IMG/VR virus record: IMGVR_UViG_3300021475_000001 | Span: 32,001 to 96,000 of that record | DNA: 64,000 nucleotides | Reading direction: 5' to 3' (one strand) | Source: a virus | Part shown: positions 1 to 64,000 of the stretch, piece by piece | Numbering within the stretch: position 1 is the stretch's first letter | Layout of the letters: each line of letters starts with the position of its first letter | Translations under genes and position numbers: made by a program | The notes under the pieces: model-generated | The model's database searches: none | Seen by the model: only the letters and a program-made list of their open reading frames with translations | Told to the model about the DNA's origin: nothing

Positions 1-183
1 TCATGAAAATGGATGTGAAAATGATCACAGTCACTATTGGGATAACCACATTCACATACTTTTAGATCACAAGTAAAATCAACTTTACTCTCACCAAGCA
101 TGTCCTCGCGTGGGTCGGAGCGACCACAGTCAAGACACCATGCACCCGGCCAGCCTGACCAACGACACTCAGCCATCGTAACC

Positions 184-1224
184 TTAGCGTTGTGTGGCAG
201 CGATCAAGTGAATAAATCCGGCTGGTCCTTTGAGACAGAGACTGCCTCTGTCGATACGAAGACTGGTTCTACCCGATAAAGCGCGATGAATAAGTTCGGG
301 ATCAAAGAATTCGATTACGTTGGGGTGATTAAAGGTCATGGCTTCTTCAAAGTGAGTGGTGTTTTTAATGTTGGAAATAATGTACAAAATGTTGTTCTCA
401 ACAGCAAATTCGGTGGCGTTATTTGGGATCAGCATAACACGATCCAATGCCCCGCTCAACACCTCTGGTACGGCAGTGTCGTTTTGGTGTTGTTGCTGGT
501 ATGGTGACAGAGTGACAGAAAAGTCGGGCATCATGGGGCAGTCGATTAGATTGCCAATGATCATTACACCCTGATTGTTGACGGCGACGATGGCGTGTTG
601 ATGCACAAACAGAGCGTCACGTCCACCTTCTGGCAGTATCTTTAAAACCTGTTCGATAAATCCAGTTGGAACAACGATGTGCTGTGTCAGAGTGTAGTTC
701 TTTGGTAGTGTCACTCGCAGCCAGGAAAGTGAGTTGTCATCGGTCGCGTAGATGTCGAGATGGTCACCAACTGGTGCCAGAAACGCGCCCATGCGCGCCG
801 GTGTTGCCGACTTCGGGTCAAGTGACACCAGAATATTTTTAAGACCAGTGATCAGAGCTTCATCCAGTTCGACACCTTCGCCATCGATCAAATCGACACT
901 GGGTGTCAGTATCTGTTTCTGAGCTTCCAACATAGCAAAGGTGGCGTGTGAGTCACCAACCTTGATGATCAGTTCCTTACCTTTTGTGGTCAGTTCCGCA
1001 GTGTCACCTACCGTCTTTTCCAGCCATGCCTGTAGTGTCGCGGGAACACCACCTTTTATTTCAGAGTCAAAGGGATAGACAATTCCAAGACGACCATTAT
1101 AAGCCGAAATGAAATCACCGTCCAGCCAGAAATGCGATAGTTCCACTGCCCGATTGGTGGCAGTAGCTAGTGCTGGTTTACAGGTGTCCAATGCGGAGAG
1201 TAGAAGCGTGCGATTGATGTTCAT
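184..1224 (-). CDS. DNA polymerase sliding clamp (beta-clamp-like)
   Basis: 346 aa; clamp-like size and motifs (AYNG, YATDD, PDF near domain junction); replication cluster. Confidence 0.55.
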   Translation of the reverse strand: MNINRTLLLSALDTCKPALATATNRAVELSHFWLDGDFISAYNGRLGIVYPFDSEIKGGVPATLQAWLEKTVGDTAELTTKGKELIIKVGDSHATFAMLEAQKQILTPSVDLIDGEGVELDEALITGLKNILVSLDPKSATPARMGAFLAPVGDHLDIYATDDNSLSWLRVTLPKNYTLTQHIVVPTGFIEQVLKILPEGGRDALFVHQHAIVAVNNQGVMIIGNLIDCPMMPDFSVTLSPYQQQHQNDTAVPEVLSGALDRVMLIPNNATEFAVENNILYIISNIKNTTHFEEAMTFNHPNVIEFFDPELIHRALSGRTSLRIDRGSLCLKGPAGFIHLIAATQR

Positions 1225-1339
1225 ACTTTACTATACGCGCGGGTGATTCTGGTGCGTTTACAGTGTAGTGAAGACAGTCTAGACACAAAGAGAGGGGGAA
1301 GATGCTTCCCCCTCTCTAGCAACGCTCAGAACGCGCGAG

Positions 1340-1978
1340 TTAAGACGCTGCGTGTTCCTTGATCAGTCGACTCGCTGTTGCGAATGCCTGTTGCGCGTAG
1401 CGCACCGCGGCAATGGAATATTCCTTGCCATACTTGGTCTGAAGCGTAGTCACCAAATCCATCGCCTTCATATCACCAGGATTGGCACTGACAACCAGTT
1501 CCTTCATGGTACGGGTCAGACAGTCATTCCCACTGGTACGACCGCGACCACGCACTTTCGGCTCTTCGGCATCATTCAGACTGGCACGTCCGCGACGCTT
1601 AGTTTCCTTTGTCTTCTTCTGGTCCAAACCGGGAAGAAGAGGAAGTGCCTTCTTGCGCTTTTTGGTGATGTTTGCCTTGTGAGTGATGGTGGCGTCATAC
1701 ACCCAATCCTGCACGTCCTTGTCCAAGGTTTCGTAACGATCATCAGTCCAGACTTCCATATTAGAAAAAGCCTGGATTACACGAACCTTGAATTCATCAA
1801 CGGACTCGTCTTCAGCGCGGATGGTGTCAAGTGCTTCACAAATATGTTCGTAGAGTGAAGACGCCTCTTGCTCATCAGCTTCAGTTTCGCCGTTCTCTTC
1901 CTCGGATTCTTGATCTTCTGGCTCTTGCACTGCGGGCTTCGGCTCGGGTGGAACAGTTGTTACATGCGGATCGGACAT
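1340..1978 (-). CDS. hypothetical protein, acidic N-terminus and basic middle
   Basis: 212 aa ORF with RBS (AAGGAAG on minus strand). Confidence 0.6.
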   Translation of the reverse strand: MSDPHVTTVPPEPKPAVQEPEDQESEEENGETEADEQEASSLYEHICEALDTIRAEDESVDEFKVRVIQAFSNMEVWTDDRYETLDKDVQDWVYDATITHKANITKKRKKALPLLPGLDQKKTKETKRRGRASLNDAEEPKVRGRGRTSGNDCLTRTMKELVVSANPGDMKAMDLVTTLQTKYGKEYSIAAVRYAQQAFATASRLIKEHAAS

Positions 1979-2060
1979 AATTCTTCCTTTAAAGATTAAC
2001 CACGTGTCGCAGATTTGCGATCACGCTATTTTTGAAATATAGCCTAATTGACCATTACAA

Positions 2061-2642
2061 TCAACCGGGAAACAGCAGTTTTTCGAGTTCATTTTCGAAA
2101 TCTCTATTTTCGGGCCAACCGGCAAGACGTTTCAAACGTTTAGCGGGTGTCTCACTGTCACTCAATGTCTCACGGAGCGGTAGGCGCATTTTGCGCAAGG
2201 TGTCAACTGATAGAAACAGTCGCAGAACGGCTTTGATCGGTTCCGGTAGTTCATTGAGTGTACAAGCAAACTCCTGTTCGGGCAGTTCGTATAAGGTATC
2301 GAGAATGTTATCAATCTCTTCGCCGGTTTTTACATCCTCCAGTTCCGCAATATATAATTCGTTGTTGTAATTGGTTTTTCGCTGCAAGCTTACGAGGTGA
2401 TTGGTGAAGGAAGTTTTCACCAATGCAGTAAAGTGTGGTGGGTCAATTTCGTATCCGTAGCGAGCGCGACATTTTAGGGCGATCATCAAACCATCTTGTA
2501 CCAAATCTTCAAAATCGTACCACTTATTGACACGGTATACGTAGCGTCTGGAGGTGTTGTATATCCACCCGATGACAGAATCGTTCAACTCTGGTACATT
2601 GATCTTCACCGACTTACTGCGTTGGGTCTGTGCCATAGTCAC
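2061..2642 (-). CDS. sigma-factor-like protein
   Basis: DFEDLVQDG region-2-like motif and LNELPEPIKAVL region-4-like motif. Confidence 0.45.
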   Translation of the reverse strand: MTMAQTQRSKSVKINVPELNDSVIGWIYNTSRRYVYRVNKWYDFEDLVQDGLMIALKCRARYGYEIDPPHFTALVKTSFTNHLVSLQRKTNYNNELYIAELEDVKTGEEIDNILDTLYELPEQEFACTLNELPEPIKAVLRLFLSVDTLRKMRLPLRETLSDSETPAKRLKRLAGWPENRDFENELEKLLFPG

Positions 2643-3372
2643 TCACCTAATTACAAGCCGATCCCAAACATGTGCAGCAACACAATGAGCAGCCCCAAGG
2701 ACTGCCACCCAGCATGGAACCCCCGATGAAAATCACTCATCAGTTTCACCTCATGTTGGCCGGATCAGATGCCCCCTACACTTCCAATGGATCATCACCA
2801 GATTTTCTGTAGGCTGACATAAAGGCACGATACTGTTCGGAATTTAAGTTGAAGTGTTGTGCGATGGTGTCTCTTATATTGTGTGGACTTTGTTCCAAGG
2901 TGTAGGCCAGTTGCCCCAGCATTTTTAACTGATCGCTGAGTGTCGCTTTTGGCTTAAGTTTATCCGGCATCGTTTCCCCCGTGACTTAGTTATATCCAGC
3001 TAAGTGACCAATCCAGTACCAGATAGCTCCGAGAATGAGTGAACCTACGATGGCTGAGAAAAAACAGTTCAGATAAGTCCAAGCGGTGCGTGGTTTGGAT
3101 TGCCCCATGAACATAGCCGTGCCAAACACCAACCCGACAAAGATCATACTACCAATCATTTTACCAAGATCATCCATTAAATTCACCGGAATAAAAGTGC
3201 TGGGGATTTTTATGGAAGACTTACGCATACCTCCCCAGCAGAGTACACTTCTAGGAGGGGGAAATAGTACCCCAACGGGCGCGACCACTAGCCCATGCCG
3301 ACGCTGCAAGTCTAGGTCCCCATTAGACGAGTCATCGACAACAGACCCATGATACTCGTCAGGTCAGAGAAA

Positions 3373-4404
3373 TCAACAACCAAATATTTGCGTAAATGAC
3401 GAAGTGTTCAGTTCTCCTGGGTCTTTTACAGTATCAGGAAGAACAAGTGTCTTAAATCCAAGTCCTTCAAGTGGTCCAATTAAGCCGTGAAAGTTGCATT
3501 CATAACGGATAGCAGCTTCAGCGTCAAGTAATATCAACTTGTTCTTGAATTGATTAAGCGATGTAAGTAAATCTAGTTGGATGTCCGAAATTGTACTGCC
3601 GTATACGCAGGTCGCGTAAATACCGTGAGGATTTCCAAGATAGTTTAATTTGAGTGAATCAAACGGGCCTTCATTGACCACCAGTGTCCCACCGTCTACT
3701 TGGCGCAACCAGTCATACCACAGCACAGTGTCCTTTAGTGACAGACGTGCTGGTAGTATTGGATTCTCAACGGAGAGAGAATTGTAGCGTAGTCGTGATT
3801 GACCAATGTGACGTCCGGTCCAGCTTACCAATTGGTGTTCCATGGTAATCAGAAAGATCAGACGATTGTCGTAAGCCCCGTCCAGAAAATTACTGACACA
3901 GTAGCGTAGATTGAAGTTCTTCACCAGATATGGAATATCGTCAAAGTCAAATCCTCGTTTCTCCAAATACGACACGAACATTCGACCCTTACCAATATTC
4001 TCGATAGGTCGAAATTCTTCTGGCACTCTAAGTGGGGGTCGCACTATTGGTTTGGATATAAGTGGTGGCGGCTGCCAAGGATATGGTTTGTGTTTAAGTA
4101 TTACAGTTAAATTACCAAGAACGTCATCTGGTATACTGTCACCACTTTTAACGATTGACTCGGCGTCGAGAAACGAGCAGCCGAGTAGTGCTTGTATTAG
4201 ACGATGTGGCGTTTTGCCTCTGTGTCCATCAGGCTGCTTCCAGCAATACCAACCACGATCAAGTAACGATATCGACATGTTATATCCGGAGTCTGCGTTC
4301 CCACAGAATGGACACTGACAGCCGATATCGTCACGTCCGACCTTACCCGTGGTGATATACGGAATGTTGTGTTGTGTCAGAAAGTTTGGCCAGTCAAAGG
4401 TCAC
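3373..4404 (-). CDS. DNA primase (Zn finger + TOPRIM)
   Basis: CPFC..WYCW zinc-binding domain; WTGR; NEGPFD; LLDAEA. Confidence 0.8.
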   Translation of the reverse strand: MTFDWPNFLTQHNIPYITTGKVGRDDIGCQCPFCGNADSGYNMSISLLDRGWYCWKQPDGHRGKTPHRLIQALLGCSFLDAESIVKSGDSIPDDVLGNLTVILKHKPYPWQPPPLISKPIVRPPLRVPEEFRPIENIGKGRMFVSYLEKRGFDFDDIPYLVKNFNLRYCVSNFLDGAYDNRLIFLITMEHQLVSWTGRHIGQSRLRYNSLSVENPILPARLSLKDTVLWYDWLRQVDGGTLVVNEGPFDSLKLNYLGNPHGIYATCVYGSTISDIQLDLLTSLNQFKNKLILLDAEAAIRYECNFHGLIGPLEGLGFKTLVLPDTVKDPGELNTSSFTQIFGC

Positions 4405-4868
4405 TCACATCCCCCGACAAGTGTAACCACGCGTCCTCATCATTCACCAGTATCATACTGCCATCAAATTTGAGCTTTCTGTAGACTGACACACCGCACT
4501 CGGGGCAGTGAGTTGGTAATCTTGGATTCACCCAACACAACATCTGTCCGCAACACGGCATGTGTATCAGACGAAAGTGTACACGTTGTTTAGACTTCAT
4601 GGTGCATTTTCGATTTCGATATCAATGCCACTAAGTGGACGATTTGGTTGACCATCGGGACGATAAGTCTGCATACGACTGACTGTCTGTCGCTGACGCA
4701 TGACATCAGCAATAGAGGGAAAACGTTTAGCCTTGGCTGGGTCATCGGTCGAAGTCAGTGCCAATGTACCAAAGGTGACGTGGGGGTTCCATTCAACCAC
4801 CCATCGTCCGTCATGTGGTGTAACTATACCACTTGAAGCACCAATGACCTTGACAATGACACTCATGT

Positions 4869-5351
4869 TCATATTCTCCGTTGACGATGCCCTGGCTTCT
4901 TAGCATGGTCATTTTCAATGACATCTCGTTCCTGCATTCCGAAAGGCAGACGGTAAGTTGGGTCAGTAAAACACCACAAATGATATTTGTTGGAAGTGTC
5001 TACCAGACGTGACTCAGCCGGGTAAAGTTCGACTGCCTCACACTCTTCACCAACTAACTCATTCTTGATCCACTGAAAGTGACGCCAATCTCGGAATATT
5101 GGTTTGCCGTCACGTCGCCGAATGTTGAGTTGCACCATTGGCACGGGAGTGCCGTCTTTTGTCTTAATCTGACGTTTGGCGACCTGATAAAGATCGTTGA
5201 TGAAGTACTCCACGCCCCAAACTTCCTCTTCTAACTGACGTTTGGTGTCGTCGAAGTCAAGCTTTGTGTACTGCATCGCTTCGAGTACCGTCTCGCGAGT
5301 TAGTGTTTTCACCAGATTGGCTGGTATAAGTTTCTTCCACTTAGTGTTCAT
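4869..5351 (-). CDS. conserved phage protein, same family as 55311-55685
   Basis: W..(F/M)..IK...AVELYP.ES.LV....YHLW pattern shared with the 55311 ORF. Confidence 0.55.
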   Translation of the reverse strand: MNTKWKKLIPANLVKTLTRETVLEAMQYTKLDFDDTKRQLEEEVWGVEYFINDLYQVAKRQIKTKDGTPVPMVQLNIRRRDGKPIFRDWRHFQWIKNELVGEECEAVELYPAESRLVDTSNKYHLWCFTDPTYRLPFGMQERDVIENDHAKKPGHRQRRI

Positions 5352-5555
5352 AGCTGTCTTTCTAGTTTTGGTTTGAAGTGAAGCACACCAGGTGCCATTA
5401 GTCCATTATTCCGACATACTGGACAAAATGCGCCATGCGGATACGGGTTATCTTCAGATGGTACTGGATGGTCAAACCAAGCGTAGCAGACGCCACACTT
5501 GGCTTCCCATAAGAATACCTCTTCTGAATGATCTTCTAGTTGGTTGTCATGCATA

Positions 5556-5948
5556 CTACCTCCAAATTCCGGCAGCGGCTGCGTTACGTGGCTTGTAGCC
5601 AAGTTCCCAGTGCCAGTACTCTGGCGGACACAACCGCTTTAGTTGTTGCATAAAGCTCGGACCGTGAGGTTTGGAACGATCACGCGTACCAGCGTCATCA
5701 TCGGCAATGTGTGCCAATTCGTGCGCCAGATAGTACAGCGTGTAGCCGTCACCTTTGGGCCGATTTATCGCGTGAAATGGAATGGTGATCATCCGCTTCT
5801 TAAAGTACGCACGTCCACAACGCTGGTTCACTGCATAAACAGCGACGTTTCTCGGTACGTTTGTCACCAGCAGCGGCAGCATGGCATACATCTCGCGCAT
5901 TTGCTTGGTCATATGCCAATTGATGCGCGCGGGGCGACGTGTAGTCAC
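5556..5948 (-). CDS. SprT-like zinc metalloprotease
   Basis: HELAH plus downstream HGPSF. Confidence 0.65.
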   Translation of the reverse strand: MTTRRPARINWHMTKQMREMYAMLPLLVTNVPRNVAVYAVNQRCGRAYFKKRMITIPFHAINRPKGDGYTLYYLAHELAHIADDDAGTRDRSKPHGPSFMQQLKRLCPPEYWHWELGYKPRNAAAAGIWR

Positions 5949-6408
5949 GTGCGTCCTCCCTCACGTAAGCATTGCTGACGCAAGCGGTCCACCTCGCTTT
6001 GGAGGTAGCACTTGCCAATGGTGTTGTAAGAACACTTACGCTCCGCTTCGTGATACATCTTGCAGGAATACGGCTCTTCCTTTTCCTGCATGGATGATAG
6101 CAGCAGTGACGCACCGATAAGCGGTGGAGCCAGTGAAATTAATGTCTTGATCACTGGACTTCCTCCGTCTTCTTACCCTGATTGCGCAGGATGCGCTCCA
6201 AGTCAGAGTGAACGGCAGCGGAGGCAGCAAGAACCATCTTGCTCGCTTTCTCGGCTTCCATCTTAGACACCTTCGATCCCGCGAGAAATGCCTTGATGGC
6301 AGCTACGCAGTCTTCCTGCATCGCCTGTTCGCGTTCTACCTGGGTGTCCAAACCGCGCGAGGTGTAAGATGCCTTACCTCTGGTGAGTGTGAGCTTTTTC
6401 ATCGCGTG

Positions 6409-6579
6409 TTACTCCGCACTTGTGGTTTTCTTGCCGAGATACTCGGCGCGAATTCCATAACCATCTCTGTCGTAGAGATTGTTATAAGCTTTCACGGCAT
6501 CCTTGGCATTGCGCGCAAGACGATAGCCTTCGATAAAGCCCTTGCCAGTCTCGGGATTCCAAAACTTTACGCGATACAT
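6409..6579 (-). CDS. small early protein (MYRVKFWNP...)
   Basis: ATG 6579 follows GAAGGA RBS and a conserved early promoter. Confidence 0.55.
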   Translation of the reverse strand: MYRVKFWNPETGKGFIEGYRLARNAKDAVKAYNNLYDRDGYGIRAEYLGKKTTSAE

Positions 6580-6673
6580 CGGGATATTCCTTCGTTTCGA
6601 ACATCTATAATATGGGGTCATTGACAGCATATTTCAAGGATTTTTCTGGTTTCCAGAATCTTTTATAGTTAAA

Positions 6674-7318
6674 CTAGAAACTCAGATTTCTGGTGGTGCG
6701 ACGGCACTTGTACTGCCCATTGGCATTGCCTCGGGCAGTGCAAGGTCGTAACTTTGCAGTGGGATTCTTAAATACGAGTCCTTCGATTGCCGTGTTGCCC
6801 GACATACCGTTGATTTCGTTGTACCAATCTTGGAAAAAACCATCGTGATTAGCAGCTAACCAAACACCGGGAAAAACGATAGTGTGCGTGTCCTCGTACA
6901 TGTTCAGTCCGCCAGCGCAGAGACGTGATAGACATTCGTAGCGATCAGCGTAAGTCTTGCCGATTAGGTACTCACCATCGTCAACCAGCAAATCGTGTAG
7001 ATAGATCGTGTCACGCACTCCAACACCTTTGGAATGCAACAACTCGCCGACAAACACGTACCAACCTTTTCCAGGCAGGTGTTGTTGAAACTCCTGCCAT
7101 CTATTGCCAGGTTGCCATTGCAACTCGTTATCGGGTCCGTGACGCCCCATCGCGAAACTTGGACCTTCGGTAATTGATGGCACATAGATCGTGCAACAAG
7201 TTCCGTTCATCTTTGCCTGAGCGACCCAACCTCGATCCTCGTAGAGTTTCAAGGTGTTGGGTGCCACGGCCGTTTCTGGCCGTGGCGGGTAGAGGTATTG
7301 GTAAGTTGGGTATTTCAT
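6674..7318 (-). CDS. ATP-dependent ligase / nucleotidyltransferase domain protein
   Basis: Motif I KMNG, motif III VGEL, IIIa YLHDL, IV EGLVFK; start at ATGA overlap with upstream stop. Confidence 0.7.
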   Translation of the reverse strand: MKYPTYQYLYPPRPETAVAPNTLKLYEDRGWVAQAKMNGTCCTIYVPSITEGPSFAMGRHGPDNELQWQPGNRWQEFQQHLPGKGWYVFVGELLHSKGVGVRDTIYLHDLLVDDGEYLIGKTYADRYECLSRLCAGGLNMYEDTHTIVFPGVWLAANHDGFFQDWYNEINGMSGNTAIEGLVFKNPTAKLRPCTARGNANGQYKCRRTTRNLSF

Positions 7319-8046
7319 GCCTTCAACGATGCCTTCAGCATCTTGCCAAGAGAAGCTTTCACATCCGGCAGCAACATGGGCTTGACGATATCCCAAGCTT
7401 TGGAAATATCGCTGAACACTGTGCCGAGTGTGACATTTGCGACGATGGGGAACACTTGTTCCGCTTCGTCAGCCTTCAACCGAAACACTGCATTGGTTGC
7501 GCCTTCAGACACCACAACTTTGGAAGTAGCAGCCTGGTGAATGATGAAATCCTCGGGAATGCCCTTGATGCCTGACAGTGCCTTGTCGATTTTCTTCAAC
7601 AATTCCTCGTCATTGGCATAGGCGGGATTGACTGCCAGCATCGCGGGATAACTGTCCAAAGTCTCGGCGAAACCTGGGACGCTGACAATGTTGTTGTCAT
7701 CGTCGCGCTCAACAGGCAGCACGGTTGCGAGAACTTCCAGTTCATCAGCCGACAGAGGGGAACGCTCGGAACGCTTGACGACAGTCGCGCGACCAGAGGC
7801 AAACGCGCCGTCTTCCACGTGCATTGTGTCGGGACGCGCGTGGCGCTCCAAACCCTTATCGATCAGACGCGTGGTTGCAAGCTCTTTCGCTTCTGCCTTG
7901 GTCAGATCAAGGAGTCCCTTGATCGCCTTGGCGCACGCGTCGAGTGCCGCGACCGCCTCCAAACCTGGGAGCGTTTCGGTGATCTTGGTCGGCTTACCCT
8001 TCGCGGGTGCGGCGACTGAGGCGATTTTTTTGGCATTTGCAAACAT
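7315..8046 (-). CDS. hypothetical early protein
   Basis: 243 aa; RBS and sigma70-like promoter directly upstream. Confidence 0.65.
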   Translation of the reverse strand: MFANAKKIASVAAPAKGKPTKITETLPGLEAVAALDACAKAIKGLLDLTKAEAKELATTRLIDKGLERHARPDTMHVEDGAFASGRATVVKRSERSPLSADELEVLATVLPVERDDDNNIVSVPGFAETLDSYPAMLAVNPAYANDEELLKKIDKALSGIKGIPEDFIIHQAATSKVVVSEGATNAVFRLKADEAEQVFPIVANVTLGTVFSDISKAWDIVKPMLLPDVKASLGKMLKASLKA

Positions 8047-8073
8047 CGGATATTCCTCGTTTCGAACATGCTA

Positions 8074-8102
8074 TATATAAGGTCACTGACAGCATTTGTC
8101 AA
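8074..8102 (-). promoter_or_regulatory. sigma70-like promoter with GTCAGTGAC palindrome in spacer
   Basis: TTGACA-17 nt-TATATA on minus strand. Confidence 0.75.
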
Positions 8103-8181
8103 TGCCAAAATTGTGGAGGATATGAAAAAGTGCGATTTCTCGCACTTTTTCCAGACCTGATTAATCAGCATTATCAAAGAG

Positions 8182-8535
8182 TTATTGCAGTTGGCTCCGG
8201 TCGTGTATAAGACCCTCTGTTTTCGCTCTGTCTAACACGTTTTCGCAGTATTGCCGCGTATCGAAGAAAAAGAGGCTTGTTGAATTGCCAGTGGTGTATG
8301 TCCCTGTTACCATGACTCCTTTTACTTCGCGGCTTTCCTCGGGAAAGGTCTTCACGTCAGGAGGTCCCCTAAATTCCTTAGAAGAACGCATGTACTGGAT
8401 CATCTGATCGGGACTAACCTCGGCGTGACTACAGGTCGCTTTGCTGGCATCGATGGACCACCATGTACGCGCTTCGGCAACACCGCTGCCAAGAACGGAC
8501 ATTGCCAATGCCCCAGCGACAAGGATCGTTTTCAT
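8182..8535 (-). CDS. secreted hypothetical protein
   Basis: Signal peptide MKTILVAGALAMSVLGSGVAEA. Confidence 0.55.
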   Translation of the reverse strand: MKTILVAGALAMSVLGSGVAEARTWWSIDASKATCSHAEVSPDQMIQYMRSSKEFRGPPDVKTFPEESREVKGVMVTGTYTTGNSTSLFFFDTRQYCENVLDRAKTEGLIHDRSQLQ

Positions 8536-8583
8536 CTGAATTTCCTCTGTTAAAAAGTCCAGTGGAACCACCCACCTGCGCTA

Positions 8584-8612
8584 TATATAGGTCATTGACA
8601 GTCATTTGTCAA
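8584..8612 (-). promoter_or_regulatory. sigma70-like promoter with GTCAATGAC palindrome in spacer
   Basis: TTGACA-17 nt-TATATA on minus strand. Confidence 0.75.
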
Positions 8613-8858
8613 CACCAGAATAAAAAAATAGCGCGGAAAACCGCGCTAAGTCCGCAAAATTAGTCAATGTTATCAGGTTCGTAGTCTGGCTCCCAGCACT
8701 CCGCCTCGCCACAATCTTCGTCTTCCCAGTGTCGAGATTTGCAGAGCGGACAGCGCACAAAGGCACGTTCGCGGTCGCGAGGATCGGTGGTCTTCCAATC
8801 GTCATAAGTTCGGAACATGTTGATATCCTTAGAAAAAAGGGAGGGGCTTTCGCCCCTC

Positions 8859-9482
8859 TTAATCGTCGGTGATATCGCCCCAGGGAAGTCCAAAGTGCTT
8901 TGCGCAGATCGGACCGTAACCCACTGAAGTTGAACGATCATCCGTCAGAGGATGCGAACAGAAGCAGCAAACGCCAGTCATATGCCCATAATCGGCAGCG
9001 GCTTTCGCGGGATCGCTCGCCAGCGCGACCAACGCGCTTGCGACGGCGGTTTGCGTCTCGGGGGCAAACTTACGAGAAGCTTGGAATTCACCACTCTCGG
9101 TTACACGACCGTACCATGGACGCTGCCCAGTGCTGTCCTTCTCAGAACCACACACGTTGATCGAACCCGGCACTTTTGCCATCTTGCCGGCGATGTTCAG
9201 CCGAAGATCGGTGTTCTCGGCGCGAACCAAGATCGCCGGAAACTTCAGATGCTTTTTCGCGTGGTTCAACAATTCCACGATTGCAGAGACGTTGCCGACT
9301 TGCGTCGTGGGTGCGGGGGCGACGGTGCCATTGGCACGGTTCGCTAACTCGTTGACCCAGTACCACTGTTTCGGGGACAAGCCCTTCTTGCCGTGTTGGG
9401 AAATCAGCGAAGCTGCAAAACCCTGGTCCTTATCCTTAAGGAGAGGAAGCGCGTCTACCAGGATGTTGATATTCTCGGTCAT
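8859..9482 (-). CDS. DUF6011-like zinc-finger protein
   Basis: C-terminal CCFCSHPLTDDRSTSVGYGPICA; LSPKQW. Confidence 0.7.
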   Translation of the reverse strand: MTENINILVDALPLLKDKDQGFAASLISQHGKKGLSPKQWYWVNELANRANGTVAPAPTTQVGNVSAIVELLNHAKKHLKFPAILVRAENTDLRLNIAGKMAKVPGSINVCGSEKDSTGQRPWYGRVTESGEFQASRKFAPETQTAVASALVALASDPAKAAADYGHMTGVCCFCSHPLTDDRSTSVGYGPICAKHFGLPWGDITDD

Positions 9483-9690
9483 AATCTCGTCTTTCGCGTG
9501 GGTTTTCCGTTTCAACACGATATATATGGTGTCAGTGAGATGGAATGCCAAGGCTGAAAATGGTGATTGTGCGAAAAACTTTTTTCCCCAAAATCTGAAA
9601 AAAATCCTTGCAAGTTTGTGGAAGCCGGATTATCTTACGTGTCGTTGACAGCGTATCATGCGTTGTTCGACATTTCTAGGAGAAAAGGAC

Positions 9691-10293
9691 GTGGAAAATC
9701 AAGAGGTTCAGATGAACGACATACAGCGTTCGATTTGCGAGAAGTTCAATCTCACGGTTCGCCAGAAGGGTGAAGAATTCACGGTCACTGATCGTGATCC
9801 GATCTTGGTCAAGCGTAAGGAGAAGCTGCCGCGTCACGTTGGCACCGATCTTAACGCGATGATCGCCAAAGCTCGCGCCGAGCAAGACGCGCGTAATGGG
9901 GTGGAGCCGGAGCCGCCGGTGGTTGATGTCGAGCCGGAGATTATCGAGGTTGTCGAGACTGCGCCGACTCCGACGCGTCGCGCCGCTCTCACTCCGGAGG
10001 AGATGACGGCGACCAGACAGACGTTGACAAACGTCATTCTGGACAACACCGGAATGAAGGTGCGCAAGCCTAAGATCGTGAAAGAGCGCAAGCATCGCGA
10101 CAATCGGCTGGCACGCGCGTTTCGCGCGATTATCGAGAACCCCGATAAAACTGTTGCACAACAGGCGGTTATCGCGGACGTGACCGAGGCGATGTTGGGG
10201 TATTATGAAATCCAGCTTCGTAGCGTTTATAAGATCATCTGCGAGAAGCACGGTGATGACGTGATCCCGCCGCTTCCGGCGCTGAACAAGTAA
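9691..10293 (+). CDS. hypothetical protein
   Basis: ORF with RBS, divergent from the early minus-strand genes; start uncertain. Confidence 0.55.
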   Translation: MENQEVQMNDIQRSICEKFNLTVRQKGEEFTVTDRDPILVKRKEKLPRHVGTDLNAMIAKARAEQDARNGVEPEPPVVDVEPEIIEVVETAPTPTRRAALTPEEMTATRQTLTNVILDNTGMKVRKPKIVKERKHRDNRLARAFRAIIENPDKTVAQQAVIADVTEAMLGYYEIQLRSVYKIICEKHGDDVIPPLPALNK

Positions 10294-10371
10294 TAATAAC
10301 AATCACTTAGCGAGCGTCTCCAGTTAACTCTGGAGGCGCTTATTTTTTGTGGAAATTCCAAAACTTTTCCC

Positions 10372-10400
10372 TTGTCATTGACAGCATGAAGGCTTATATA
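10372..10400 (+). promoter_or_regulatory. sigma70-like promoter overlapping GTCATTGAC palindrome
   Basis: TTGTCA-17 nt-TATATA, followed by GGAGG RBS. Confidence 0.65.
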
Positions 10401-11039
10401 TGGTGCGTTGAAACGGAGGGTTACCACGATGTTTGATTTTCCAGAAGATGTTGCGCGCATCGCGCGCGTGTTGAACATCACCGAGGAAGAGGCCGAAAAG
10501 TTCTGGTCTGATTACTCGGACTCGATGTTTGCTGGTTGGCTGTGTTTGCCGCATGAAGGTGCGGAAGGCGACGCTACCATACTGAAGATATTCCGGAGTA
10601 ACGCAGCTAAGACGTAGGAGATAGGAAAATGCTTAAGCTTATAACGATTGCTAGTGTCGCCATGCTGATCGCGACGCCTGCACTAGCCACAGACTGCCGG
10701 AATGCCAAGCCGGGAACTTGGTGTACCAGAGGAACAAACGACGCCCCGTTGACTGTCCGGCCGGTACAATCGACCATTTTCGTACCTCGACACCAGCCGC
10801 AATGTCACGAAGTAAATATAACCAACGATCTTATGGAACAGTGCCTGCAAAGCGGTACTGGCGGCAGCGGTTCCATGCCAACCATTCTCGATTGCCAAGT
10901 CTGGCCACCAGTTTTTGTCGAACGGTGCGACTAATTCCAAATGTGGCGCAAACAAAAAAACTTGTTGACACCCATCGTGGGAGCGCCTACATTCACAGTG
11001 TCATTGAGATGACGTTTTGGAACGAGGAGTTAAAAAGCA

Positions 11040-12032
11040 ATGTCACACGAAGTGGAAACGATGGCCTGGAATGCCGAGAAGCCTTGGCATGGTCTGGGTT
11101 TTGAAGTGTCAGACGATCTGACGGCTGACGAAATGCTGGTTGCTGCCGGTCTTGACTGGACTGTCAGTAAGCGTCCGGTGTACTTCCCCAAGAAGAACAC
11201 CGAGCAAGTCGAGCTTAAGCTTATCCCCAACAAGTTCGCGCTAACGCGCGACAGTGACGAGTCGATGCTCGATATCGTTGGTGATAACTACAAGCCGGTC
11301 CAGAATCAGGACGCGTTCACTTTCTTCAAGCGTTTTGTGGACGCTGGCGGCATGAAGATGGAAACCGCCGGTTCTCTCCGTGGGGGTCAGTTCGTTTGGG
11401 GTCTCGCAAAAATTCAGGAGTCGTTCTTTGTTGGCAACAACGAAGAGGACGAAATCAGGGGGTATCTGTTGCTGACGCAACCGCATCGCTTTGGTTTTTC
11501 CATGGTTGCCGCACTGACGCCTGTTCGCGTTGTGTGCATGAACACGATGCGCATGGCGTTGGGTGAAAGTCTCAAGGGCAAGAGCAACGCGGGCGTGTTT
11601 CGTATGCCGCACTCGCGCGCCTTTGATGACGAGGTGAAGTTAGCCGCTGAACAGGCACTCGGTCTTGCCAAGGTTGGCATGCAGCAGTTGCAGGAAGCTG
11701 CCGACGTGCTGTCGAATACCCGGATCAATCAAGACGAGTTGATCACCTACTTTCACAATGTCGCCAACACCGACATTGAAGAGGGTCAGGACGATCCGGA
11801 GAAGTTCACGCGTACCATCAAGACGCTGTTGGAAGCGATTGATATGGCACCGGGTCAGAACCTCAAGACGGCAGAAGGCACTGTGTGGGGCGCGTACAAT
11901 GCAGTGACTTACGTTGCCGATCACATTCTTGGACGTGACGAGAACCGTCTGGCGAATACCTGGCTCGGTTCCGGGGCAACGCTCAAGCGTCGCGCACTTG
12001 ACCTGGCGATGGACTTTGCCAACGCAGCGTAA
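11040..12032 (+). CDS. DUF932 family protein (phage/plasmid TIGR03299-like)
   Basis: PWHGLG, AGLDWTV, YKPVQN, ETAGSL.GG, PVRVVC.NT, GT.WGAYNAVT.Y.DH. Confidence 0.85.
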   Translation: MSHEVETMAWNAEKPWHGLGFEVSDDLTADEMLVAAGLDWTVSKRPVYFPKKNTEQVELKLIPNKFALTRDSDESMLDIVGDNYKPVQNQDAFTFFKRFVDAGGMKMETAGSLRGGQFVWGLAKIQESFFVGNNEEDEIRGYLLLTQPHRFGFSMVAALTPVRVVCMNTMRMALGESLKGKSNAGVFRMPHSRAFDDEVKLAAEQALGLAKVGMQQLQEAADVLSNTRINQDELITYFHNVANTDIEEGQDDPEKFTRTIKTLLEAIDMAPGQNLKTAEGTVWGAYNAVTYVADHILGRDENRLANTWLGSGATLKRRALDLAMDFANAA

Positions 12033-12047
12033 AACCTGTATACTCTC

Positions 12048-12084
12048 AAAGAGAGGTGGGGGCAACCTCGCCTCTCTTTTTTTT
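12048..12084 (+). terminator. intrinsic terminator
   Basis: AAAGAGAGGTGGGG-GCAA-CCTCGCCTCTCTTT followed by a T run. Confidence 0.75.
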
Positions 12085-12097
12085 GGAGAACTTAGTG

Positions 12098-13075
12098 ATG
12101 ACTGATGATTACGATGAACCAGAAGACAGTTGGGAAGGTGATCCCAAGGACGTGTGGGTAGAGTTTTTGGAACCTGTCAAGCGCATGTCGCGTGATATGA
12201 AACTTGCGGCAGCGACACTTGGTGATAGGGAAGCACGGCATCTGGTAGACTCTTACTACATCATGCAGGAAGATCGCAAGCGTGCCGCTGGGCAGCAACG
12301 CGCACTCACCAGTTCGGGTGAACCTCACTCGGTGATAAACTGGATTTACAACCAGTCAAGCACGTTGGAAAATCAGATCAAGTCGGCACTGGACGTGTAC
12401 TCCGAAAGTCACGTTATGGGTAGCTGGATGCGACAAATAACCGGCATTGGTCCCGTTCTTAGCGCCGGACTTCTCGCGCATATCTATATGGGTGAGTGGT
12501 GCAGTGTCTGTCATGCGCACGATGCTGAGAAGTGTGTGAAGTTGCAGGAGAAGGACAAAAACAAAACCATCGAAAAGCATGATTTTATCCCAGAGTATTC
12601 TTGTCCGACAGTTGGTCACATTTGGTCATTTGCTGGGTGGGCTTCTGACGGTCAAAAGGCGTGGGAGAAGGGTGAGAAACGACCTTTCAATGCCAAGTTC
12701 AGGGTGCTGTGTTGGAAAGCTGGTCAATCGTTTCTCAAACTCAGCAACAATCCAAAGTGCTTTTACGGTGTTGAATATCGCAAGCGCAAAGAGTACGAGA
12801 TTGCGCGTAACGAACGTGGGGACTTAGCAGCGCAAGCTGCTCTTGGTGCTGCACGTGTTGACAAGTACACCGATGCGTACAAGTACTACATTCAAGGCAA
12901 GTTGCCTCCTGCCCATATCGACGCGCGTGCAAGACGCTGGGCTGTGAAGCTGTTTCTGGCACACTTGCATGGTGAATGGTACGAGCGTAACACCGGTAAA
13001 CCTGCACCTGCTCCATATCCAATCTCGCACTTAGGACACGTGCATGTCATTCCGTCACCAGTGAAGAAGGGTTGA
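12098..13075 (+). CDS. TasA-like Nop-domain RNA-binding protein (IS110 C-terminal-like, no RuvC)
   Basis: Coiled coil, then GIGPVLSAGLL, IWSFAGW, PFNAKFRVLCW, HIDARARRWAVKLFL; no N-terminal DEDD domain; 36-nt dual-repeat array ~100 bp downstream. Confidence 0.75.
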   Translation: MTDDYDEPEDSWEGDPKDVWVEFLEPVKRMSRDMKLAAATLGDREARHLVDSYYIMQEDRKRAAGQQRALTSSGEPHSVINWIYNQSSTLENQIKSALDVYSESHVMGSWMRQITGIGPVLSAGLLAHIYMGEWCSVCHAHDAEKCVKLQEKDKNKTIEKHDFIPEYSCPTVGHIWSFAGWASDGQKAWEKGEKRPFNAKFRVLCWKAGQSFLKLSNNPKCFYGVEYRKRKEYEIARNERGDLAAQAALGAARVDKYTDAYKYYIQGKLPPAHIDARARRWAVKLFLAHLHGEWYERNTGKPAPAPYPISHLGHVHVIPSPVKKG

Positions 13076-13078
13076 TTG

Positions 13079-13171
13079 ATGGGTGGCCTATACTTTGTAT
13101 TCGGAATGATGGTTGGAGGTGGCGGCATATATTTGCTGCTTCACCATTTGCAGCTAATCGTTCCCTTCTAA
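13079..13171 (+). CDS. 30-aa hydrophobic peptide
   Basis: MGGLYFVFGMMVGGGGIYLLLHHLQLIVPF; lies between the TasA-like gene and the array. Confidence 0.4.
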   Translation: MGGLYFVFGMMVGGGGIYLLLHHLQLIVPF

Positions 13172-13287
13172 GAATAATCACCAGAGTTGAGAGGACCAAA
13201 CAGAGCGAATGAGTCATCTTGCGAGAGAGTGCCAAAAGGAAAGAACGAGTCAAGTTCCAACGAGAGTACCAGGAAGTGAGAACGTGA
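13172..13287 (+). ncRNA. TIGR-like array 1 (Tas-adjacent, ~3 units)
   Basis: GAGAG(G/T)(A/G)CCA at 13189, 13225, 13262 alternating with GAA(T/C)GAGTCA at 13207, 13243. Confidence 0.75.
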
Positions 13288-13315
13288 AAGCCCCCTAACG
13301 GGGGCTTTCACTTTT
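13284..13315 (+). terminator. intrinsic terminator after array 1
   Basis: GTGAAAGCCCCC-TAAC-GGGGGCTTTCAC then TTTT. Confidence 0.75.
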
Positions 13316-13611
13316 GTGTTACCTCGATAGAGACTTGACTGTGTGAGTCACTCATGTGACACTCACCTACACAGTGACTAGAGAGAGGTTGTCATGATTG
13401 CTGCATTCTCTGAGCCAGCCAGAATGGACCCCAATTGCGAGCTACGTATTGGTATCGCGTCGTGGGACGACGGCACTGGTACCGAAAAGTCAGCCAAGTA
13501 CACTTGGTTCGATAAGAATGGTAAAGCCTGTCGCGGCGGTGAACTTCCAATCGCTGCACTACCGCAGATGTTAGAGTTCGCCATCCGCACCGGCTATCTG
13601 ATTTTGTGAGA

Positions 13612-13688
13612 TGGGGTGATCGGAGGGAATCGAACCCTCGAATAACCGGATCACAACCGGTCGCGTTTACCACTTCGCCACGATCACC
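13612..13688 (-). tRNA. tRNA-His (GUG) with G-1:C73 and encoded CCA
   Basis: Full cloverleaf: G-GTGATCG acceptor, ACCGG-TTGTGAT-CCGGT anticodon arm, GAGGG-TTCGATT-CCCTC T arm, CCA. Confidence 0.93.
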
Positions 13689-13696
13689 AAAGTCTC

Positions 13697-15289
13697 CTAG
13701 TCAGCCGCTTCCAAATCTAGAAGCAGTTGACTAGGGTCTTTCGCCAGTGACTGAAAAATATCGCGACCTTCACGGTGAAAGTCGAGTATCTTTGGATCAA
13801 CCGTCTTACGCATCATCAGATCAAACAGAAATACCGGCCAGCGTTGTCCCTGGCGTGACAGACGCCGCTCGCACTGTTCACGGTCAATTACACTGACGGG
13901 TGACTCATAAAAGAACCCGTAGTTAGCGGCTTGTAGATTGAGTCCGTAACCACCTTTTCTCCAACCGACGACTAAGTGACGAAACGATGGGTTGTTGTTG
14001 AACTTGTTTTTGATGCTATCCCAATCTTTGGTGCCGCCGTGTAGCCAACCGTATTGGATTTTCGCTTTGGTCAGTGCGTTGCAAATTTGTTGACCAGACC
14101 AAGTAAATTCATGAAAAATTACGCACTTACGATTATCTGGTAGATCAGACAGCAAATCCATCAGCAAGTCGAGTTTGGGGTTTTGATCAAACTCAATGAT
14201 AGAGCGTTCACTGTCGTTGTCTTCATCGATCAGTCCCACAAAGCCGGATGAAATCTGTCGCATACGAATAAACGAATTGGCGATCACACGATGGTTCTTT
14301 TTGGCGCGAATGATTTCATCGATGCACTGCTGATAGTATGTTACGGTATTACCAGGCATCGAACAGTATTTTGGTATACGTGTCAGTTCTGGTAGGTCCA
14401 TCACCTCGTCTACATCGTAGTAGATCGAACGATGACCGAGAAACTTCTGGAACTCCGGTTCACGTTTCTTATCAAAGGTGTATTCCATTCCACCAAAATA
14501 GCCACGCTTCGCCTTGAAGAACACTTCACGAAACAGCCCGAGTGTGTTACCAAAACTTTCACCATGGTCGACCAGATTAAACTGCGGCCAAACCGGCATT
14601 GGGTCGCGACCAAACAAGCGTCCTGCTAGTGCAAAGCGTATTGGTGCCTTTGTCGATGCAGTACGTGACACTTTGTAGAACAACTTACCAATGGCTTTGG
14701 TGCTTTCGTCCCAGACGAAGGCGTCAAACTTGCTTGACAGATAGTCGATACGCTCGCGCTCGGGTTCAAAGTGTGTGACTGGTTTCTTTTCACCAGTTGG
14801 TGTCAGCTTCTCGCGTGTCACCTTGCTACTGGACATAGTGGCGAAGCCTGTGTGTGTCGCAATCGCCAGTCCGGTGTCAAGTTTATCCAGTAAATACCAC
14901 TTTTCACGATTGGAACCAAGAAGCAGCTTATAGGGTATATCGATCTGCCACTTGATGATTTCATCTTCCCAACCACCCACCACTTCATCGGTGTTGGCGA
15001 GAATGATACCGCACTTCATCTTGTTGGCTTTGATGTACCAACGGAGAAGCTCAAGTGTCAGTCGGGTCTTACCGACACCCATACTGAGATGAAAAACAAA
15101 CTGTCCATAAGCTACACCGAGAATAAAGCACACCTTCTGTGCCGTGTTCAGCGTGTACACATTGGGATGCACTGACGGACGTATCTCCGACAGCATTTCA
15201 TCCAGTTCCTGTTCAGACAGACTTTTCATCCAGACAAAATTCTCGGCCGGTCTGGCCAAGTATTGGCTTACTGCGCTTCGAGAAATCAT
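13697..15289 (-). CDS. SF2 (SNF2-like) helicase
   Basis: MGVGKT, WDEST, GYGLNLQ, QCERRLSRQGQ. Confidence 0.8.
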   Translation of the reverse strand: MISRSAVSQYLARPAENFVWMKSLSEQELDEMLSEIRPSVHPNVYTLNTAQKVCFILGVAYGQFVFHLSMGVGKTRLTLELLRWYIKANKMKCGIILANTDEVVGGWEDEIIKWQIDIPYKLLLGSNREKWYLLDKLDTGLAIATHTGFATMSSSKVTREKLTPTGEKKPVTHFEPERERIDYLSSKFDAFVWDESTKAIGKLFYKVSRTASTKAPIRFALAGRLFGRDPMPVWPQFNLVDHGESFGNTLGLFREVFFKAKRGYFGGMEYTFDKKREPEFQKFLGHRSIYYDVDEVMDLPELTRIPKYCSMPGNTVTYYQQCIDEIIRAKKNHRVIANSFIRMRQISSGFVGLIDEDNDSERSIIEFDQNPKLDLLMDLLSDLPDNRKCVIFHEFTWSGQQICNALTKAKIQYGWLHGGTKDWDSIKNKFNNNPSFRHLVVGWRKGGYGLNLQAANYGFFYESPVSVIDREQCERRLSRQGQRWPVFLFDLMMRKTVDPKILDFHREGRDIFQSLAKDPSQLLLDLEAAD

Positions 15290-15587
15290 TATTGTCTCTT
15301 GAGACGGAAGTCAGCCCACGCATACAGTGTAGTTTGTAGGGCTTCATTACCTGTTGGATTGATAAGCGCCATTTCCTGATCGAGGATGCCGCGCTGTCTT
15401 AGTATTTTCGCGAGTTTATTCCCGGCAGCGGCTGGGGCATTTGTTTGATACCGACGACCATTAATGACTGTCCAGGCGTGCCAACTTCTGTCAGGTAAGC
15501 TACGCAAGTGTATCTCAATCATTTAGTCACCTTATACCAAAAAGGTGGGGAGGACCGAAGCCCTCCCCAGTTTAAGTGATAGAAAGG

Positions 15588-16367
15588 TTAGCTACGCTGA
15601 CAACGGCGTATCAACCCTAGCCCCAACAAGGCTGTACCCAGCAAGGCAAGACTCGCCGGCTCCGGAACCGGAGGAGGCGGAGGAGGCGGAGGTGGTGGCG
15701 GTGAAGGACCGCATGACCCGCCCGGAGGACAATCTACGAACCCCGTGTTTGTCCATGAGGTGTCGAAGATTGTCACCTGGTTGTTCCCGACGTTTTGGGC
15801 GAACGGGAAGACGATATCACCGTTGGCGAACAGACCGGTGAAGTTGATCTCATCCTTGCCTTGGAAGGCGTGGTTGGCCGTGAATGAGTACACGGACAAC
15901 GACGCTGGCGTGGACAGACCGTCAGCGGTGTACGCGGCGTTGATGTTAGTTTCGTTGAGTGAGTTGTCACATGCAACGCAACCGACGTAGGTGTAAAGGT
16001 CGGAAGCGGAGCCTGTCGGAAACGGGGTGCCTGAGAACAACCCGTTTGCGGTGACAGTCACTGATGTTGCCGGTTGGCTATCAAACAGATAAGAAGCACT
16101 GCTGATAGTCGGAACGGGGGCTCCTACCGGGGTAGCAATGTAGACGGTCAGAGGCGTGTTGATATTCTGTCCGCCTACGTCCTGAATGCTGAACGATTTG
16201 TTGTTGTTCAGCAGTACTGGGTCCGATCCTGTGGCTCCTGTAGCCGTTACGTGAAAGGACGTGGGATCGATATAATCGATCCCATTGATGATGACATCAG
16301 CGTTGGCGATACCTGGGGCCATAAGCCCCAGGATCGCAACGCCAGCCAGAAGGGCTGACTTATGCAT
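15588..16367 (-). CDS. PEP-CTERM sorting-signal surface protein
   Basis: Signal peptide; poly-Pro linker; VPEPASLALLGTALLGLGLIRR. Confidence 0.9.
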   Translation of the reverse strand: MHKSALLAGVAILGLMAPGIANADVIINGIDYIDPTSFHVTATGATGSDPVLLNNNKSFSIQDVGGQNINTPLTVYIATPVGAPVPTISSASYLFDSQPATSVTVTANGLFSGTPFPTGSASDLYTYVGCVACDNSLNETNINAAYTADGLSTPASLSVYSFTANHAFQGKDEINFTGLFANGDIVFPFAQNVGNNQVTIFDTSWTNTGFVDCPPGGSCGPSPPPPPPPPPPPVPEPASLALLGTALLGLGLIRRCQRS

Positions 16368-17043
16368 TCGCCATCCCTCCCTTCACGCCATTGCGGCGGC
16401 GACGCAACCAGCCGAAGCCAACTAGCGCCGTACCCAAAAGACCAAGGGTTCCAGGTTCTGGCACTTGTGCCTGAATAACCTCGGTAAGGTCTGCACCGCC
16501 CGCTCCGGTAGCGTGGACGATGTAACGCTCCGTCAACGAGTACGGCCCAGCCCCGGTAGCTACAGTGGTAGTGAGGCTTTGGGTCTGGTTGCTCGCCGTA
16601 AAGGTGGCGTCTTCAAGTATTGAACCGAGTGGGACACCCGGCGGTACGCCATCGTTAGACTGGAGCGATGTGGTCAGTTCCACGCTGGTTATACTACCAG
16701 TTAAGAGGTTGGTAGTTAGCGAGGAAATAAACGGGATAGAGCCGAGAGGTGATGTTAGCCCCGTTTCCGTGACCCACAGCGTAAAGGTTCCCGCACCCGT
16801 AGTGTTAAACGTGATGGTGTTGCTAAACAACGTCCCGCTGGGTGCAGGCGGCGTACCAGCAGCCGTACCTTGTGCCGACCAATTACCGACCGTAGTCGGG
16901 CCGAAATTGACCGGGCTGGTACCCGTGTTAGTTACCGTCGCGGTACCGTCCGTGCCGGTAATCGTGATAGGGTTAGCATTGGCCGCAGGTGACACCCCCA
17001 GGAGAAGGGCACCTACTGCCGCAGTGGTTAACAAGGTCTTCAT
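16360..17043 (-). CDS. PEP-CTERM sorting-signal surface protein
   Basis: Signal peptide; Thr/Gly-rich body; VPEPGTLGLLGTALVGFGWLRRRR. Confidence 0.9.
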   Translation of the reverse strand: MKTLLTTAAVGALLLGVSPAANANPITITGTDGTATVTNTGTSPVNFGPTTVGNWSAQGTAAGTPPAPSGTLFSNTITFNTTGAGTFTLWVTETGLTSPLGSIPFISSLTTNLLTGSITSVELTTSLQSNDGVPPGVPLGSILEDATFTASNQTQSLTTTVATGAGPYSLTERYIVHATGAGGADLTEVIQAQVPEPGTLGLLGTALVGFGWLRRRRNGVKGGMANA

Positions 17044-17411
17044 AGCTAAGTTTTCCCTTATGGGAATTAAGGTGCATTCTGTTAGTGGCTACGGTGATCC
17101 TGGATTTCTTGTTGTCTTTCGAGCCTGTTATTGTTGGGCAAATTGCCAAATGAAATTTTTAGTCGCGAAGTCTCGGGTCGATATTGACCTTGGTGTCGGG
17201 ACCAATAAGTTCCTGCACTTCATGTGTCATGGCTTGTTCGGTCGCACCGGAGAAGATGAATATCTCTATGCCTGGTATATCTCTGACAGCATCGTGAATG
17301 GCGATGGGATGTCCCTTCTTCAGTTCTTCGAGGTTTTTGTGTGTCAATCCCAGAATTAGAAGTGACACTTCCTTACCATTACGGACGCCTTTTGCTTGCA
17401 TTCTCAACATG

Positions 17412-18056
17412 TTACAATACTGCTCTGCGTCTATAACCTGCGGGTACTTCATAGTCTTCTGGTCGTTCTAGTGTAGACCGACACGGTGGTATCCAAACTG
17501 GGGGCTTTGGTGCAATCGACTTCATCCAAACAAGCCATGAATAACTGGTTGCAGTGGTGTTATCGGCTGCTACTCGTCCCTTGTTTATTGGTACACGTTC
17601 GGAAAAGAATGCCAGAATTGATGGGGGTCTTTCTCGGAAAATCCTGTTGTAGCGACCGACACTCTCAACGAACACTGTACGTGAGAATATAGATACACCC
17701 ACTGACGCTATTGTCAAGCTCTTGTTTAAGAACTCTTCAGCGCGCTTAAATGGTGGGTTAGTGATAATCCAATCGTATTGTCCAGGCTTGTAATCGTAGG
17801 TGAGAAAGTCGCGTGTCTCGTTGTGACCAAAATCCAGTGCATCATAAGCGTCTACTTCACCAAAGTACTCACGCAGAGTGCGTGACATATACCCAGCACC
17901 ACAGCCGGGTTCAAGACAGGTGTTCTTCTGCCAATGGTCACCAATCACGTGTTCGATCAGCGCACGTGTGGCCCAGGGTGGTGTCGGGAAGTCATCAAAG
18001 CTGTCGGCAGGTTCGGTCCTCTGCGCCATCACGGCGTGACTGGTATTCTGCATCAT
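17412..18056 (-). CDS. DNA amino-methyltransferase
   Basis: FPTPPW, LEPGCGAG (SAM binding), ITNPPF (catalytic). Confidence 0.75.
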   Translation of the reverse strand: MMQNTSHAVMAQRTEPADSFDDFPTPPWATRALIEHVIGDHWQKNTCLEPGCGAGYMSRTLREYFGEVDAYDALDFGHNETRDFLTYDYKPGQYDWIITNPPFKRAEEFLNKSLTIASVGVSIFSRTVFVESVGRYNRIFRERPPSILAFFSERVPINKGRVAADNTTATSYSWLVWMKSIAPKPPVWIPPCRSTLERPEDYEVPAGYRRRAVL

Positions 18057-18393
18057 TGTCCCTTGGTGTCGAATGGAACGACGATAACACGCCAGCTAGT
18101 CAATGGACGATTTGGTGAACCATCAATCAGTATAGGATAATTTGGACTAATCATACGGTAGTAAGTCATGGCTTCAGTTGGATCAAGAAATATCTTGGCT
18201 TCTGAGGGGGTGTCACAAACCGTTAGTGTGAAGTTTAGTTCGTGGTCAATGTGCGGATCATACATCTGGATGTACATGCCGGACAGACCCTCGAAATACT
18301 GCCCGTCCTTGCGCTCAAGTATCTGCAAGACGCATGTGTTCATCAGGATCGATCCTAGAGCGCAGGGAGCGTCACCTGTGCGTCTGTTTCACG

Positions 18394-20127
18394 TCACTCG
18401 CAGTTGCGTCTGCCTGAGAGAGGATCGATGTCACAGGCGTCTCCCTCGACAAAGATCACAGGCGTGTCTTCAGCGTCACTCAGCAGTGAACCGCGTTTGC
18501 CAGCGATATTGTAAGTGGCACAACCTTTACCACCATTCTGCCAGACTGTCTGATAGATGCCTTTAAAGGCGGCCCACGGCATTTTGCGCCCATCCATGTT
18601 CACGGTTTTGGAGGCAGCCGAGTCAAGATGCTTTTGCGCAGCCAGCAATACCTTCACATGTTCCGCTGCGGTGACATCCGCTGCCAGCTTGCCTTTGACA
18701 TCGAGAAACTTGATACCGTAGTCTTCCAACACCTCGATTACCGCACCAGTGGGGGTGTTTATCGGGCGTTCCTGACGATAGGCGAACACGGGTTCGATTG
18801 AAGATGACACATTGTCGGCGCAGAGTGAAATTGTACCAGTAGGTGCAATAGAAGTGAGGTGCGAGTTACGAATACCATATTTCTTGATTTCGTAGCGCAC
18901 TTCCTCTGACAGGGTTTTGACATATTCACCAGCCAAGTAACGCTCGGCATCAAACAGAGGAAACGAACCTTTCTCTTGTGCCAACGCTGATGAAGCGAGA
19001 TAGGCTGTGTCGTTGATGATTTCCAGAACCCTTTCTTCGAACTCACAGAAATCGTCACTACCATATGGTAAGCCCAGTGCTTCACCGGTATTAGCCAGAC
19101 CAGTGATACCAAGTCCCATACGACGCTTGGTGATAGCTTCGGCGCGTTGTTCCGCCAATGGATAGCGCGACTTATCGATGACATTATCCATGGCACGAAC
19201 TACCGGCCAGACATCTGACTTTAGATGATCAAAGTCAAACGAATAGGGATTTTGACCAATACGTACCGGCTGCCGTGATAGATATTTCACCAGATTGAAT
19301 GAACCTAAAAGACAAGCACCAAACGGTGGTAGTGGTTGTTCACTGCAAGGATTGGTACTGGCGATGGTTTCACAGTAGTACAAATTGTTCATGCGATTTA
19401 TGGTGTCGATAAACACCACACCAGGTTCGGCCCAATCCCAGGTCGAACGCATCAGATTTTCCCATAGTTCGGCGGCGTCAACATAGCGATAATTCTTGCC
19501 GCCCCAGCGTAGTGCAAATTCACTACCAGTTTCTACGGCTTCCATAAACTCGTCAGTCACTGCCACACTGATATTGAAACCTATGAGTTTGTCACGGTTG
19601 TTTTTAGCGTGAATGAACTCTTCAATGTCTGGGTGATCAATACGGAGTATCCCCATCTGAGCACCGCGTCGATGTCCACTACTAGCAGTGGCCAAGCAGA
19701 CCGCGTCGTATATATGCATAAACGAGACTGGGCCGGATGATTGGGATTGCAGTTTAGCAACCAATTCTCCACGGGGGCGGAGAGACGAAAAGTCATAGCC
19801 AATACCACCTCCCATGCGCATCGTTGCGGCAGCTTCGTGCGCGCGATGCATAATCGAGCCTGGACCTTCCACATAAGAGTCAGCAATGGTGCCACTGACA
19901 AAGCAGTTGTGACTCGTCACGTGCTTGGACGATCCCACTGCCGATTGTATGCGACCGCCGCCGAGAAAACGTTGATCGATGATCACTTCACGAAACTGGT
20001 GATAGTGATTGTCCGAGTCCTTTAGACCAAACGCCACTCGGTTCATCGACTCTCGAAAGTCTTCACCAGGTGAACGATACTTCATCCCGTGCAACCTATC
20101 AGCCGGTTCAGTCTGTGGTCCCATCAT
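18394..20127 (-). CDS. nrdJ: ribonucleotide reductase, class II (B12-dependent)
   Basis: NCFV, GGGIG, RRGAQM, TNPCSEQ, ACLLGS, IAPTGTIS; no beta subunit nearby. Confidence 0.85.
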   Translation of the reverse strand: MMGPQTEPADRLHGMKYRSPGEDFRESMNRVAFGLKDSDNHYHQFREVIIDQRFLGGGRIQSAVGSSKHVTSHNCFVSGTIADSYVEGPGSIMHRAHEAAATMRMGGGIGYDFSSLRPRGELVAKLQSQSSGPVSFMHIYDAVCLATASSGHRRGAQMGILRIDHPDIEEFIHAKNNRDKLIGFNISVAVTDEFMEAVETGSEFALRWGGKNYRYVDAAELWENLMRSTWDWAEPGVVFIDTINRMNNLYYCETIASTNPCSEQPLPPFGACLLGSFNLVKYLSRQPVRIGQNPYSFDFDHLKSDVWPVVRAMDNVIDKSRYPLAEQRAEAITKRRMGLGITGLANTGEALGLPYGSDDFCEFEERVLEIINDTAYLASSALAQEKGSFPLFDAERYLAGEYVKTLSEEVRYEIKKYGIRNSHLTSIAPTGTISLCADNVSSSIEPVFAYRQERPINTPTGAVIEVLEDYGIKFLDVKGKLAADVTAAEHVKVLLAAQKHLDSAASKTVNMDGRKMPWAAFKGIYQTVWQNGGKGCATYNIAGKRGSLLSDAEDTPVIFVEGDACDIDPLSGRRNCE

Positions 20128-20889
20128 TCAACCCCTTTAGGTGTGTAAGCTGGTCCTTCACCCGCTTCATGGAGTTTACCAAATATATCCTCAACAAGCA
20201 TTGGGCAGTGTTTTTCTGCCCACTTTATTGCTTCTTCTTTAGTCAATGGGGTTACTCTGTAACCCTCTTCTGGTTGTGTATCATCATAGGAATAGCTAAA
20301 GTAATGACCCCAAACATTCTGCAATAATCCTACTTCATATTGAAATCCACAATATTCAGTACCGTCATCCTCGTCACTATCATAACGATACAGAACACTC
20401 GCCGTTTCGGTATCATAGGCCAGACCGTTAATAACCCGCCTGATTTTGGGTAATTCTCGTATCTTTGGTTTAATATTGATCATGGCATTGCCTCAGTGCA
20501 GCAGTGTCACATGTGCGGCTTTCCGGTACTCTTCGATATTGGGGTCGTAGTGAGGCCAAGCCAGTTTGATGGCTCGGGCCAGTTCCAGTTCACTTACCGG
20601 AATGTGTTTGACGTGAAATTCACGCAATAGGTTCAGCAACTTAAGACGAATTTCATGATTGTCCAGATCGGCGCGGAACCAAGCGATGAATTGACTTCTT
20701 GGTAAGATGAGTGGTACTAAAGCTGGAAACTCGTAGCCGTAGTCCAACTTGAATTTGGCACGAAAGTCTTCAATAAAAGACTGAATGGTAATTACCATAT
20801 CGCCACTGAGAGGTTCACCAATAAAGCGTTGCATGTGACGCATCAGGAGCGCGAAGGTCTGTTGGACGCGTGGGTCTTCGAATGCAAGT

Positions 20890-21255
20890 TCAGACATCTT
20901 TGATTTCCATCACTTCGACACCGGCTGCATCAGCTTGTCGCATCATGTCGTCAGTGCCTGCATGTCCTGGGAAGGCAATGACTAAATCGGGATCGTAATC
21001 AGACAACATACGTCGGTTGCGAATAGGTCCAGCGGCTTTACCGTGTCTGTCCCACTCCGCTGGTACAGGTACTACCGTAATACCCCGTAGCAATGCCCAG
21101 TTGTGTGCGAGACGATCAGCACCCGGTGCGTCACCGTGTATCACTGTGTCAAAGGGACCGTGTTCGATCTGTAGTTCATCCAGCTTCCTAAACAGAAACT
21201 GTTGTTTATTGTAGTCACGGCCTCCACAGATGATGACTCGAAGTCCCTTTCTCAT
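20890..21255 (-). CDS. SLOG/YspA-like (DUF2493) protein
   Basis: ICGGRDY, IHGDAPGAD, AAGPIRN, AFPG..GT. Confidence 0.8.
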   Translation of the reverse strand: MRKGLRVIICGGRDYNKQQFLFRKLDELQIEHGPFDTVIHGDAPGADRLAHNWALLRGITVVPVPAEWDRHGKAAGPIRNRRMLSDYDPDLVIAFPGHAGTDDMMRQADAAGVEVMEIKDV

Positions 21256-21898
21256 TCAGGAAATTCCATGTCTAGTTCCACAGCCATAACTGCAATTATA
21301 CTTTGTAACGTTTGCTTGTCTCTGGCCCAGAAGGTGACGGCGCTACGGTCATCATCTTCCGGTGTCGAGTGTTCAAGTATCTCTTTTGGTGACTTTAGCC
21401 AGACACGCAGACCATAAAATGTCTCGTTGCCGTTGACGTTATCCTTCTGAATCAGTTCGATGCCTTCACCCATTTCCTCTTCATAGATGTGAATCCGCAT
21501 CTCATTCCTCCCAAAGAGTAATACGTTTCTGAAGTATGTCTAAATAGACTTTCATGATAGTGACTTGTGATGCCAATAAAGCGTATTCGTCATGACTCAA
21601 CTTATAGGCTTTTCCACTAGAGAAGAAGTCGATCAGTCTTTTTAATCGATCCTCTAATTGTGCCCGTTCCGCAAGAACACGTGATTGCCATTCTTCCATC
21701 GTTGTGTTCTCCATTACTGTGATGTGCCATTTGCCTATCATTTGACGTTCTCGTACCCCCTTAGAACCAGTTCAGCACAGTATTTACGTTCGCTCTTTTC
21801 AAATTCTGCTATGGCTTTATTCAAATTCTCTATTTGTTTTCGGAAATACCTTACAGTATCTATAAGATATTCATCTGATTTTCCAGTAAAATCTTCCA

Positions 21899-23392
21899 TC
21901 AGTCAGCCGCCACTTTGGATTGATTGTCATCGACCAGTTTGTGGTAGTCTTTACTCTTACCCATTCGCACCGAGTCAATACAGAACTGAGCAGATGCGTA
22001 ATTCTGGGATATTACCACCGAGAACCATTGGCGCTCGTTACGCGCCTTACCCACAAACAGACGAGCAATGTTTAGTTCATGCTCTGCCTTGGTCTGGGAG
22101 TAAAACAGTGCATAGTCACAGGTGGCGATCTTGCTTATATCTTCTGCGGTGTGTTCCGTGTCAACTTGCTTGGCGTTCTCACCGGCTCGATTGGTTTGTG
22201 ACGCTATCACCATAGCTAAACTTCGTTTCTTAGCTAAACCACGCAACTTGATAATCAGTCGCGAGATGGCGTGACGCGGGTCATGTCGGTCATCGTATGA
22301 CATTAGGTCAGGGTAGTCTAATAGAATAATGCGTGGGATAAAGCGATGAACAATTTCCAATTGGTCAAGAAAGGCTTCCAGCTTGTCATAGGTCAGATCA
22401 CCTGACGGAAACTCTTTGATCCACAAGCGCGACAGACGCCGCTCGGTGTAGCGTCCTTCGAACTTGTCAATTTCACGGTATAGAAAGTTCTTTACACGTT
22501 GATTGGCACTGTCGTAACTCTCACTGTCATTTGGTGCCATACTCTGTGCTGGGTTCTTTCGCCGCACAAAACCAAGCACACGCCCCATGTTGTCACGATC
22601 AAATTCGGTAATGTCATCATTAGTGGCACGTTTGGCCAAATTGAAGTTGGTCTGCATGTAACGTTGCGCAGTGGCGTCTTCACTATTCTCTAGTGTAATA
22701 TGCAAAGCAGTCCAACCGGGTGTATTCATGGCAATTTTACCCACGTGGTGCATCCACATTGATTTTCCGCGACCACGTGGTGCCATAAAGAGAAATAGTT
22801 CACCAATGCCTGGATTGATCCCTTCCTTATCCAGTTCCGGTATCTGCAAGGACAGACGCATCACCGAGGGGTCTTTATCCAGAAAGGCTAAAGAACGTGC
22901 GGTATCGGCAAGATTAAAACCAAGTTCGTTCTGATCGGCGTGAAAATTACTGACACGTGATAGTATTGCTTCGCATTTATCGTAGTCTTCGGGACTTTGA
23001 CTTTGACTTAAGATAGTACCAGCTTCGAAGATCGCACGTTTCAAGTTCTGCCGCCGCGCAAATTCAAATAATCGACTGCGGATATACTCGGTGTTTAATG
23101 TATTGGAGATGGACAACATGCCGCGCAAAATGCGCGTGTACAGTGTGTGTTGCTTGTGATTGGTGTCAGATAACACATAGTCGAAGTGGTCATCGACATG
23201 TGTGCCTTCGGGAGCCTTGTTGTAACGCTGCCAGTATTCGATACAGCGAGCGGTTATGTCACGATACGGGTCTTCGAACCAATCCAGTGACACTAAAGTT
23301 GACAGTAAACGGGTGTTGTCATCTGTGACATACACCAGTGCCGTGACGATGGACTCTTGTAAAGAGGTGGCAAGAGTCCCGTCGTCAGCCAT
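21899..23392 (-). CDS. DnaB-like replicative helicase
   Basis: Walker A APRGRGKS, ITLEN, LLDYPD, ASQTNR, KARN. Confidence 0.8.
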   Translation of the reverse strand: MADDGTLATSLQESIVTALVYVTDDNTRLLSTLVSLDWFEDPYRDITARCIEYWQRYNKAPEGTHVDDHFDYVLSDTNHKQHTLYTRILRGMLSISNTLNTEYIRSRLFEFARRQNLKRAIFEAGTILSQSQSPEDYDKCEAILSRVSNFHADQNELGFNLADTARSLAFLDKDPSVMRLSLQIPELDKEGINPGIGELFLFMAPRGRGKSMWMHHVGKIAMNTPGWTALHITLENSEDATAQRYMQTNFNLAKRATNDDITEFDRDNMGRVLGFVRRKNPAQSMAPNDSESYDSANQRVKNFLYREIDKFEGRYTERRLSRLWIKEFPSGDLTYDKLEAFLDQLEIVHRFIPRIILLDYPDLMSYDDRHDPRHAISRLIIKLRGLAKKRSLAMVIASQTNRAGENAKQVDTEHTAEDISKIATCDYALFYSQTKAEHELNIARLFVGKARNERQWFSVVISQNYASAQFCIDSVRMGKSKDYHKLVDDNQSKVAAD

Positions 23393-23525
23393 AGTGGCTC
23401 CTGCCGATTAAAGATCACGGGAATAAAGAACTTGGACTAGTGATAGTCTAGTGAAGCAGTGTCGCTGTCAATGTGCGATTGACCCTCTATTTCTACTATA
23501 CGCAGCGTAATTTACCAGTGTTGCT

Positions 23526-24560
23526 TTATCGGTGAAAAAGCCGGCTAATAACGTTTCTAGCTGACTTTACCGGTGAACCCCATCGTTGTCTTACTTCACC
23601 GGGTGTTTTCATCTTCGGCGCGTTTTGTCCGATTAACTTAACGATTTCACCATGTAGTGGTTCTAACCTATTGTTTATCGACAAGAGAAAGATTGCTAAC
23701 GCGCCAAAACCATACGCCTCACCTAATACTTCGGTCCAATACTTACGACGGTGTGCGGTAAAAGCGTGTTCTACCCATCTCTTTGCGCGTATATTAAAAA
23801 CAGTCGTATCTATAAATAAAGCACCGTTACTCAACCGGCGATATTTGAGTGACACTAACTCACTGTCTCTAAACATGGTCATATTTCTAAATTCATCCAT
23901 TATGCCTGCTTCTAGCGCACGGTGTAGTGATCTCCGCAATTTTGGGTCTGATTGAAACGTCGGTAAACGTTCATTCAATGCATTAAAAAATAGCTTTCGT
24001 AATTCGGACAAAGAGGTAAACCCTTTATCTGCCAAATTCACAACAGGAGGAGGTTGCGGCGACGATTTTATTGGTATCGTTTCTGGTATCGGTTCTGGTT
24101 CGGGTATCGGTTCTGGTTTAAGTGTAAACGTCACTGGTTCCAATGTCATTGGCCGTGACATGGTGTAAGTGACGCTAAACACCGATGTGATTTGCTCGGT
24201 TTCACACGCTAGACAGACGGTGTGTCGCGCAGTACTCCACGTACTGCGGATCACCGGACCCCCACAATCAGGGCAAGACTTCCCATTGATATAAGCCAAC
24301 CGGATACTATCGTTCCAATCTAGTCTATGTCTGGTGTGAGATTTACGTTCTATACCAATACGTGACAGATCGTAGCGAAAGTAGCGCCACCTCGCTTCAC
24401 TTCCAGATGGGATCGGTTTACCCTTATTACGTGGTTGGGCGAGATACCACCTAGTTGCTTTGTGAAGCGGAATATCCTCTTCAATCTCTTCAAACAGAAC
24501 ACCTACCGTAAACCAGTCACGGCTACGCAGCTTCTGGTAGACAAGTGTTTGCCAACTCAA
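23526..24560 (-). CDS. hypothetical protein with CxxC zinc ribbon
   Basis: CPDCGG...CLAC; PEP-rich linker. Confidence 0.5.
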   Translation of the reverse strand: MSWQTLVYQKLRSRDWFTVGVLFEEIEEDIPLHKATRWYLAQPRNKGKPIPSGSEARWRYFRYDLSRIGIERKSHTRHRLDWNDSIRLAYINGKSCPDCGGPVIRSTWSTARHTVCLACETEQITSVFSVTYTMSRPMTLEPVTFTLKPEPIPEPEPIPETIPIKSSPQPPPVVNLADKGFTSLSELRKLFFNALNERLPTFQSDPKLRRSLHRALEAGIMDEFRNMTMFRDSELVSLKYRRLSNGALFIDTTVFNIRAKRWVEHAFTAHRRKYWTEVLGEAYGFGALAIFLLSINNRLEPLHGEIVKLIGQNAPKMKTPGEVRQRWGSPVKSARNVISRLFHR

Positions 24561-25564
24561 TGAACCAGCCTCGGCTGTTCGGGTGTTGCACTATTGATGC
24601 GATTGATACGTTCTACTTCGGCACGAAGCGACTTGGTTTTCTCCGACAGTTCTTCCAGTAGCACCAAGAACATGTCGAGACGCGGTAGCGCCGCCAGATG
24701 AAGATGATCCATACCTTCGTCAATCAGGTTCACCACATTCTTTACATAGCCCCGCAATCGTACTGCCTTTGTTGGCTGTGCCCGTCCGTGCTTGGCTTGT
24801 TGCTTCATCCGTGAGTCGGTCGTGGCCTGAACGTAATCATCAATAACGTGAATTGACGATGCTTCGTCACGGGTCTTTTTGATGTCACGTGCCAGTTGTT
24901 CAATTTCTTGGTTGGTGGAACCGTAGTTTAGTGCGGTCTTTATCGCCTTCTCGTAGACCACCTCCGAATGGACACCAGCTAAAGCAACCAGAGCCTTGCG
25001 ACCGATTTTGTGACGGTTGCTGTCGTAACCGTACTTACGCGCGCGCCGGATCGCTTGCTCTTCGGTCCAGAAACTACTCAGGGCTGCGAGCTTGACATTC
25101 CAGCCACGGGCTAACTCAGCCAACGGCTTTTTGTAGCGGATGTGCATCTCACAAATCTGGGTTAAGGTGTCACGGTGTGAAGGGGCGGTACCTTCAATGG
25201 TGTTCGCCATTCGACACAAGGTTTCGCGTCGGTAGTTGTCTGCTTCAGTGACCACGTAGGCGTCAAAGACCTTTTTATTGGCCGTGTTTGCTGCCTCAAT
25301 CCGGTGACAGCCAGTGGCAATCTCGTATTTGAATGGCCTCTTTTCCGCAGGGTCGATTGTCAGTAAGATGATGGCGGGGAATTCAATCCCATCTTCCATC
25401 TTTATCGCGTAGTCGAGATATTTTTCATCGTTGAGTTTCTGTTCCAGCCGTGACGGGTTCTCCATCGATGCCTTAAGATCGATGTCCTTAATTTGAATGA
25501 CCTTGACGTAGGTGTACTTCCAACCACCTCTCGTCAGAAAGGCTTCAGTCTTCGGGTCTAACAT
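24557..25564 (-). CDS. ParB/Srx N-terminal domain protein
   Basis: FPAIIL...YEIATGCHRIEAA. Confidence 0.65.
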   Translation of the reverse strand: MLDPKTEAFLTRGGWKYTYVKVIQIKDIDLKASMENPSRLEQKLNDEKYLDYAIKMEDGIEFPAIILLTIDPAEKRPFKYEIATGCHRIEAANTANKKVFDAYVVTEADNYRRETLCRMANTIEGTAPSHRDTLTQICEMHIRYKKPLAELARGWNVKLAALSSFWTEEQAIRRARKYGYDSNRHKIGRKALVALAGVHSEVVYEKAIKTALNYGSTNQEIEQLARDIKKTRDEASSIHVIDDYVQATTDSRMKQQAKHGRAQPTKAVRLRGYVKNVVNLIDEGMDHLHLAALPRLDMFLVLLEELSEKTKSLRAEVERINRINSATPEQPRLVH

Positions 25565-25905
25565 GAGTTTCCTCCACTAGTGAACAGTATTTGTCCAGCA
25601 ATTCAATCAGACACTCGGCGCAGTACTTGCGATTGACGTTGTTTACCCGCATTAGAAGACCAGATTCTTGTGGTCCATGTCTATTACAACAGTAAGAGCC
25701 GGAAGTGCTTGGCTTAGACTCCCACATGCCAAAATCAAATTCGGTCATTTACATCTCCGTAAAGCGCGGGCGATCTTCTTCGCGTGTCGCTTGTCCAGAC
25801 AGAGTGCCTGAACCTTACCCCGTCGAGATATCACTTGCCACGTCTTTTGCATCCCGTTGGTTGGTTCGTAAACAGAACGTGGAAGGAAGACTTTAAAAAC
25901 GGCTT

Positions 25906-26586
25906 TCATCGTATCACTTCCAATTCCCACTGTTCGATCACTGGTAGTAGCGCCGCCCAAGGATTGGCTCGGCGCTTGGCTTCAATCTCTTCCCTGGTGT
26001 CAAATTCACCAGCAAACAATTTGCGGGTCAGTTCACGATACTGGTTGCCCATAATCTCCTGATTCATTATACAGATTGTGGGGTCCCAGATAAGTGACAA
26101 CAGAGCGTTTAACTTATGGGGCCAGTGTACGACACGGGTGATTGCCGAAACCGGAATGACACCACGATGCGAACAGGTACCAAGATACCGTAGTGAAGCT
26201 TCCCACCAAGTGATTAGATCCTTCTGGATTGTTCCAGGGATATAATTGTAGCTGAACTGTTTCTTCCGATAGTGAAGAGTGCGTTGCTTCATGTTACCAT
26301 CTATACCGTCACTGCCTCTGTTAGCCTGTTCCAGAAAGTCTTCATCGGGAAACAGGTTGTCATCGTCTAGCAGGTCGGTGTCAACTTCGATTACAGCGCA
26401 GCGTGCGTCTCCCTGCACAGCATTGAACGCAAAGTAGGGTGCGTAGCTGTCGGTCAGATAGACGCATTTGGGGTTGCTGTTAACTGTGTGCTTCCAGTTA
26501 TTTGTGCCCTTTGCACCGCGTGGCTTTATGCCATTTGTGAGTATGTCACTCAGAAATGCGCCACTGGTGCCGTGATAGAGTTTCAT
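25906..26586 (-). CDS. putative ADP-ribosyltransferase-fold protein
   Basis: LYHGTS..IL..GI.P, VYLT, as in H-type ART/KptA-like domains. Confidence 0.5.
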   Translation of the reverse strand: MKLYHGTSGAFLSDILTNGIKPRGAKGTNNWKHTVNSNPKCVYLTDSYAPYFAFNAVQGDARCAVIEVDTDLLDDDNLFPDEDFLEQANRGSDGIDGNMKQRTLHYRKKQFSYNYIPGTIQKDLITWWEASLRYLGTCSHRGVIPVSAITRVVHWPHKLNALLSLIWDPTICIMNQEIMGNQYRELTRKLFAGEFDTREEIEAKRRANPWAALLPVIEQWELEVIR

Positions 26587-27768
26587 TACTTCTCAAACCC
26601 GTAACCATTGAGGTGAGATATGGCATTATCCAGGTAAAATTCGACACCTTCTGCACTTGCACCGACGAGGTGATCAAGCAACCGACGCATGTCACGCATG
26701 TCAGACCACTCCCGTTGTTCGCTTGGGAGTTGGTTAATGGCAACGATGGCGTAGGCAAGAGCCTTTCGCATAATGACGCTATCGCGTCCGGTAATGTTGT
26801 TAGTCATTATACTATTCCCTTCTCTAAATCGATCTTGCGCCATTCGTCGCGCACTACCGGATGAAATACCGAAAAGTTCTCCGGTACTTCTGGTGTCCAG
26901 TTGTCACGTGCGTGCTGTCTAAACTGCGCTTCTTCTGTGGTTGTCAGTTTGCGAAACAGTCTATCGGGCATAGCGCCTTCATACTTGTTGGTCATCTAAC
27001 TTCTCCTTGATCGGTTTTGCGTGGCGAATTAATCTTTTAATAACACCCTTGGCTTGCTTTTCGGCTCGATAGTCACTGGGTGACGCACTACAGATCATAC
27101 TAAATGGATGATCTTGATGTCTGAACTTGCAGCGCATGTGCGTACCACCTGTGACACTAAAGGCGATGTGGGTCGCCCCTATCGAATCCAAATATCGTCT
27201 AAGCCGTCGATGAAAGTCTTTCTCAACTCGCATCTGGACTACTCCAACCTTGGAGTACCCAGACTATCATAAATGACTGATAGTGTCAATAGCCTTATGC
27301 GTGGCGTCTAACCAGAAAATGCATTGTGCCTGATTCCAAGTAACTTGGAAATGCATTGTCGAGTGCTTCTGGAATTCTTGCGACGTATAACAACATACTG
27401 TGAAGTCCAACTTCACTAAATTTGGTGATGTAGTCTGCGAGTGCGCGCGCAGCAATGACACCAAGCGAGCGTTGCTCGGTAAGTGTCATATTGGGAATGG
27501 CATCGGACAGAAGCTCGCGCACGCGGTCAGCTTGTGTCTCATAGTCGGCAAACGACTTGTTGTTTCTGATACGGAAGTTTGGGGGAATCATGTGACCCAT
27601 GCCGCGCTCGCGCAGTACGGTTAGAATTCCATCCAGTAGCCAATCAGCGTTTGTGGTACTGTTGTTGGAACCAATGAAAAACAACAGACGACGGCGTAGG
27701 TCCGTCATCTGTTGCTTTGTCATCGATGGTATCTTGGCAACGATACCGTCGAATTCGGATTGGTTCAT

Positions 27769-28470
27769 TTAGAATGGTGGTGGAGGACCGTTGTTTGCGG
27801 CAGCTTGTGCATACGGGTGCGTCTTGTGGTAGTAATACGCTTTTAGGAGCACCAACATGAACTTTGCTTGCTGTTCGGATAGATCGCTGATTTTGCCAAA
27901 GTCACTTCGATGGGAGAGAACCCAGTCCTTGGCTTTCCACTGATCCGCCTGCATGTGTATGTTGTTGGGGCGACGGTCGATGTAGTCCCAATCGGACTCG
28001 TATATCTCCATGATATAAGGTCCGTGAGGACAGATATCTGCCTCTATCGATTGATAGATTTCCCAGGTAAGTGACGCTGGCGGTGGGGGTGGTGGAGGTG
28101 AGAACGGGTTTGGTTCCGTTTCGTAAAATTCTGCTTCTGACTCAAACCCATTGGGATTGTACTTCTGATACTCCACTTCCAGACGGTTCAGAACTTCTAG
28201 CGCGATATGACCAAGTGTCTCACGATATTTCTGAAGGCGATTTTGCAGTTCCAGATGACAACGATACACTTCCTGCATCGTGTTCGACTTATCGAGGGTG
28301 GCTGTCAGTTGTGAGTTGGTGTAGGCTTCCAATCCAGTGTTGTTCTTCGTGGTACGGCTGGTCATTGGCTTAGTCCTTTCGGCTTTGGCTTCGGAGGCTT
28401 TAGTAGATTGGACAAACCCGGCTTGGCGTAGTCTTTCCTTTATTTGGTCAATTTGGCTGGTTGGCTTCAT
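27769..28470 (-). CDS. hypothetical protein
   Basis: 233 aa ORF downstream of palindrome-bearing promoter region. Confidence 0.55.
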   Translation of the reverse strand: MKPTSQIDQIKERLRQAGFVQSTKASEAKAERTKPMTSRTTKNNTGLEAYTNSQLTATLDKSNTMQEVYRCHLELQNRLQKYRETLGHIALEVLNRLEVEYQKYNPNGFESEAEFYETEPNPFSPPPPPPPASLTWEIYQSIEADICPHGPYIMEIYESDWDYIDRRPNNIHMQADQWKAKDWVLSHRSDFGKISDLSEQQAKFMLVLLKAYYYHKTHPYAQAAANNGPPPPF

Positions 28471-29630
28471 CGGCTTTACTCACAGTTGTCAGTGAGTCAC
28501 TGACAATCGCGCGCTTGACTTTGACTTGTCAATAGGTCTGAAAGACGGGGTATAATAATGTCATTGACATGATTATATCAGCGAGATATGATGCGTTTCT
28601 TGAACCTCTTATAACGGATTAAAAAATGACTGATGATCTTAACCAAGTTGACATTTTGCATATTGCCGTCAAAAAACATATGCAGGATCGTTGGAGGATT
28701 CTTCTCCAAACAATCTCTTCCAGTGACGAAGAATTTGGTAAATATTTTAAAGTGCCAATTGAAGCCATTGTAGCGCAACTGTTCGGTTTTACACTTGATA
28801 TACTGAAATTACCACGTGCCAATGCCCATCGTTATATCGATTTCATAAAGAACATGCAGGAAGACAATTTTATGACCAAAGACGCGGATGAATTTCGAGC
28901 GATGATCATAAAATTAGTTGGTGAAGAACACGCCAAGGTGAAAGAGCCATATAATAGTTAACTGGCTCTAACCCTAGGTTCATCATCGTCGTCATTTTGT
29001 GGTACTGGCACTAACGCAAATCCATCGGCTAATGGTTGTATACTGACAATCGGCATGGTGACAATATGCGGTTGTGACTCATAAGGCGGTCTAGGCAGGG
29101 GTAACGTGTCATCCTGCCACCATTGTTTTAACAGTGTGTAATATCCATCGGGACCATACCAAGTGTCGGTCGCTACGGTAGTTTTAGCGACCGGCACGGT
29201 ATTAGTGTTGATAGCAAAGCCTGGCGGTTCATCCAACGGGCAATAAGGCGGCAGATAAGTCAGTGGTTCAGTGTTATCTGGTAGTAGTGCGCGTCTGTAA
29301 GCGATGATCAGCTCAAGCTGGACATGACTTAACACTAGCGCATTTGCTGCGCGTCGATTGTCGATAAAGCGATTGATGATATCGCAGATCACCTCGCGAT
29401 CCCATGTTTCTAGATCAGTAAATGTTGCCGCAAATATTAACTCATTTTTGGCATGATCCAATGCTTCTTCAATTTTCCTTTTTAGAAGAGAAAAAGTTTT
29501 ATCAATGTGTTTTCTTGTGTCCTGTCGCGTGCTATGTGACACGCTGTTGATCCCTTTTCCGAGGGTTGATGAAGAAATCGCCCCTGACCGCTGATCCCGG
29601 TCAGGGGCGAAGTTTTGTGTGTGTTACGTG

Positions 29631-30209
29631 TTATTCAGCCGCATCATCGATGGCGTCTGGCAACAGGGCACGTGGACGTGGACCCTGTTTGTCATCAATC
29701 TTTTTCATCACTGCCAGACCAACAGGCTTGGAGATGGCATTTTGCTCGATTGCCAGTTCCGCCTTACGCATGACATTTTTTAGTGTTGATGCTGCCCGCT
29801 CCCCAATCGATTGGAGATAAACCGGAAGAAACAGGTCGTGATCATCGTTCTTGATTACGCGCAGTCCCGCTGTTTTGTGATACGCGCGTGGGATAGAACA
29901 GGAAACCTCTTCCTCGGTTGGCAGTTCATCGCGTCCGCGCTGACCAGTATCATAATACGTTGCTGTCACTGGCAGTGACACGATGTTGTAGTTAGCCTGT
30001 AAGGCTTCACGGATTTTGTTACACCGCGAATAAACCCCTTGATACACTTCGCGACCCAGTTCGTCCGTAGGGAGCCATGGATCGATAGTGGGTAGTGGGC
30101 GGTTTAGTGCAGAGTGAGCAATTTCGACCAGTGTCGGATCACGATTGCCTTGTTCGATGAGACGGTAAGCCCCGCTCACCAATAAGCGCCCGTAACTGTC
30201 AAGTAACAT
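29631..30209 (-). CDS. hypothetical protein
   Basis: 192 aa with AGGAAAG RBS; follows the ParB-like gene. Confidence 0.6.
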   Translation of the reverse strand: MLLDSYGRLLVSGAYRLIEQGNRDPTLVEIAHSALNRPLPTIDPWLPTDELGREVYQGVYSRCNKIREALQANYNIVSLPVTATYYDTGQRGRDELPTEEEVSCSIPRAYHKTAGLRVIKNDDHDLFLPVYLQSIGERAASTLKNVMRKAELAIEQNAISKPVGLAVMKKIDDKQGPRPRALLPDAIDDAAE

Positions 30210-30231
30210 AGACTTTCCTTTCCCTGGTTAT

Positions 30232-31770
30232 TCACGCGTCCACGTGAATGTCGTTGCCATTTTCGATTGCCGGTTGGTCAATCGTTGTCGGCTCAGTAAA
30301 ACCGTCGAGAATGCGGAGTGCGCGACGAAGATTTGCTTTAGCCACCTGGTGATTGACACTCATAACGAGTTCAATACCAGACGGACGCTCACGGCTTAGT
30401 GTCTGTAGTTTGTCCGCTGTGACTTGTGCAGCGGAGGCAAACCGCGCGATATCGCGTTCGGCACGATGCCAACGACTTGACCAGTTCTCGCGTTCCAGTT
30501 CTTCAGCAATACGGCGTCTTTCGGCCTCGTCGGCGATATGTGACAACATACGTGGTCCAGCTACCATCTCACGTAATGTGTCAGTAATCCAGTCGGACGT
30601 AAGCTCGCGCTGTTTCTTGCCGCCGACTATCGTCTGATCTTTAAAGCGTTGGACAATGGCACGGGCAATACCGGCTTGTGCAGTAACCGGCAGTACTGCT
30701 TTAATCGCGTTGCTGGTCACCAACTCACGAAACGTTTCGAGATGTGAGGGTACGATAAAAACCCGACCACATCCGGTCATGTCAAAAGCCGGTGGCTTTT
30801 CCTTTTCCCGTGCTACTACACGTTCCTTACGTTCCGCAGCGTTGGTCTGATTAGCTTCGACTTTTGGTTTTGCCGCGCGAGCGACTTCCGCCGCACGTTT
30901 GGTAGTCTCCGCTGCAACACGTCGTTGTTCAGCTTGGTGTGCAGCTTCCTGGCGTCTTGTCTCAGCTTCCTCGGCATGCAGACGTGCCGAGGCTTCACGT
31001 GCGGCAGCTTCACGGCGTTGTTTCTCTTCTTGTGCAGCCTGTTTGGCACGTTTGGCAGCTTTAACTTCTTCACGGTGACGTTGAGCTTCCACCGCGCGTT
31101 TTTGTGCCTGTTCTTCAGCGGCGATACGGTGTTCTTCTGCTTCCTTGGCAGCAGCCTCGGCAGCGGCAATACGCTTAAGCTCAACTTCCTGTTCAGCTTC
31201 GTATCGTGCGATTTCCTCGCGTTCGATACGGTCATAGTCACCACTACTCTTTAGATGGGCGATCTGCGCACGAACAACGTGTTCACCGATTCCGCGCACA
31301 TCGTGGAGTTTTTCATAGATGGTTTTTGTACCGATACCGTCCCGACGTTGACCCCCGAGATTCGCACGCGCGATTTCGCGTGTGCGAAGTTCTTCACGCA
31401 AGCAACGTCGTAACGCGGCAGCAACGGAACCGGCGGTTGATAGTGAAGTTGCGCCACGCTGGGTGGCGTTTTCTACTGCATAGGCGTGAATCACTTGGTC
31501 ATCATCAAAGTCACCGACAAACAAGTCAGCTTCAGTGATGCCGTGTTGAAGCGCCCCCTGACGGCGATGTTCACCCGCAACCATTTGATACTTCGGTAGC
31601 TTGGAACCAGAACGCCAATCGGGGTTGAGGCGAACGATGCATCCACCCCAGAACTTGTGTGACTTAATGGATTTCACCAACTCCGCGACATTGTTCTCGT
31701 CAATCGGATCGACAGCAAAGTCACGGTAAGGATTTCTGGCTAGATTAGCCTCGTCTATTTTAATCAGCAT
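30232..31770 (-). CDS. ParB-like N-terminal domain + long coiled coil
   Basis: NPYR, ELVKSIK, YQMVAGEHRRQGA, ENATQR; Ala/Glu/Arg-rich coil. Confidence 0.7.
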   Translation of the reverse strand: MLIKIDEANLARNPYRDFAVDPIDENNVAELVKSIKSHKFWGGCIVRLNPDWRSGSKLPKYQMVAGEHRRQGALQHGITEADLFVGDFDDDQVIHAYAVENATQRGATSLSTAGSVAAALRRCLREELRTREIARANLGGQRRDGIGTKTIYEKLHDVRGIGEHVVRAQIAHLKSSGDYDRIEREEIARYEAEQEVELKRIAAAEAAAKEAEEHRIAAEEQAQKRAVEAQRHREEVKAAKRAKQAAQEEKQRREAAAREASARLHAEEAETRRQEAAHQAEQRRVAAETTKRAAEVARAAKPKVEANQTNAAERKERVVAREKEKPPAFDMTGCGRVFIVPSHLETFRELVTSNAIKAVLPVTAQAGIARAIVQRFKDQTIVGGKKQRELTSDWITDTLREMVAGPRMLSHIADEAERRRIAEELERENWSSRWHRAERDIARFASAAQVTADKLQTLSRERPSGIELVMSVNHQVAKANLRRALRILDGFTEPTTIDQPAIENGNDIHVDA

Positions 31771-32010
31771 CTGTCATCAAGACCTCTTAAGAGAGGGGCC
31801 GCCTCCCCCCGAGGGGAGGGCACCCGACTGTTGTGTCATAGCAGAGAAAAAGATGCTGTCAACAGCTAAGTCGATGTCAGTGACATTCCAAATTTTTCAG
31901 AGTGTGACACTCAATCATAATACCAAATAGCTGTCAGTGACATTTGGAACCTTGACTGCCTGGCTGGGCTGTGCTATGATTATCATAGCAAGATCAACTA
32001 GGTAAGTACG

Positions 32011-33588
32011 TTGTCACTTGATCCATTTAGACCCGCGAATCAAACTATCGAGTTTGTGGACTCGGCAGCCGGTTCGCGCAAGACTTTTACGGCAGTGGAG
32101 AAAGCACTGATCGCCGCAAGGCGGCGTGGTGCCAGGATTATCTTTGCGATGCCGACACACAAGCTGATCGATGAAATGACCACGCACGCGCGTCTAGATG
32201 GTAAGGTGCCGGTCTACGAAATAACCAGCCGCTTAAGCAACAATGTTGTCCAACACATTTGCAAACACGTAGAGCGCGTGAAGGATGGACACTTGCTGTT
32301 CATCACGCATGAAGGCTTGCTTCGGGTCACAAAGTGGCCCGATGAAGCCAAGGACTACGAGTTATACATTGACGAAGTTTTGGACACCATTCTTAATCGT
32401 GCGCCGTTTAAGCTGCGTGACAATCACTGGGTTTTGACCCGATTTCTCGATGCAGTGCCAGTGCCAGCCACGATTGCTGAGCGGCAGAAAGCGCAGAATA
32501 ATAAGGTGGTCAGTCTCAAGGCTTGGAAAGGTAAAAAGGAAAAAGAAGTCGAACCACTGCCATTTTATTATCATATCATTCCCAAGTACAACGTCAAAAC
32601 AAAAGACCCATTGTACTGGTTGAAGCGACATGAATATGCCAAACAGCAAGACGATATCTACACGTATCTGGACCCGATAGCCAAGTGGTTATTGCAAGGC
32701 AATGCTTTGTTCACCGATGCCAATCAGTGGAACTTAGCGCAAGCCACCGATCCGGAAGCGTACAAGAGTCATCTGCGTGGGTTGATTACCATCACCGGGT
32801 TTCGACGGCCGGACTCTCTGAAGGCGTTTAAGAGTGTCACCGTGATGTCCGCGTTGTTTAAGTACACCATGCTGTATCAGGTGTGGCAGCAACTCGGTGT
32901 CGAGTTTGTGCCGTCACAGACGGTGACAGTCAATCAGCCCACCACTGATCTTGGTAAGCGTAAGCTCAAGATATACTGGCTGTCGAACGAAGGATGGTCA
33001 AAGCGCACGCGTGATCGTTCCGGAGGAATTACCAACATACTAAACTTGATCAAAGAGTCCAACATCCTTAATCCGCGACAGCCGGTTTGTGTGGTCGTGA
33101 ACAAGGATGATGGTTCAGAGACAAATCCTGGAACTGTCACCGCAGTGTTTCCTAAAGCCGTTGTAATGCCAAATAACGTGCGCGGGCAAAATCGTTGGCG
33201 TCATTATCATCAACTGATACACTGCGCTGCACTGAACTCATACACAAGTGACATACGCTGGATGGAGAGTGTTTTGGGTATCGACAGTCACTACCAGCGT
33301 CTTGGGCGCACGGGTCATGAAGTGTATCAGGCATTGATGAGACTGAACCTGCGTGATCCAAATGGTAAGGGTGATATCATACTGGTAGTTGTGGACAAGG
33401 ACATTGCAGAGTGGTTGCCGCAGTGGTTTAGTCCAAGTCATCAAGTGTCGGTGGAGGAGATTGACTCCAACGGTGTTATCAAGAAGAAGAAATCACAGAA
33501 TGGACGACCGCCAATTGGAGAAAAGCGAATGACCGCTGCGGAACAAAAACGTCTCTGGCGTTTGAATCATCCTAAGACGAGTGTCTGA
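32011..33588 (+). CDS. helicase-like replication / origin-binding protein
   Basis: AGSRKT, FITHE, YIDEV, MSA, YQALMR; C-terminal basic GRPP...AEQKR. Confidence 0.55.
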   Translation: MSLDPFRPANQTIEFVDSAAGSRKTFTAVEKALIAARRRGARIIFAMPTHKLIDEMTTHARLDGKVPVYEITSRLSNNVVQHICKHVERVKDGHLLFITHEGLLRVTKWPDEAKDYELYIDEVLDTILNRAPFKLRDNHWVLTRFLDAVPVPATIAERQKAQNNKVVSLKAWKGKKEKEVEPLPFYYHIIPKYNVKTKDPLYWLKRHEYAKQQDDIYTYLDPIAKWLLQGNALFTDANQWNLAQATDPEAYKSHLRGLITITGFRRPDSLKAFKSVTVMSALFKYTMLYQVWQQLGVEFVPSQTVTVNQPTTDLGKRKLKIYWLSNEGWSKRTRDRSGGITNILNLIKESNILNPRQPVCVVVNKDDGSETNPGTVTAVFPKAVVMPNNVRGQNRWRHYHQLIHCAALNSYTSDIRWMESVLGIDSHYQRLGRTGHEVYQALMRLNLRDPNGKGDIILVVVDKDIAEWLPQWFSPSHQVSVEEIDSNGVIKKKKSQNGRPPIGEKRMTAAEQKRLWRLNHPKTSV

Positions 33589-33645
33589 TAACTCTCTGAT
33601 TTATACTTATCAGACAATTCAATGATTTCAATAGCTTAGTGTTTG

Positions 33646-33800
33646 GAATGTAACCAGACCACATGAGAAGTACCACATAATCGGAGTGAACCATCAGAAA
33701 TGAGAGTACCAAGAATTATGCGTGAGTCATTGATCGGGAGTAGTACCAGGTTAGAAGAACGAACCACGAATACTGAGAGTACCATGTAGCGAGAGTTAGT
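33646..33800 (+). ncRNA. TIGR-like array 2 (~4 units)
   Basis: GAGA(A)GTACCA / GAGTGAACCA alternating with 8-nt variable segments. Confidence 0.8.
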
Positions 33801-33816
33801 TACGAAAGGGTGTCGA

Positions 33817-33939
33817 GTGAACAAAAAGCAGCAGAAGAAGATCAAGAAATTATGGAAAAAGCTCTCGACTAAGCAACGGTATCGGATACTGACCTATTGT
33901 TATCTGGTACGTGAAGAAATCAAAAGCCAAAAGGGCTGA
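33817..33939 (+). CDS. 40-aa basic peptide between arrays
   Basis: GTG lies inside GAGTGAAC after a GAAAGGGTG RBS; MNKKQQKKIKKLWKKL...; stop overlaps the next repeat. Confidence 0.5.
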   Translation: MNKKQQKKIKKLWKKLSTKQRYRILTYCYLVREEIKSQKG

Positions 33940-34070
33940 GAATCCCACGATAGGTGAGTTAACCACCTGGCTTGAGAGTACCAGGATAGTAGAGTGAACC
34001 ATAAGGTGAGAGAGTACCATCTTGGAAGAGTGAACCATGGGTATAGAGAGTACCAGTAGGAGAGCGTGAA
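33938..34070 (+). ncRNA. TIGR-like array 3 (~4 units)
   Basis: Exact 36-nt period of GAGAGTACCA and GAGTGAACCA. Confidence 0.85.
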
Positions 34071-34234
34071 TGCACGAACTGGAACATGAGATGGTGAAGC
34101 TGGCGACACGTTTGGAACGAGGCACCATTACTGCCAAACAGGCGGCTGCCAAGTTACTGGCACTGGCGACACTATCACACTATGAGTACATACCTGACCC
34201 CGAGCTTCGCGAGGATCAGAAGCTACCACGGTAA
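34070..34234 (+). CDS. 54-aa protein between arrays
   Basis: MHELEHEMVKLATRLERG...; RBS AGGAG lies within a spacer. Confidence 0.55.
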   Translation: MHELEHEMVKLATRLERGTITAKQAAAKLLALATLSHYEYIPDPELREDQKLPR

Positions 34235-34287
34235 CCAGGAGGGTTGAGTAGTACCATAGCGGTAGAGTGAACCACGTGGAGTGAATT
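34232..34287 (+). ncRNA. TIGR-like array 4 (1-1.5 units)
   Basis: TAACCA-N8-GAGTAGTACCA-N8-GAGTGAACCA. Confidence 0.7.
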
Positions 34288-34290
34288 AAG

Positions 34291-34587
34291 ATGGCAAAGC
34301 ACACAGCCACCGTGCATAAACTGTCACATGTCCGACGTGATCGTGGGTACCGATTTACGGAACGTGACCCCGACATGGTGTGGTTGTGTGGTATCATCTC
34401 CAATTCCGAGATGTCGGTGCAAGATATTGTTGAGTCAGTGTCTAGTACCACAAAGGGTTTAATTCGAGTGTCACCTAATACCATTTACAACTGGCTCAAT
34501 GGTAAGACCAAGAAACCACAAAACTACACGCTAACGTGGGTGGGTCATGCTCTAGGTTACGAACGTGGCTGGAAGGTGATAAAGTAA
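34291..34587 (+). CDS. XRE/Cro-type HTH protein
   Basis: VSPNTIYNWLNGKTKKPQNYTL..V..ALG. Confidence 0.7.
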   Translation: MAKHTATVHKLSHVRRDRGYRFTERDPDMVWLCGIISNSEMSVQDIVESVSSTTKGLIRVSPNTIYNWLNGKTKKPQNYTLTWVGHALGYERGWKVIK

Positions 34588-34867
34588 TGGACCGACTTGC
34601 CATGGCAAATGCCTTTGCCTATTATGTGCGTGACAAGTCCGAGAACCAGGACATAAATTTAGCGGTGATGTCTGGTATTATGGAAGGATACTTTCTCTTT
34701 GATCCCTTTACCGAGACACTGACGATGACAGAGAGACTGATCAACATTTTACTCCCGGACCTTCCCAAGCAGTGAAGGGAGGTGATGCCACTTGGTAGAC
34801 GAACATCCGGAGGATTTGATACTTAGTTGTGGAGGGAGGTGATGCCTTTGACCTGAGTCACTTTGTG

Positions 34868-34911
34868 ACCCCCGTCACTGCATTCCCCTCCAGGAAGTGG
34901 CGGGGGTTTTT
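34868..34911 (+). terminator. intrinsic terminator-like hairpin
   Basis: ACCCCCGTCACT...AGTGGCGGGGGT followed by TTTT. Confidence 0.55.
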
Positions 34912-35114
34912 AACCATGCGAGCGGAGAGTGTACCATTAAGTAGGAGTGAACCAAGTCGTAAGAGAGTGCCACGGGACGAGAGTGAACCACGTGTGGGAA
35001 GAGGACCAATCACCGCGAGTTAACCATCTCAAATGAGAGTACCACGGGGGCTGAGTGAACCATCTAAGTAGAGAGTACCAAGACGAAAGCGTGAACCACC
35101 TAAGTTGAGAGTAC
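34911..35114 (+). ncRNA. TIGR-like array 5 (~6 units)
   Basis: 36-nt period dual repeats with unique spacers. Confidence 0.85.
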
Positions 35115-35135
35115 TTCCAACGAGGACGCCAAGCA

Positions 35136-35390
35136 ATGACCAAGACATGTCACCGCGGTCATACGCTGACACTTGAGAATACTTACTACCGGAGCGACAA
35201 TTATTGGGGGTGTCGAGAATGTCGCAAGCTTCGCAAAAGCCGATACATAGCTAAAGACCCAGCATCGCATAATCGACGCTCAGTAGAAGGTATGCGACGC
35301 CTCCGAAAAAAACACCGCGAGAGAATGTCCCTTATTCGAGGGCAGGCAGTACCAGACTTTAGTGTAGGATCGTTGAAGATAAAGGACTAA
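35136..35390 (+). CDS. small zinc-finger protein (HNH-associated C-terminal type)
   Basis: TCHRGH...ENTY...CRECR; no HNH catalytic core. Confidence 0.55.
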   Translation: MTKTCHRGHTLTLENTYYRSDNYWGCRECRKLRKSRYIAKDPASHNRRSVEGMRRLRKKHRERMSLIRGQAVPDFSVGSLKIKD

Positions 35391-35404
35391 AGGAAAACCA
35401 TCCA

Positions 35405-35758
35405 ATGCCACACAATAGCAAGCCACAGCCATCACAGATTACCGAACGCCCGGCTGCGCCAGTGACCAACGAGGACACCAGCGTTGCGAGCGTGGTCGGT
35501 ACACAGGAAGAGCAGGAGCCAGACGGTCCCGAGCACATTTGGCTTCAGCCAGATTGTTGTGCCGATCCGGGTACGGGGCGCCTTTGGTGTCAGGACAACG
35601 TATTTGATTGCGATGAAGGTATGCCGGCGACGGAATATATCCGCGTTGATATCGCCGCCCGCAGGGTCGCCGAGGAACGCGACCGGTGTGCGGCAATACT
35701 TAGTCATGCTGGTTTGCCGGAACTCGCTATTGCCATCCGCAACAATCTTTTGGAATGA
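35405..35758 (+). CDS. hypothetical phage protein
   Basis: PEHIWLQ...WCQD...EYIRVD phage motif; RBS AAGGA. Confidence 0.6.
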   Translation: MPHNSKPQPSQITERPAAPVTNEDTSVASVVGTQEEQEPDGPEHIWLQPDCCADPGTGRLWCQDNVFDCDEGMPATEYIRVDIAARRVAEERDRCAAILSHAGLPELAIAIRNNLLE

Positions 35759-36129
35759 CGGAGGTTCTGATGACCCCGCGCGAGAGGGCAGCCGAAGAGA
35801 TCGTAGAAGCGATCCTCAAATGTGGAATGTGCCCGAATATTATTCCGAAGAATGCTGACTGCGATTATCCGGAATGCCGTGACAGTCTGTGCGAATTCTG
35901 GCAGCGCGCGGATGCAATCAAAGAACAGGTCGGCGGCGTACTCACCGAGCACGTCCGCGCGCTACTGGCGGAAGATGAGGCGACGATTGAGGCAATGGAA
36001 CGAGCGTATTGTTGGCAAAAAGGTTGCCAATTGCTTTTATGCAATCAGTGCGGGAAATGCTCTGTGCATAAAGAACTGTTTAAGATGCGCGCTGCTCTCG
36101 CCGTCCTCCGCAGAAAGGCCCTTGGTTAG
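35755..36129 (+). CDS. Cys-rich hypothetical protein
   Basis: ATGA overlap with upstream gene; stop TAG overlaps the first repeat of array 6. Confidence 0.55.
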   Translation: MTEVLMTPRERAAEEIVEAILKCGMCPNIIPKNADCDYPECRDSLCEFWQRADAIKEQVGGVLTEHVRALLAEDEATIEAMERAYCWQKGCQLLLCNQCGKCSVHKELFKMRAALAVLRRKALG

Positions 36130-36730
36130 AGTACCAATATCCAAGCGTAAACCACGTGTGTAGAGAGTACCATAATAAGAGAGTGAACCATAACAAGTGA
36201 GTGTACCAATTGATGAGAGTAAACCACGCGATCGGTGCCATAACTGGCCATGATCCCCGAGTGAACCAAAGGATGGGAGAGTACCACCAGACGCAAGTGA
36301 TAACCACATCACTGGAGAAGTACCAAAGGTGGAGAGTGAACCGTGGATGTAGAGAGTGCCACACAGATGGAGTGAACCAAAAACGTGGAGAGTACCACAA
36401 CTGAAGAGTGACAAACGGCAAGTGTAGTACCAGTGAACCAAGTAACCAGAGCAGTACCATATACGTAGAGTGACCCATTCATGCCGAGTAGTACCCTGTT
36501 ACGAGAGGGAACCACGTCCATAGAGAGTACCATGTCGCGTGAGTAAACCAGACAAACAGAGTAGTACCATGTTCCGAGCGTGAACCATGAGAATGGAGAG
36601 TACCATAGGCGCTGAGTGATCCAGAGAACCAGAGTAAGTACCAGATCCAGGGAGTGATCCAGAGAACCAGAGTAAGTACCAAGTACCGGGAGTGATCCAG
36701 AGAAGCTGAGTGAACCACAAGGTCAGAGAC
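36127..36730 (+). ncRNA. TIGR-like array 6 (largest, ~16 units)
   Basis: GAGAGTACCA-N8-GAGTGAACCA-N8 repeated; two degenerate units; terminal 38-nt tandem duplication. Confidence 0.88.
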
Positions 36731-37019
36731 ACGGGAACAATATCACTGCCTCGGCCCCAACCAGTTTGTGTAGGAGCCGGGGTAGTGAACGTGAACGACA
36801 CTGAAGCATACGGGAACTAGTACACCAGTGTCGGTCACCCCCGTAGTACATCCACATGAGGTGGACTACCCAGTACCCGTTCTCCCAGCGGACACCGTAG
36901 TTACTCATGATGTTTATCGTCCCCTATCTCGGAAGGATAATCTTTATCCTCTATCTGGCGTTTGCTCTATTTCTGATTCTACACCCGATACAGGTTTGGT
37001 TGTGGTTGTGGGGTTAGTT

Positions 37020-37690
37020 CACCAGCGGAAACGATAGAGCTTGTTCGCTCGCATGAGAACAGAGTCCTGGCAAACACGTAGTGTTACTGACACTCGACAC
37101 TAAACATTCGGTTTGGGGCGATGGAAAAACCGGTGGGCACTGGAAAACACCTTGTTTCACGTAGTAGTTGGCCGCGTACCGCGGCCAACTGTTGCATGAA
37201 TTCAGAGTGTGTCGCTTCGCGACACTCTCTTCATTCACGCAACTAAAGTTAAACGATTGGTGCATGAACTGCACCACGTTTGTTACGGCCGTGCCTGTAC
37301 CGACACGTCGCGCGTGCGCGCGAGGCGTTCGGGGCTTTGGTGCGGACTTCCGCACTATTCCAGTCGCCTATTCTAAGCCGAAGCTCGTTCCGACGCTGGA
37401 CTTCACACTTCACCGGGAGTTCAGCCTGTCAACGCGCATACCCGCGGTGGTCAAAGCAAAGTGGTGAGGCTAGTGAGATATGGCCTCTATGTCTGCGACG
37501 CTTGACTTGACTGTTTCAGTCGAGTATTTTGCGTCTCAGAACGATGGCCCTCGCAAAGTGACATCGTTCTTCCAGAACGGGGCGTTAAGCCTGTCAACCG
37601 TTCTCTTAAACACCCGGTTCCGAAAGGTTCCGGGTGTTTTTGAGAGTGCGACACAGTGCGCAGTCTCGTCAAGCAGAAAATCGCATCGAT
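37020..37690 (+). ncRNA. candidate large structured ncRNA
   Basis: About 10 hairpins; G-U pairs favour the + strand; no credible ORF. Confidence 0.45.
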
Positions 37691-38099
37691 AGTCATTGAC
37701 TAGCCACGAAGGTCATTGACACCGCAGATTACTTGTGATTTACTCGCTTTTGACGTGACTGGGACCGAGGCAAAACCCCCCAGGTTGACCCCCTGCTGAA
37801 GTCTCAACCCATGTCTTTATCCCCACATAAACTTGGCCCGAAGGATGAGAAGCCCCTTTCGGGCCATTTCTTTTGGTGTCACTACATGAGTACATCTCAC
37901 GTCATTTGGTTGGGTCTTATTGCTGGTTCTGGATTGGCGTTTTTTCTTGTTCTTTCGCATTCTGATACCGTTGCACATAGAAAGTGTGATAAGATCGTCC
38001 ACGAGTTGTTAACCAGTAAGGATCAAACCGAAGTGATCCGTGCTGGTATACTGACGATCCAACTTAATTGCGGTATCACTAGTCGTATGGGAGCAGAGT

Positions 38100-39077
38100 A
38101 TGAGTGACCAGCGTCTTCCGGGACATGAGCTAGACAAGCCACGTCCCGATGCACGTTCCGCGCGTCCTGATCGCGTTTATCCTGGTGATCCGAAGTATCG
38201 ACCACTGCCGCAACCACGATCCGTGCGCAGTGACCCACCACAACCAATGACACTGACACCTGATTGGCGAAACGTATTCAACGACCACTTTTTCAATTCC
38301 AATGTCGATATGGAGAAGTGGTGGACACGCTACGTCTACAATAACGGGACGCTTGATTATCTCAATGATGAGTGGGAGCGTTATCGCGAGTCAGGCAATC
38401 ACGTGCTAGACAGTAGTCTGTGTCACTTGGTGACACAGAAGCACAATGGTGAATTTTGGCCCAGTGGGATGCTGCGCAGCAAGGACTGCTACAACATCGG
38501 CAATGGTGACGAATGGTATTTTGAAAGCCGCATGAAGGTACCCGAATTTCTTGGTAGCTGGTCAGCGTTCTGGATTGCTGGTAGTGAACGAAACCCTGGT
38601 GACGATCAGAGTGTTCCCTGGCCTCCTGAGATTGACCAGTGTGAAATTGTCAACAATGGTAAAGACGATACGACACATATGCTGCACTGTTGCGGGCAAG
38701 TCTTAGATTGGAACGCTAACCCACAACAATATGCCGGTACATGGGCGGCTGACGGCTTTAACTGGGACTACATGTATTACTGGAGTGACGCCGACCTGTC
38801 AAAAGGCTTTCATACCTATGGGTTGTGGTATAAGAAGCCGGAGTTTGTGGTCTATCTGGACCGTAAGCCGATACTTGCTGCCAACTACGATTGGGTAGCA
38901 GATGACAGACAGCCGATGAATTGCTATCTGTTTGCCAATCTCGCTGTTGGTGGTCAGTGGGCCGGACGTTACGGGGTTGACGATGCGGCACTGCCGCAAA
39001 GTCTTGATATCGACTACATTCGCGTGTATCAACGCGTGCGACAGAGTACAATCGGCCACAATCTACTGCCGGTGTGA
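38100..39077 (+). CDS. glycoside hydrolase family 16
   Basis: SGML.S, WSAFW, WPPEIDQCE (EIDxxE), FHTYG, NLAVGG.W, IDYIRVYQ. Confidence 0.85.
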   Translation: MSDQRLPGHELDKPRPDARSARPDRVYPGDPKYRPLPQPRSVRSDPPQPMTLTPDWRNVFNDHFFNSNVDMEKWWTRYVYNNGTLDYLNDEWERYRESGNHVLDSSLCHLVTQKHNGEFWPSGMLRSKDCYNIGNGDEWYFESRMKVPEFLGSWSAFWIAGSERNPGDDQSVPWPPEIDQCEIVNNGKDDTTHMLHCCGQVLDWNANPQQYAGTWAADGFNWDYMYYWSDADLSKGFHTYGLWYKKPEFVVYLDRKPILAANYDWVADDRQPMNCYLFANLAVGGQWAGRYGVDDAALPQSLDIDYIRVYQRVRQSTIGHNLLPV

Positions 39078-40360
39078 TGCCCGAAACATTCATTCTGGTT
39101 GGTGACGCTGGCACTCGTCTAAAGGATTTAGACGATAACACGTTTAATGTCTGTGTCACGTCACCACCCTATTACGGCTTACGTGACTACGGTACTTCTG
39201 GTGACTGGACAGGTGGTAGTGATCCCAATTGCCAGCATGTACGCAATCAACACGCCAAGCAACCACAAGGTATACAGGGTCGCATCTCGCATGAAGACGC
39301 GCTGCGCGAAGCGCAGCGTCTCGGTGCGACACCCCCACCGGAGTTACACAATCGCTACCCGACCGCCGGTCGACCAATTGGTGACGGTCGCTTTGTCTGT
39401 GAGTTGTGTGGTGCCGAGAAGATCGATCATCAAATCGGACTGGAAGTTACACCAGATGAGTATATTGAACGAATGGTGGAAATTTGTCGTGAAGTGATGC
39501 GGGTACTGCGTCCTGATGGTGTGTTCTTTCTTAATATTGGTGACAGTTACGCCAGTCGTCCTGCTGGTAATATAACACCATCTGGGCTTATTCAAAACCA
39601 ACCGAAACGATTGTCGGGTAGAGAAATTGCCTACCCGTATAATTATAAATCATTTGGTGACATAAAGCCCAAGAACCTGTTGATGATGCCATCACGTGTC
39701 GCCATTGCGTTGCAAGCTGAGGGTTGGTACTTACGCTCGGAAATCATCTGGGCCAAGACCAGTGCCATGCCGGAACGTGTCGAGGATCGACCGACAGTTG
39801 CTCACGAAAAGATTTTCTTATTGACCAAGAGTCCCAACTACTTTTTTGATGGCTACGCTGTCGAGGACTACTCGGTATCGACATCTGGTGCGGGTAATGG
39901 TTATGAACGTCCGCAAAGACAGCACAAGTCTTCTGGTAATTCTGAACATTGGTCTGATATTGGTGGTTTTCGTAATATGCGTTCTGTATGGTGGTTAGGG
40001 CCGGAAGTGTCACCTGACTTTCACTTTGCCACTTTCCCGACTGAAGTGCCGAGACGCGCTATACTTTCGGGTCTAGGACGTGCGGGTGTTTGTGCCAAAT
40101 GTGGCACACCATGGCGAAGTGTTAAAGGCAAAAACTGGGCACCGACTTGTTCATGCGGTAGTGCTAAACCAGTTGGCGGTATGGTGCTTGATCCCTTTCT
40201 TGGTTCTGGTACTACTGCGATGGTGGCTAACTCACTGGGTCATGATTGTGTCGGTATCGAGTTAAGTCCTGACAATGCGCTACAAGCGCGACAGCGCATT
40301 CTTGGTGATGGACGCTTACATAATCAGGTGACACTCAACGATCTGGAGATGAGACTATGA
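39074..40360 (+). CDS. site-specific DNA methyltransferase (N4C/N6A, beta class)
   Basis: VTSPPY, IIWAK, HFATFP, LDPFLGSGTT, GIEL. Confidence 0.9.
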   Translation: MMPETFILVGDAGTRLKDLDDNTFNVCVTSPPYYGLRDYGTSGDWTGGSDPNCQHVRNQHAKQPQGIQGRISHEDALREAQRLGATPPPELHNRYPTAGRPIGDGRFVCELCGAEKIDHQIGLEVTPDEYIERMVEICREVMRVLRPDGVFFLNIGDSYASRPAGNITPSGLIQNQPKRLSGREIAYPYNYKSFGDIKPKNLLMMPSRVAIALQAEGWYLRSEIIWAKTSAMPERVEDRPTVAHEKIFLLTKSPNYFFDGYAVEDYSVSTSGAGNGYERPQRQHKSSGNSEHWSDIGGFRNMRSVWWLGPEVSPDFHFATFPTEVPRRAILSGLGRAGVCAKCGTPWRSVKGKNWAPTCSCGSAKPVGGMVLDPFLGSGTTAMVANSLGHDCVGIELSPDNALQARQRILGDGRLHNQVTLNDLEMRL

Positions 40361-40602
40361 CTGATCTACCACGCTACAAGTCACACAAGATTGTCGAAGC
40401 CGCACCAATCACTTCGATCAGTCGTAATCCAGCCTGGGTGGAAGTCAAGGTTGGTATGCAATACAGTACCTTTGAAGTTCCACCAGACTTCTTCAGTCGT
40501 GGTTTGCCAAGTCAGGATGACTATTTTGTGCGTTACGAAGACGGTTATCTGTCGTGGTCACCAAAGAAGGCTTTCGAAGAAGGCTACATTCGGGTGATGT
40601 GA
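40357..40602 (+). CDS. conserved small phage protein
   Basis: YKSHKIVEA...Y.DGY.SWSPK..FEEGY. Confidence 0.7.
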   Translation: MTDLPRYKSHKIVEAAPITSISRNPAWVEVKVGMQYSTFEVPPDFFSRGLPSQDDYFVRYEDGYLSWSPKKAFEEGYIRVM

Positions 40603-41034
40603 CATGTGCGCGTTTTGCTATGGGATGCGCTCGGCGCTGTGGCGGATGGTACGACAGGGCCGATACCCGTATTCTAGACCGGAGAAACAACCAACACCAG
40701 TGTCACCTACCAAGAACAAATCCACCACGATACAGTCGCAACAGCGACACGTGACTTTTACAAAGCAGCAATAAAAAAGCCACGGTTTTGTGCTTGATTT
40801 TCTGATATCGGTCCGCTACATAACGCGCCGGTGCGCGTTTTACATGTAGTGAAATCTTGACTAGTCGATGAAAATCGACTTCGAGGTGAGACAAGCCCTC
40901 GCTGAGAATGCGCAGAAAGTACCAAAGAGGGTGGAAATCGGCTCAGCCGCCAAGGCCAAGTCTGCCCGACATTACAGGGCTTTGGCCCCGACTGGGGTCG
41001 GTACAGCGGTCACGTTCTCCACCCTCTTTTTACT

Positions 41035-41111
41035 TTGACACTCTCCGGGTATGGCACTCTCTGGGCGGATGGTTCACTTCCGGTCTTTGGTACTCTCTTG
41101 CTTCATGGTCT
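41035..41111 (-). ncRNA. TIGR-like array 7 (minus strand, ~2 units)
   Basis: Reverse complement reads GAGAGTACCA-aagaccgg-AAGTGAACCA-tccgccca-GAGAGTGCCA-tacccgga-GAGTG. Confidence 0.75.
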
Positions 41112-41474
41112 TTTCTTGGTGTCGGAGGAGCGTGCTTTCCTTTAGATTGAATGCCTTGCACATTACCGATAACGGGATGTCATAGGCATCGTTAAAATGG
41201 ATGATAAGTGTCACTTTCTCTTGTAGACTTAGTTGGCGCTGGGACATCATGGCCTCTGACTTATTGCTTTGCAGCGTACATAATGGTGATAGGCGTCCTG
41301 GTGTATTTGACGATTTTGCGCGTCGGCAGCAAGACCTTCTACAATGATTGCCATGAGACAACCCGTGGTAAATGCCAGTTGTGGTGATATGTCACTGGGT
41401 TCTAAGATCGGGTAAATGGGCTTCAGTTTGTCTAAGCACTCGTTGAGTATTGTCCTTACTTCTTCGTTGGTCAC

Positions 41475-42569
41475 CTAATTTCTCCCTTTGACGTTGGTTT
41501 GACGATGAATGGTTTCACCACTGCCGCGCATAAATGGTGCGACAATCCAATGTTTGTCACCGCGCCGGTTCAGATAGCTTGATACCATGTGAACACGTGG
41601 TGACTTGCGTGTGTAGCCGAGTGGCATTCCACGTTTATGCTCACGTTCTACCGGGTCCAGATACAAGGTCACCAGTGTATGATCCAGCCGTGGTATCTTG
41701 CGTTGCTTGACACGTTGCTTGTTGAGACGTGTCATAGAGACTGGTGTATAATCGACTATCTTACGACTGGAAGTAAGCAGTAGCAGACACGCCCACATTT
41801 GAATATATTCGCCGTAAACATCGGACATGGCATTAGCAAGACCTTCTTCGCCTTGTCTCTTGAGCAGGTGAATTAGATGCTCTACGGCCCAATCACCTTC
41901 CGGCTTGTGTTCTGCCGTTCGCCAGATTTCGAGATAGGCTTGTTGCTGTACTGGATTGTTTATCCATTGTTTAGCTACATTGCCTTCAAGAACACCAGTT
42001 TCGCGATAAGGGGATTGTTTGAACCGACTATCCAGATCGAAGAACGGTGCAAAGGCACCAATGTTGGGTGTCGGATCGTGTAGTGCCGACCAAACCCAAA
42101 TGGCTTGACCTTTACGCCCGTTGCTGTCGCATTCCAGAAGAAAGCCGACACGATCTGGTAGTGGACGATCTGCCCCAATGTAACCTTCGAAACGTCGTCG
42201 TAGTTCTTCACGTCCAGTTTCGTCCCATTCCACCCAAAGCTTGGTGTAGGGAATGCGACAGTTCAGCATGGCTTCAAGCATAACCTTAGGTCGACCAAGC
42301 GTCAATTCTACTGCCGTGTTGATTGCATTTTTGTCAAACAGAAAGCGTGGTGTTCCGACAAGACGATCTGTCAGTTCGCTGTAGATGCTTAGCGCTTTTG
42401 GCGGCAGCCAATTTGACGCGCGTGTCTCGGTTTTGCTTTTTATGTTTCTTGCCATCTCGGCAAGTCCATCCATGAGATACACGGAGTTATTCCTTAGTGA
42501 CAGACAATGGCGACTATGATTAAAATGAAAATTATCCAGCCGATACAGCCGAGCACACGTCCTACCCAT
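41475..42569 (-). CDS. hypothetical phage protein
   Basis: C-terminal SPRVH...HW..PF.RG motif common in phage proteins; true start probably ~42453-42472. Confidence 0.6.
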   Translation of the reverse strand: MGRTCARLYRLDNFHFNHSRHCLSLRNNSVYLMDGLAEMARNIKSKTETRASNWLPPKALSIYSELTDRLVGTPRFLFDKNAINTAVELTLGRPKVMLEAMLNCRIPYTKLWVEWDETGREELRRRFEGYIGADRPLPDRVGFLLECDSNGRKGQAIWVWSALHDPTPNIGAFAPFFDLDSRFKQSPYRETGVLEGNVAKQWINNPVQQQAYLEIWRTAEHKPEGDWAVEHLIHLLKRQGEEGLANAMSDVYGEYIQMWACLLLLTSSRKIVDYTPVSMTRLNKQRVKQRKIPRLDHTLVTLYLDPVEREHKRGMPLGYTRKSPRVHMVSSYLNRRGDKHWIVAPFMRGSGETIHRQTNVKGRN

Positions 42570-42724
42570 GGCACCAGATGTAGTACCAGGATAAACAGTA
42601 GCAGTGCGATTAAAACGTGCATTGGAACCTGTGAGTTGAGTTATATTATAGTGTCACTGACAGTTGAATGTCAATGATATTGTACGACTTGACAATTACT
42701 GTTCGCAGTGTCATATAAACACCC

Positions 42725-42973
42725 ATGAATGACATAATCGAAGACATCAAGGATTACCGTTTAATGCTTGGCCTGTCCCAAGTGGATTTTGCCGAGCGTT
42801 TTGGTCTTCCTGTGCAAACTTACGTGCAGTGGGAACGCCGCCGCCGTGAACCCGAAATGTCGGCAAAGGTGTTGCTGTCACTGATCATCAATTCACCAGA
42901 CGCGGTGATGAAGACTGTTCGTCGCAACACACGTCGCGAGATGGCGGGTGTCATGGCGGGCGCGTCCATCTAG
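42725..42973 (+). CDS. XRE HTH regulator (HigA/MqsA-like HTH)
   Basis: LGLSQVDFAERFG....YVQWE..RREP. Confidence 0.8.
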   Translation: MNDIIEDIKDYRLMLGLSQVDFAERFGLPVQTYVQWERRRREPEMSAKVLLSLIINSPDAVMKTVRRNTRREMAGVMAGASI

Positions 42974-43786
42974 AGAGTTGCGCGGCGCGCTTTTGGCGCA
43001 CGTGTTTTCGCATCCTTGATGGATGCATCCAGCATATCCGCTGATTGTTCAAGCACCTCGGCAGCAAACTTCCACAAATCTGGATGATGACCGTGAAGCT
43101 CGGTGTATTCCAGAATTACACCGACACCATTCTCCGCGTTTTTTCGATAGTTGCGTGCCGTGATACGCATGATCATTGGCACGTCTTCGATGTTTAGCGC
43201 GGTGACCAGACCGAAACTCATTTCTCTCTCCTACTAAGAAGATTTTCGTACCGTTCTATAAGCCGCTTTCGTGTCGGATCGCGTAGGGATGGGAGTTTAC
43301 GTTTGTGTAAACTGCCAAGTCCGGCGTGGTACATCGTGGCCCAGACTTCGCCGTAGGCTTCGTGACGATCATCGTCCAGTACGGCATCTTTGAAGTTTGG
43401 GTAGTCGATATCGAGAACGTTCTGGATCAGCGCCGCTGCCACTGTTGCCTTTGGTACACTGGCACGATAGAGATAGTCACGCGCTAGCGTGACGATCACT
43501 TTGGCATCTGGTATCAGCTTCTCAATGTCACCGTGAAAACGCGACCGTACCAACAGATTGCCGGAATGAGTCTCGTCTTTCACGATGGAATAGAAGCCTT
43601 TTGTCGTATAAACCCACATTTGGAATTCCTGTCTTTCTCTTGAGTTATTCCATAACTGTTTTTTAGTCCGTCGTACTTTATATCTCACTGAGCCTGGGAA
43701 GTCAAGTGGTTTACCACAAACTTTGCTGTTGACAAAATACGTTCAATGACATTATATGCGCATCTAGTCAGAACGAGGACATTAAA

Positions 43787-44101
43787 ATGTCGATGGTGTG
43801 GAAAGCCAAGCATCCTCAGGCAGACCCTGAGATGATGGGCTATATTCCGATGTTTCTAAATGATAAAGACCCGCGCTCTGCGCGTGAACAACTTGACTTG
43901 GCTTATGGACACGGCGGTGGTTGGCGACCCTTTAAAGGGTTCACCATGCTGTCGAATGGCAATATGCAGTATCCTGGTGATCCGCCGACGCAGTTGTTAT
44001 TTGAGTCAAAAATGCGTAATGAAGTCATTCGGTTTTATGATTGCTCTTGGGTAGCAATTATTCAGCCGGATGGTTCATTTGAAGTGTGTAGAATGGACTG
44101 A
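43787..44101 (+). CDS. hypothetical protein
   Basis: TTGACA-17-TTATAT promoter and GAGGA RBS upstream. Confidence 0.6.
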   Translation: MSMVWKAKHPQADPEMMGYIPMFLNDKDPRSAREQLDLAYGHGGGWRPFKGFTMLSNGNMQYPGDPPTQLLFESKMRNEVIRFYDCSWVAIIQPDGSFEVCRMD

Positions 44102-44344
44102 TTATATGGAACACACACCAGAACAACATGATATAATTCGGCGTATCGGTGAAGCTACCGCGCGTTTTGACGAGGCGGCTGAAGCGCAAGTAGCGGCTGA
44201 AGCTGAGGTCGGGCGCGATCTAATCGACATTGCAACAAAGATGATCGCCGCGATTAACCGGACGGGTGAACTTGTCCGGCTTAACCGGATATGTGGTGAT
44301 CTGTTTCGCGAGTATCTTGACACACTACGCTGAAGGTCTGCCAT

Positions 44345-44564
44345 TGACCAAAGATCGAGAGAGTACCATAAGGTTAGAGTGAGCCAAACACTACGAGAGT
44401 ACCACGCCTGCGGCGCGAACCACTCTATTGGAGAGTACCAAAATCTCAGCGTGAACCATTAGTTAAGAGAGTACCATGATCTTTGCGTGAATCAAGAGAT
44501 CCGAGAAGTACCATGATCTGTGAATGAGCCATAGATGCGGAGAGTACCAATGTGGGACGAGCGT
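44345..44564 (+). ncRNA. TIGR-like array 8 (~6 units)
   Basis: GAGAGTACCA from 44359 to 44540 spans 5 periods (181 nt). Confidence 0.85.
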
Positions 44565-44804
44565 ATGTCACCACTAGCCGATTTTCTGGTAATACCACTT
44601 CGTTGTCGGCTGGGATGGCATCATTGGGTTCGCTTCTCGCGTGTCAACGACATTTGTATTTGGCGTTGCCGTCGTTGTCACAAGACGGTTGAAGTCCATG
44701 ATCCGGTTTACCGGAAATTGCGCCGACAGTAGAAATCGCTATGCTTGGAACAGTCATCGTGATAGTAGAAAGAACATCTACACTTCCAGACGTGAGGGGA
44801 AGTC

Positions 44805-47800
44805 GTGACGTTCTTACACACGATCAACACCGCTGGAAGAAAGGTGTTCTTTCACTTTCACGATGCGTCCAAGACAAAACGCGTTCACGATGCACCGGTA
44901 TGGAAGGAAGAAGAACACCCGCGCGCTAAGTCTGGACAATTTGTCAAGGGTGCTGGTGTACATCCCAGTGAAAAGCCACAGGCAGCACCGGGTGCTGTGG
45001 TTGTCAATCCTGTTGCACTGGCACTAAAAGAACACGGATACGAGAAGATAAAGAGTAAAAAAGGTACCAATCTATATCACCATCCATTGTCTGGTCATCA
45101 AGTCGAAGTTCATGCCGCCTCTACGGGTCAGAAGTGGCTGACAGGCTGGACGCATTCTGAGGGTGGTACTGGTAGCGGTGCCGGTAAGCTATCCAAGCAT
45201 CTGGCTGGTATCAATCACGGCGCACCGCCAAGCGGTCCGCCAGGTATTCTGCCTGAACTCTCCAAGCAGATGGGACTTGTGCCCAAGCCGACACCGACAC
45301 CACCTCCTACACCAACAGCCACCGCAGCGGTACATCCTAAGCCGCAGATTCACGCCAAGATGACAGAGTTGGGATTTAAGCCCGCTTTTTCTGGTCCCAA
45401 TACCACAACTTACACCAGTCCAACCAAGGGTAAAGTCATTCTAAAGAATGACACACCGGCAACTGGTATTGATAAGGGTAAGTTGAACTGGTCATACACA
45501 CCACCTACTGGCCCGTCTATTTCTGGTCATGGGGTGATGAGTGGTAATCTAGCTAGTACTATTGCTTCTAAGAAATCTGCGTGGGAAAGTGAAACACCTA
45601 GCACAAGTGTCATCGGACCTAAGGGCATCGAGAAGGTACTGCCGAATAAGGAAGTTGTGAACGGCACCACGATCTACGCTAACCCAGATGGATCCGAGTC
45701 AGTTGCCATTAAACCAGATGGCACTTGGAAGATATGGCAGGGTGAGAAGGTCATGGCCTACGGGTCTGGCCAGGAGGGACTTAACAGTGAGTTTGAACAC
45801 CTTCACCCGCGTGGTGAAGGCGGCAAGTTCATCGCCAAACCAAAGCCAGCGGGAGTGAGTGAAGCAGATCACAAGACACTGACCGATGCTGGTTACGAGT
45901 TTGTTGGACCGGCACCTTGGGCGTTTCAGGGTGCCGCTGGTGACATATCTGTTTACGGTAAACCAGACGGCTCGGTTATCTTAGCAAAACCTGCTACTGA
46001 AGCTGGGGGTCAATCTACTATTTTCCCAGTATATCCAAAGATTTTAGAAAGTCCTGATGAGGAAAATTACAAAGATTTGGCGAAGATGCTGGGGACGGCA
46101 CCAAAGCCAGGTGAAGTACCGACTGGTGTTGCTGATCCATATGCATCTTCTGTGGCGTCAGACATAAAAGAGAATATGGATAAACTCGATCAAGCAGAAT
46201 TTCATGAGATGTTGAGCAACAATGGGTTTGTGCCTGTTACGGATATGACAGGTCATACGAAGTTTAAGAAAGGGAATGATTACGTCTATGTTTCTAAGGA
46301 GGATGGAATAGGTGCGCATTGGCAAATTTCTACTCCCAATAACACATTTAATAAAGAAGGTTACGGCATCAACGAACTTTATGATGCACTGGGACTAAAT
46401 CCAGCAACATCAAACTATCAGCCACCATCGACAGGTTTAATGGGAGCATGGCAAGTTCCGATTGAAGTCTCTAACGGACCAAAAGATTTGGGGGACTATT
46501 CGTTTGCCCATCCGGGGTTCCCGGAAGAACCAGCGAATCAGTACGAATTTCCTGATGGTACAAAATTAGTCACCAGTAAAGAATCTGACAAATATGAGTT
46601 TATTGATCCTGAGTATAAGACAATTGCTCATGGTAATGGGCAGCAAGGTCTTGACAATGACGCCTATAATCTTGGCTTGACAGGTAGTCCGCCAGCGACA
46701 GTTCCGCCACCGCCTCCGCCATCAACGGGAGCCTCTAATCTTCAGCAGTCGTTGATGAGTATTGCTAGTCCGTTGAAGAGTGACGGTTTTACTATAACAC
46801 CAGGATTTGATCCTGATGCGATAGTGGGTGTCTTGAATAATGATCCTGACAAGATCAAGATGGCGTTTACTTATAATCATGACACTCAGAAAGGACTTGT
46901 GTCGTGGCAACTGCCTGGTGGACAGCCAGGTGATAGTGAAACATTTACGGGTAATGCCGCTAAATTTTACAACTATGTGAAAACCAAGTTTGATGAGGTT
47001 AAAATCTCGGCGCAAAGTTCACCAATCAAGGCCGAACACTTCAGTAAGAGTACTTTTATACCTACCGAGTTGAATGGTGTTAAGTTTGACAGTTGGACAC
47101 CACCAGCCAATTGGGCTGATGTCGAAGGACAGAATCCGCACATTCAAGAACCGCCGATGACCGCGACACCAAATAAGAAGATCAGTTGTGGTTTGTTGAT
47201 TGAAGAGCCTGATGGACGTGTCTGGATCGTCAAGCCAACAAATTCTTTTGGTGGCTACAATTACACTTTCCCAAAGGGTGGGCAGGAGCCGGGTCAGTCA
47301 CTGCAAACGACAGCGATCAAAGAGGCGTGGGAAGAGAGTGGTCTGAAAGCCGAAATCACCGGCTTTGCTGGTGATTATCTGGGTGACACTAGTATCACGC
47401 GCTACTACCATGCAAAACGTACTGGTGGTACACCAAAAGATTATGACACTGGTGAGACTGAGGGAGTGTCACTCATTCCCAAAGAGGAACTGGGTCAGTA
47501 TCTGAATAAGGCACGTGATCTACAGATTGCCAAGGACCACTTCTCGCCAAAGGCTGTTGGTCATTCGTTACATATGAGTGATCTTACCAAGATTTCTGAT
47601 AAGAAGGGTAGTAATCCTGGTGGTATATACGAAAATCTGGAAGGTAAGAAATACTATGTAAAGCATCTCAAAACAGCACAACATGTGGCTAACGAACTAC
47701 TCGCCGCCGATCTTCTGGCAAAGGGTGGTGGCGGTACGTTGAAGTATCATGCAGTACATGGTGACGGTCCTTTTAAGAATAGTATTGGTACTGATTATGA

Positions 47801-48959
47801 AAACTTGCAAAAGGATAATGTCAGTAAACTGTCACTGAGTGAGAAGAAACAGGCACAGAGCGATTTTGCATTGAATGCTTGGTTGGCTAACTGGGACGCG
47901 GCGGGCACTGGCGGTGACAATGTTGGTATATTGAACGGTAAAGCACTCACTCTTGATGTTGGTGGTGCGTTACTGTATCGAGCAATGGGTGATCCGAAGG
48001 GTAGTGCCTTTGGCAATGATCCCACCGAGTGGAACACATTACGTGACCCGGCCAAGAACTATGATGCCCATAAACTCTATGGTGACATGACGAATGAAGA
48101 ATTGAAAGCATCTGTTGACAAGCTCAACAATATCACCAATAAAGATATTGTAGATGCTGTACACACTTATTTTGATGCTAATAGTGCTGTTGCCACGGAA
48201 CTTACTGACAAGCTGATTGCAAGACGTGATAAATTGTTGGCACTGGGTGCGTCACTTAAGGTCGCAGCACCGCCACCACCACCGCAGCCGACCACACCAC
48301 CGAAACCGACACCGCCGCCGCAACCAAAACAGACACATGCGGCAGGCGTTGGTAGTTATGTCGAAGGTGGATCGTCTTACAGTAAGCAGTATGTGACTTC
48401 ACCCACCGAGCCACATAAAACTCCCAGCCAAGTCTATGATGACTTGAATGCTGCGGTGACTATTCCGTCTTCCGTGCGGAGCGATCTTGTATATTACAAG
48501 GGTAGTGGTTATACGCCAATCAATGACTGTTTACGGTACTCGGATGATTGCGATCACATTAAGCAGGTGAAGCCAATACGCGACTTTATTAAGAATGCCC
48601 CACGCACGTCAAAGCCGTTGACCATGTTTCGTGGTATCAGAAACAAACATGGTTTCACTGATTCGGTGAAGTCACAAATCAAGAAGGCTGAGGCGGCTGG
48701 AGTACCATTTCGTCTGAAAGACGAAGCATTTATGTCCATGTCTACTTCGATAGATGTAGCCAAAGGCTTTGCTGGCTATGATGGTATGGTAGTGATTGTA
48801 GAGGTACCACAAGGCTCACATGTTGCTTCGGTTCATAATGAAATTGGTGAATATGAGAGTCTGGCACAACAAAGTTCGCGTCTGGTATTGACAGGTGAAA
48901 AAGACCAACTTACTGGTGCTTGGAAAGCAAGACTGGATCAATCACACTTAGGAGCTTAA
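44805..48959 (+). CDS. 1384-aa multidomain protein: NUDIX + PI3K/HipA-like kinase fold + VIP2-type ADP-ribosyltransferase
   Basis: Nudix box GGQEPGQSLQTTAIKEAWEESG; YYVK..NE..WLANWD..DN..LDVG; YTPINDCLR, MFRG, FMSMSTS, GEYE. Confidence 0.75.
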   Translation: MTFLHTINTAGRKVFFHFHDASKTKRVHDAPVWKEEEHPRAKSGQFVKGAGVHPSEKPQAAPGAVVVNPVALALKEHGYEKIKSKKGTNLYHHPLSGHQVEVHAASTGQKWLTGWTHSEGGTGSGAGKLSKHLAGINHGAPPSGPPGILPELSKQMGLVPKPTPTPPPTPTATAAVHPKPQIHAKMTELGFKPAFSGPNTTTYTSPTKGKVILKNDTPATGIDKGKLNWSYTPPTGPSISGHGVMSGNLASTIASKKSAWESETPSTSVIGPKGIEKVLPNKEVVNGTTIYANPDGSESVAIKPDGTWKIWQGEKVMAYGSGQEGLNSEFEHLHPRGEGGKFIAKPKPAGVSEADHKTLTDAGYEFVGPAPWAFQGAAGDISVYGKPDGSVILAKPATEAGGQSTIFPVYPKILESPDEENYKDLAKMLGTAPKPGEVPTGVADPYASSVASDIKENMDKLDQAEFHEMLSNNGFVPVTDMTGHTKFKKGNDYVYVSKEDGIGAHWQISTPNNTFNKEGYGINELYDALGLNPATSNYQPPSTGLMGAWQVPIEVSNGPKDLGDYSFAHPGFPEEPANQYEFPDGTKLVTSKESDKYEFIDPEYKTIAHGNGQQGLDNDAYNLGLTGSPPATVPPPPPPSTGASNLQQSLMSIASPLKSDGFTITPGFDPDAIVGVLNNDPDKIKMAFTYNHDTQKGLVSWQLPGGQPGDSETFTGNAAKFYNYVKTKFDEVKISAQSSPIKAEHFSKSTFIPTELNGVKFDSWTPPANWADVEGQNPHIQEPPMTATPNKKISCGLLIEEPDGRVWIVKPTNSFGGYNYTFPKGGQEPGQSLQTTAIKEAWEESGLKAEITGFAGDYLGDTSITRYYHAKRTGGTPKDYDTGETEGVSLIPKEELGQYLNKARDLQIAKDHFSPKAVGHSLHMSDLTKISDKKGSNPGGIYENLEGKKYYVKHLKTAQHVANELLAADLLAKGGGGTLKYHAVHGDGPFKNSIGTDYENLQKDNVSKLSLSEKKQAQSDFALNAWLANWDAAGTGGDNVGILNGKALTLDVGGALLYRAMGDPKGSAFGNDPTEWNTLRDPAKNYDAHKLYGDMTNEELKASVDKLNNITNKDIVDAVHTYFDANSAVATELTDKLIARRDKLLALGASLKVAAPPPPPQPTTPPKPTPPPQPKQTHAAGVGSYVEGGSSYSKQYVTSPTEPHKTPSQVYDDLNAAVTIPSSVRSDLVYYKGSGYTPINDCLRYSDDCDHIKQVKPIRDFIKNAPRTSKPLTMFRGIRNKHGFTDSVKSQIKKAEAAGVPFRLKDEAFMSMSTSIDVAKGFAGYDGMVVIVEVPQGSHVASVHNEIGEYESLAQQSSRLVLTGEKDQLTGAWKARLDQSHLGA

Positions 48960-49263
48960 TCGTGGCAGAAAAAGATGACGACAGTAATCGCTTTGCCTGG
49001 GGTCCAGGTGAAGTGCAGTATGAAGACCCGATCACTGGTGAATGGAAGTGGCTGGGTGAACCCGACCCGAAACGGGTCAAGGCGGTGCAGGCACCAAAGA
49101 AGTCGAAGGACGCCAAGTTGAAGCAGAAGCCGAAAGTACAGGTGCATATACACCGAAAATAGACGCGTTCTGAGCGCGCTACAGTGACATGAAAGACTGA
49201 GACAGTGACAGACAGCGCAAAACAGCTTCAGCGCATCAGGCGCTCGCCGCAGGGCATGTAGCG

Positions 49264-50409
49264 ATGAACGTGCGCGTCTTCGATCATCGAGGCGTCAGAG
49301 TGCGACTGCACGCGCATTCAACACATGACTGTGGTTGCGATTGCAAGTGCGGAAAGACCAGGGACATGTTGGCACGGGTCTTCAGGGTCAGAGACACCAG
49401 GGTCTTTCTACACTTTCATGATTTTGATCCTGAGGAACTGCGTGAACCATCTGGTAAGTGGACAAAAGGTAGTGGAGGAGGTGCTACTGCCAAACCTACC
49501 TCGTCTCGGGGCGGTCGTGCCTCGGCTAATTTTCAGCCATTAGAGAAAGGCCCGGTAATTAAAGGTAAGGGTCAAACTTGGACGCTACCAGGCGGTAAGC
49601 CCCTACCAAGTCATCTCAAAAAACTACTTGAGTCTAAGAAAATACCACCAGGCTGGACTAACCCACGCTTTAATCCTGACCCAAAGGGTCATCTGGTAGT
49701 GGTTGGTGAAGACTCGAAAGGCCGCACACAACCACTGTATTCGGTGAAGCATGACCAGTCACAGGCCGCGGACAAGTTTCGACGTTCGCAGATACTTGAC
49801 GATGGTAAGTTTGACAAGATCATGGCGAAGAACCAGCAAGCTAAGAAGTCGCGTGATCCACGCACACGTGAGCTTGCCGCTGTTCTGTCACTGATTATGC
49901 ACTCGGGTATTCGTCCCGGCTCTGATGTTGACACTGGGGCTGACTACAAGTCGTATGGTGCGACCACGTTGGAGGGTCAGCACGTTGTCACCGATAAAGA
50001 TGGTAACACTTCACTAGTGTATGTTGCTGGTAAGCATAAGGGTAAGGACGTGACGATCAAGATCACTGATCCAGAAATAGCCAAAGATTTGCAGGATCGT
50101 GCAAAGCAAGTTGGTGAAGGTAATCAGTTGTTCCCGCAGTCTGATGCCAGACGATTACTGGCCCATGTCAAAGGTGTTGCTGGTAAAGACTTTAAGACCA
50201 AGGACTTTAGAACTCTGATTGGTACAAAGGTCGCTGGCAACGAAGTCGCCAGTATGCCAGTACCAAAAGACCCAAAAGAGTACAAGAGATTTGTCACCGC
50301 CGTGGCGACCAAGGTGTCTGAGACATTGGGTAACACACCAGCGGTGGCGTTGCAGTCTTATATTTCACCACATGTGTTTGCTAGTTGGAAAATGGCCAGT
50401 GGTGCATGA
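49264..50409 (+). CDS. DNA topoisomerase IB (bacterial/viral type) with N-terminal extension
   Basis: GRTQPLY, GIRPG, YGATTL, GK, KDFRT, LGNTP, SYI catalytic set. Confidence 0.85.
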   Translation: MNVRVFDHRGVRVRLHAHSTHDCGCDCKCGKTRDMLARVFRVRDTRVFLHFHDFDPEELREPSGKWTKGSGGGATAKPTSSRGGRASANFQPLEKGPVIKGKGQTWTLPGGKPLPSHLKKLLESKKIPPGWTNPRFNPDPKGHLVVVGEDSKGRTQPLYSVKHDQSQAADKFRRSQILDDGKFDKIMAKNQQAKKSRDPRTRELAAVLSLIMHSGIRPGSDVDTGADYKSYGATTLEGQHVVTDKDGNTSLVYVAGKHKGKDVTIKITDPEIAKDLQDRAKQVGEGNQLFPQSDARRLLAHVKGVAGKDFKTKDFRTLIGTKVAGNEVASMPVPKDPKEYKRFVTAVATKVSETLGNTPAVALQSYISPHVFASWKMASGA

Positions 50410-50679
50410 TGAGCGAACTAGCCAAACGATCTGATCGTCCGGCGGTGTCGTTGTTTGCGGAGCTTGGTAGGTCTTGTAACGGTTTTGGTTACCGGAAAGT
50501 GGTTGATGCCGGTTTTAATTTGATCATCAATGCCTTCTGTATGTTGTACAAAAATCGTGACGAAGCCATTCGTGAGTGGGACGCGATATCTGTCATTACC
50601 AAGGATAAACTGGTGAACTGCTATGACGAGTCTGGGCGCTTGAAGCGCGCTTACTTCTACAATCAGGTGTTCCCAGACA

Positions 50680-51300
50680 ATGACGGACAACAATCCTAAA
50701 ACATCTGCATCTGGCATTATTGGGCAGATACTGGGATATGTTGATAAGCCGTGGAAAGCCGTTGTCATTATTGCATTTGCTCTAATAGGTGGACTTGGTT
50801 GGTTACTTTATGACCAACGTGATATAATCCTTGAGTCCTGGCTGACACCTGAGTCTCTGGAATTGAAGACGCATGACGTACCGCAAGCACTGGAAAAACT
50901 GACTGAAGAGACAGACGCCGATCTTATTCAGATTTGGGCCGTAGACTTGGGCAGTAATTCACAGCGATTTATCGCCGCTAGACGAAAAGACGGTGAAAGA
51001 CCGATAATACCATCACCGCGTCGGTTGCCGATAATTGTCACTACTTCCGATGTACAAGCACTGGTAGATGTTCTCAATGGTCATCCGACTTGTGTCGATA
51101 CAAGGGAACGTGAGTCACCGCTGATGCGTCGTTTAACTGATCGTGGAGTGGTACGAGCTTGTGCGATGCCGATACCCCCTAGCCCAGAAGCGTTTGTCGG
51201 TGTGATCTATTTGGCCTGGCATAACAAACCTGATTCTCGTGAAGAAGATATTGCGGTATCTGCGGCAAGAGAAGTAGCGGGTCAGCTAATTAAGCGGTGA
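50680..51300 (+). CDS. membrane protein with periplasmic GAF-like domain (possible holin)
   Basis: One TM segment, then ACAMPIP...FVGVIYL; same architecture as T4 holin T. Confidence 0.35.
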   Translation: MTDNNPKTSASGIIGQILGYVDKPWKAVVIIAFALIGGLGWLLYDQRDIILESWLTPESLELKTHDVPQALEKLTEETDADLIQIWAVDLGSNSQRFIAARRKDGERPIIPSPRRLPIIVTTSDVQALVDVLNGHPTCVDTRERESPLMRRLTDRGVVRACAMPIPPSPEAFVGVIYLAWHNKPDSREEDIAVSAAREVAGQLIKR

Positions 51301-51590
51301 ATATTTGGATGTTGTAAATTTGTGTCTTTGAGCGTATGATCTACTGTTAATGGGAGAAGTAAGATGCCTGACATTTCCAAGATGCCGCCTTTACCGGGCG
51401 CACATTATGGTGAATTTCAAGAACAACCGAAGGAAGATGATGATCCGCCGGAGGTTGAAGGCATGGATAATGACGATGACGAATTGGAGGATGAAACTGA
51501 TCCTTCACTAATCGCCATGCTTGGTTTTGATCCGTTAGAGTTGGAGAGTGATGAAGAAGAAAACAAAGGGGATGGTACTAAGCAGAAGGA

Positions 51591-52139
51591 GTGATTGTGG
51601 TGGCGAAACATATACACGTGCATCTGACTAGAGATGCCTTTGTAGAGTCACAACATCCGCGTAAACATGGCGAGTTTGTGAAAAAAGGTACTGGTACTAG
51701 TGGTAAGTCTAGTGCCGGTCCTGCCGCTAAATCGTCGCCAAAATCAACACCAAAAGCCGCACCGGCTAAAGCCGCACCAGCTAAAGCGTCGCCGGCGGAA
51801 CTGCACGCCAAGCACGAAGATATCGCGAAGTCTGTTGTTGCAATGGTGAAGCGTGATCCGTTCTTGGGTAGACATGCTAGTGTCGCTGAATATGGTAATC
51901 CTCTGATTGATCGCAAGAATCCTGATGGTTCTGTGGAATTTAGTATTCGTGATTTAGGTCAGTGGGAGAATCCACCGGAAGCCAGAAATGAAGAAGACTA
52001 CGATTGGCAAGTGCCGACACAGAAGACGAAAGAGGCAGTGAAGAAACTTAAAGAACATATCGAAAAGACTTATGGCGTTAAAGTGGAAGTCAGTGGCAGT
52101 GAGAAGAACTACACCGACTTCACTATCGGTCCAAAGTGA
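51591..52139 (+). CDS. putative head-associated protein with HIHVH/HPR tag
   Basis: KHIHVHLTRDAFVESQHPRKHGEFVKKG. Confidence 0.6.
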   Translation: MIVVAKHIHVHLTRDAFVESQHPRKHGEFVKKGTGTSGKSSAGPAAKSSPKSTPKAAPAKAAPAKASPAELHAKHEDIAKSVVAMVKRDPFLGRHASVAEYGNPLIDRKNPDGSVEFSIRDLGQWENPPEARNEEDYDWQVPTQKTKEAVKKLKEHIEKTYGVKVEVSGSEKNYTDFTIGPK

Positions 52140-52405
52140 GACTTGCCAAGCGTTGATGTTGATACTTCTGGTGGCGGCACTGGTTGCTGATACCATACCG
52201 CAAAGCTGTCAGAAGCTGGTCAAGTTGCAGCATCAATGCGCAGTTGATGGTTGCGATAATCGCGAAATAGAGCGGTTACGTAAACAATGCAAACAGGACA
52301 ATGGTGGTAGTGAGCCAATACAAATACCTCCCTGGAAATGATATGTTATTGCAACGGAGTCGACAGTCGGGCATGTTGACGAGGCAGTGACAGAGGATTC
52401 GTAAT

Positions 52406-62458: not shown

Positions 62459-63436
62459 ATGGCGTCATTTATGGACACGATCTTACGCCGAGCCAGAAAA
62501 GCCACCTCGGACGCCGATCTTGAACAACTCAAGGACGAGATGGAAGGCAAGGTTCCACCCGATCTGATGAACGAGAATGGTGACGATATGAACGGCGATG
62601 GCGATGATGACAAAGGCATTCACATGCACGTTCACCTGCCAAACGGCAATGGTAACGGCAATGGTGACAACGGTGATGGCAAAGATGGTGATCTGACACT
62701 CAAGCATGAAGGTGATGACCCCGATGGTGGTGATATGAACGGCGGGGGTGGTGGCGATCTGGAAGCGCGCGTCCAGGCTCTTGAAGAGCAACTGGCACAG
62801 TTGATGGACGGCGGCGAGGATGAAGTCGAACTGCAAAATCCTGGTGATGCGCAGGACGCCAAGCGTTACATCATGCGGCGTGGCAAGATGCTCAAGGCGC
62901 ACGATGACGAAACCATCCCGGTGCCCGAGCGCGAGCCGGAAATCATTGGTGAAACCGATCTGCCAGGTATCGAAGACCTGGACGCGCGTATGTCAACTGG
63001 TGACTCTATGCGCCAAGAGGTGTTGTGGCAGGACACTATGGCCAAGGGCGAAATCATCGTACCTGGCATTCGTATTCCCACCTTTGACAGCAAGGTGAAG
63101 ATGGGTGTCACGGCGCAGCGTCTGTGTTCGTTTCGTCGTATGACATTGGACACGGCACTCAATCACGAAGCGTCACGCACCATCATGGCCGATCTGGTAG
63201 GGCTAAAGACCCGTGACCAATTGCGCAAGTTGACCTGCGACACACTGAAGATGGCGTTTGAAGCAACTGCCAATGCCATGGGTGCAGAGCGCAACAACAA
63301 CTTTGTGCGCTCCGCAGTTGGTGACACTTCACATGTCAACCAGCCAGCAAAACCATTGGGTGCGCTGACCATCAGTGAAATTCAGCGTCGCAATCGTGAG
63401 GCATGGGCCACCGGCGAGTTCAGAAAGCCTAACTAA
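62459..63436 (+). CDS. probable scaffolding protein
   Basis: Acidic and coiled; EIIVPGI..PTFD as in C-terminal halves of DUF2213 proteins; sits between protease and capsid genes. Confidence 0.6.
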   Translation: MASFMDTILRRARKATSDADLEQLKDEMEGKVPPDLMNENGDDMNGDGDDDKGIHMHVHLPNGNGNGNGDNGDGKDGDLTLKHEGDDPDGGDMNGGGGGDLEARVQALEEQLAQLMDGGEDEVELQNPGDAQDAKRYIMRRGKMLKAHDDETIPVPEREPEIIGETDLPGIEDLDARMSTGDSMRQEVLWQDTMAKGEIIVPGIRIPTFDSKVKMGVTAQRLCSFRRMTLDTALNHEASRTIMADLVGLKTRDQLRKLTCDTLKMAFEATANAMGAERNNNFVRSAVGDTSHVNQPAKPLGALTISEIQRRNREAWATGEFRKPN

Positions 63437-63464
63437 GCTTCTCTCGCTAAAAGGAGTTGCTGCA

Positions 63465-63983
63465 ATGGTCGCTTTTACTTTTCGCATGAATGCCGGCATC
63501 CCCGGTGAACTCAGCCGTTTTCAGACACTTGGTACCACTGTCACTCCCGAGACGCAAAACTCCGCCACGCCAGTGACGGAATATGGTGTGCCGGTGATCG
63601 TCAACAACAATGGTACACGTCCGGTGACGGCAACCGATGTCACGGCCGATGCTGAAGCTGGGTTTCTGGTGAGGCCATATCCTGGGGGTGACAGAACCGT
63701 TGCATTCCCACAAGGTACCATTCCGTTTGGCTCGGGCACACCACCAAATATCGGTCTGGTCGATATGATGCGACGCGGCTTTATGACCGTGCGACTTGGT
63801 GGCAGTGTTGCACCACAAAAGAATGGCCCTGTCTGGGTGTGGACCGCAGCGACTGCTGCACCGCATGTGCAGGGACATGTGGAAGCGGCTGACCCAACCA
63901 CCAGCGGCTTTAAGATAAACAAGGCATTCTTTCGTGGGCCAGCCGACGCGGCCGGCAACACCGAAATTGGCTACAACGTTTAG
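63465..63983 (+). CDS. capsid decoration/cement protein
   Basis: AF.FRM.AGIPG..SR, GFLVRPYP, MRRGFMTV, EIGYNV; position typical just upstream of a major capsid gene. Confidence 0.65.
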   Translation: MVAFTFRMNAGIPGELSRFQTLGTTVTPETQNSATPVTEYGVPVIVNNNGTRPVTATDVTADAEAGFLVRPYPGGDRTVAFPQGTIPFGSGTPPNIGLVDMMRRGFMTVRLGGSVAPQKNGPVWVWTAATAAPHVQGHVEAADPTTSGFKINKAFFRGPADAAGNTEIGYNV

Positions 63984-64000
63984 TCACTGATTGCACTCGT

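What the first reader, a model, noticed from the sequence alone, without database searches (positions are those of the whole stretch)
33646..36730. Small genes interleaved with array segments like cassettes, with codons built from the repeats
ORF 33817-33939 starts at the GTG inside GAGTGAAC and its TGA overlaps the next GAGAATCCCA. ORF 34070-34234 appears to split a loop repeat (GCGTGA|ATG...CGGT|AACCA) and uses a spacer (AGGAG) as RBS. The TAG of 35755-36129 begins array 6. The stop at 13171 abuts array 1, and the stop at 41074(-) lies inside a repeat of array 7. Inference: either genes are captured into arrays by recombination at repeats (integron-like, in keeping with IS110 ancestry), or array units insert at gene boundaries.
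Basis: partly seen in the sequence, partly recalled or inferred. Interest (0 to 1): 0.8.

Follow-up and report, generated by a model that had tools for sequence, protein, structure and literature searches.

The report
Phage guide-RNA arrays between small genes
The repeats are guide-RNA arrays of the recently described TIGR-TasA system, packed tightly between ordinary small phage genes, and the apparently "split" repeats are normal array ends rather than signs of integron-like gene capture.

Summary
In 33.6-36.7 kb, five segments of an 18-bp-period array alternate GAGAGTACCA and GAGTGAACCA with 8-nt spacers.

The arrays are dual-repeat TIGR arrays (Faure et al. 2025). The window holds 40 units of 36 nt, against 0-1 in shuffles. 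The partner gene is tasA at 12056-13075, a nuclease-free Nop-domain protein (profile vs TasR, PDB 9MTY, E 1.3e-24). It was the only protein shared with all six other array-bearing loci whose fetched DNA includes the gene.

The integron-like reading is not supported:
- The complete 111-kb genome has no IS110 DEDD domain, tyrosine integrase or resolvase.
- Junction positions differ from one gene block to the next.
- The "split loop repeat" around ORF 34070-34234 is a 3'-truncated edge repeat ending one array and a 5'-truncated edge repeat starting the next. This is the published TIGR array terminus. It also occurs where no other array is nearby.

In related phages, arrays likewise abut or overlap flanking genes, and stop codons often lie in the first edge repeat.

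Most of the small ORFs look like real genes. I could not obtain DNA from close relatives, so breakpoints remain untested. The kind is known; the organisation (dispersed arrays embedded in operons) is unusual. This scan has noted scattered TIGR guides in other soil phages.

The parts
12056..13075 (+). tasA: a 339-aa nuclease-free Nop-domain TIGR-associated protein, the presumed binder and processor of all the arrays
   Evidence: It is the only ORF with homologues (38-46% identity) in all six other array-bearing loci whose fetched DNA includes the gene. The alignment profile A1 matches TasR (9mty) at E 1.3e-24, TasH at 1.4e-14 and IS621 at 2.5e-4. More than 4000 homologues were found, many carrying PF02371.
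13176..13283 (+). TIGR array 1: 2-3 degenerate units directly downstream of tasA, followed by an intrinsic terminator at 13284-13315
   Evidence: Units are listed. The hairpin GUGAAAGCCCCC/GGGGGCUUUCAC plus a U-tract has z -4.2.
31952..31980 (+). Sigma-70-like promoter candidate upstream of the 525-aa gene and arrays 2-4
   Evidence: TTGACT-17-TATGAT with an upstream TG, 10 of 12 matches. This is a consensus match only.
32011..33588 (+). 525-aa gene (phrog_2467, unknown function) that heads the array-bearing operon
33652..33797 (+). TIGR array 2: four unit positions, three of them recognised by the unit scan. It starts with a 5'-truncated edge (AACCA) and ends with the degenerate edge GAGTT
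33817..33939 (+). 40-aa lysine-rich ORF whose coding status is uncertain. Its GTG lies in a GAGTGAAC half-edge, and its last codons overlap the first unit of array 3
   Evidence: Coding score 0.126, which is ambiguous. The exact sequence is not among called genes.
33925..34070 (+). TIGR array 3: four units. The first begins at AGCCA inside ORF40, and the array ends with the 3'-truncated edge GCGTGAA
   Evidence: (units at 33925, 33961, 33997 and 34033).
34070..34234 (+). 54-aa gene with an AGGAG ribosome-binding site in the last spacer of array 3. Its TAA lies in the half-edge that starts array 4
   Evidence: Coding score 0.337. It is a called gene with an 85%-identical 54-aa relative, P0123.
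34233..34284 (+). TIGR array 4: one unit (34233-34269), then GGAGTGAA (34277-34284), a half-edge-like Shine-Dalgarno 7 nt before the next ATG
34291..34587 (+). 98-aa gene, probably a helix-turn-helix DNA-binding protein
   Evidence: Coding score 0.232. It has 129 homologue clusters at E<=1e-3 and a relative differing at 6 of 98 residues, P0125. It gives a weak phrog_8 hit.
34587..34775 (+). 62-aa gene, translationally coupled to the 98-aa gene (TAATG overlap)
   Evidence: Coding score 0.48. Relatives P0127 and P0128 carry an in-frame indel.
34867..34912 (+). Intrinsic terminator-like hairpin plus U5. Its U-tract runs directly into the AACCA half-edge of array 5
   Evidence: Fold energy -28 kcal/mol, with a stem of 13 or more pairs followed by UUUUU.
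34912..35116 (+). TIGR array 5: five units plus a trailing degenerate loop (GAGAGTACTT)
35136..35390 (+). 84-aa ORF resembling the zinc-binding part of HNH endonucleases
   Evidence: PHROG HNH families at E 1.7e-5. It is a called gene, but its codon score is low at -0.10.
35405..35758 (+). 117-aa gene of unknown function
   Evidence: Coding score 0.358. Relative P0131 is 92% identical over the core and differs at both ends.
35755..36129 (+). 124-aa cysteine-rich gene (119 aa if started at 35770), with no homologues found. Its TAG opens array 6
   Evidence: Coding score 0.191. It is called as a gene at both 119 and 124 aa.
36127..36717 (+). TIGR array 6: about 13-16 units, with a 38-nt tandem duplication at its 3' end, followed by a strong hairpin (36743-36789) without a U-tract
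41039..41110 (-). TIGR array 7: two units with half-edges at both ends. The first unit overlaps the last 12 codons of ORF 41074-41361
44346..44563 (+). TIGR array 8: five units upstream of the 1384-aa NUDIX/ADP-ribosyltransferase gene
53095..53352 (+). TIGR array 9: six units filling the gap between gene 52406-53101 and the large terminase (start 53362). That gene's TAA lies in the first half-edge, and the last half-edge GAGCGAGG overlaps the terminase ribosome-binding site

Best explanation
The repeats are dual-repeat TIGR arrays belonging to one TIGR-TasA system of a complete 111-kb soil phage.

Each unit reads AACCA-N8-GAGAGTACCA-N8-GAGTG, 36 nt in all. That is half an edge repeat, spacer A, the loop repeat, spacer B and half an edge repeat. 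By analogy with characterised systems, each unit would be cut out of a longer transcript and bound by a TasA dimer as a two-spacer guide for nuclease-free DNA binding.

In this phage the arrays do not sit in one block beside tasA. They lie in at least ten intergenic gaps on both strands, always in the orientation of the local genes. Five segments lie in one early-type operon between ordinary small phage genes.

Only half an edge repeat is needed at each end of an array, and phage genomes are compact. The arrays therefore run right up to or into the neighbouring genes:
- The TGA or TAA inside the edge repeat often serves as the upstream gene's stop codon.
- The purine-rich 5' half-edge or last spacer often serves as the downstream gene's ribosome-binding site.

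Shown here: the array anatomy, its statistics, the identity of tasA, the array termini, the tight packing across the family, and the absence of recombinases. Inferred: co-transcription with the genes, processing into 36-nt guides, and function as an RNA-guided DNA binder or repressor. Unknown: the targets.
For: - Array statistics: 24 two-repeat matches against 0 in shuffles. 40 units against 0-1 in shuffles, 29 of them exactly 36 nt.
- The same two repeats form arrays in 8 IMG/VR phage contigs with 38-58% GC.
- The one protein shared with all six other loci that include it is the 339-aa gene at 12056-13075, and it lies next to arrays in each of them.
- Its profile matches TasR at E 1.3e-24 and TasH at E 1.4e-14.
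- The published definition of TIGR arrays is met: two alternating 8-12-nt repeats, short spacers, 36-nt tigRNAs, a CCA box C, truncated edge repeats at array ends, and a terminator. Array 1 ends with a half-edge plus a terminator.
- 57 of 62 array termini in 11 loci are edge or half-edge if GAGTGAACCA is the edge repeat.
- Arrays abut flanking ORFs within about 25 nt across the family. Stop codons lie inside the first edge in G001, G002, G003 and L005 as well.
- Gene status: codon scores of 0.19-0.48 for five of the seven ORFs, against a shadow-ORF 95th percentile of 0.19. Close relatives show conservative changes and in-frame indels. The 98-aa protein has 129 homologue clusters. Overlapping stop/start pairs occur at 34587 and 35755.
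- Published work shows that TasA binds 36-nt tigRNAs and represses transcription.
Against: - No RNA data exist for this phage, so transcription and processing of these arrays are not shown.
- The arrays in the finding lie 20-24 kb from tasA, further than the 5-kb neighbourhoods examined in the papers.
- The box D 'UG' described for TasR is present in the edge repeat (GAGUG) but reads AG in the loop repeat.
- A terminator-like hairpin (34867-34912) sits between arrays 4 and 5, and no clear promoter follows it. A single transcript through all five segments is therefore doubtful.
- Array 6 opens with a loop repeat that has no upstream half-edge, and array 5 ends with a degenerate loop, so the terminus rule is not perfect.
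- No target was found for any guide.
- The origin of the interleaving (genes into arrays, or arrays into gaps) is not resolved.
Confidence: 0.8

Rival explanations
1. Integron-like or IS110-like cassette capture. A recombinase acting at the repeats inserts and excises small gene cassettes within a once-continuous array, and the split repeat around ORF 34070-34234 is the scar.
For: - Gene blocks 34070-34234 and 34291-34912 are each flanked by the 5' part (GCGTGAA, GAGTGAA) and the 3' part (AACCA) of the same repeat type. Block 35136-36129 is flanked by GAGAGTAC.. and TAGAGTACCA.
- The arrays lie in a hypervariable region in the G001/G002 comparison.
Against: - The complete genome (direct terminal repeats, CheckV 100%) has no DEDD_Tnp_IS110, tyrosine integrase or serine recombinase domain.
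- TasA lacks any N-terminal catalytic domain.
- The same half-repeat ends occur at arrays with no array on the other side of the neighbouring gene (33652, 44346 and 53100, and arrays in G001-G004 and L001-L005). They are also the published normal array termini.
- The junction differs between blocks: edge, loop, terminator, and different offsets.
- The flanks have no attC-like inverted repeats.
- Contigs of two soil runs showed no excised or empty-site form; this is weak evidence because contigs drop rare variants.
Confidence: 0.04
2. The repeats drive mosaicism without a dedicated enzyme. Dozens of identical 10-nt repeats act as microhomology for illegitimate or homologous recombination. Array segments are thereby copied into new intergenic gaps, and gene blocks lying between arrays are swapped among co-infecting phages.
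For: - Otherwise unrelated phages (38-58% GC, 50-122 kb) share the same repeats and tasA.
- In the syntenic variable region of G001 and G002, one phage has tasA plus arrays and the other has only an array, with tasA elsewhere.
- Every phage examined has arrays far from tasA.
- Array 6 ends with a 38-nt tandem duplication.
- A Terriglobales genome holds an orphan 2-unit array and no detectable tasA.
Against: - Spacers are not more alike than column shuffles predict: 20 near-identical pairs against 14.8 +/- 3.5, reached by 30 of 300 shuffles. There is therefore no trace of recent copying between arrays.
- No breakpoint could be mapped at nucleotide level.
- The G001/G002 divergence is too deep to place junctions.
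Confidence: 0.12
3. The small ORFs are not genes. On this view 33.6-36.7 kb is essentially one long non-coding guide precursor, with decayed units that happen to be open.
For: - The 40-aa ORF has an ambiguous codon score (0.126) and its sequence is not among called genes.
- The 84-aa ORF scores -0.10.
- The purine-rich repeats create many Shine-Dalgarno-like sites by construction.
- The 18-nt period keeps reading frames constant, so chance ORFs in and around arrays are common.
Against: - Five ORFs score in the range of true genes.
- Close relatives keep length and frame, with conservative substitutions and in-frame indels.
- The 98-aa protein belongs to a family of 129 clusters.
- Two gene pairs have coupled stop/start overlaps.
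- The ORF bodies show no residual 18-nt periodicity in register with the arrays: the edge repeats at 34064 and 34228 are 164 nt apart, which is not a multiple of 18.
Confidence: 0.04

Closest known systems
Dual-repeat TIGR-TasA systems (e.g. FpTIGR of Flavonifractor plautii, and the tasParB-linked TasA loci with 10-nt repeats; Faure et al. 2025, PMC12045711; Xu et al. 2026, bioRxiv 10.64898/2026.09.09.750476)
   Same: Nuclease-free Nop-domain Tas protein. Two alternating 10-nt repeats ending in CCA. Short spacers, 36-nt units, truncated edge repeats at array ends, and a terminator after the tas-proximal array. Phage-borne.
   Different: Most units (about 38 of 40 in the window) lie 20-41 kb from tasA, in nine further gaps on both strands. 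They are embedded between protein-coding genes and share stop codons and ribosome-binding sites with them. Spacers are 8 nt. tasA is preceded by a DUF932 gene rather than a ParB gene; a ParB_N protein lies 17 kb away.
TIGR-TasH of Salicola phage CGphi29 (PMC12045711; PMC13421893)
   Same: Phage system with 8-nt spacers (16 variable nt per guide). The C-terminal Nop loop with Tyr/His seven residues apart (Y289/H296 in SpTasH) has a look-alike in this TasA: Y...GH, seven apart.
   Different: There is no HNH domain here. Two of the seven aligned TasA homologues have Phe in place of the Tyr. Self-processing was not tested.
Integrons (IntI, attI/attC gene cassettes)
   Same: Co-oriented, mostly promoterless small ORFs separated by repeated elements.
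   Different: No integrase. The repeats are short direct repeats in 36-nt tandem arrays, not imperfect inverted attC sites. Junction positions are not uniform, and the repeats themselves encode guide RNAs.
IS110/IS1111 bridge-RNA (seekRNA) recombinases, e.g. IS621 (PDB 8wt6)
   Same: The RNA-binding Nop-like domain is homologous (profile E 2.5e-4), and the guides have two parts.
   Different: No DEDD/RuvC catalytic domain anywhere in the genome. The guides form tandem arrays of minimal units rather than a single two-loop bridge RNA. There are no element ends.
Polycistronic guide or small-RNA clusters processed out of longer transcripts (CRISPR pre-crRNA; plant and yeast polycistronic snoRNAs; tRNA-mRNA co-transcripts). 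Named from my own general knowledge and from the discussion in PMC12045711
   Same: Many small RNAs in tandem, probably released by endonucleolytic cuts from a transcript that also carries other genes.
   Different: Here the guide units share nucleotides with stop codons and ribosome-binding sites of protein genes. I did not find this described in the TIGR papers I read.

Membership tests
TIGR-Tas (dual-repeat type) | A Tas protein with the Nop (IS110-RBD-like) domain | tested here: met
   Profile A1 against PDB gives TasR 9mty at E 1.3e-24 (two stretches covering profile positions 52-276) and TasH at E 1.4e-14. Many homologues carry PF02371.
TIGR-Tas (dual-repeat type) | Arrays of two distinct alternating 8-12-nt repeats separated by spacers of about 9 nt, giving 36-nt units | tested here: met
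   GAGAGTACCA and GAGTGAACCA alternate with 8-nt spacers. There are 40 units, 29 of them exactly 36 nt, against 0-1 in shuffles.
TIGR-Tas (dual-repeat type) | Box C (CCA) at the 3' end and box D (UG) at the 5' end of both repeats | tested here: inconclusive
   CCA ends both repeats almost without exception. UG is present inside the edge repeat (GAGUG), but the loop repeat has AG at that position. The papers allow divergent motifs that covary.
TIGR-Tas (dual-repeat type) | [quoted passage not shown] | tested here: met
   29 of 31 array starts and 28 of 31 array ends in 11 loci are edge or half-edge if GAGTGAACCA is the edge repeat. A terminator follows array 1. Exceptions are the start of array 6 and the end of array 5.
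TIGR-Tas (dual-repeat type) | Arrays lie next to the tas gene | tested here: not met
   Only array 1 is adjacent, 100 nt downstream. The arrays of this finding lie 20-24 kb away and others lie up to 41 kb away. Related phages also have distal arrays. Adjacency is how the published loci were found rather than a mechanistic requirement.
TIGR-Tas (dual-repeat type) | Arrays are transcribed and processed into 36-nt tigRNAs bound by Tas | not testable with these tools
   No RNA run holds this DNA. This needs small-RNA sequencing or a pull-down.
TasA subtype | No HNH or RuvC nuclease domain fused to the Nop domain | tested here: met
   Only about 50 residues precede the region that aligns with TasR residues 128-323. 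Pfam gives no hit. PF01548 is absent from the genome.
Integron | An IntI-type tyrosine recombinase next to the cassette array | tested here: not met
   PF00589 gives no match in the complete genome, while it matches in 14 of 14 control genomes.
Integron | Each cassette ends in an attC site (imperfect inverted repeats), with recombination at one fixed core position | tested here: not met
   The flanks are direct 10-nt repeats in tandem arrays. Junction type and offset differ between blocks.
IS110-family element | An N-terminal DEDD (RuvC-like) transposase domain | tested here: not met
   PF01548 gives no match in the genome, while it matches in 7 of 14 control genomes.

The most novel reading that the evidence does not exclude
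Guide maturation and gene expression may be physically coupled. The stop codon of the upstream gene often lies inside the first edge repeat (T|AACCA, GAGTG|AACCA), and the last half-edge often overlaps the downstream ribosome-binding site. TasA-dependent cutting in mid-edge would then remove or expose these signals. That would turn upstream messages into stop-less mRNAs and reset the 5' ends of downstream ones. On this reading, TIGR arrays would also act as TasA-controlled switches within phage operons. A second, less likely novel reading is that the arrays serve as recombination sites that shuffle the genes lying between them.
Probability: 0.12. Interest if true: 0.7.

Novelty: new variant of a known kind. 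Interest (0 to 1): 0.4.

Why it matters
TIGR-Tas systems were described only in 2025. Their natural role, their targets and the way arrays arise and grow are open questions in the papers I read.

This phage, and at least four relatives, show that dual-repeat guide arrays need not sit beside tas. They can be spread through a genome in every transcription unit, packed between ordinary genes, and share stop codons and ribosome-binding sites with them.

Three consequences follow:
- Surveys limited to 5 kb around tas will undercount guides.
- Guides may be made at all stages of infection.
- There is a concrete case for asking whether guide processing affects the neighbouring messages.

The result also removes a tempting but unsupported idea, that these arrays work like integrons.

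Tried and rejected
- **Nucleotide similarity.** blastn of 33.0-37.5 kb and of 36.7-38.1 kb against the phage and plasmid collections gave no match.
- **Rfam.** A scan of 31-46 kb gave no family.
- **Close relatives of the region.** The search for related loci with the 525-aa protein found none in viral or metagenome contigs. The portal protein found only short contigs. P0123 found nothing in metagenome or viral contigs.
- The DNA of the contigs encoding P0123, P0125/P0127, P0128 and P0131 could therefore not be fetched, and the breakpoint test could not be run.
- **Sequencing runs.** Two soil DNA runs hold this phage: one is probably the source and the other holds identical fragments. No RNA holder is listed. 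Laid contigs showed only joints attributable to other TIGR arrays in the sample, and no empty-site or excised form.
- **Self-targets.** Contiguous 16-bp targets were sought in both possible strand geometries, under both edge/loop assignments. Counts equalled those of shuffled spacer pairings.
- **Cross-targets.** 254 guides from all loci were searched against 347 kb of fetched phage DNA. The result was at control level.
- **Spacer similarity.** Similarity within and between arrays was not above column shuffles.
- **124-aa ORF.** Only itself was found.
- **Ideas considered before the identification and dropped.** Iterons or partition sites for the ParB_N protein. CsrA, Hfq or TRAP-type RNA sponges. 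Promoter arrays. Restriction-site decoys. All were dropped once tasA proved to be the one gene shared by the array-bearing phages.
- **Host clue.** One scan of prokaryote genomes found a single 2-unit array in a Terriglobales MAG, in which no tasA was detected. This is too thin to name a host.

Full report
**What is in the sequence**

The region 33646-36730 contains five segments of a repeat array with an 18-bp period. GAGAGTACCA and GAGTGAACCA alternate, separated by 8-nt spacers. Seven small + strand ORFs of 40, 54, 98, 62, 84, 117 and 124 aa lie between the segments.

Further segments lie at 13176-13283, 44346-44563 and 53095-53352 on the + strand. On the - strand there is one at 41039-41110 and one upstream of the window, at genome positions 29354-29391. 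Every segment has the orientation of its flanking genes.

The signal is far beyond chance. Two-repeat matches number 24, against 0 in 100 shuffles. Full units number 40, against 0-1 in 20 shuffles.

- The GTG of ORF 33817 lies inside GAGTGAAC, and its TGA overlaps GAGAATCCCA.
- ORF 34070-34234 is flanked by GCGTGAA and by GGTAACCA, with AGGAG in the preceding spacer.
- The TAG at 36127 opens TAGAGTACCA.
- A 31-aa ORF stops at 13171, just before array 1.
- The TGA at 41076-41074 on the - strand lies inside AAGTGAACCA.

**What the window is**

The window is bases 32001-96000 of a single 111,039-bp virus record with direct terminal repeats, rated 100% complete. It encodes a large terminase, a portal protein, helicases, ribonucleotide reductase and a sliding clamp. 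It comes from soil metagenomes.

**Identifying the arrays**

An exact two-repeat pattern found the same arrays in eight IMG/VR phage contigs. These genomes range from 50 to 122 kb and from 38% to 58% GC.

I compared all ORFs of the fetched DNA by BLASTP. Exactly one real protein of this genome recurred across the other loci: the 339-aa product of 12056-13075. It was found at 38-46% identity in all six loci whose fetched DNA includes the gene, and it lies directly beside arrays in each of them.

- A profile of the seven sequences matches the solved TasR structure 9MTY at E 1.3e-24, TasH at E 1.4e-14 and the IS621 recombinase at E 2.5e-4.
- The family has thousands of members of 265-300 aa, many tagged PF02371.
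- Only about 50 residues precede the part that aligns with TasR residues 128-323, so there is no room for a nuclease domain.

The protein is therefore a TasA.

The two papers that define the system describe arrays of two alternating 8-12-nt repeats with short spacers, processed into 36-nt tigRNAs. Each tigRNA runs from mid-edge repeat through spacer A, the loop repeat and spacer B to the next mid-edge. Both repeats end in a CCA box C. Arrays begin and end with truncated edge repeats, and a terminator often follows. All of this fits here. Array 1, just downstream of tasA, ends with a half repeat and a clean intrinsic terminator. TasA proteins have been shown to bind target DNA and repress transcription under guide control.

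**Which repeat is the edge**

I examined 31 array segments from 11 loci. Of these, 29 start and 28 end with GAGTGAACCA or half of it. Often only xAACCA is present at the start, or GAGTG(A) at the end.

With GAGTGAACCA as the edge repeat, 57 of 62 termini fit the published rule. With the opposite assignment, 41 of 62 fit. The predicted guide is therefore AACCA-N8-GAGAGUACCA-N8-GAGUG. This is an inference from anatomy, and RNA ends would settle it.

**The 'split repeat'**

GCGTGAA before ORF 34070 and AACCA at its stop are the 3'-truncated edge that closes array 3 and the 5'-truncated edge that opens array 4. The same pair brackets the block 34291-34912: GAGTGAA on the left, and AACCA fused to the terminator's U-tract on the right.

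Identical half-edges open and close arrays that have no array beyond the neighbouring gene. Examples are 33652, 44346 and 53100 in this genome, and many arrays in the other phages. A half repeat next to a gene is thus a property of array ends in general. It does not indicate an insertion.

**Tight packing is the rule in this clade**

In G001, G002, G003, G004, L001, L004 and L005, the distance from the upstream ORF's stop to the first recognisable repeat is mostly between -23 and +28 nt. The distance from the last repeat to the next start codon is mostly between -9 and +38 nt.

The edge repeat contains TGA (GAG-TGA-ACC), and its common variant contains TAA (GAGT-TAA-CCA). In at least six further cases across G001, G002, G003 and L005, the upstream gene's stop lies inside or within a few bases of the first edge, and this includes two of the tasA genes.

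The tasA ORF of G002 runs into its downstream array and acquires a Ser-Glu-Pro repeat tail. The 2026 preprint notes TIGR units inside tas coding sequence.

At the 3' side, the half-edge GAGTGA, or an AGGAG or GAGG in the last spacer, sits 7-9 nt before the next start codon. This holds at 34277, 34058 and 53348 in this genome, and before tasA in G001.

**Are the small ORFs genes?**

A codon-usage log-odds model was trained on the 44 longest ORFs. It scores the 54-, 98-, 62-, 117- and 124-aa ORFs at 0.19-0.48 in their own frame and strongly negative in the other two frames. True-gene windows average 0.34. Shadow ORFs average -0.10, with a 95th percentile of 0.19.

- The 40-aa ORF scores 0.13 and its sequence is not among called genes.
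- The 84-aa ORF scores -0.10, but it matches the zinc-binding part of HNH endonucleases.
- Close relatives from other samples keep length and frame: 85% identity for the 54-aa protein, 6 changes in 98 for the 98-aa protein, an in-frame one-residue indel in the 62-aa protein, and 92% identity over the core of the 117-aa protein.
- The 98-aa protein belongs to a family with 129 clusters at E <= 1e-3.
- Two gene pairs have overlapping stop and start codons.

I conclude that at least five of the seven are ordinary small phage genes of the early, fast-evolving kind.

**Testing the integron-like idea**

The complete genome has no DEDD_Tnp_IS110, tyrosine integrase or resolvase domain, although each search rings in control genomes. 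TasA itself has no catalytic domain.

The array-gene junctions are not uniform. They fall in an edge, in a loop (33938, 36127), after a terminator (34912), or with gaps of 60-250 nt (33588 to 33652, 44563 to 44805).

The relative of the 117-aa gene diverges in its first 36 and last 4 residues. Those are places where G000 has no TIGR repeat. This is a weak hint that mosaic breakpoints here do not need repeats.

Contigs from two soil runs show no excised or empty form, but contigs would miss rare forms.

The direct test, nucleotide alignment of close relatives, was impossible.

**What can be said about array history**

G001 and G002 are syntenic around a variable region. G002 carries arrays, tasA and more arrays there. 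G001 carries only one array, and its tasA and two large arrays lie 60 kb away. Modules therefore move, but the divergence is too deep to place junctions.

Spacers in this genome are diverse. Near-identical pairs are not more frequent than in column shuffles. The only clear recent duplication is the 38-nt tandem repeat at the end of array 6.

**Targets**

No guide matches the phage's own genome, or the other fetched phage DNA, better than shuffled spacer pairings do. The targets are presumably in the host or in competing elements and remain unknown.

A single 2-unit array in a Terriglobales genome, in which no tasA was detected, is the only host hint.

**Transcription**

A promoter-like site precedes the 525-aa gene. 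A terminator-like hairpin with a U-tract lies between the 62-aa gene and array 5. Arrays 2-4 and arrays 5-6 may therefore belong to different transcripts, or depend on read-through. This is inference only.

**Verdict**

The system is a member of the known TIGR-TasA kind. What is unusual is its organisation. At least ten arrays are dispersed over more than 56 kb, mostly far from tasA. They are embedded in operons and share stop codons and ribosome-binding sites with neighbouring genes. The two papers examined 5-kb neighbourhoods of tas and do not describe this.

Earlier notes of this scan report scattered TIGR guides in other soil phages of about 100 kb, so the pattern has been seen before on other DNA in this scan.

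The integron-like mechanism is not supported. The 'split' repeat is a normal array end.

Noticed in passing
window 44805-48959 (+): A 1384-aa protein has a NUDIX domain (residues 794-902) and an ADP-ribosyltransferase exoenzyme-type domain (residues 1221-1350). It has no PHROG match and is directly preceded by TIGR array 8.
   Followed up: no
window 36720-38100: About 1.4 kb after array 6 lacks any convincing ORF. It holds several strong hairpins (36743-36789, 37156-37200, 37602-37645) and has no Rfam or blastn match. Its function is unknown.
   Followed up: partly
window 34778-34790 and 34835-34847: Two copies of GGGAGGTGATGCC lie 57 nt apart, between the 62-aa gene and the terminator hairpin. 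In relative P0128, the 62-aa homologue reads through the first copy (...SSEGR).
   Followed up: no
window 12056-13075, residues about 145-185: This TasA carries a cysteine/histidine-rich insertion of about 40 residues (WCSVCHAHDAEKC...) just after the GIGPV helix-hairpin-helix. None of the six aligned homologues has it. G003's TasA has a different 59-residue insertion further on.
   Followed up: no
L019 9157-10173 (G002): The tasA ORF of this relative continues into the downstream array, which adds a C-terminal tail that includes Ser-Glu-Pro repeats encoded by the edge repeat.
   Followed up: partly
L023 (Terriglobales MAG contig CAVPBA010000001.1), reverse strand 4634-4705: An orphan two-unit TIGR mini-array with the same repeats starts on the stop codon of a 283-aa ORF. 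No tasA was detected in that 7.7-Mb genome, which may be incomplete.
   Followed up: partly
L016/L017 (G001) versus L019 (G002): In two related phages, the tasA-plus-arrays module occupies different genomic places. In the syntenic variable region, G002 has arrays, tasA and arrays, whereas G001 has one array only.
   Followed up: partly
window 11040-12032 (+) and 30232-31770 (-): A DUF932 protein is encoded immediately upstream of tasA. A 512-aa ParB_N-domain protein is encoded divergently from the array-bearing operon. Published TasA loci are sometimes operonic with a ParB-like gene, but here the two genes are 17 kb apart.
   Followed up: no
window 13612-13687 (-): A tRNA-His (GTG) gene lies just beyond the terminator that closes array 1, on the opposite strand.
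   Followed up: no

Follow-up and report, generated by a model that had tools for sequence, protein, structure and literature searches.

Tagged proteins of the head gene cluster

The window, 64,000 nucleotides of an IMG/VR virus record (IMGVR_UViG_3300021475_000001, positions 32,001 to 96,000), comes from a 111-kb phage in which a short alternating-histidine peptide, such as KHIHVHL (hereafter, HxHxH), is found at the ends of about 10 proteins that meet inside the assembling head. All features described below are on the plus strand, and the gene set and gene starts in the window are those of crude ORF calls.

The largest of these proteins is a polyvalent cargo protein of 1384 amino acids (44805..48959; GTG start with a ribosome-binding site), which contains a NUDIX domain (residues 794-902; Pfam NUDIX, 3.2e-14) and an ADP-ribosyltransferase domain (residues 1221-1350; Pfam ADPrib_exo_Tox, 1e-07) and is encoded ~4.4 kb 5' of the gene for the large terminase subunit (53362). 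It combines several unrelated effector domains in one polypeptide beside head genes, as is characteristic of polyvalent proteins. Motif scans located its FFHFHDA leader at 44847-44867, with HxHxH starting at residue 15, two D-A sites at 44862-44867 and 44880-44894, and HPR tags at 44901-44942 and, for the second copy, 45804-45830. A search of the Pfam and PHROGs profile libraries for a zincin-like MPTase that could be responsible for self-processing detected no peptidase family in this protein. As read from the ORF translation, its stop codon is immediately followed by the GTG start of a 66-amino-acid basic protein (48962..49162; pI 9.5), in which the elements come in the order body, site, tag, with KSKDA at 49100-49114, then ten residues, and VQVHIHRK directly before the stop codon (49136-49159).

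The next tagged protein is a topoisomerase IB (49264..50409; Pfam Topoisom_I, 1.9e-16) with two leaders, RLHAHSTH-D (49303-49332, of which RLHAHSTH spans 49303-49326) and RVRD-T-RVFLHFHD-F (49384-49425, with FLHFHDF at 49405-49425), and a degenerate HPR-like sequence, EELREPSGKW (49432-49461). In a relative (P0004), leaders are present at the starts of internal modules; one of them precedes a topoisomerase IB module that is fused behind a polyvalent protein and has retained its leader where the two join.

Three further N-terminally tagged proteins are small and basic. A protein of ~180 amino acids rich in Ala, Pro and Lys (51597..52139, an ORF with a ribosome-binding site; pI 9.4) starts with a leader in three parts, AKHIHVHL (51603-51626), LTRDA (51624-51638) and FVESQHPRKHGEF (51639-51677); its C-terminal part matches phrog_38558, and no Pfam family was matched. 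A very basic Pro/Lys-rich protein of 163 amino acids (59115..59606; pI 11.7) starts with M-KHIHVHIH (59115-59141) followed by VTRDV (59184-59198), and its orthologue in locus L012 begins MPRHIHVHLHDA. A very basic protein of 173 amino acids (59820..60341; pI 11.5) starts with MAG-KHIHVHLH (motif at 59826-59852) and continues with RTADA (59853-59867); its counterpart by position and leader in L012, encoded just 5' of the MuF gene, begins MTKHIHVHLHDS. Ribosome-binding sites place HxHxH 2-4 residues past the initiator in the ORFs called at 51591, 59115 and 59820. Two other members of the gene cluster are a MuF-like minor head protein (60387..61205; Pfam Phage_Mu_F, 1.5e-16), a component of the head module that lacks HxHxH, and a head protein of the phrog_563 type in its leaderless form (63465..63983; PHROG, 6.6e-20).

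The strand in the protease, scaffold and portal

The same peptide is found in three proteins of head assembly. The DUF2213 prohead protease (61836..62447; domain at residues 1-175; Pfam DUF2213, 1.2e-48) matches PF09979 over the whole length of the Pfam profile, as well as the PHROG head maturation protease (4.3e-50), and its disordered tail carries TTRDS (62376-62390), ten residues, and PIHLHVHL directly before the stop codon (62421-62444). In the AlphaFold2 (AF2) model, pLDDT is above 90 in the domain and below 60 in the tail, and the top Foldseek matches are all to T4 gp21 and herpesvirus proteases, albeit weak (E ~1e-2, TM 0.36-0.45). All 43 sequences compared have H78, S134 and H158, which, by analogy with these enzymes, would form a His-Ser-His catalytic triad. 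A conserved A-F-K-A-K-D-E sequence after the protease domain, considered as a release site, lies in a confidently predicted AF2 helix.

The scaffolding protein (62459..63436), recognized by its match to phrog_1961, contains ATSDA (62501-62515) and displays GIHMHVHL (62615-62638) between low-complexity linkers of Asp, Gly and Asn; the three histidines of this motif (H55, H57 and H59) are invariant in the motif-bearing members. The scaffold matches positions 212-414 and the protease positions 1-180 of phrog_1961, and in alignments the scaffold corresponds to the C-terminal half of fusions between DUF2213 and scaffold, in which HxHxH is located ~50 residues past the protease domain. The fusion proteins have one linker with one motif, to which both the protease tail and the scaffold N-terminus of the window can be aligned, so that in the split pair HxHxH has been retained on both halves. 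Given that a bare cleavage site need not persist at a free C-terminus, HxHxH appears to be more than a cut site between the two halves. The pair in L012 is arranged likewise, with RRIHLHVHL at the end of the protease and GIHMHVHLPGNGNG in the scaffold.

The portal (Phage_portal_3/DUF1073; 55701..57437; Pfam, 1.1e-105) has two related motifs in its poorly conserved C-terminal tail, YHFHI (57336-57356) and VYHLHTHD (57387-57410), and no clear T-(R/K)-D site there. Both are kept in a portal with 76% identity (locus L003), in which the flanking sequences have diverged; among the other 67 related portals examined, no clear HxHxH was found, one of them (L052) having a doubtful KHLHM. The initial annotation, which listed related motifs in the portal, protease and scaffold, was correct as to their presence, and all the peptides that it quoted, HPR sequences included, proved to be in place; it needs amending in that, among the portals examined, the motif is confined to this phage and one close relative.

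In total, HxHxH is located at the N-terminus of 5 cargo proteins, at the C-terminus of the protease, the 66-amino-acid protein and the portal, and in the interior of the scaffold. Among 160 crude ORFs of the genome, 10 encode proteins with the pattern [VILFMYW]-H-[VILFMYW]-H-x, in 13 copies altogether, whereas 1000 within-protein shuffles gave 1.33 copies on average and at most 6; only 2 of the sites are outside the head module. For the 23 plus-strand ORFs in the window between 44805 and 64000, the corresponding numbers are 11 copies in 8 proteins against 0.27 expected (maximum 3). Synonymous codons vary among the copies (CAT/CAC; ATA/ATC/ATT; GTG/GTC/GTT), which indicates selection on the peptide, and a repeat or regulatory site at the DNA level was rejected as the cause of the motif on the same grounds. 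We found no published account of HxHxH or the HPR motif in the literature on HxHxH in phages and capsids, HPR peptides, DUF2213, or DUF2184/DUF1073.

Proposed cleavage site, HPR motif and distribution of the leaders

In those tagged proteins of the window where a site could be recognized, a T-(R/K)-D-type sequence lies between the tag and the body, whichever terminus carries the tag; on several leaders, the site is weak (H-D-A, T-A-D-A, S-K-D-A). Across 85 tagged proteins, 62 of which had leaders retrieved with a profile that already contained D-A, the first D after HxHxH is preceded by T at -2 in 59 and by R or K at -1 in 42 and followed by A at +1 in 57, which bears out the D-(A/S) reported earlier to follow the motif, and in 68 proteins (2.7 expected) T-(R/K)-D-A is no more than 14 residues away from the tag.

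T-R-D is also found, in 38 distinct contexts, at the head of the family's capsid proteins, as well as in the phrog_563 head protein in its leader forms. In all 17 of these forms, the D is exactly 6 residues ahead of an [FY]-R-M anchor; of the 53 homologues without a leader, 48 have their initiator Met 6-8 residues ahead of the same anchor. The likely start of the phrog_563 protein of the window, MVAFTFRM, coincides with the residue that follows T-R-D in the leader-bearing homologues. Because the capsid protein and the phrog_563 protein of the window both lack T-R-D, in this phage the site is seen on tagged proteins only. We infer that T-(R/K)-D is the likely cut site of the DUF2213 protease; cleavage after the Asp is plausible given the T-R-D shared with the capsid proteins and the leaderless homologues that begin just past the D.

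The HxHxH strand, the T-(R/K)-D site and the HPR..G.F motif are three separate elements. The initial annotation had joined the first and the last into one shared tag, a union that does not hold: HPR..G.F is an independent, far more widespread motif of module starts, which is repeated 3-19 times in proteins of 450-7334 amino acids, and most of the giant HPR-bearing polyvalent proteins have no HxHxH. In the window, there are three clear copies of the HPR tag, each at the start of a module, after a putative protease site, and in a protein encoded among the head genes; two of them fully fit the pattern [FW]-x-E-x-x-H-P-R-x(2-4)-G-x-[FW], and in the copy at 45804-45830 the aromatic residue is one position nearer to HPR. 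The proposed cut would leave HPR..G.F on the mature protein. Unlike the HPR tag, HxHxH is limited to part of the DUF2213 lineage, and this lineage-specific strand can now be set apart from the widespread tag; neither motif is mentioned in the work on polyvalent proteins by Iyer et al. 2017 (PMC5512222).

A profile built from six leaders retrieved 661 protein clusters at E<=1e-3. Among the best 150 of these, ~62 are small proteins that match from residue 1, with the consensus M-A-K-H-I-H-I-H-x-H...T-R-D-A..F.E..HPR...G.F; no Pfam domains were found in these ~62 proteins. Pattern scans of DNA yielded ~28 loci in which the N-terminal leaders are genuine and precede proteins of evidently different kinds, and the genomic context of the leaders was taken from IMG/VR loci. 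Across metagenomes, N-terminal HxHxH leaders are carried by many unrelated proteins; over all the cases, the peptide is located within residues 1-12 or at the extreme C-terminus. HxHxH is, accordingly, a short terminal peptide common to otherwise unrelated head-internal proteins. A head module, defined by the DUF2213 protease, the DUF1073 portal, MuF and the PF09950 capsid protein, was present in 22 of 28 tag-first loci against none of 15 chance-hit loci, and in all 14 tag-first loci that span the protease ORF, HxHxH is found at the protease-scaffold junction or end. Conversely, among 78 protease-first loci, N-terminal tags were detected in 5 of the 19 with the motif and in none of the 59 without it (Fisher p=5.5e-4). 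The earlier claim of a tag on head-module proteins is thus upheld in that the tag is modular, terminal, carried by unrelated bodies, confined to head gene clusters, and co-occurs with the protease-scaffold motif.

In the protease tree, the tag accompanies 16 of the 34 motif-bearing rows and none of the 60 motif-free rows, a co-occurrence that is not phylogenetically independent because the well-supported branches force only one change of the motif state. Much of the co-occurrence could thus stem from one gain or one loss, and the motif state could have a single evolutionary origin; an independent-pairs test on this tree, with one well-supported pair only, had no power.

A tblastn search with the leader against cultured phages produced no match, and a homologue search with a 40-residue leader, by a word index ill-suited to short tags, returned only the query's own cluster. 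All the elements are present in the cultured Edwardsiella phage vB_EpM_ZHS (OM621816.1), in which ZHS_5 begins KQIHIHLHRHATQD-TNWEESKHPR..GKF, ZHS_11 has ATHVHIHNYGG at the protease-scaffold junction, and RARTRD is found in both ZHS_12 and the capsid protein ZHS_13.

Proposed scaffold docking and alternative roles of the strand

We propose, with what we estimate as an even chance of being right, that HxHxH is a strand by which proteins dock, like with like, on the scaffold as a hub, and that it is removed by the protease and works in the manner of the capsid-targeting sequence (CTS) of T4. The head module would employ a removable leader of two parts. The first part would be an amphipathic strand, (K/R)-x-I-H-V-H-L-(H), with alternating histidine and aliphatic residues, which the scaffold would display at an exposed spot between its low-complexity linkers and which would be present on everything that the scaffold has to bring into the procapsid: the separate protease, which ends with it, the portal, which has it in the C-terminal tail, and the cargo or internal proteins, which start with it, namely, the three small basic proteins, the NUDIX/ADP-ribosyltransferase polyvalent protein, and the topoisomerase IB. 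That the scaffold, protease and portal have this strand in common suggests pairing between like strands, perhaps through Zn2+ bridges, with the scaffold as the hub. The second part, T-(R/K)-D between the strand and the body, would be cut after the D by the assemblin-like DUF2213 protease, so that on maturation the proteins would be released within the head and the strand lost, leaving HPR..G.F, where present, at the new N-terminus. What we observe are the motifs, their locations, conservation and co-occurrence; strand pairing, a part for metal, and the cutting, packaging and injection of the proteins are deduced from these.

In T4, the CTS is an N-terminal propeptide of IPI-III and Alt that is removed by the gp21 prohead protease; it directs proteins to the scaffolding core, and the termini of the protease itself are suspected of the same role (PMC9026906). 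Like the CTS, the HxHxH leader is a short N-terminal peptide on unrelated proteins, directly followed by a putative protease site, and, as in T4, the cargo includes an ADP-ribosyltransferase. By inspection, the leader shows no sequence similarity to the CTS (MKTYQEFIAE-like, with L/I-x-E sites), and it is, therefore, an analogue rather than a homologue; furthermore, in contrast to T4, HxHxH is also found on the scaffold, protease and portal, and the protease belongs to DUF2213 rather than to the gp21/S77 family. The strand itself is nearly identical to the heptads of designed catalytic amyloids, IHIHIQI and IHVHLQI, which self-assemble into Zn-bridged parallel beta-sheets (PMC8431744); those, however, are synthetic free peptides at high concentration, whereas the strands discussed here are known by their sequence alone. 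The most specific form of the proposal, which we put forward only tentatively, is that of a natural portable code, whereby a scaffold strand of 6-8 residues with alternating His would recruit strand-bearing minor head components by Zn-bridged beta pairing, and the T-R-D cut would release them.

How a phage selects the proteins to be carried in its head is understood in detail for T4 alone, and in part for P22. In a widespread, mostly uncultured group of phages, an alternating-His strand followed by T-R-D appears to label the in-head proteins, and its presence also on the scaffold, protease and portal hints at a mechanism. If this holds true, the packaged or injected effectors would be predictable from sequence alone, the cut site of the uncharacterized DUF2213 protease family would be defined, and a short natural tag for loading capsids with cargo would be at hand. 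If the portable code in particular is real, a prefix of ~16 residues could load arbitrary proteins into these capsids, and the packaged proteome of a large group of uncultured phages could be read from sequence.

Structure prediction gives no support to any docking site because, in the AF2 models of the protease and of a fusion protein (P0175), HxHxH falls in low-confidence, unpaired segments; a complex predicted from the protease, scaffold residues 1-110, two Zn ions and leader residues 1-45 had an ipSAE of 0.02, which counts neither way on binding. Other roles of the strand have to be weighed as well. Assemblin-type proteases hold their substrates as extended strands, and HxHxH both adjoins the putative T-(R/K)-D site and lies at a short distance past the protease domain in the fusion proteins, so that it might be a recognition element of the DUF2213 protease, an exosite or extended substrate site, with the scaffold copy serving the scaffold's own processing. 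We consider this unlikely given that the capsid proteins, the main substrates, have T-R-D without any HxHxH, that close proteases (52-68% identical) occur in phages both with and without the motif, and that the split protease keeps the motif C-terminal to its own T-T-R-D, where nothing is left to cut.

A shared receptor would fit the co-occurrence data equally well: HxHxH could bind a third partner common to all carriers, either the inner surface of the capsid, in an encapsulin-like fashion, or packaged DNA via metal ions. The motif is terminal, short and portable, as encapsulin loading peptides are, and all its carriers would finish inside the shell. Nevertheless, the PF09950 capsids resemble one another whether or not the phage has the motif (49-58% identity to that of the window), with no motif-specific feature seen, and self-pairing is a more economical arrangement than one in which scaffold and cargo vie for the same receptor, which makes a third partner rather improbable. 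We regard as more improbable still a role after assembly or in the host, such as Zn, Ni or Cu binding, pH sensing or DNA condensation, with the presence on head proteins reflecting common descent. Metals are indeed bound by alternating His residues, an ATCUN-like X-X-H N-terminus would result from Met removal in about half of the leaders, and the possible single origin of the motif state is compatible with descent; yet, the bodies are unrelated (an enzyme, basic disordered proteins, the protease, the scaffold, the portal), and the location of the site between the tag and the body points to removal rather than to a function once the protein is mature. ATCUN was rejected as the selected feature because, after Met removal, the position of the His (position 3) is not conserved.

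The proposed docking on the scaffold has partial parallels in other phages and shells. In P22, a region of the scaffold apart from the coat-binding end brings the portal and ejection proteins into the procapsid, as the scaffold of the window would do with minor proteins; P22 is not known to have a shared peptide code or a maturation protease. Short terminal peptides, namely, the cargo-loading peptides of encapsulins and the C-terminal targeting tail of the HK97 protease, load cargo or protease into HK97-fold shells. These peptides bind the shell protein, in contrast to what is proposed for HxHxH, and, unlike HxHxH, they are not repeated on a scaffold and do not have alternating His. In the staphylococcal phage 80alpha, the capsid and scaffold proteins share an N-terminal leader that ends in one conserved cut site and is cut by the host protease Prp; the counterpart here is R-A-R-T-R-D, found on both the capsid and phrog_563 proteins of the family, with a different putative protease (the phage DUF2213) and a different site.

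The head module and its alternating-histidine peptides

The window covers bases 32001-96000 of a single 111,039-bp contig, and the head module of the phage occupies positions 44805-64000. In order, this module encodes a 1384-aa protein that combines a NUDIX with an ADP-ribosyltransferase domain, topoisomerase IB, the likely terminase genes (so assigned by position, size and the terS-terL reading of the initial annotation; the ORF at 53362 matches no Pfam family), a DUF1073 portal, three small basic proteins, a MuF-like protein, a DUF2213 protein, a scaffold and a phrog_563 head protein, with a PF09950-type major capsid gene starting just beyond the window end. None of the cultured phages compared at the DNA level is close to this phage. 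The portal and protease show 45-55% identity to those of Burkholderia, Acinetobacter, Bordetella and Edwardsiella phages, and all the elements are present in the cultured Edwardsiella phage vB_EpM_ZHS. Shortly after the portal, at 57615-58301 (+), there is a 228-aa proline-rich protein with many (E/A)-H-P-I-x-(L/I)-P repeats and no family match; in the related phage locus L003, the portal is likewise followed (3374-3802) by a shorter homologue that shares the HPIVLPP repeats.

All the HxHxH and HPR..G.F peptides quoted in the initial annotation were found in the window. Among 160 crude ORFs, the pattern [VILFMYW]-H-[VILFMYW]-H-x has 13 sites in 10 ORFs (mean in within-protein shuffles, 1.33), and 11 of these sites, in 8 proteins, fall in the head region, where shuffles give 0.27. 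The copies use differing synonymous codons, which indicates that the peptide is what is conserved; the ribosome-binding sites of three small genes place HxHxH 2-4 residues past the start. Only two sites lie outside the head module, at genome positions 104125-104571 (-) and at window 1-176 (-). The latter (D-H-F-H-I-H-F-H-E) is internal to a 78-aa, Cys-containing ORF that extends beyond the window start. In topoisomerase IB, a cysteine cluster, C-G-C-D-C-K-C-G (residues 23-34; window 49330-49365 (+)), is located between two HxHxH leaders of the N-terminal extension.

Separate leader elements and their distribution

Among 1.84 billion representative proteins, a profile built from six leaders matched 661 clusters at E<=1e-3, and the matches fall into two classes. 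About 62 of the best 150 matches are small proteins (48-400 aa) that align from residue 1, none with a Pfam domain, and share the consensus M-[AT]-[KR]-H-I-H-[IV]-H-x-H, 2-6 residues, T-[RK]-D-A, x-[FW]-x-E-x-x-H-P-R-x3-G-x-F-G-S-G-G-G. About 85 matches are giant proteins (450-7334 aa) in which the HPR half alone aligned; these contain 3-19 copies of the HPR motif, interspersed with ART-PolyVal, NUDIX, GNAT, Zeta toxin and other domains, and almost all lack HxHxH. HPR..G.F is thus an independent, widespread module-start motif, for which our literature search found no published description. The initial annotation had proposed one shared tag combining HxHxH with HPR..G.F; both peptides are present, but HPR is separate, and sequence comparison resolves three elements (the HxHxH strand, T-(R/K)-D and HPR..G.F), of which the alternating-histidine strand is the new one. 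In the tagged 173-aa protein at 59820-60341 (+), the sequence D-A-G-T-S-E-G-A-(R/K)-K-A-A-Q-T-R occurs twice (residues ~15 and ~83), in the place occupied by the HPR motif in other leaders, and possibly represents another module-start motif.

Scanning IMG/VR with two DNA patterns, KHIHVH[LIF]H and ATG-NNN-KHIHIH, yielded ~28 loci with the peptide directly after the start codon, on visibly unrelated proteins, and 15 further loci that are chance matches. By tblastn within the few kilobases retrieved per locus, with Pfam checks added, homologues of the DUF2213 protease, DUF1073 portal, MuF or PF09950 capsid were detected at 22 of the 28 true leader loci compared with 0 of the 15 chance loci. Judged by this genomic context, the HxHxH strand is a modular leader restricted to the DUF2213/DUF1073/MuF/PF09950 head module. 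The related protein P0004 carries leaders at internal module starts, one of them preceding a fused topoisomerase IB, which the window encodes as a separate gene.

The protease, the scaffold and the putative cleavage site

The DUF2213 protein (Pfam, 1.2e-48; PHROG label, head maturation protease) has a confident AF2 model over residues 1-175 and invariant H78, S134 and H158; its best fold matches, T4 gp21 and the herpesvirus assemblins, are weak (E about 1e-2). Positions 1-180 of phrog_1961 correspond to the window protease and positions 212-414 to the scaffold, so that the two are a single fused protein in relatives. A subset of these fusions contains G-[DE]-T-H-I-H-[IV]-H ~50 residues past the protease domain, flanked by acidic/glycine low-complexity stretches. 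Both members of the split pair in the window align to this single linker-plus-motif, with PIHLHVHL at the end of the protease and GIHMHVHL in the scaffold, and the close relative L012 retains both motifs with changed adjoining residues. The L003 portal (76% identical) retains both C-terminal motifs with diverged flanks; among the other 67 related portals, the motif occurs in none, except for a doubtful KHLHM in one (L052). In some relatives (P0152, P0155, P0004), a ParB-like D-G-H-H-R-W-A-A-R domain is joined to the protease or the polyvalent protein, and after this domain come A-R-D-A and an HxHxH that is either terminal or at a junction; in P0153 the protease is fused to a Zeta-toxin/AAA_33 domain.

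In 85 tagged proteins, the first Asp after the strand is mostly 0-7 residues downstream, with Thr at -2 in 59 and Arg or Lys at -1 in 42. Ala is at +1 in 57, in agreement with the D-(A/S) claimed in the initial annotation. A T-(R/K)-D site lies within 14 residues of the strand in 68 of the 85, against 2.7 expected; 62 of the 85 proteins behind these figures were drawn from a profile that already included D-A. In the window, a recognisable site is always found between strand and body (slash, proposed cut): HVHL-TRD/A, HVHIH..VTRD/V and HVHLH-RTAD/A in N-terminal tags, and TTRD/S..IHLHVHL-stop and KSKD/A..VQVHIHRK-stop in the C-terminal tags of the protease and a 66-aa protein, respectively; the portal tail has no clear T-(R/K)-D site.

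Capsid proteins of the family contain R-A-[RK]-T-R-D, then x2-3-T-F-D, in their N-terminal region, in phages with and without HxHxH, and the leader of the phrog_563 head protein likewise terminates in R-A-[RK]-T-R-D. In all 17 phrog_563 leader forms, the Arg of the conserved [FY]-R-M anchor follows the Asp at a distance of exactly six residues; the distance from the initiator Met to this Arg is 6-8 residues in 48 of 53 leaderless homologues. The natural N-termini thus match the position following Asp, which we take as comparative evidence for cleavage at this position, and we infer that the DUF2213 enzyme cleaves after the Asp of T-(R/K)-D. The capsid and phrog_563 proteins of the window phage itself are leaderless. 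In related phages (L101, L090, L116, L108 and others; 7864-8469 and 8526-9695 in L002), these two proteins have in common an N-terminal leader with R-A-R-T-R-D at its end, in some preceded by an Ala/Leu-rich hydrophobic stretch; 14 of 15 leader forms come from HxHxH-bearing phages and 46 of 52 leaderless forms from motif-free phages.

Co-occurrence and possible roles of the strand

All 14 loci that were found by the leader DNA pattern and include a protease ORF have a junction or terminal motif. Among 80 loci found via the protease, 19 have the motif and 59 have complete ORFs without it; the N-terminal leader, scored by a fixed criterion, is present in 5 of the 19 but in 0 of the 59 (p=5.5e-4). 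In a tree of 94 protease domains, a leader accompanies 16 of the 34 rows with the motif and none of the 60 rows lacking it. A single change of motif state is all that the well-supported branches require, which leaves room for a single origin or loss, and an independent-pairs test is without power on this tree; the co-occurrence may, in part, reflect descent.

We propose that the exposed strand on the scaffold would act as a hub, joined by the protease, portal and cargo with the same strand through like-with-like beta pairing, possibly via Zn2+, and that the protease would then cut after T-R-D, freeing the scaffold-bound proteins. Designed IHIHIQI and IHVHLQI peptides, which form Zn-bridged parallel sheets (PMC8431744), offer a chemistry for such pairing; in AF2 models, the strand is unpaired. 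Alternatively, HxHxH may be a protease exosite, may bind a shared shell receptor, or may have a metal-related function in the mature proteins. For the proposed targeting to the scaffold followed by release, the T4 capsid-targeting sequence is a precedent; in T4, both ends of Alt undergo processing, and the termini of gp21 itself are suspected of acting as targeting peptides (PMC9026906).

The small tagged proteins are very basic (pI 9.4-11.7) and disordered-looking, and in these respects resemble T4 internal proteins. An extremely acidic 76-aa protein (pI 4.1; 27 D+E) is encoded at 51364-51594 (+), its stop overlapping the start, at 51591, of the gene for a basic tagged protein, and could act as a charge-matched partner or as a chaperone.
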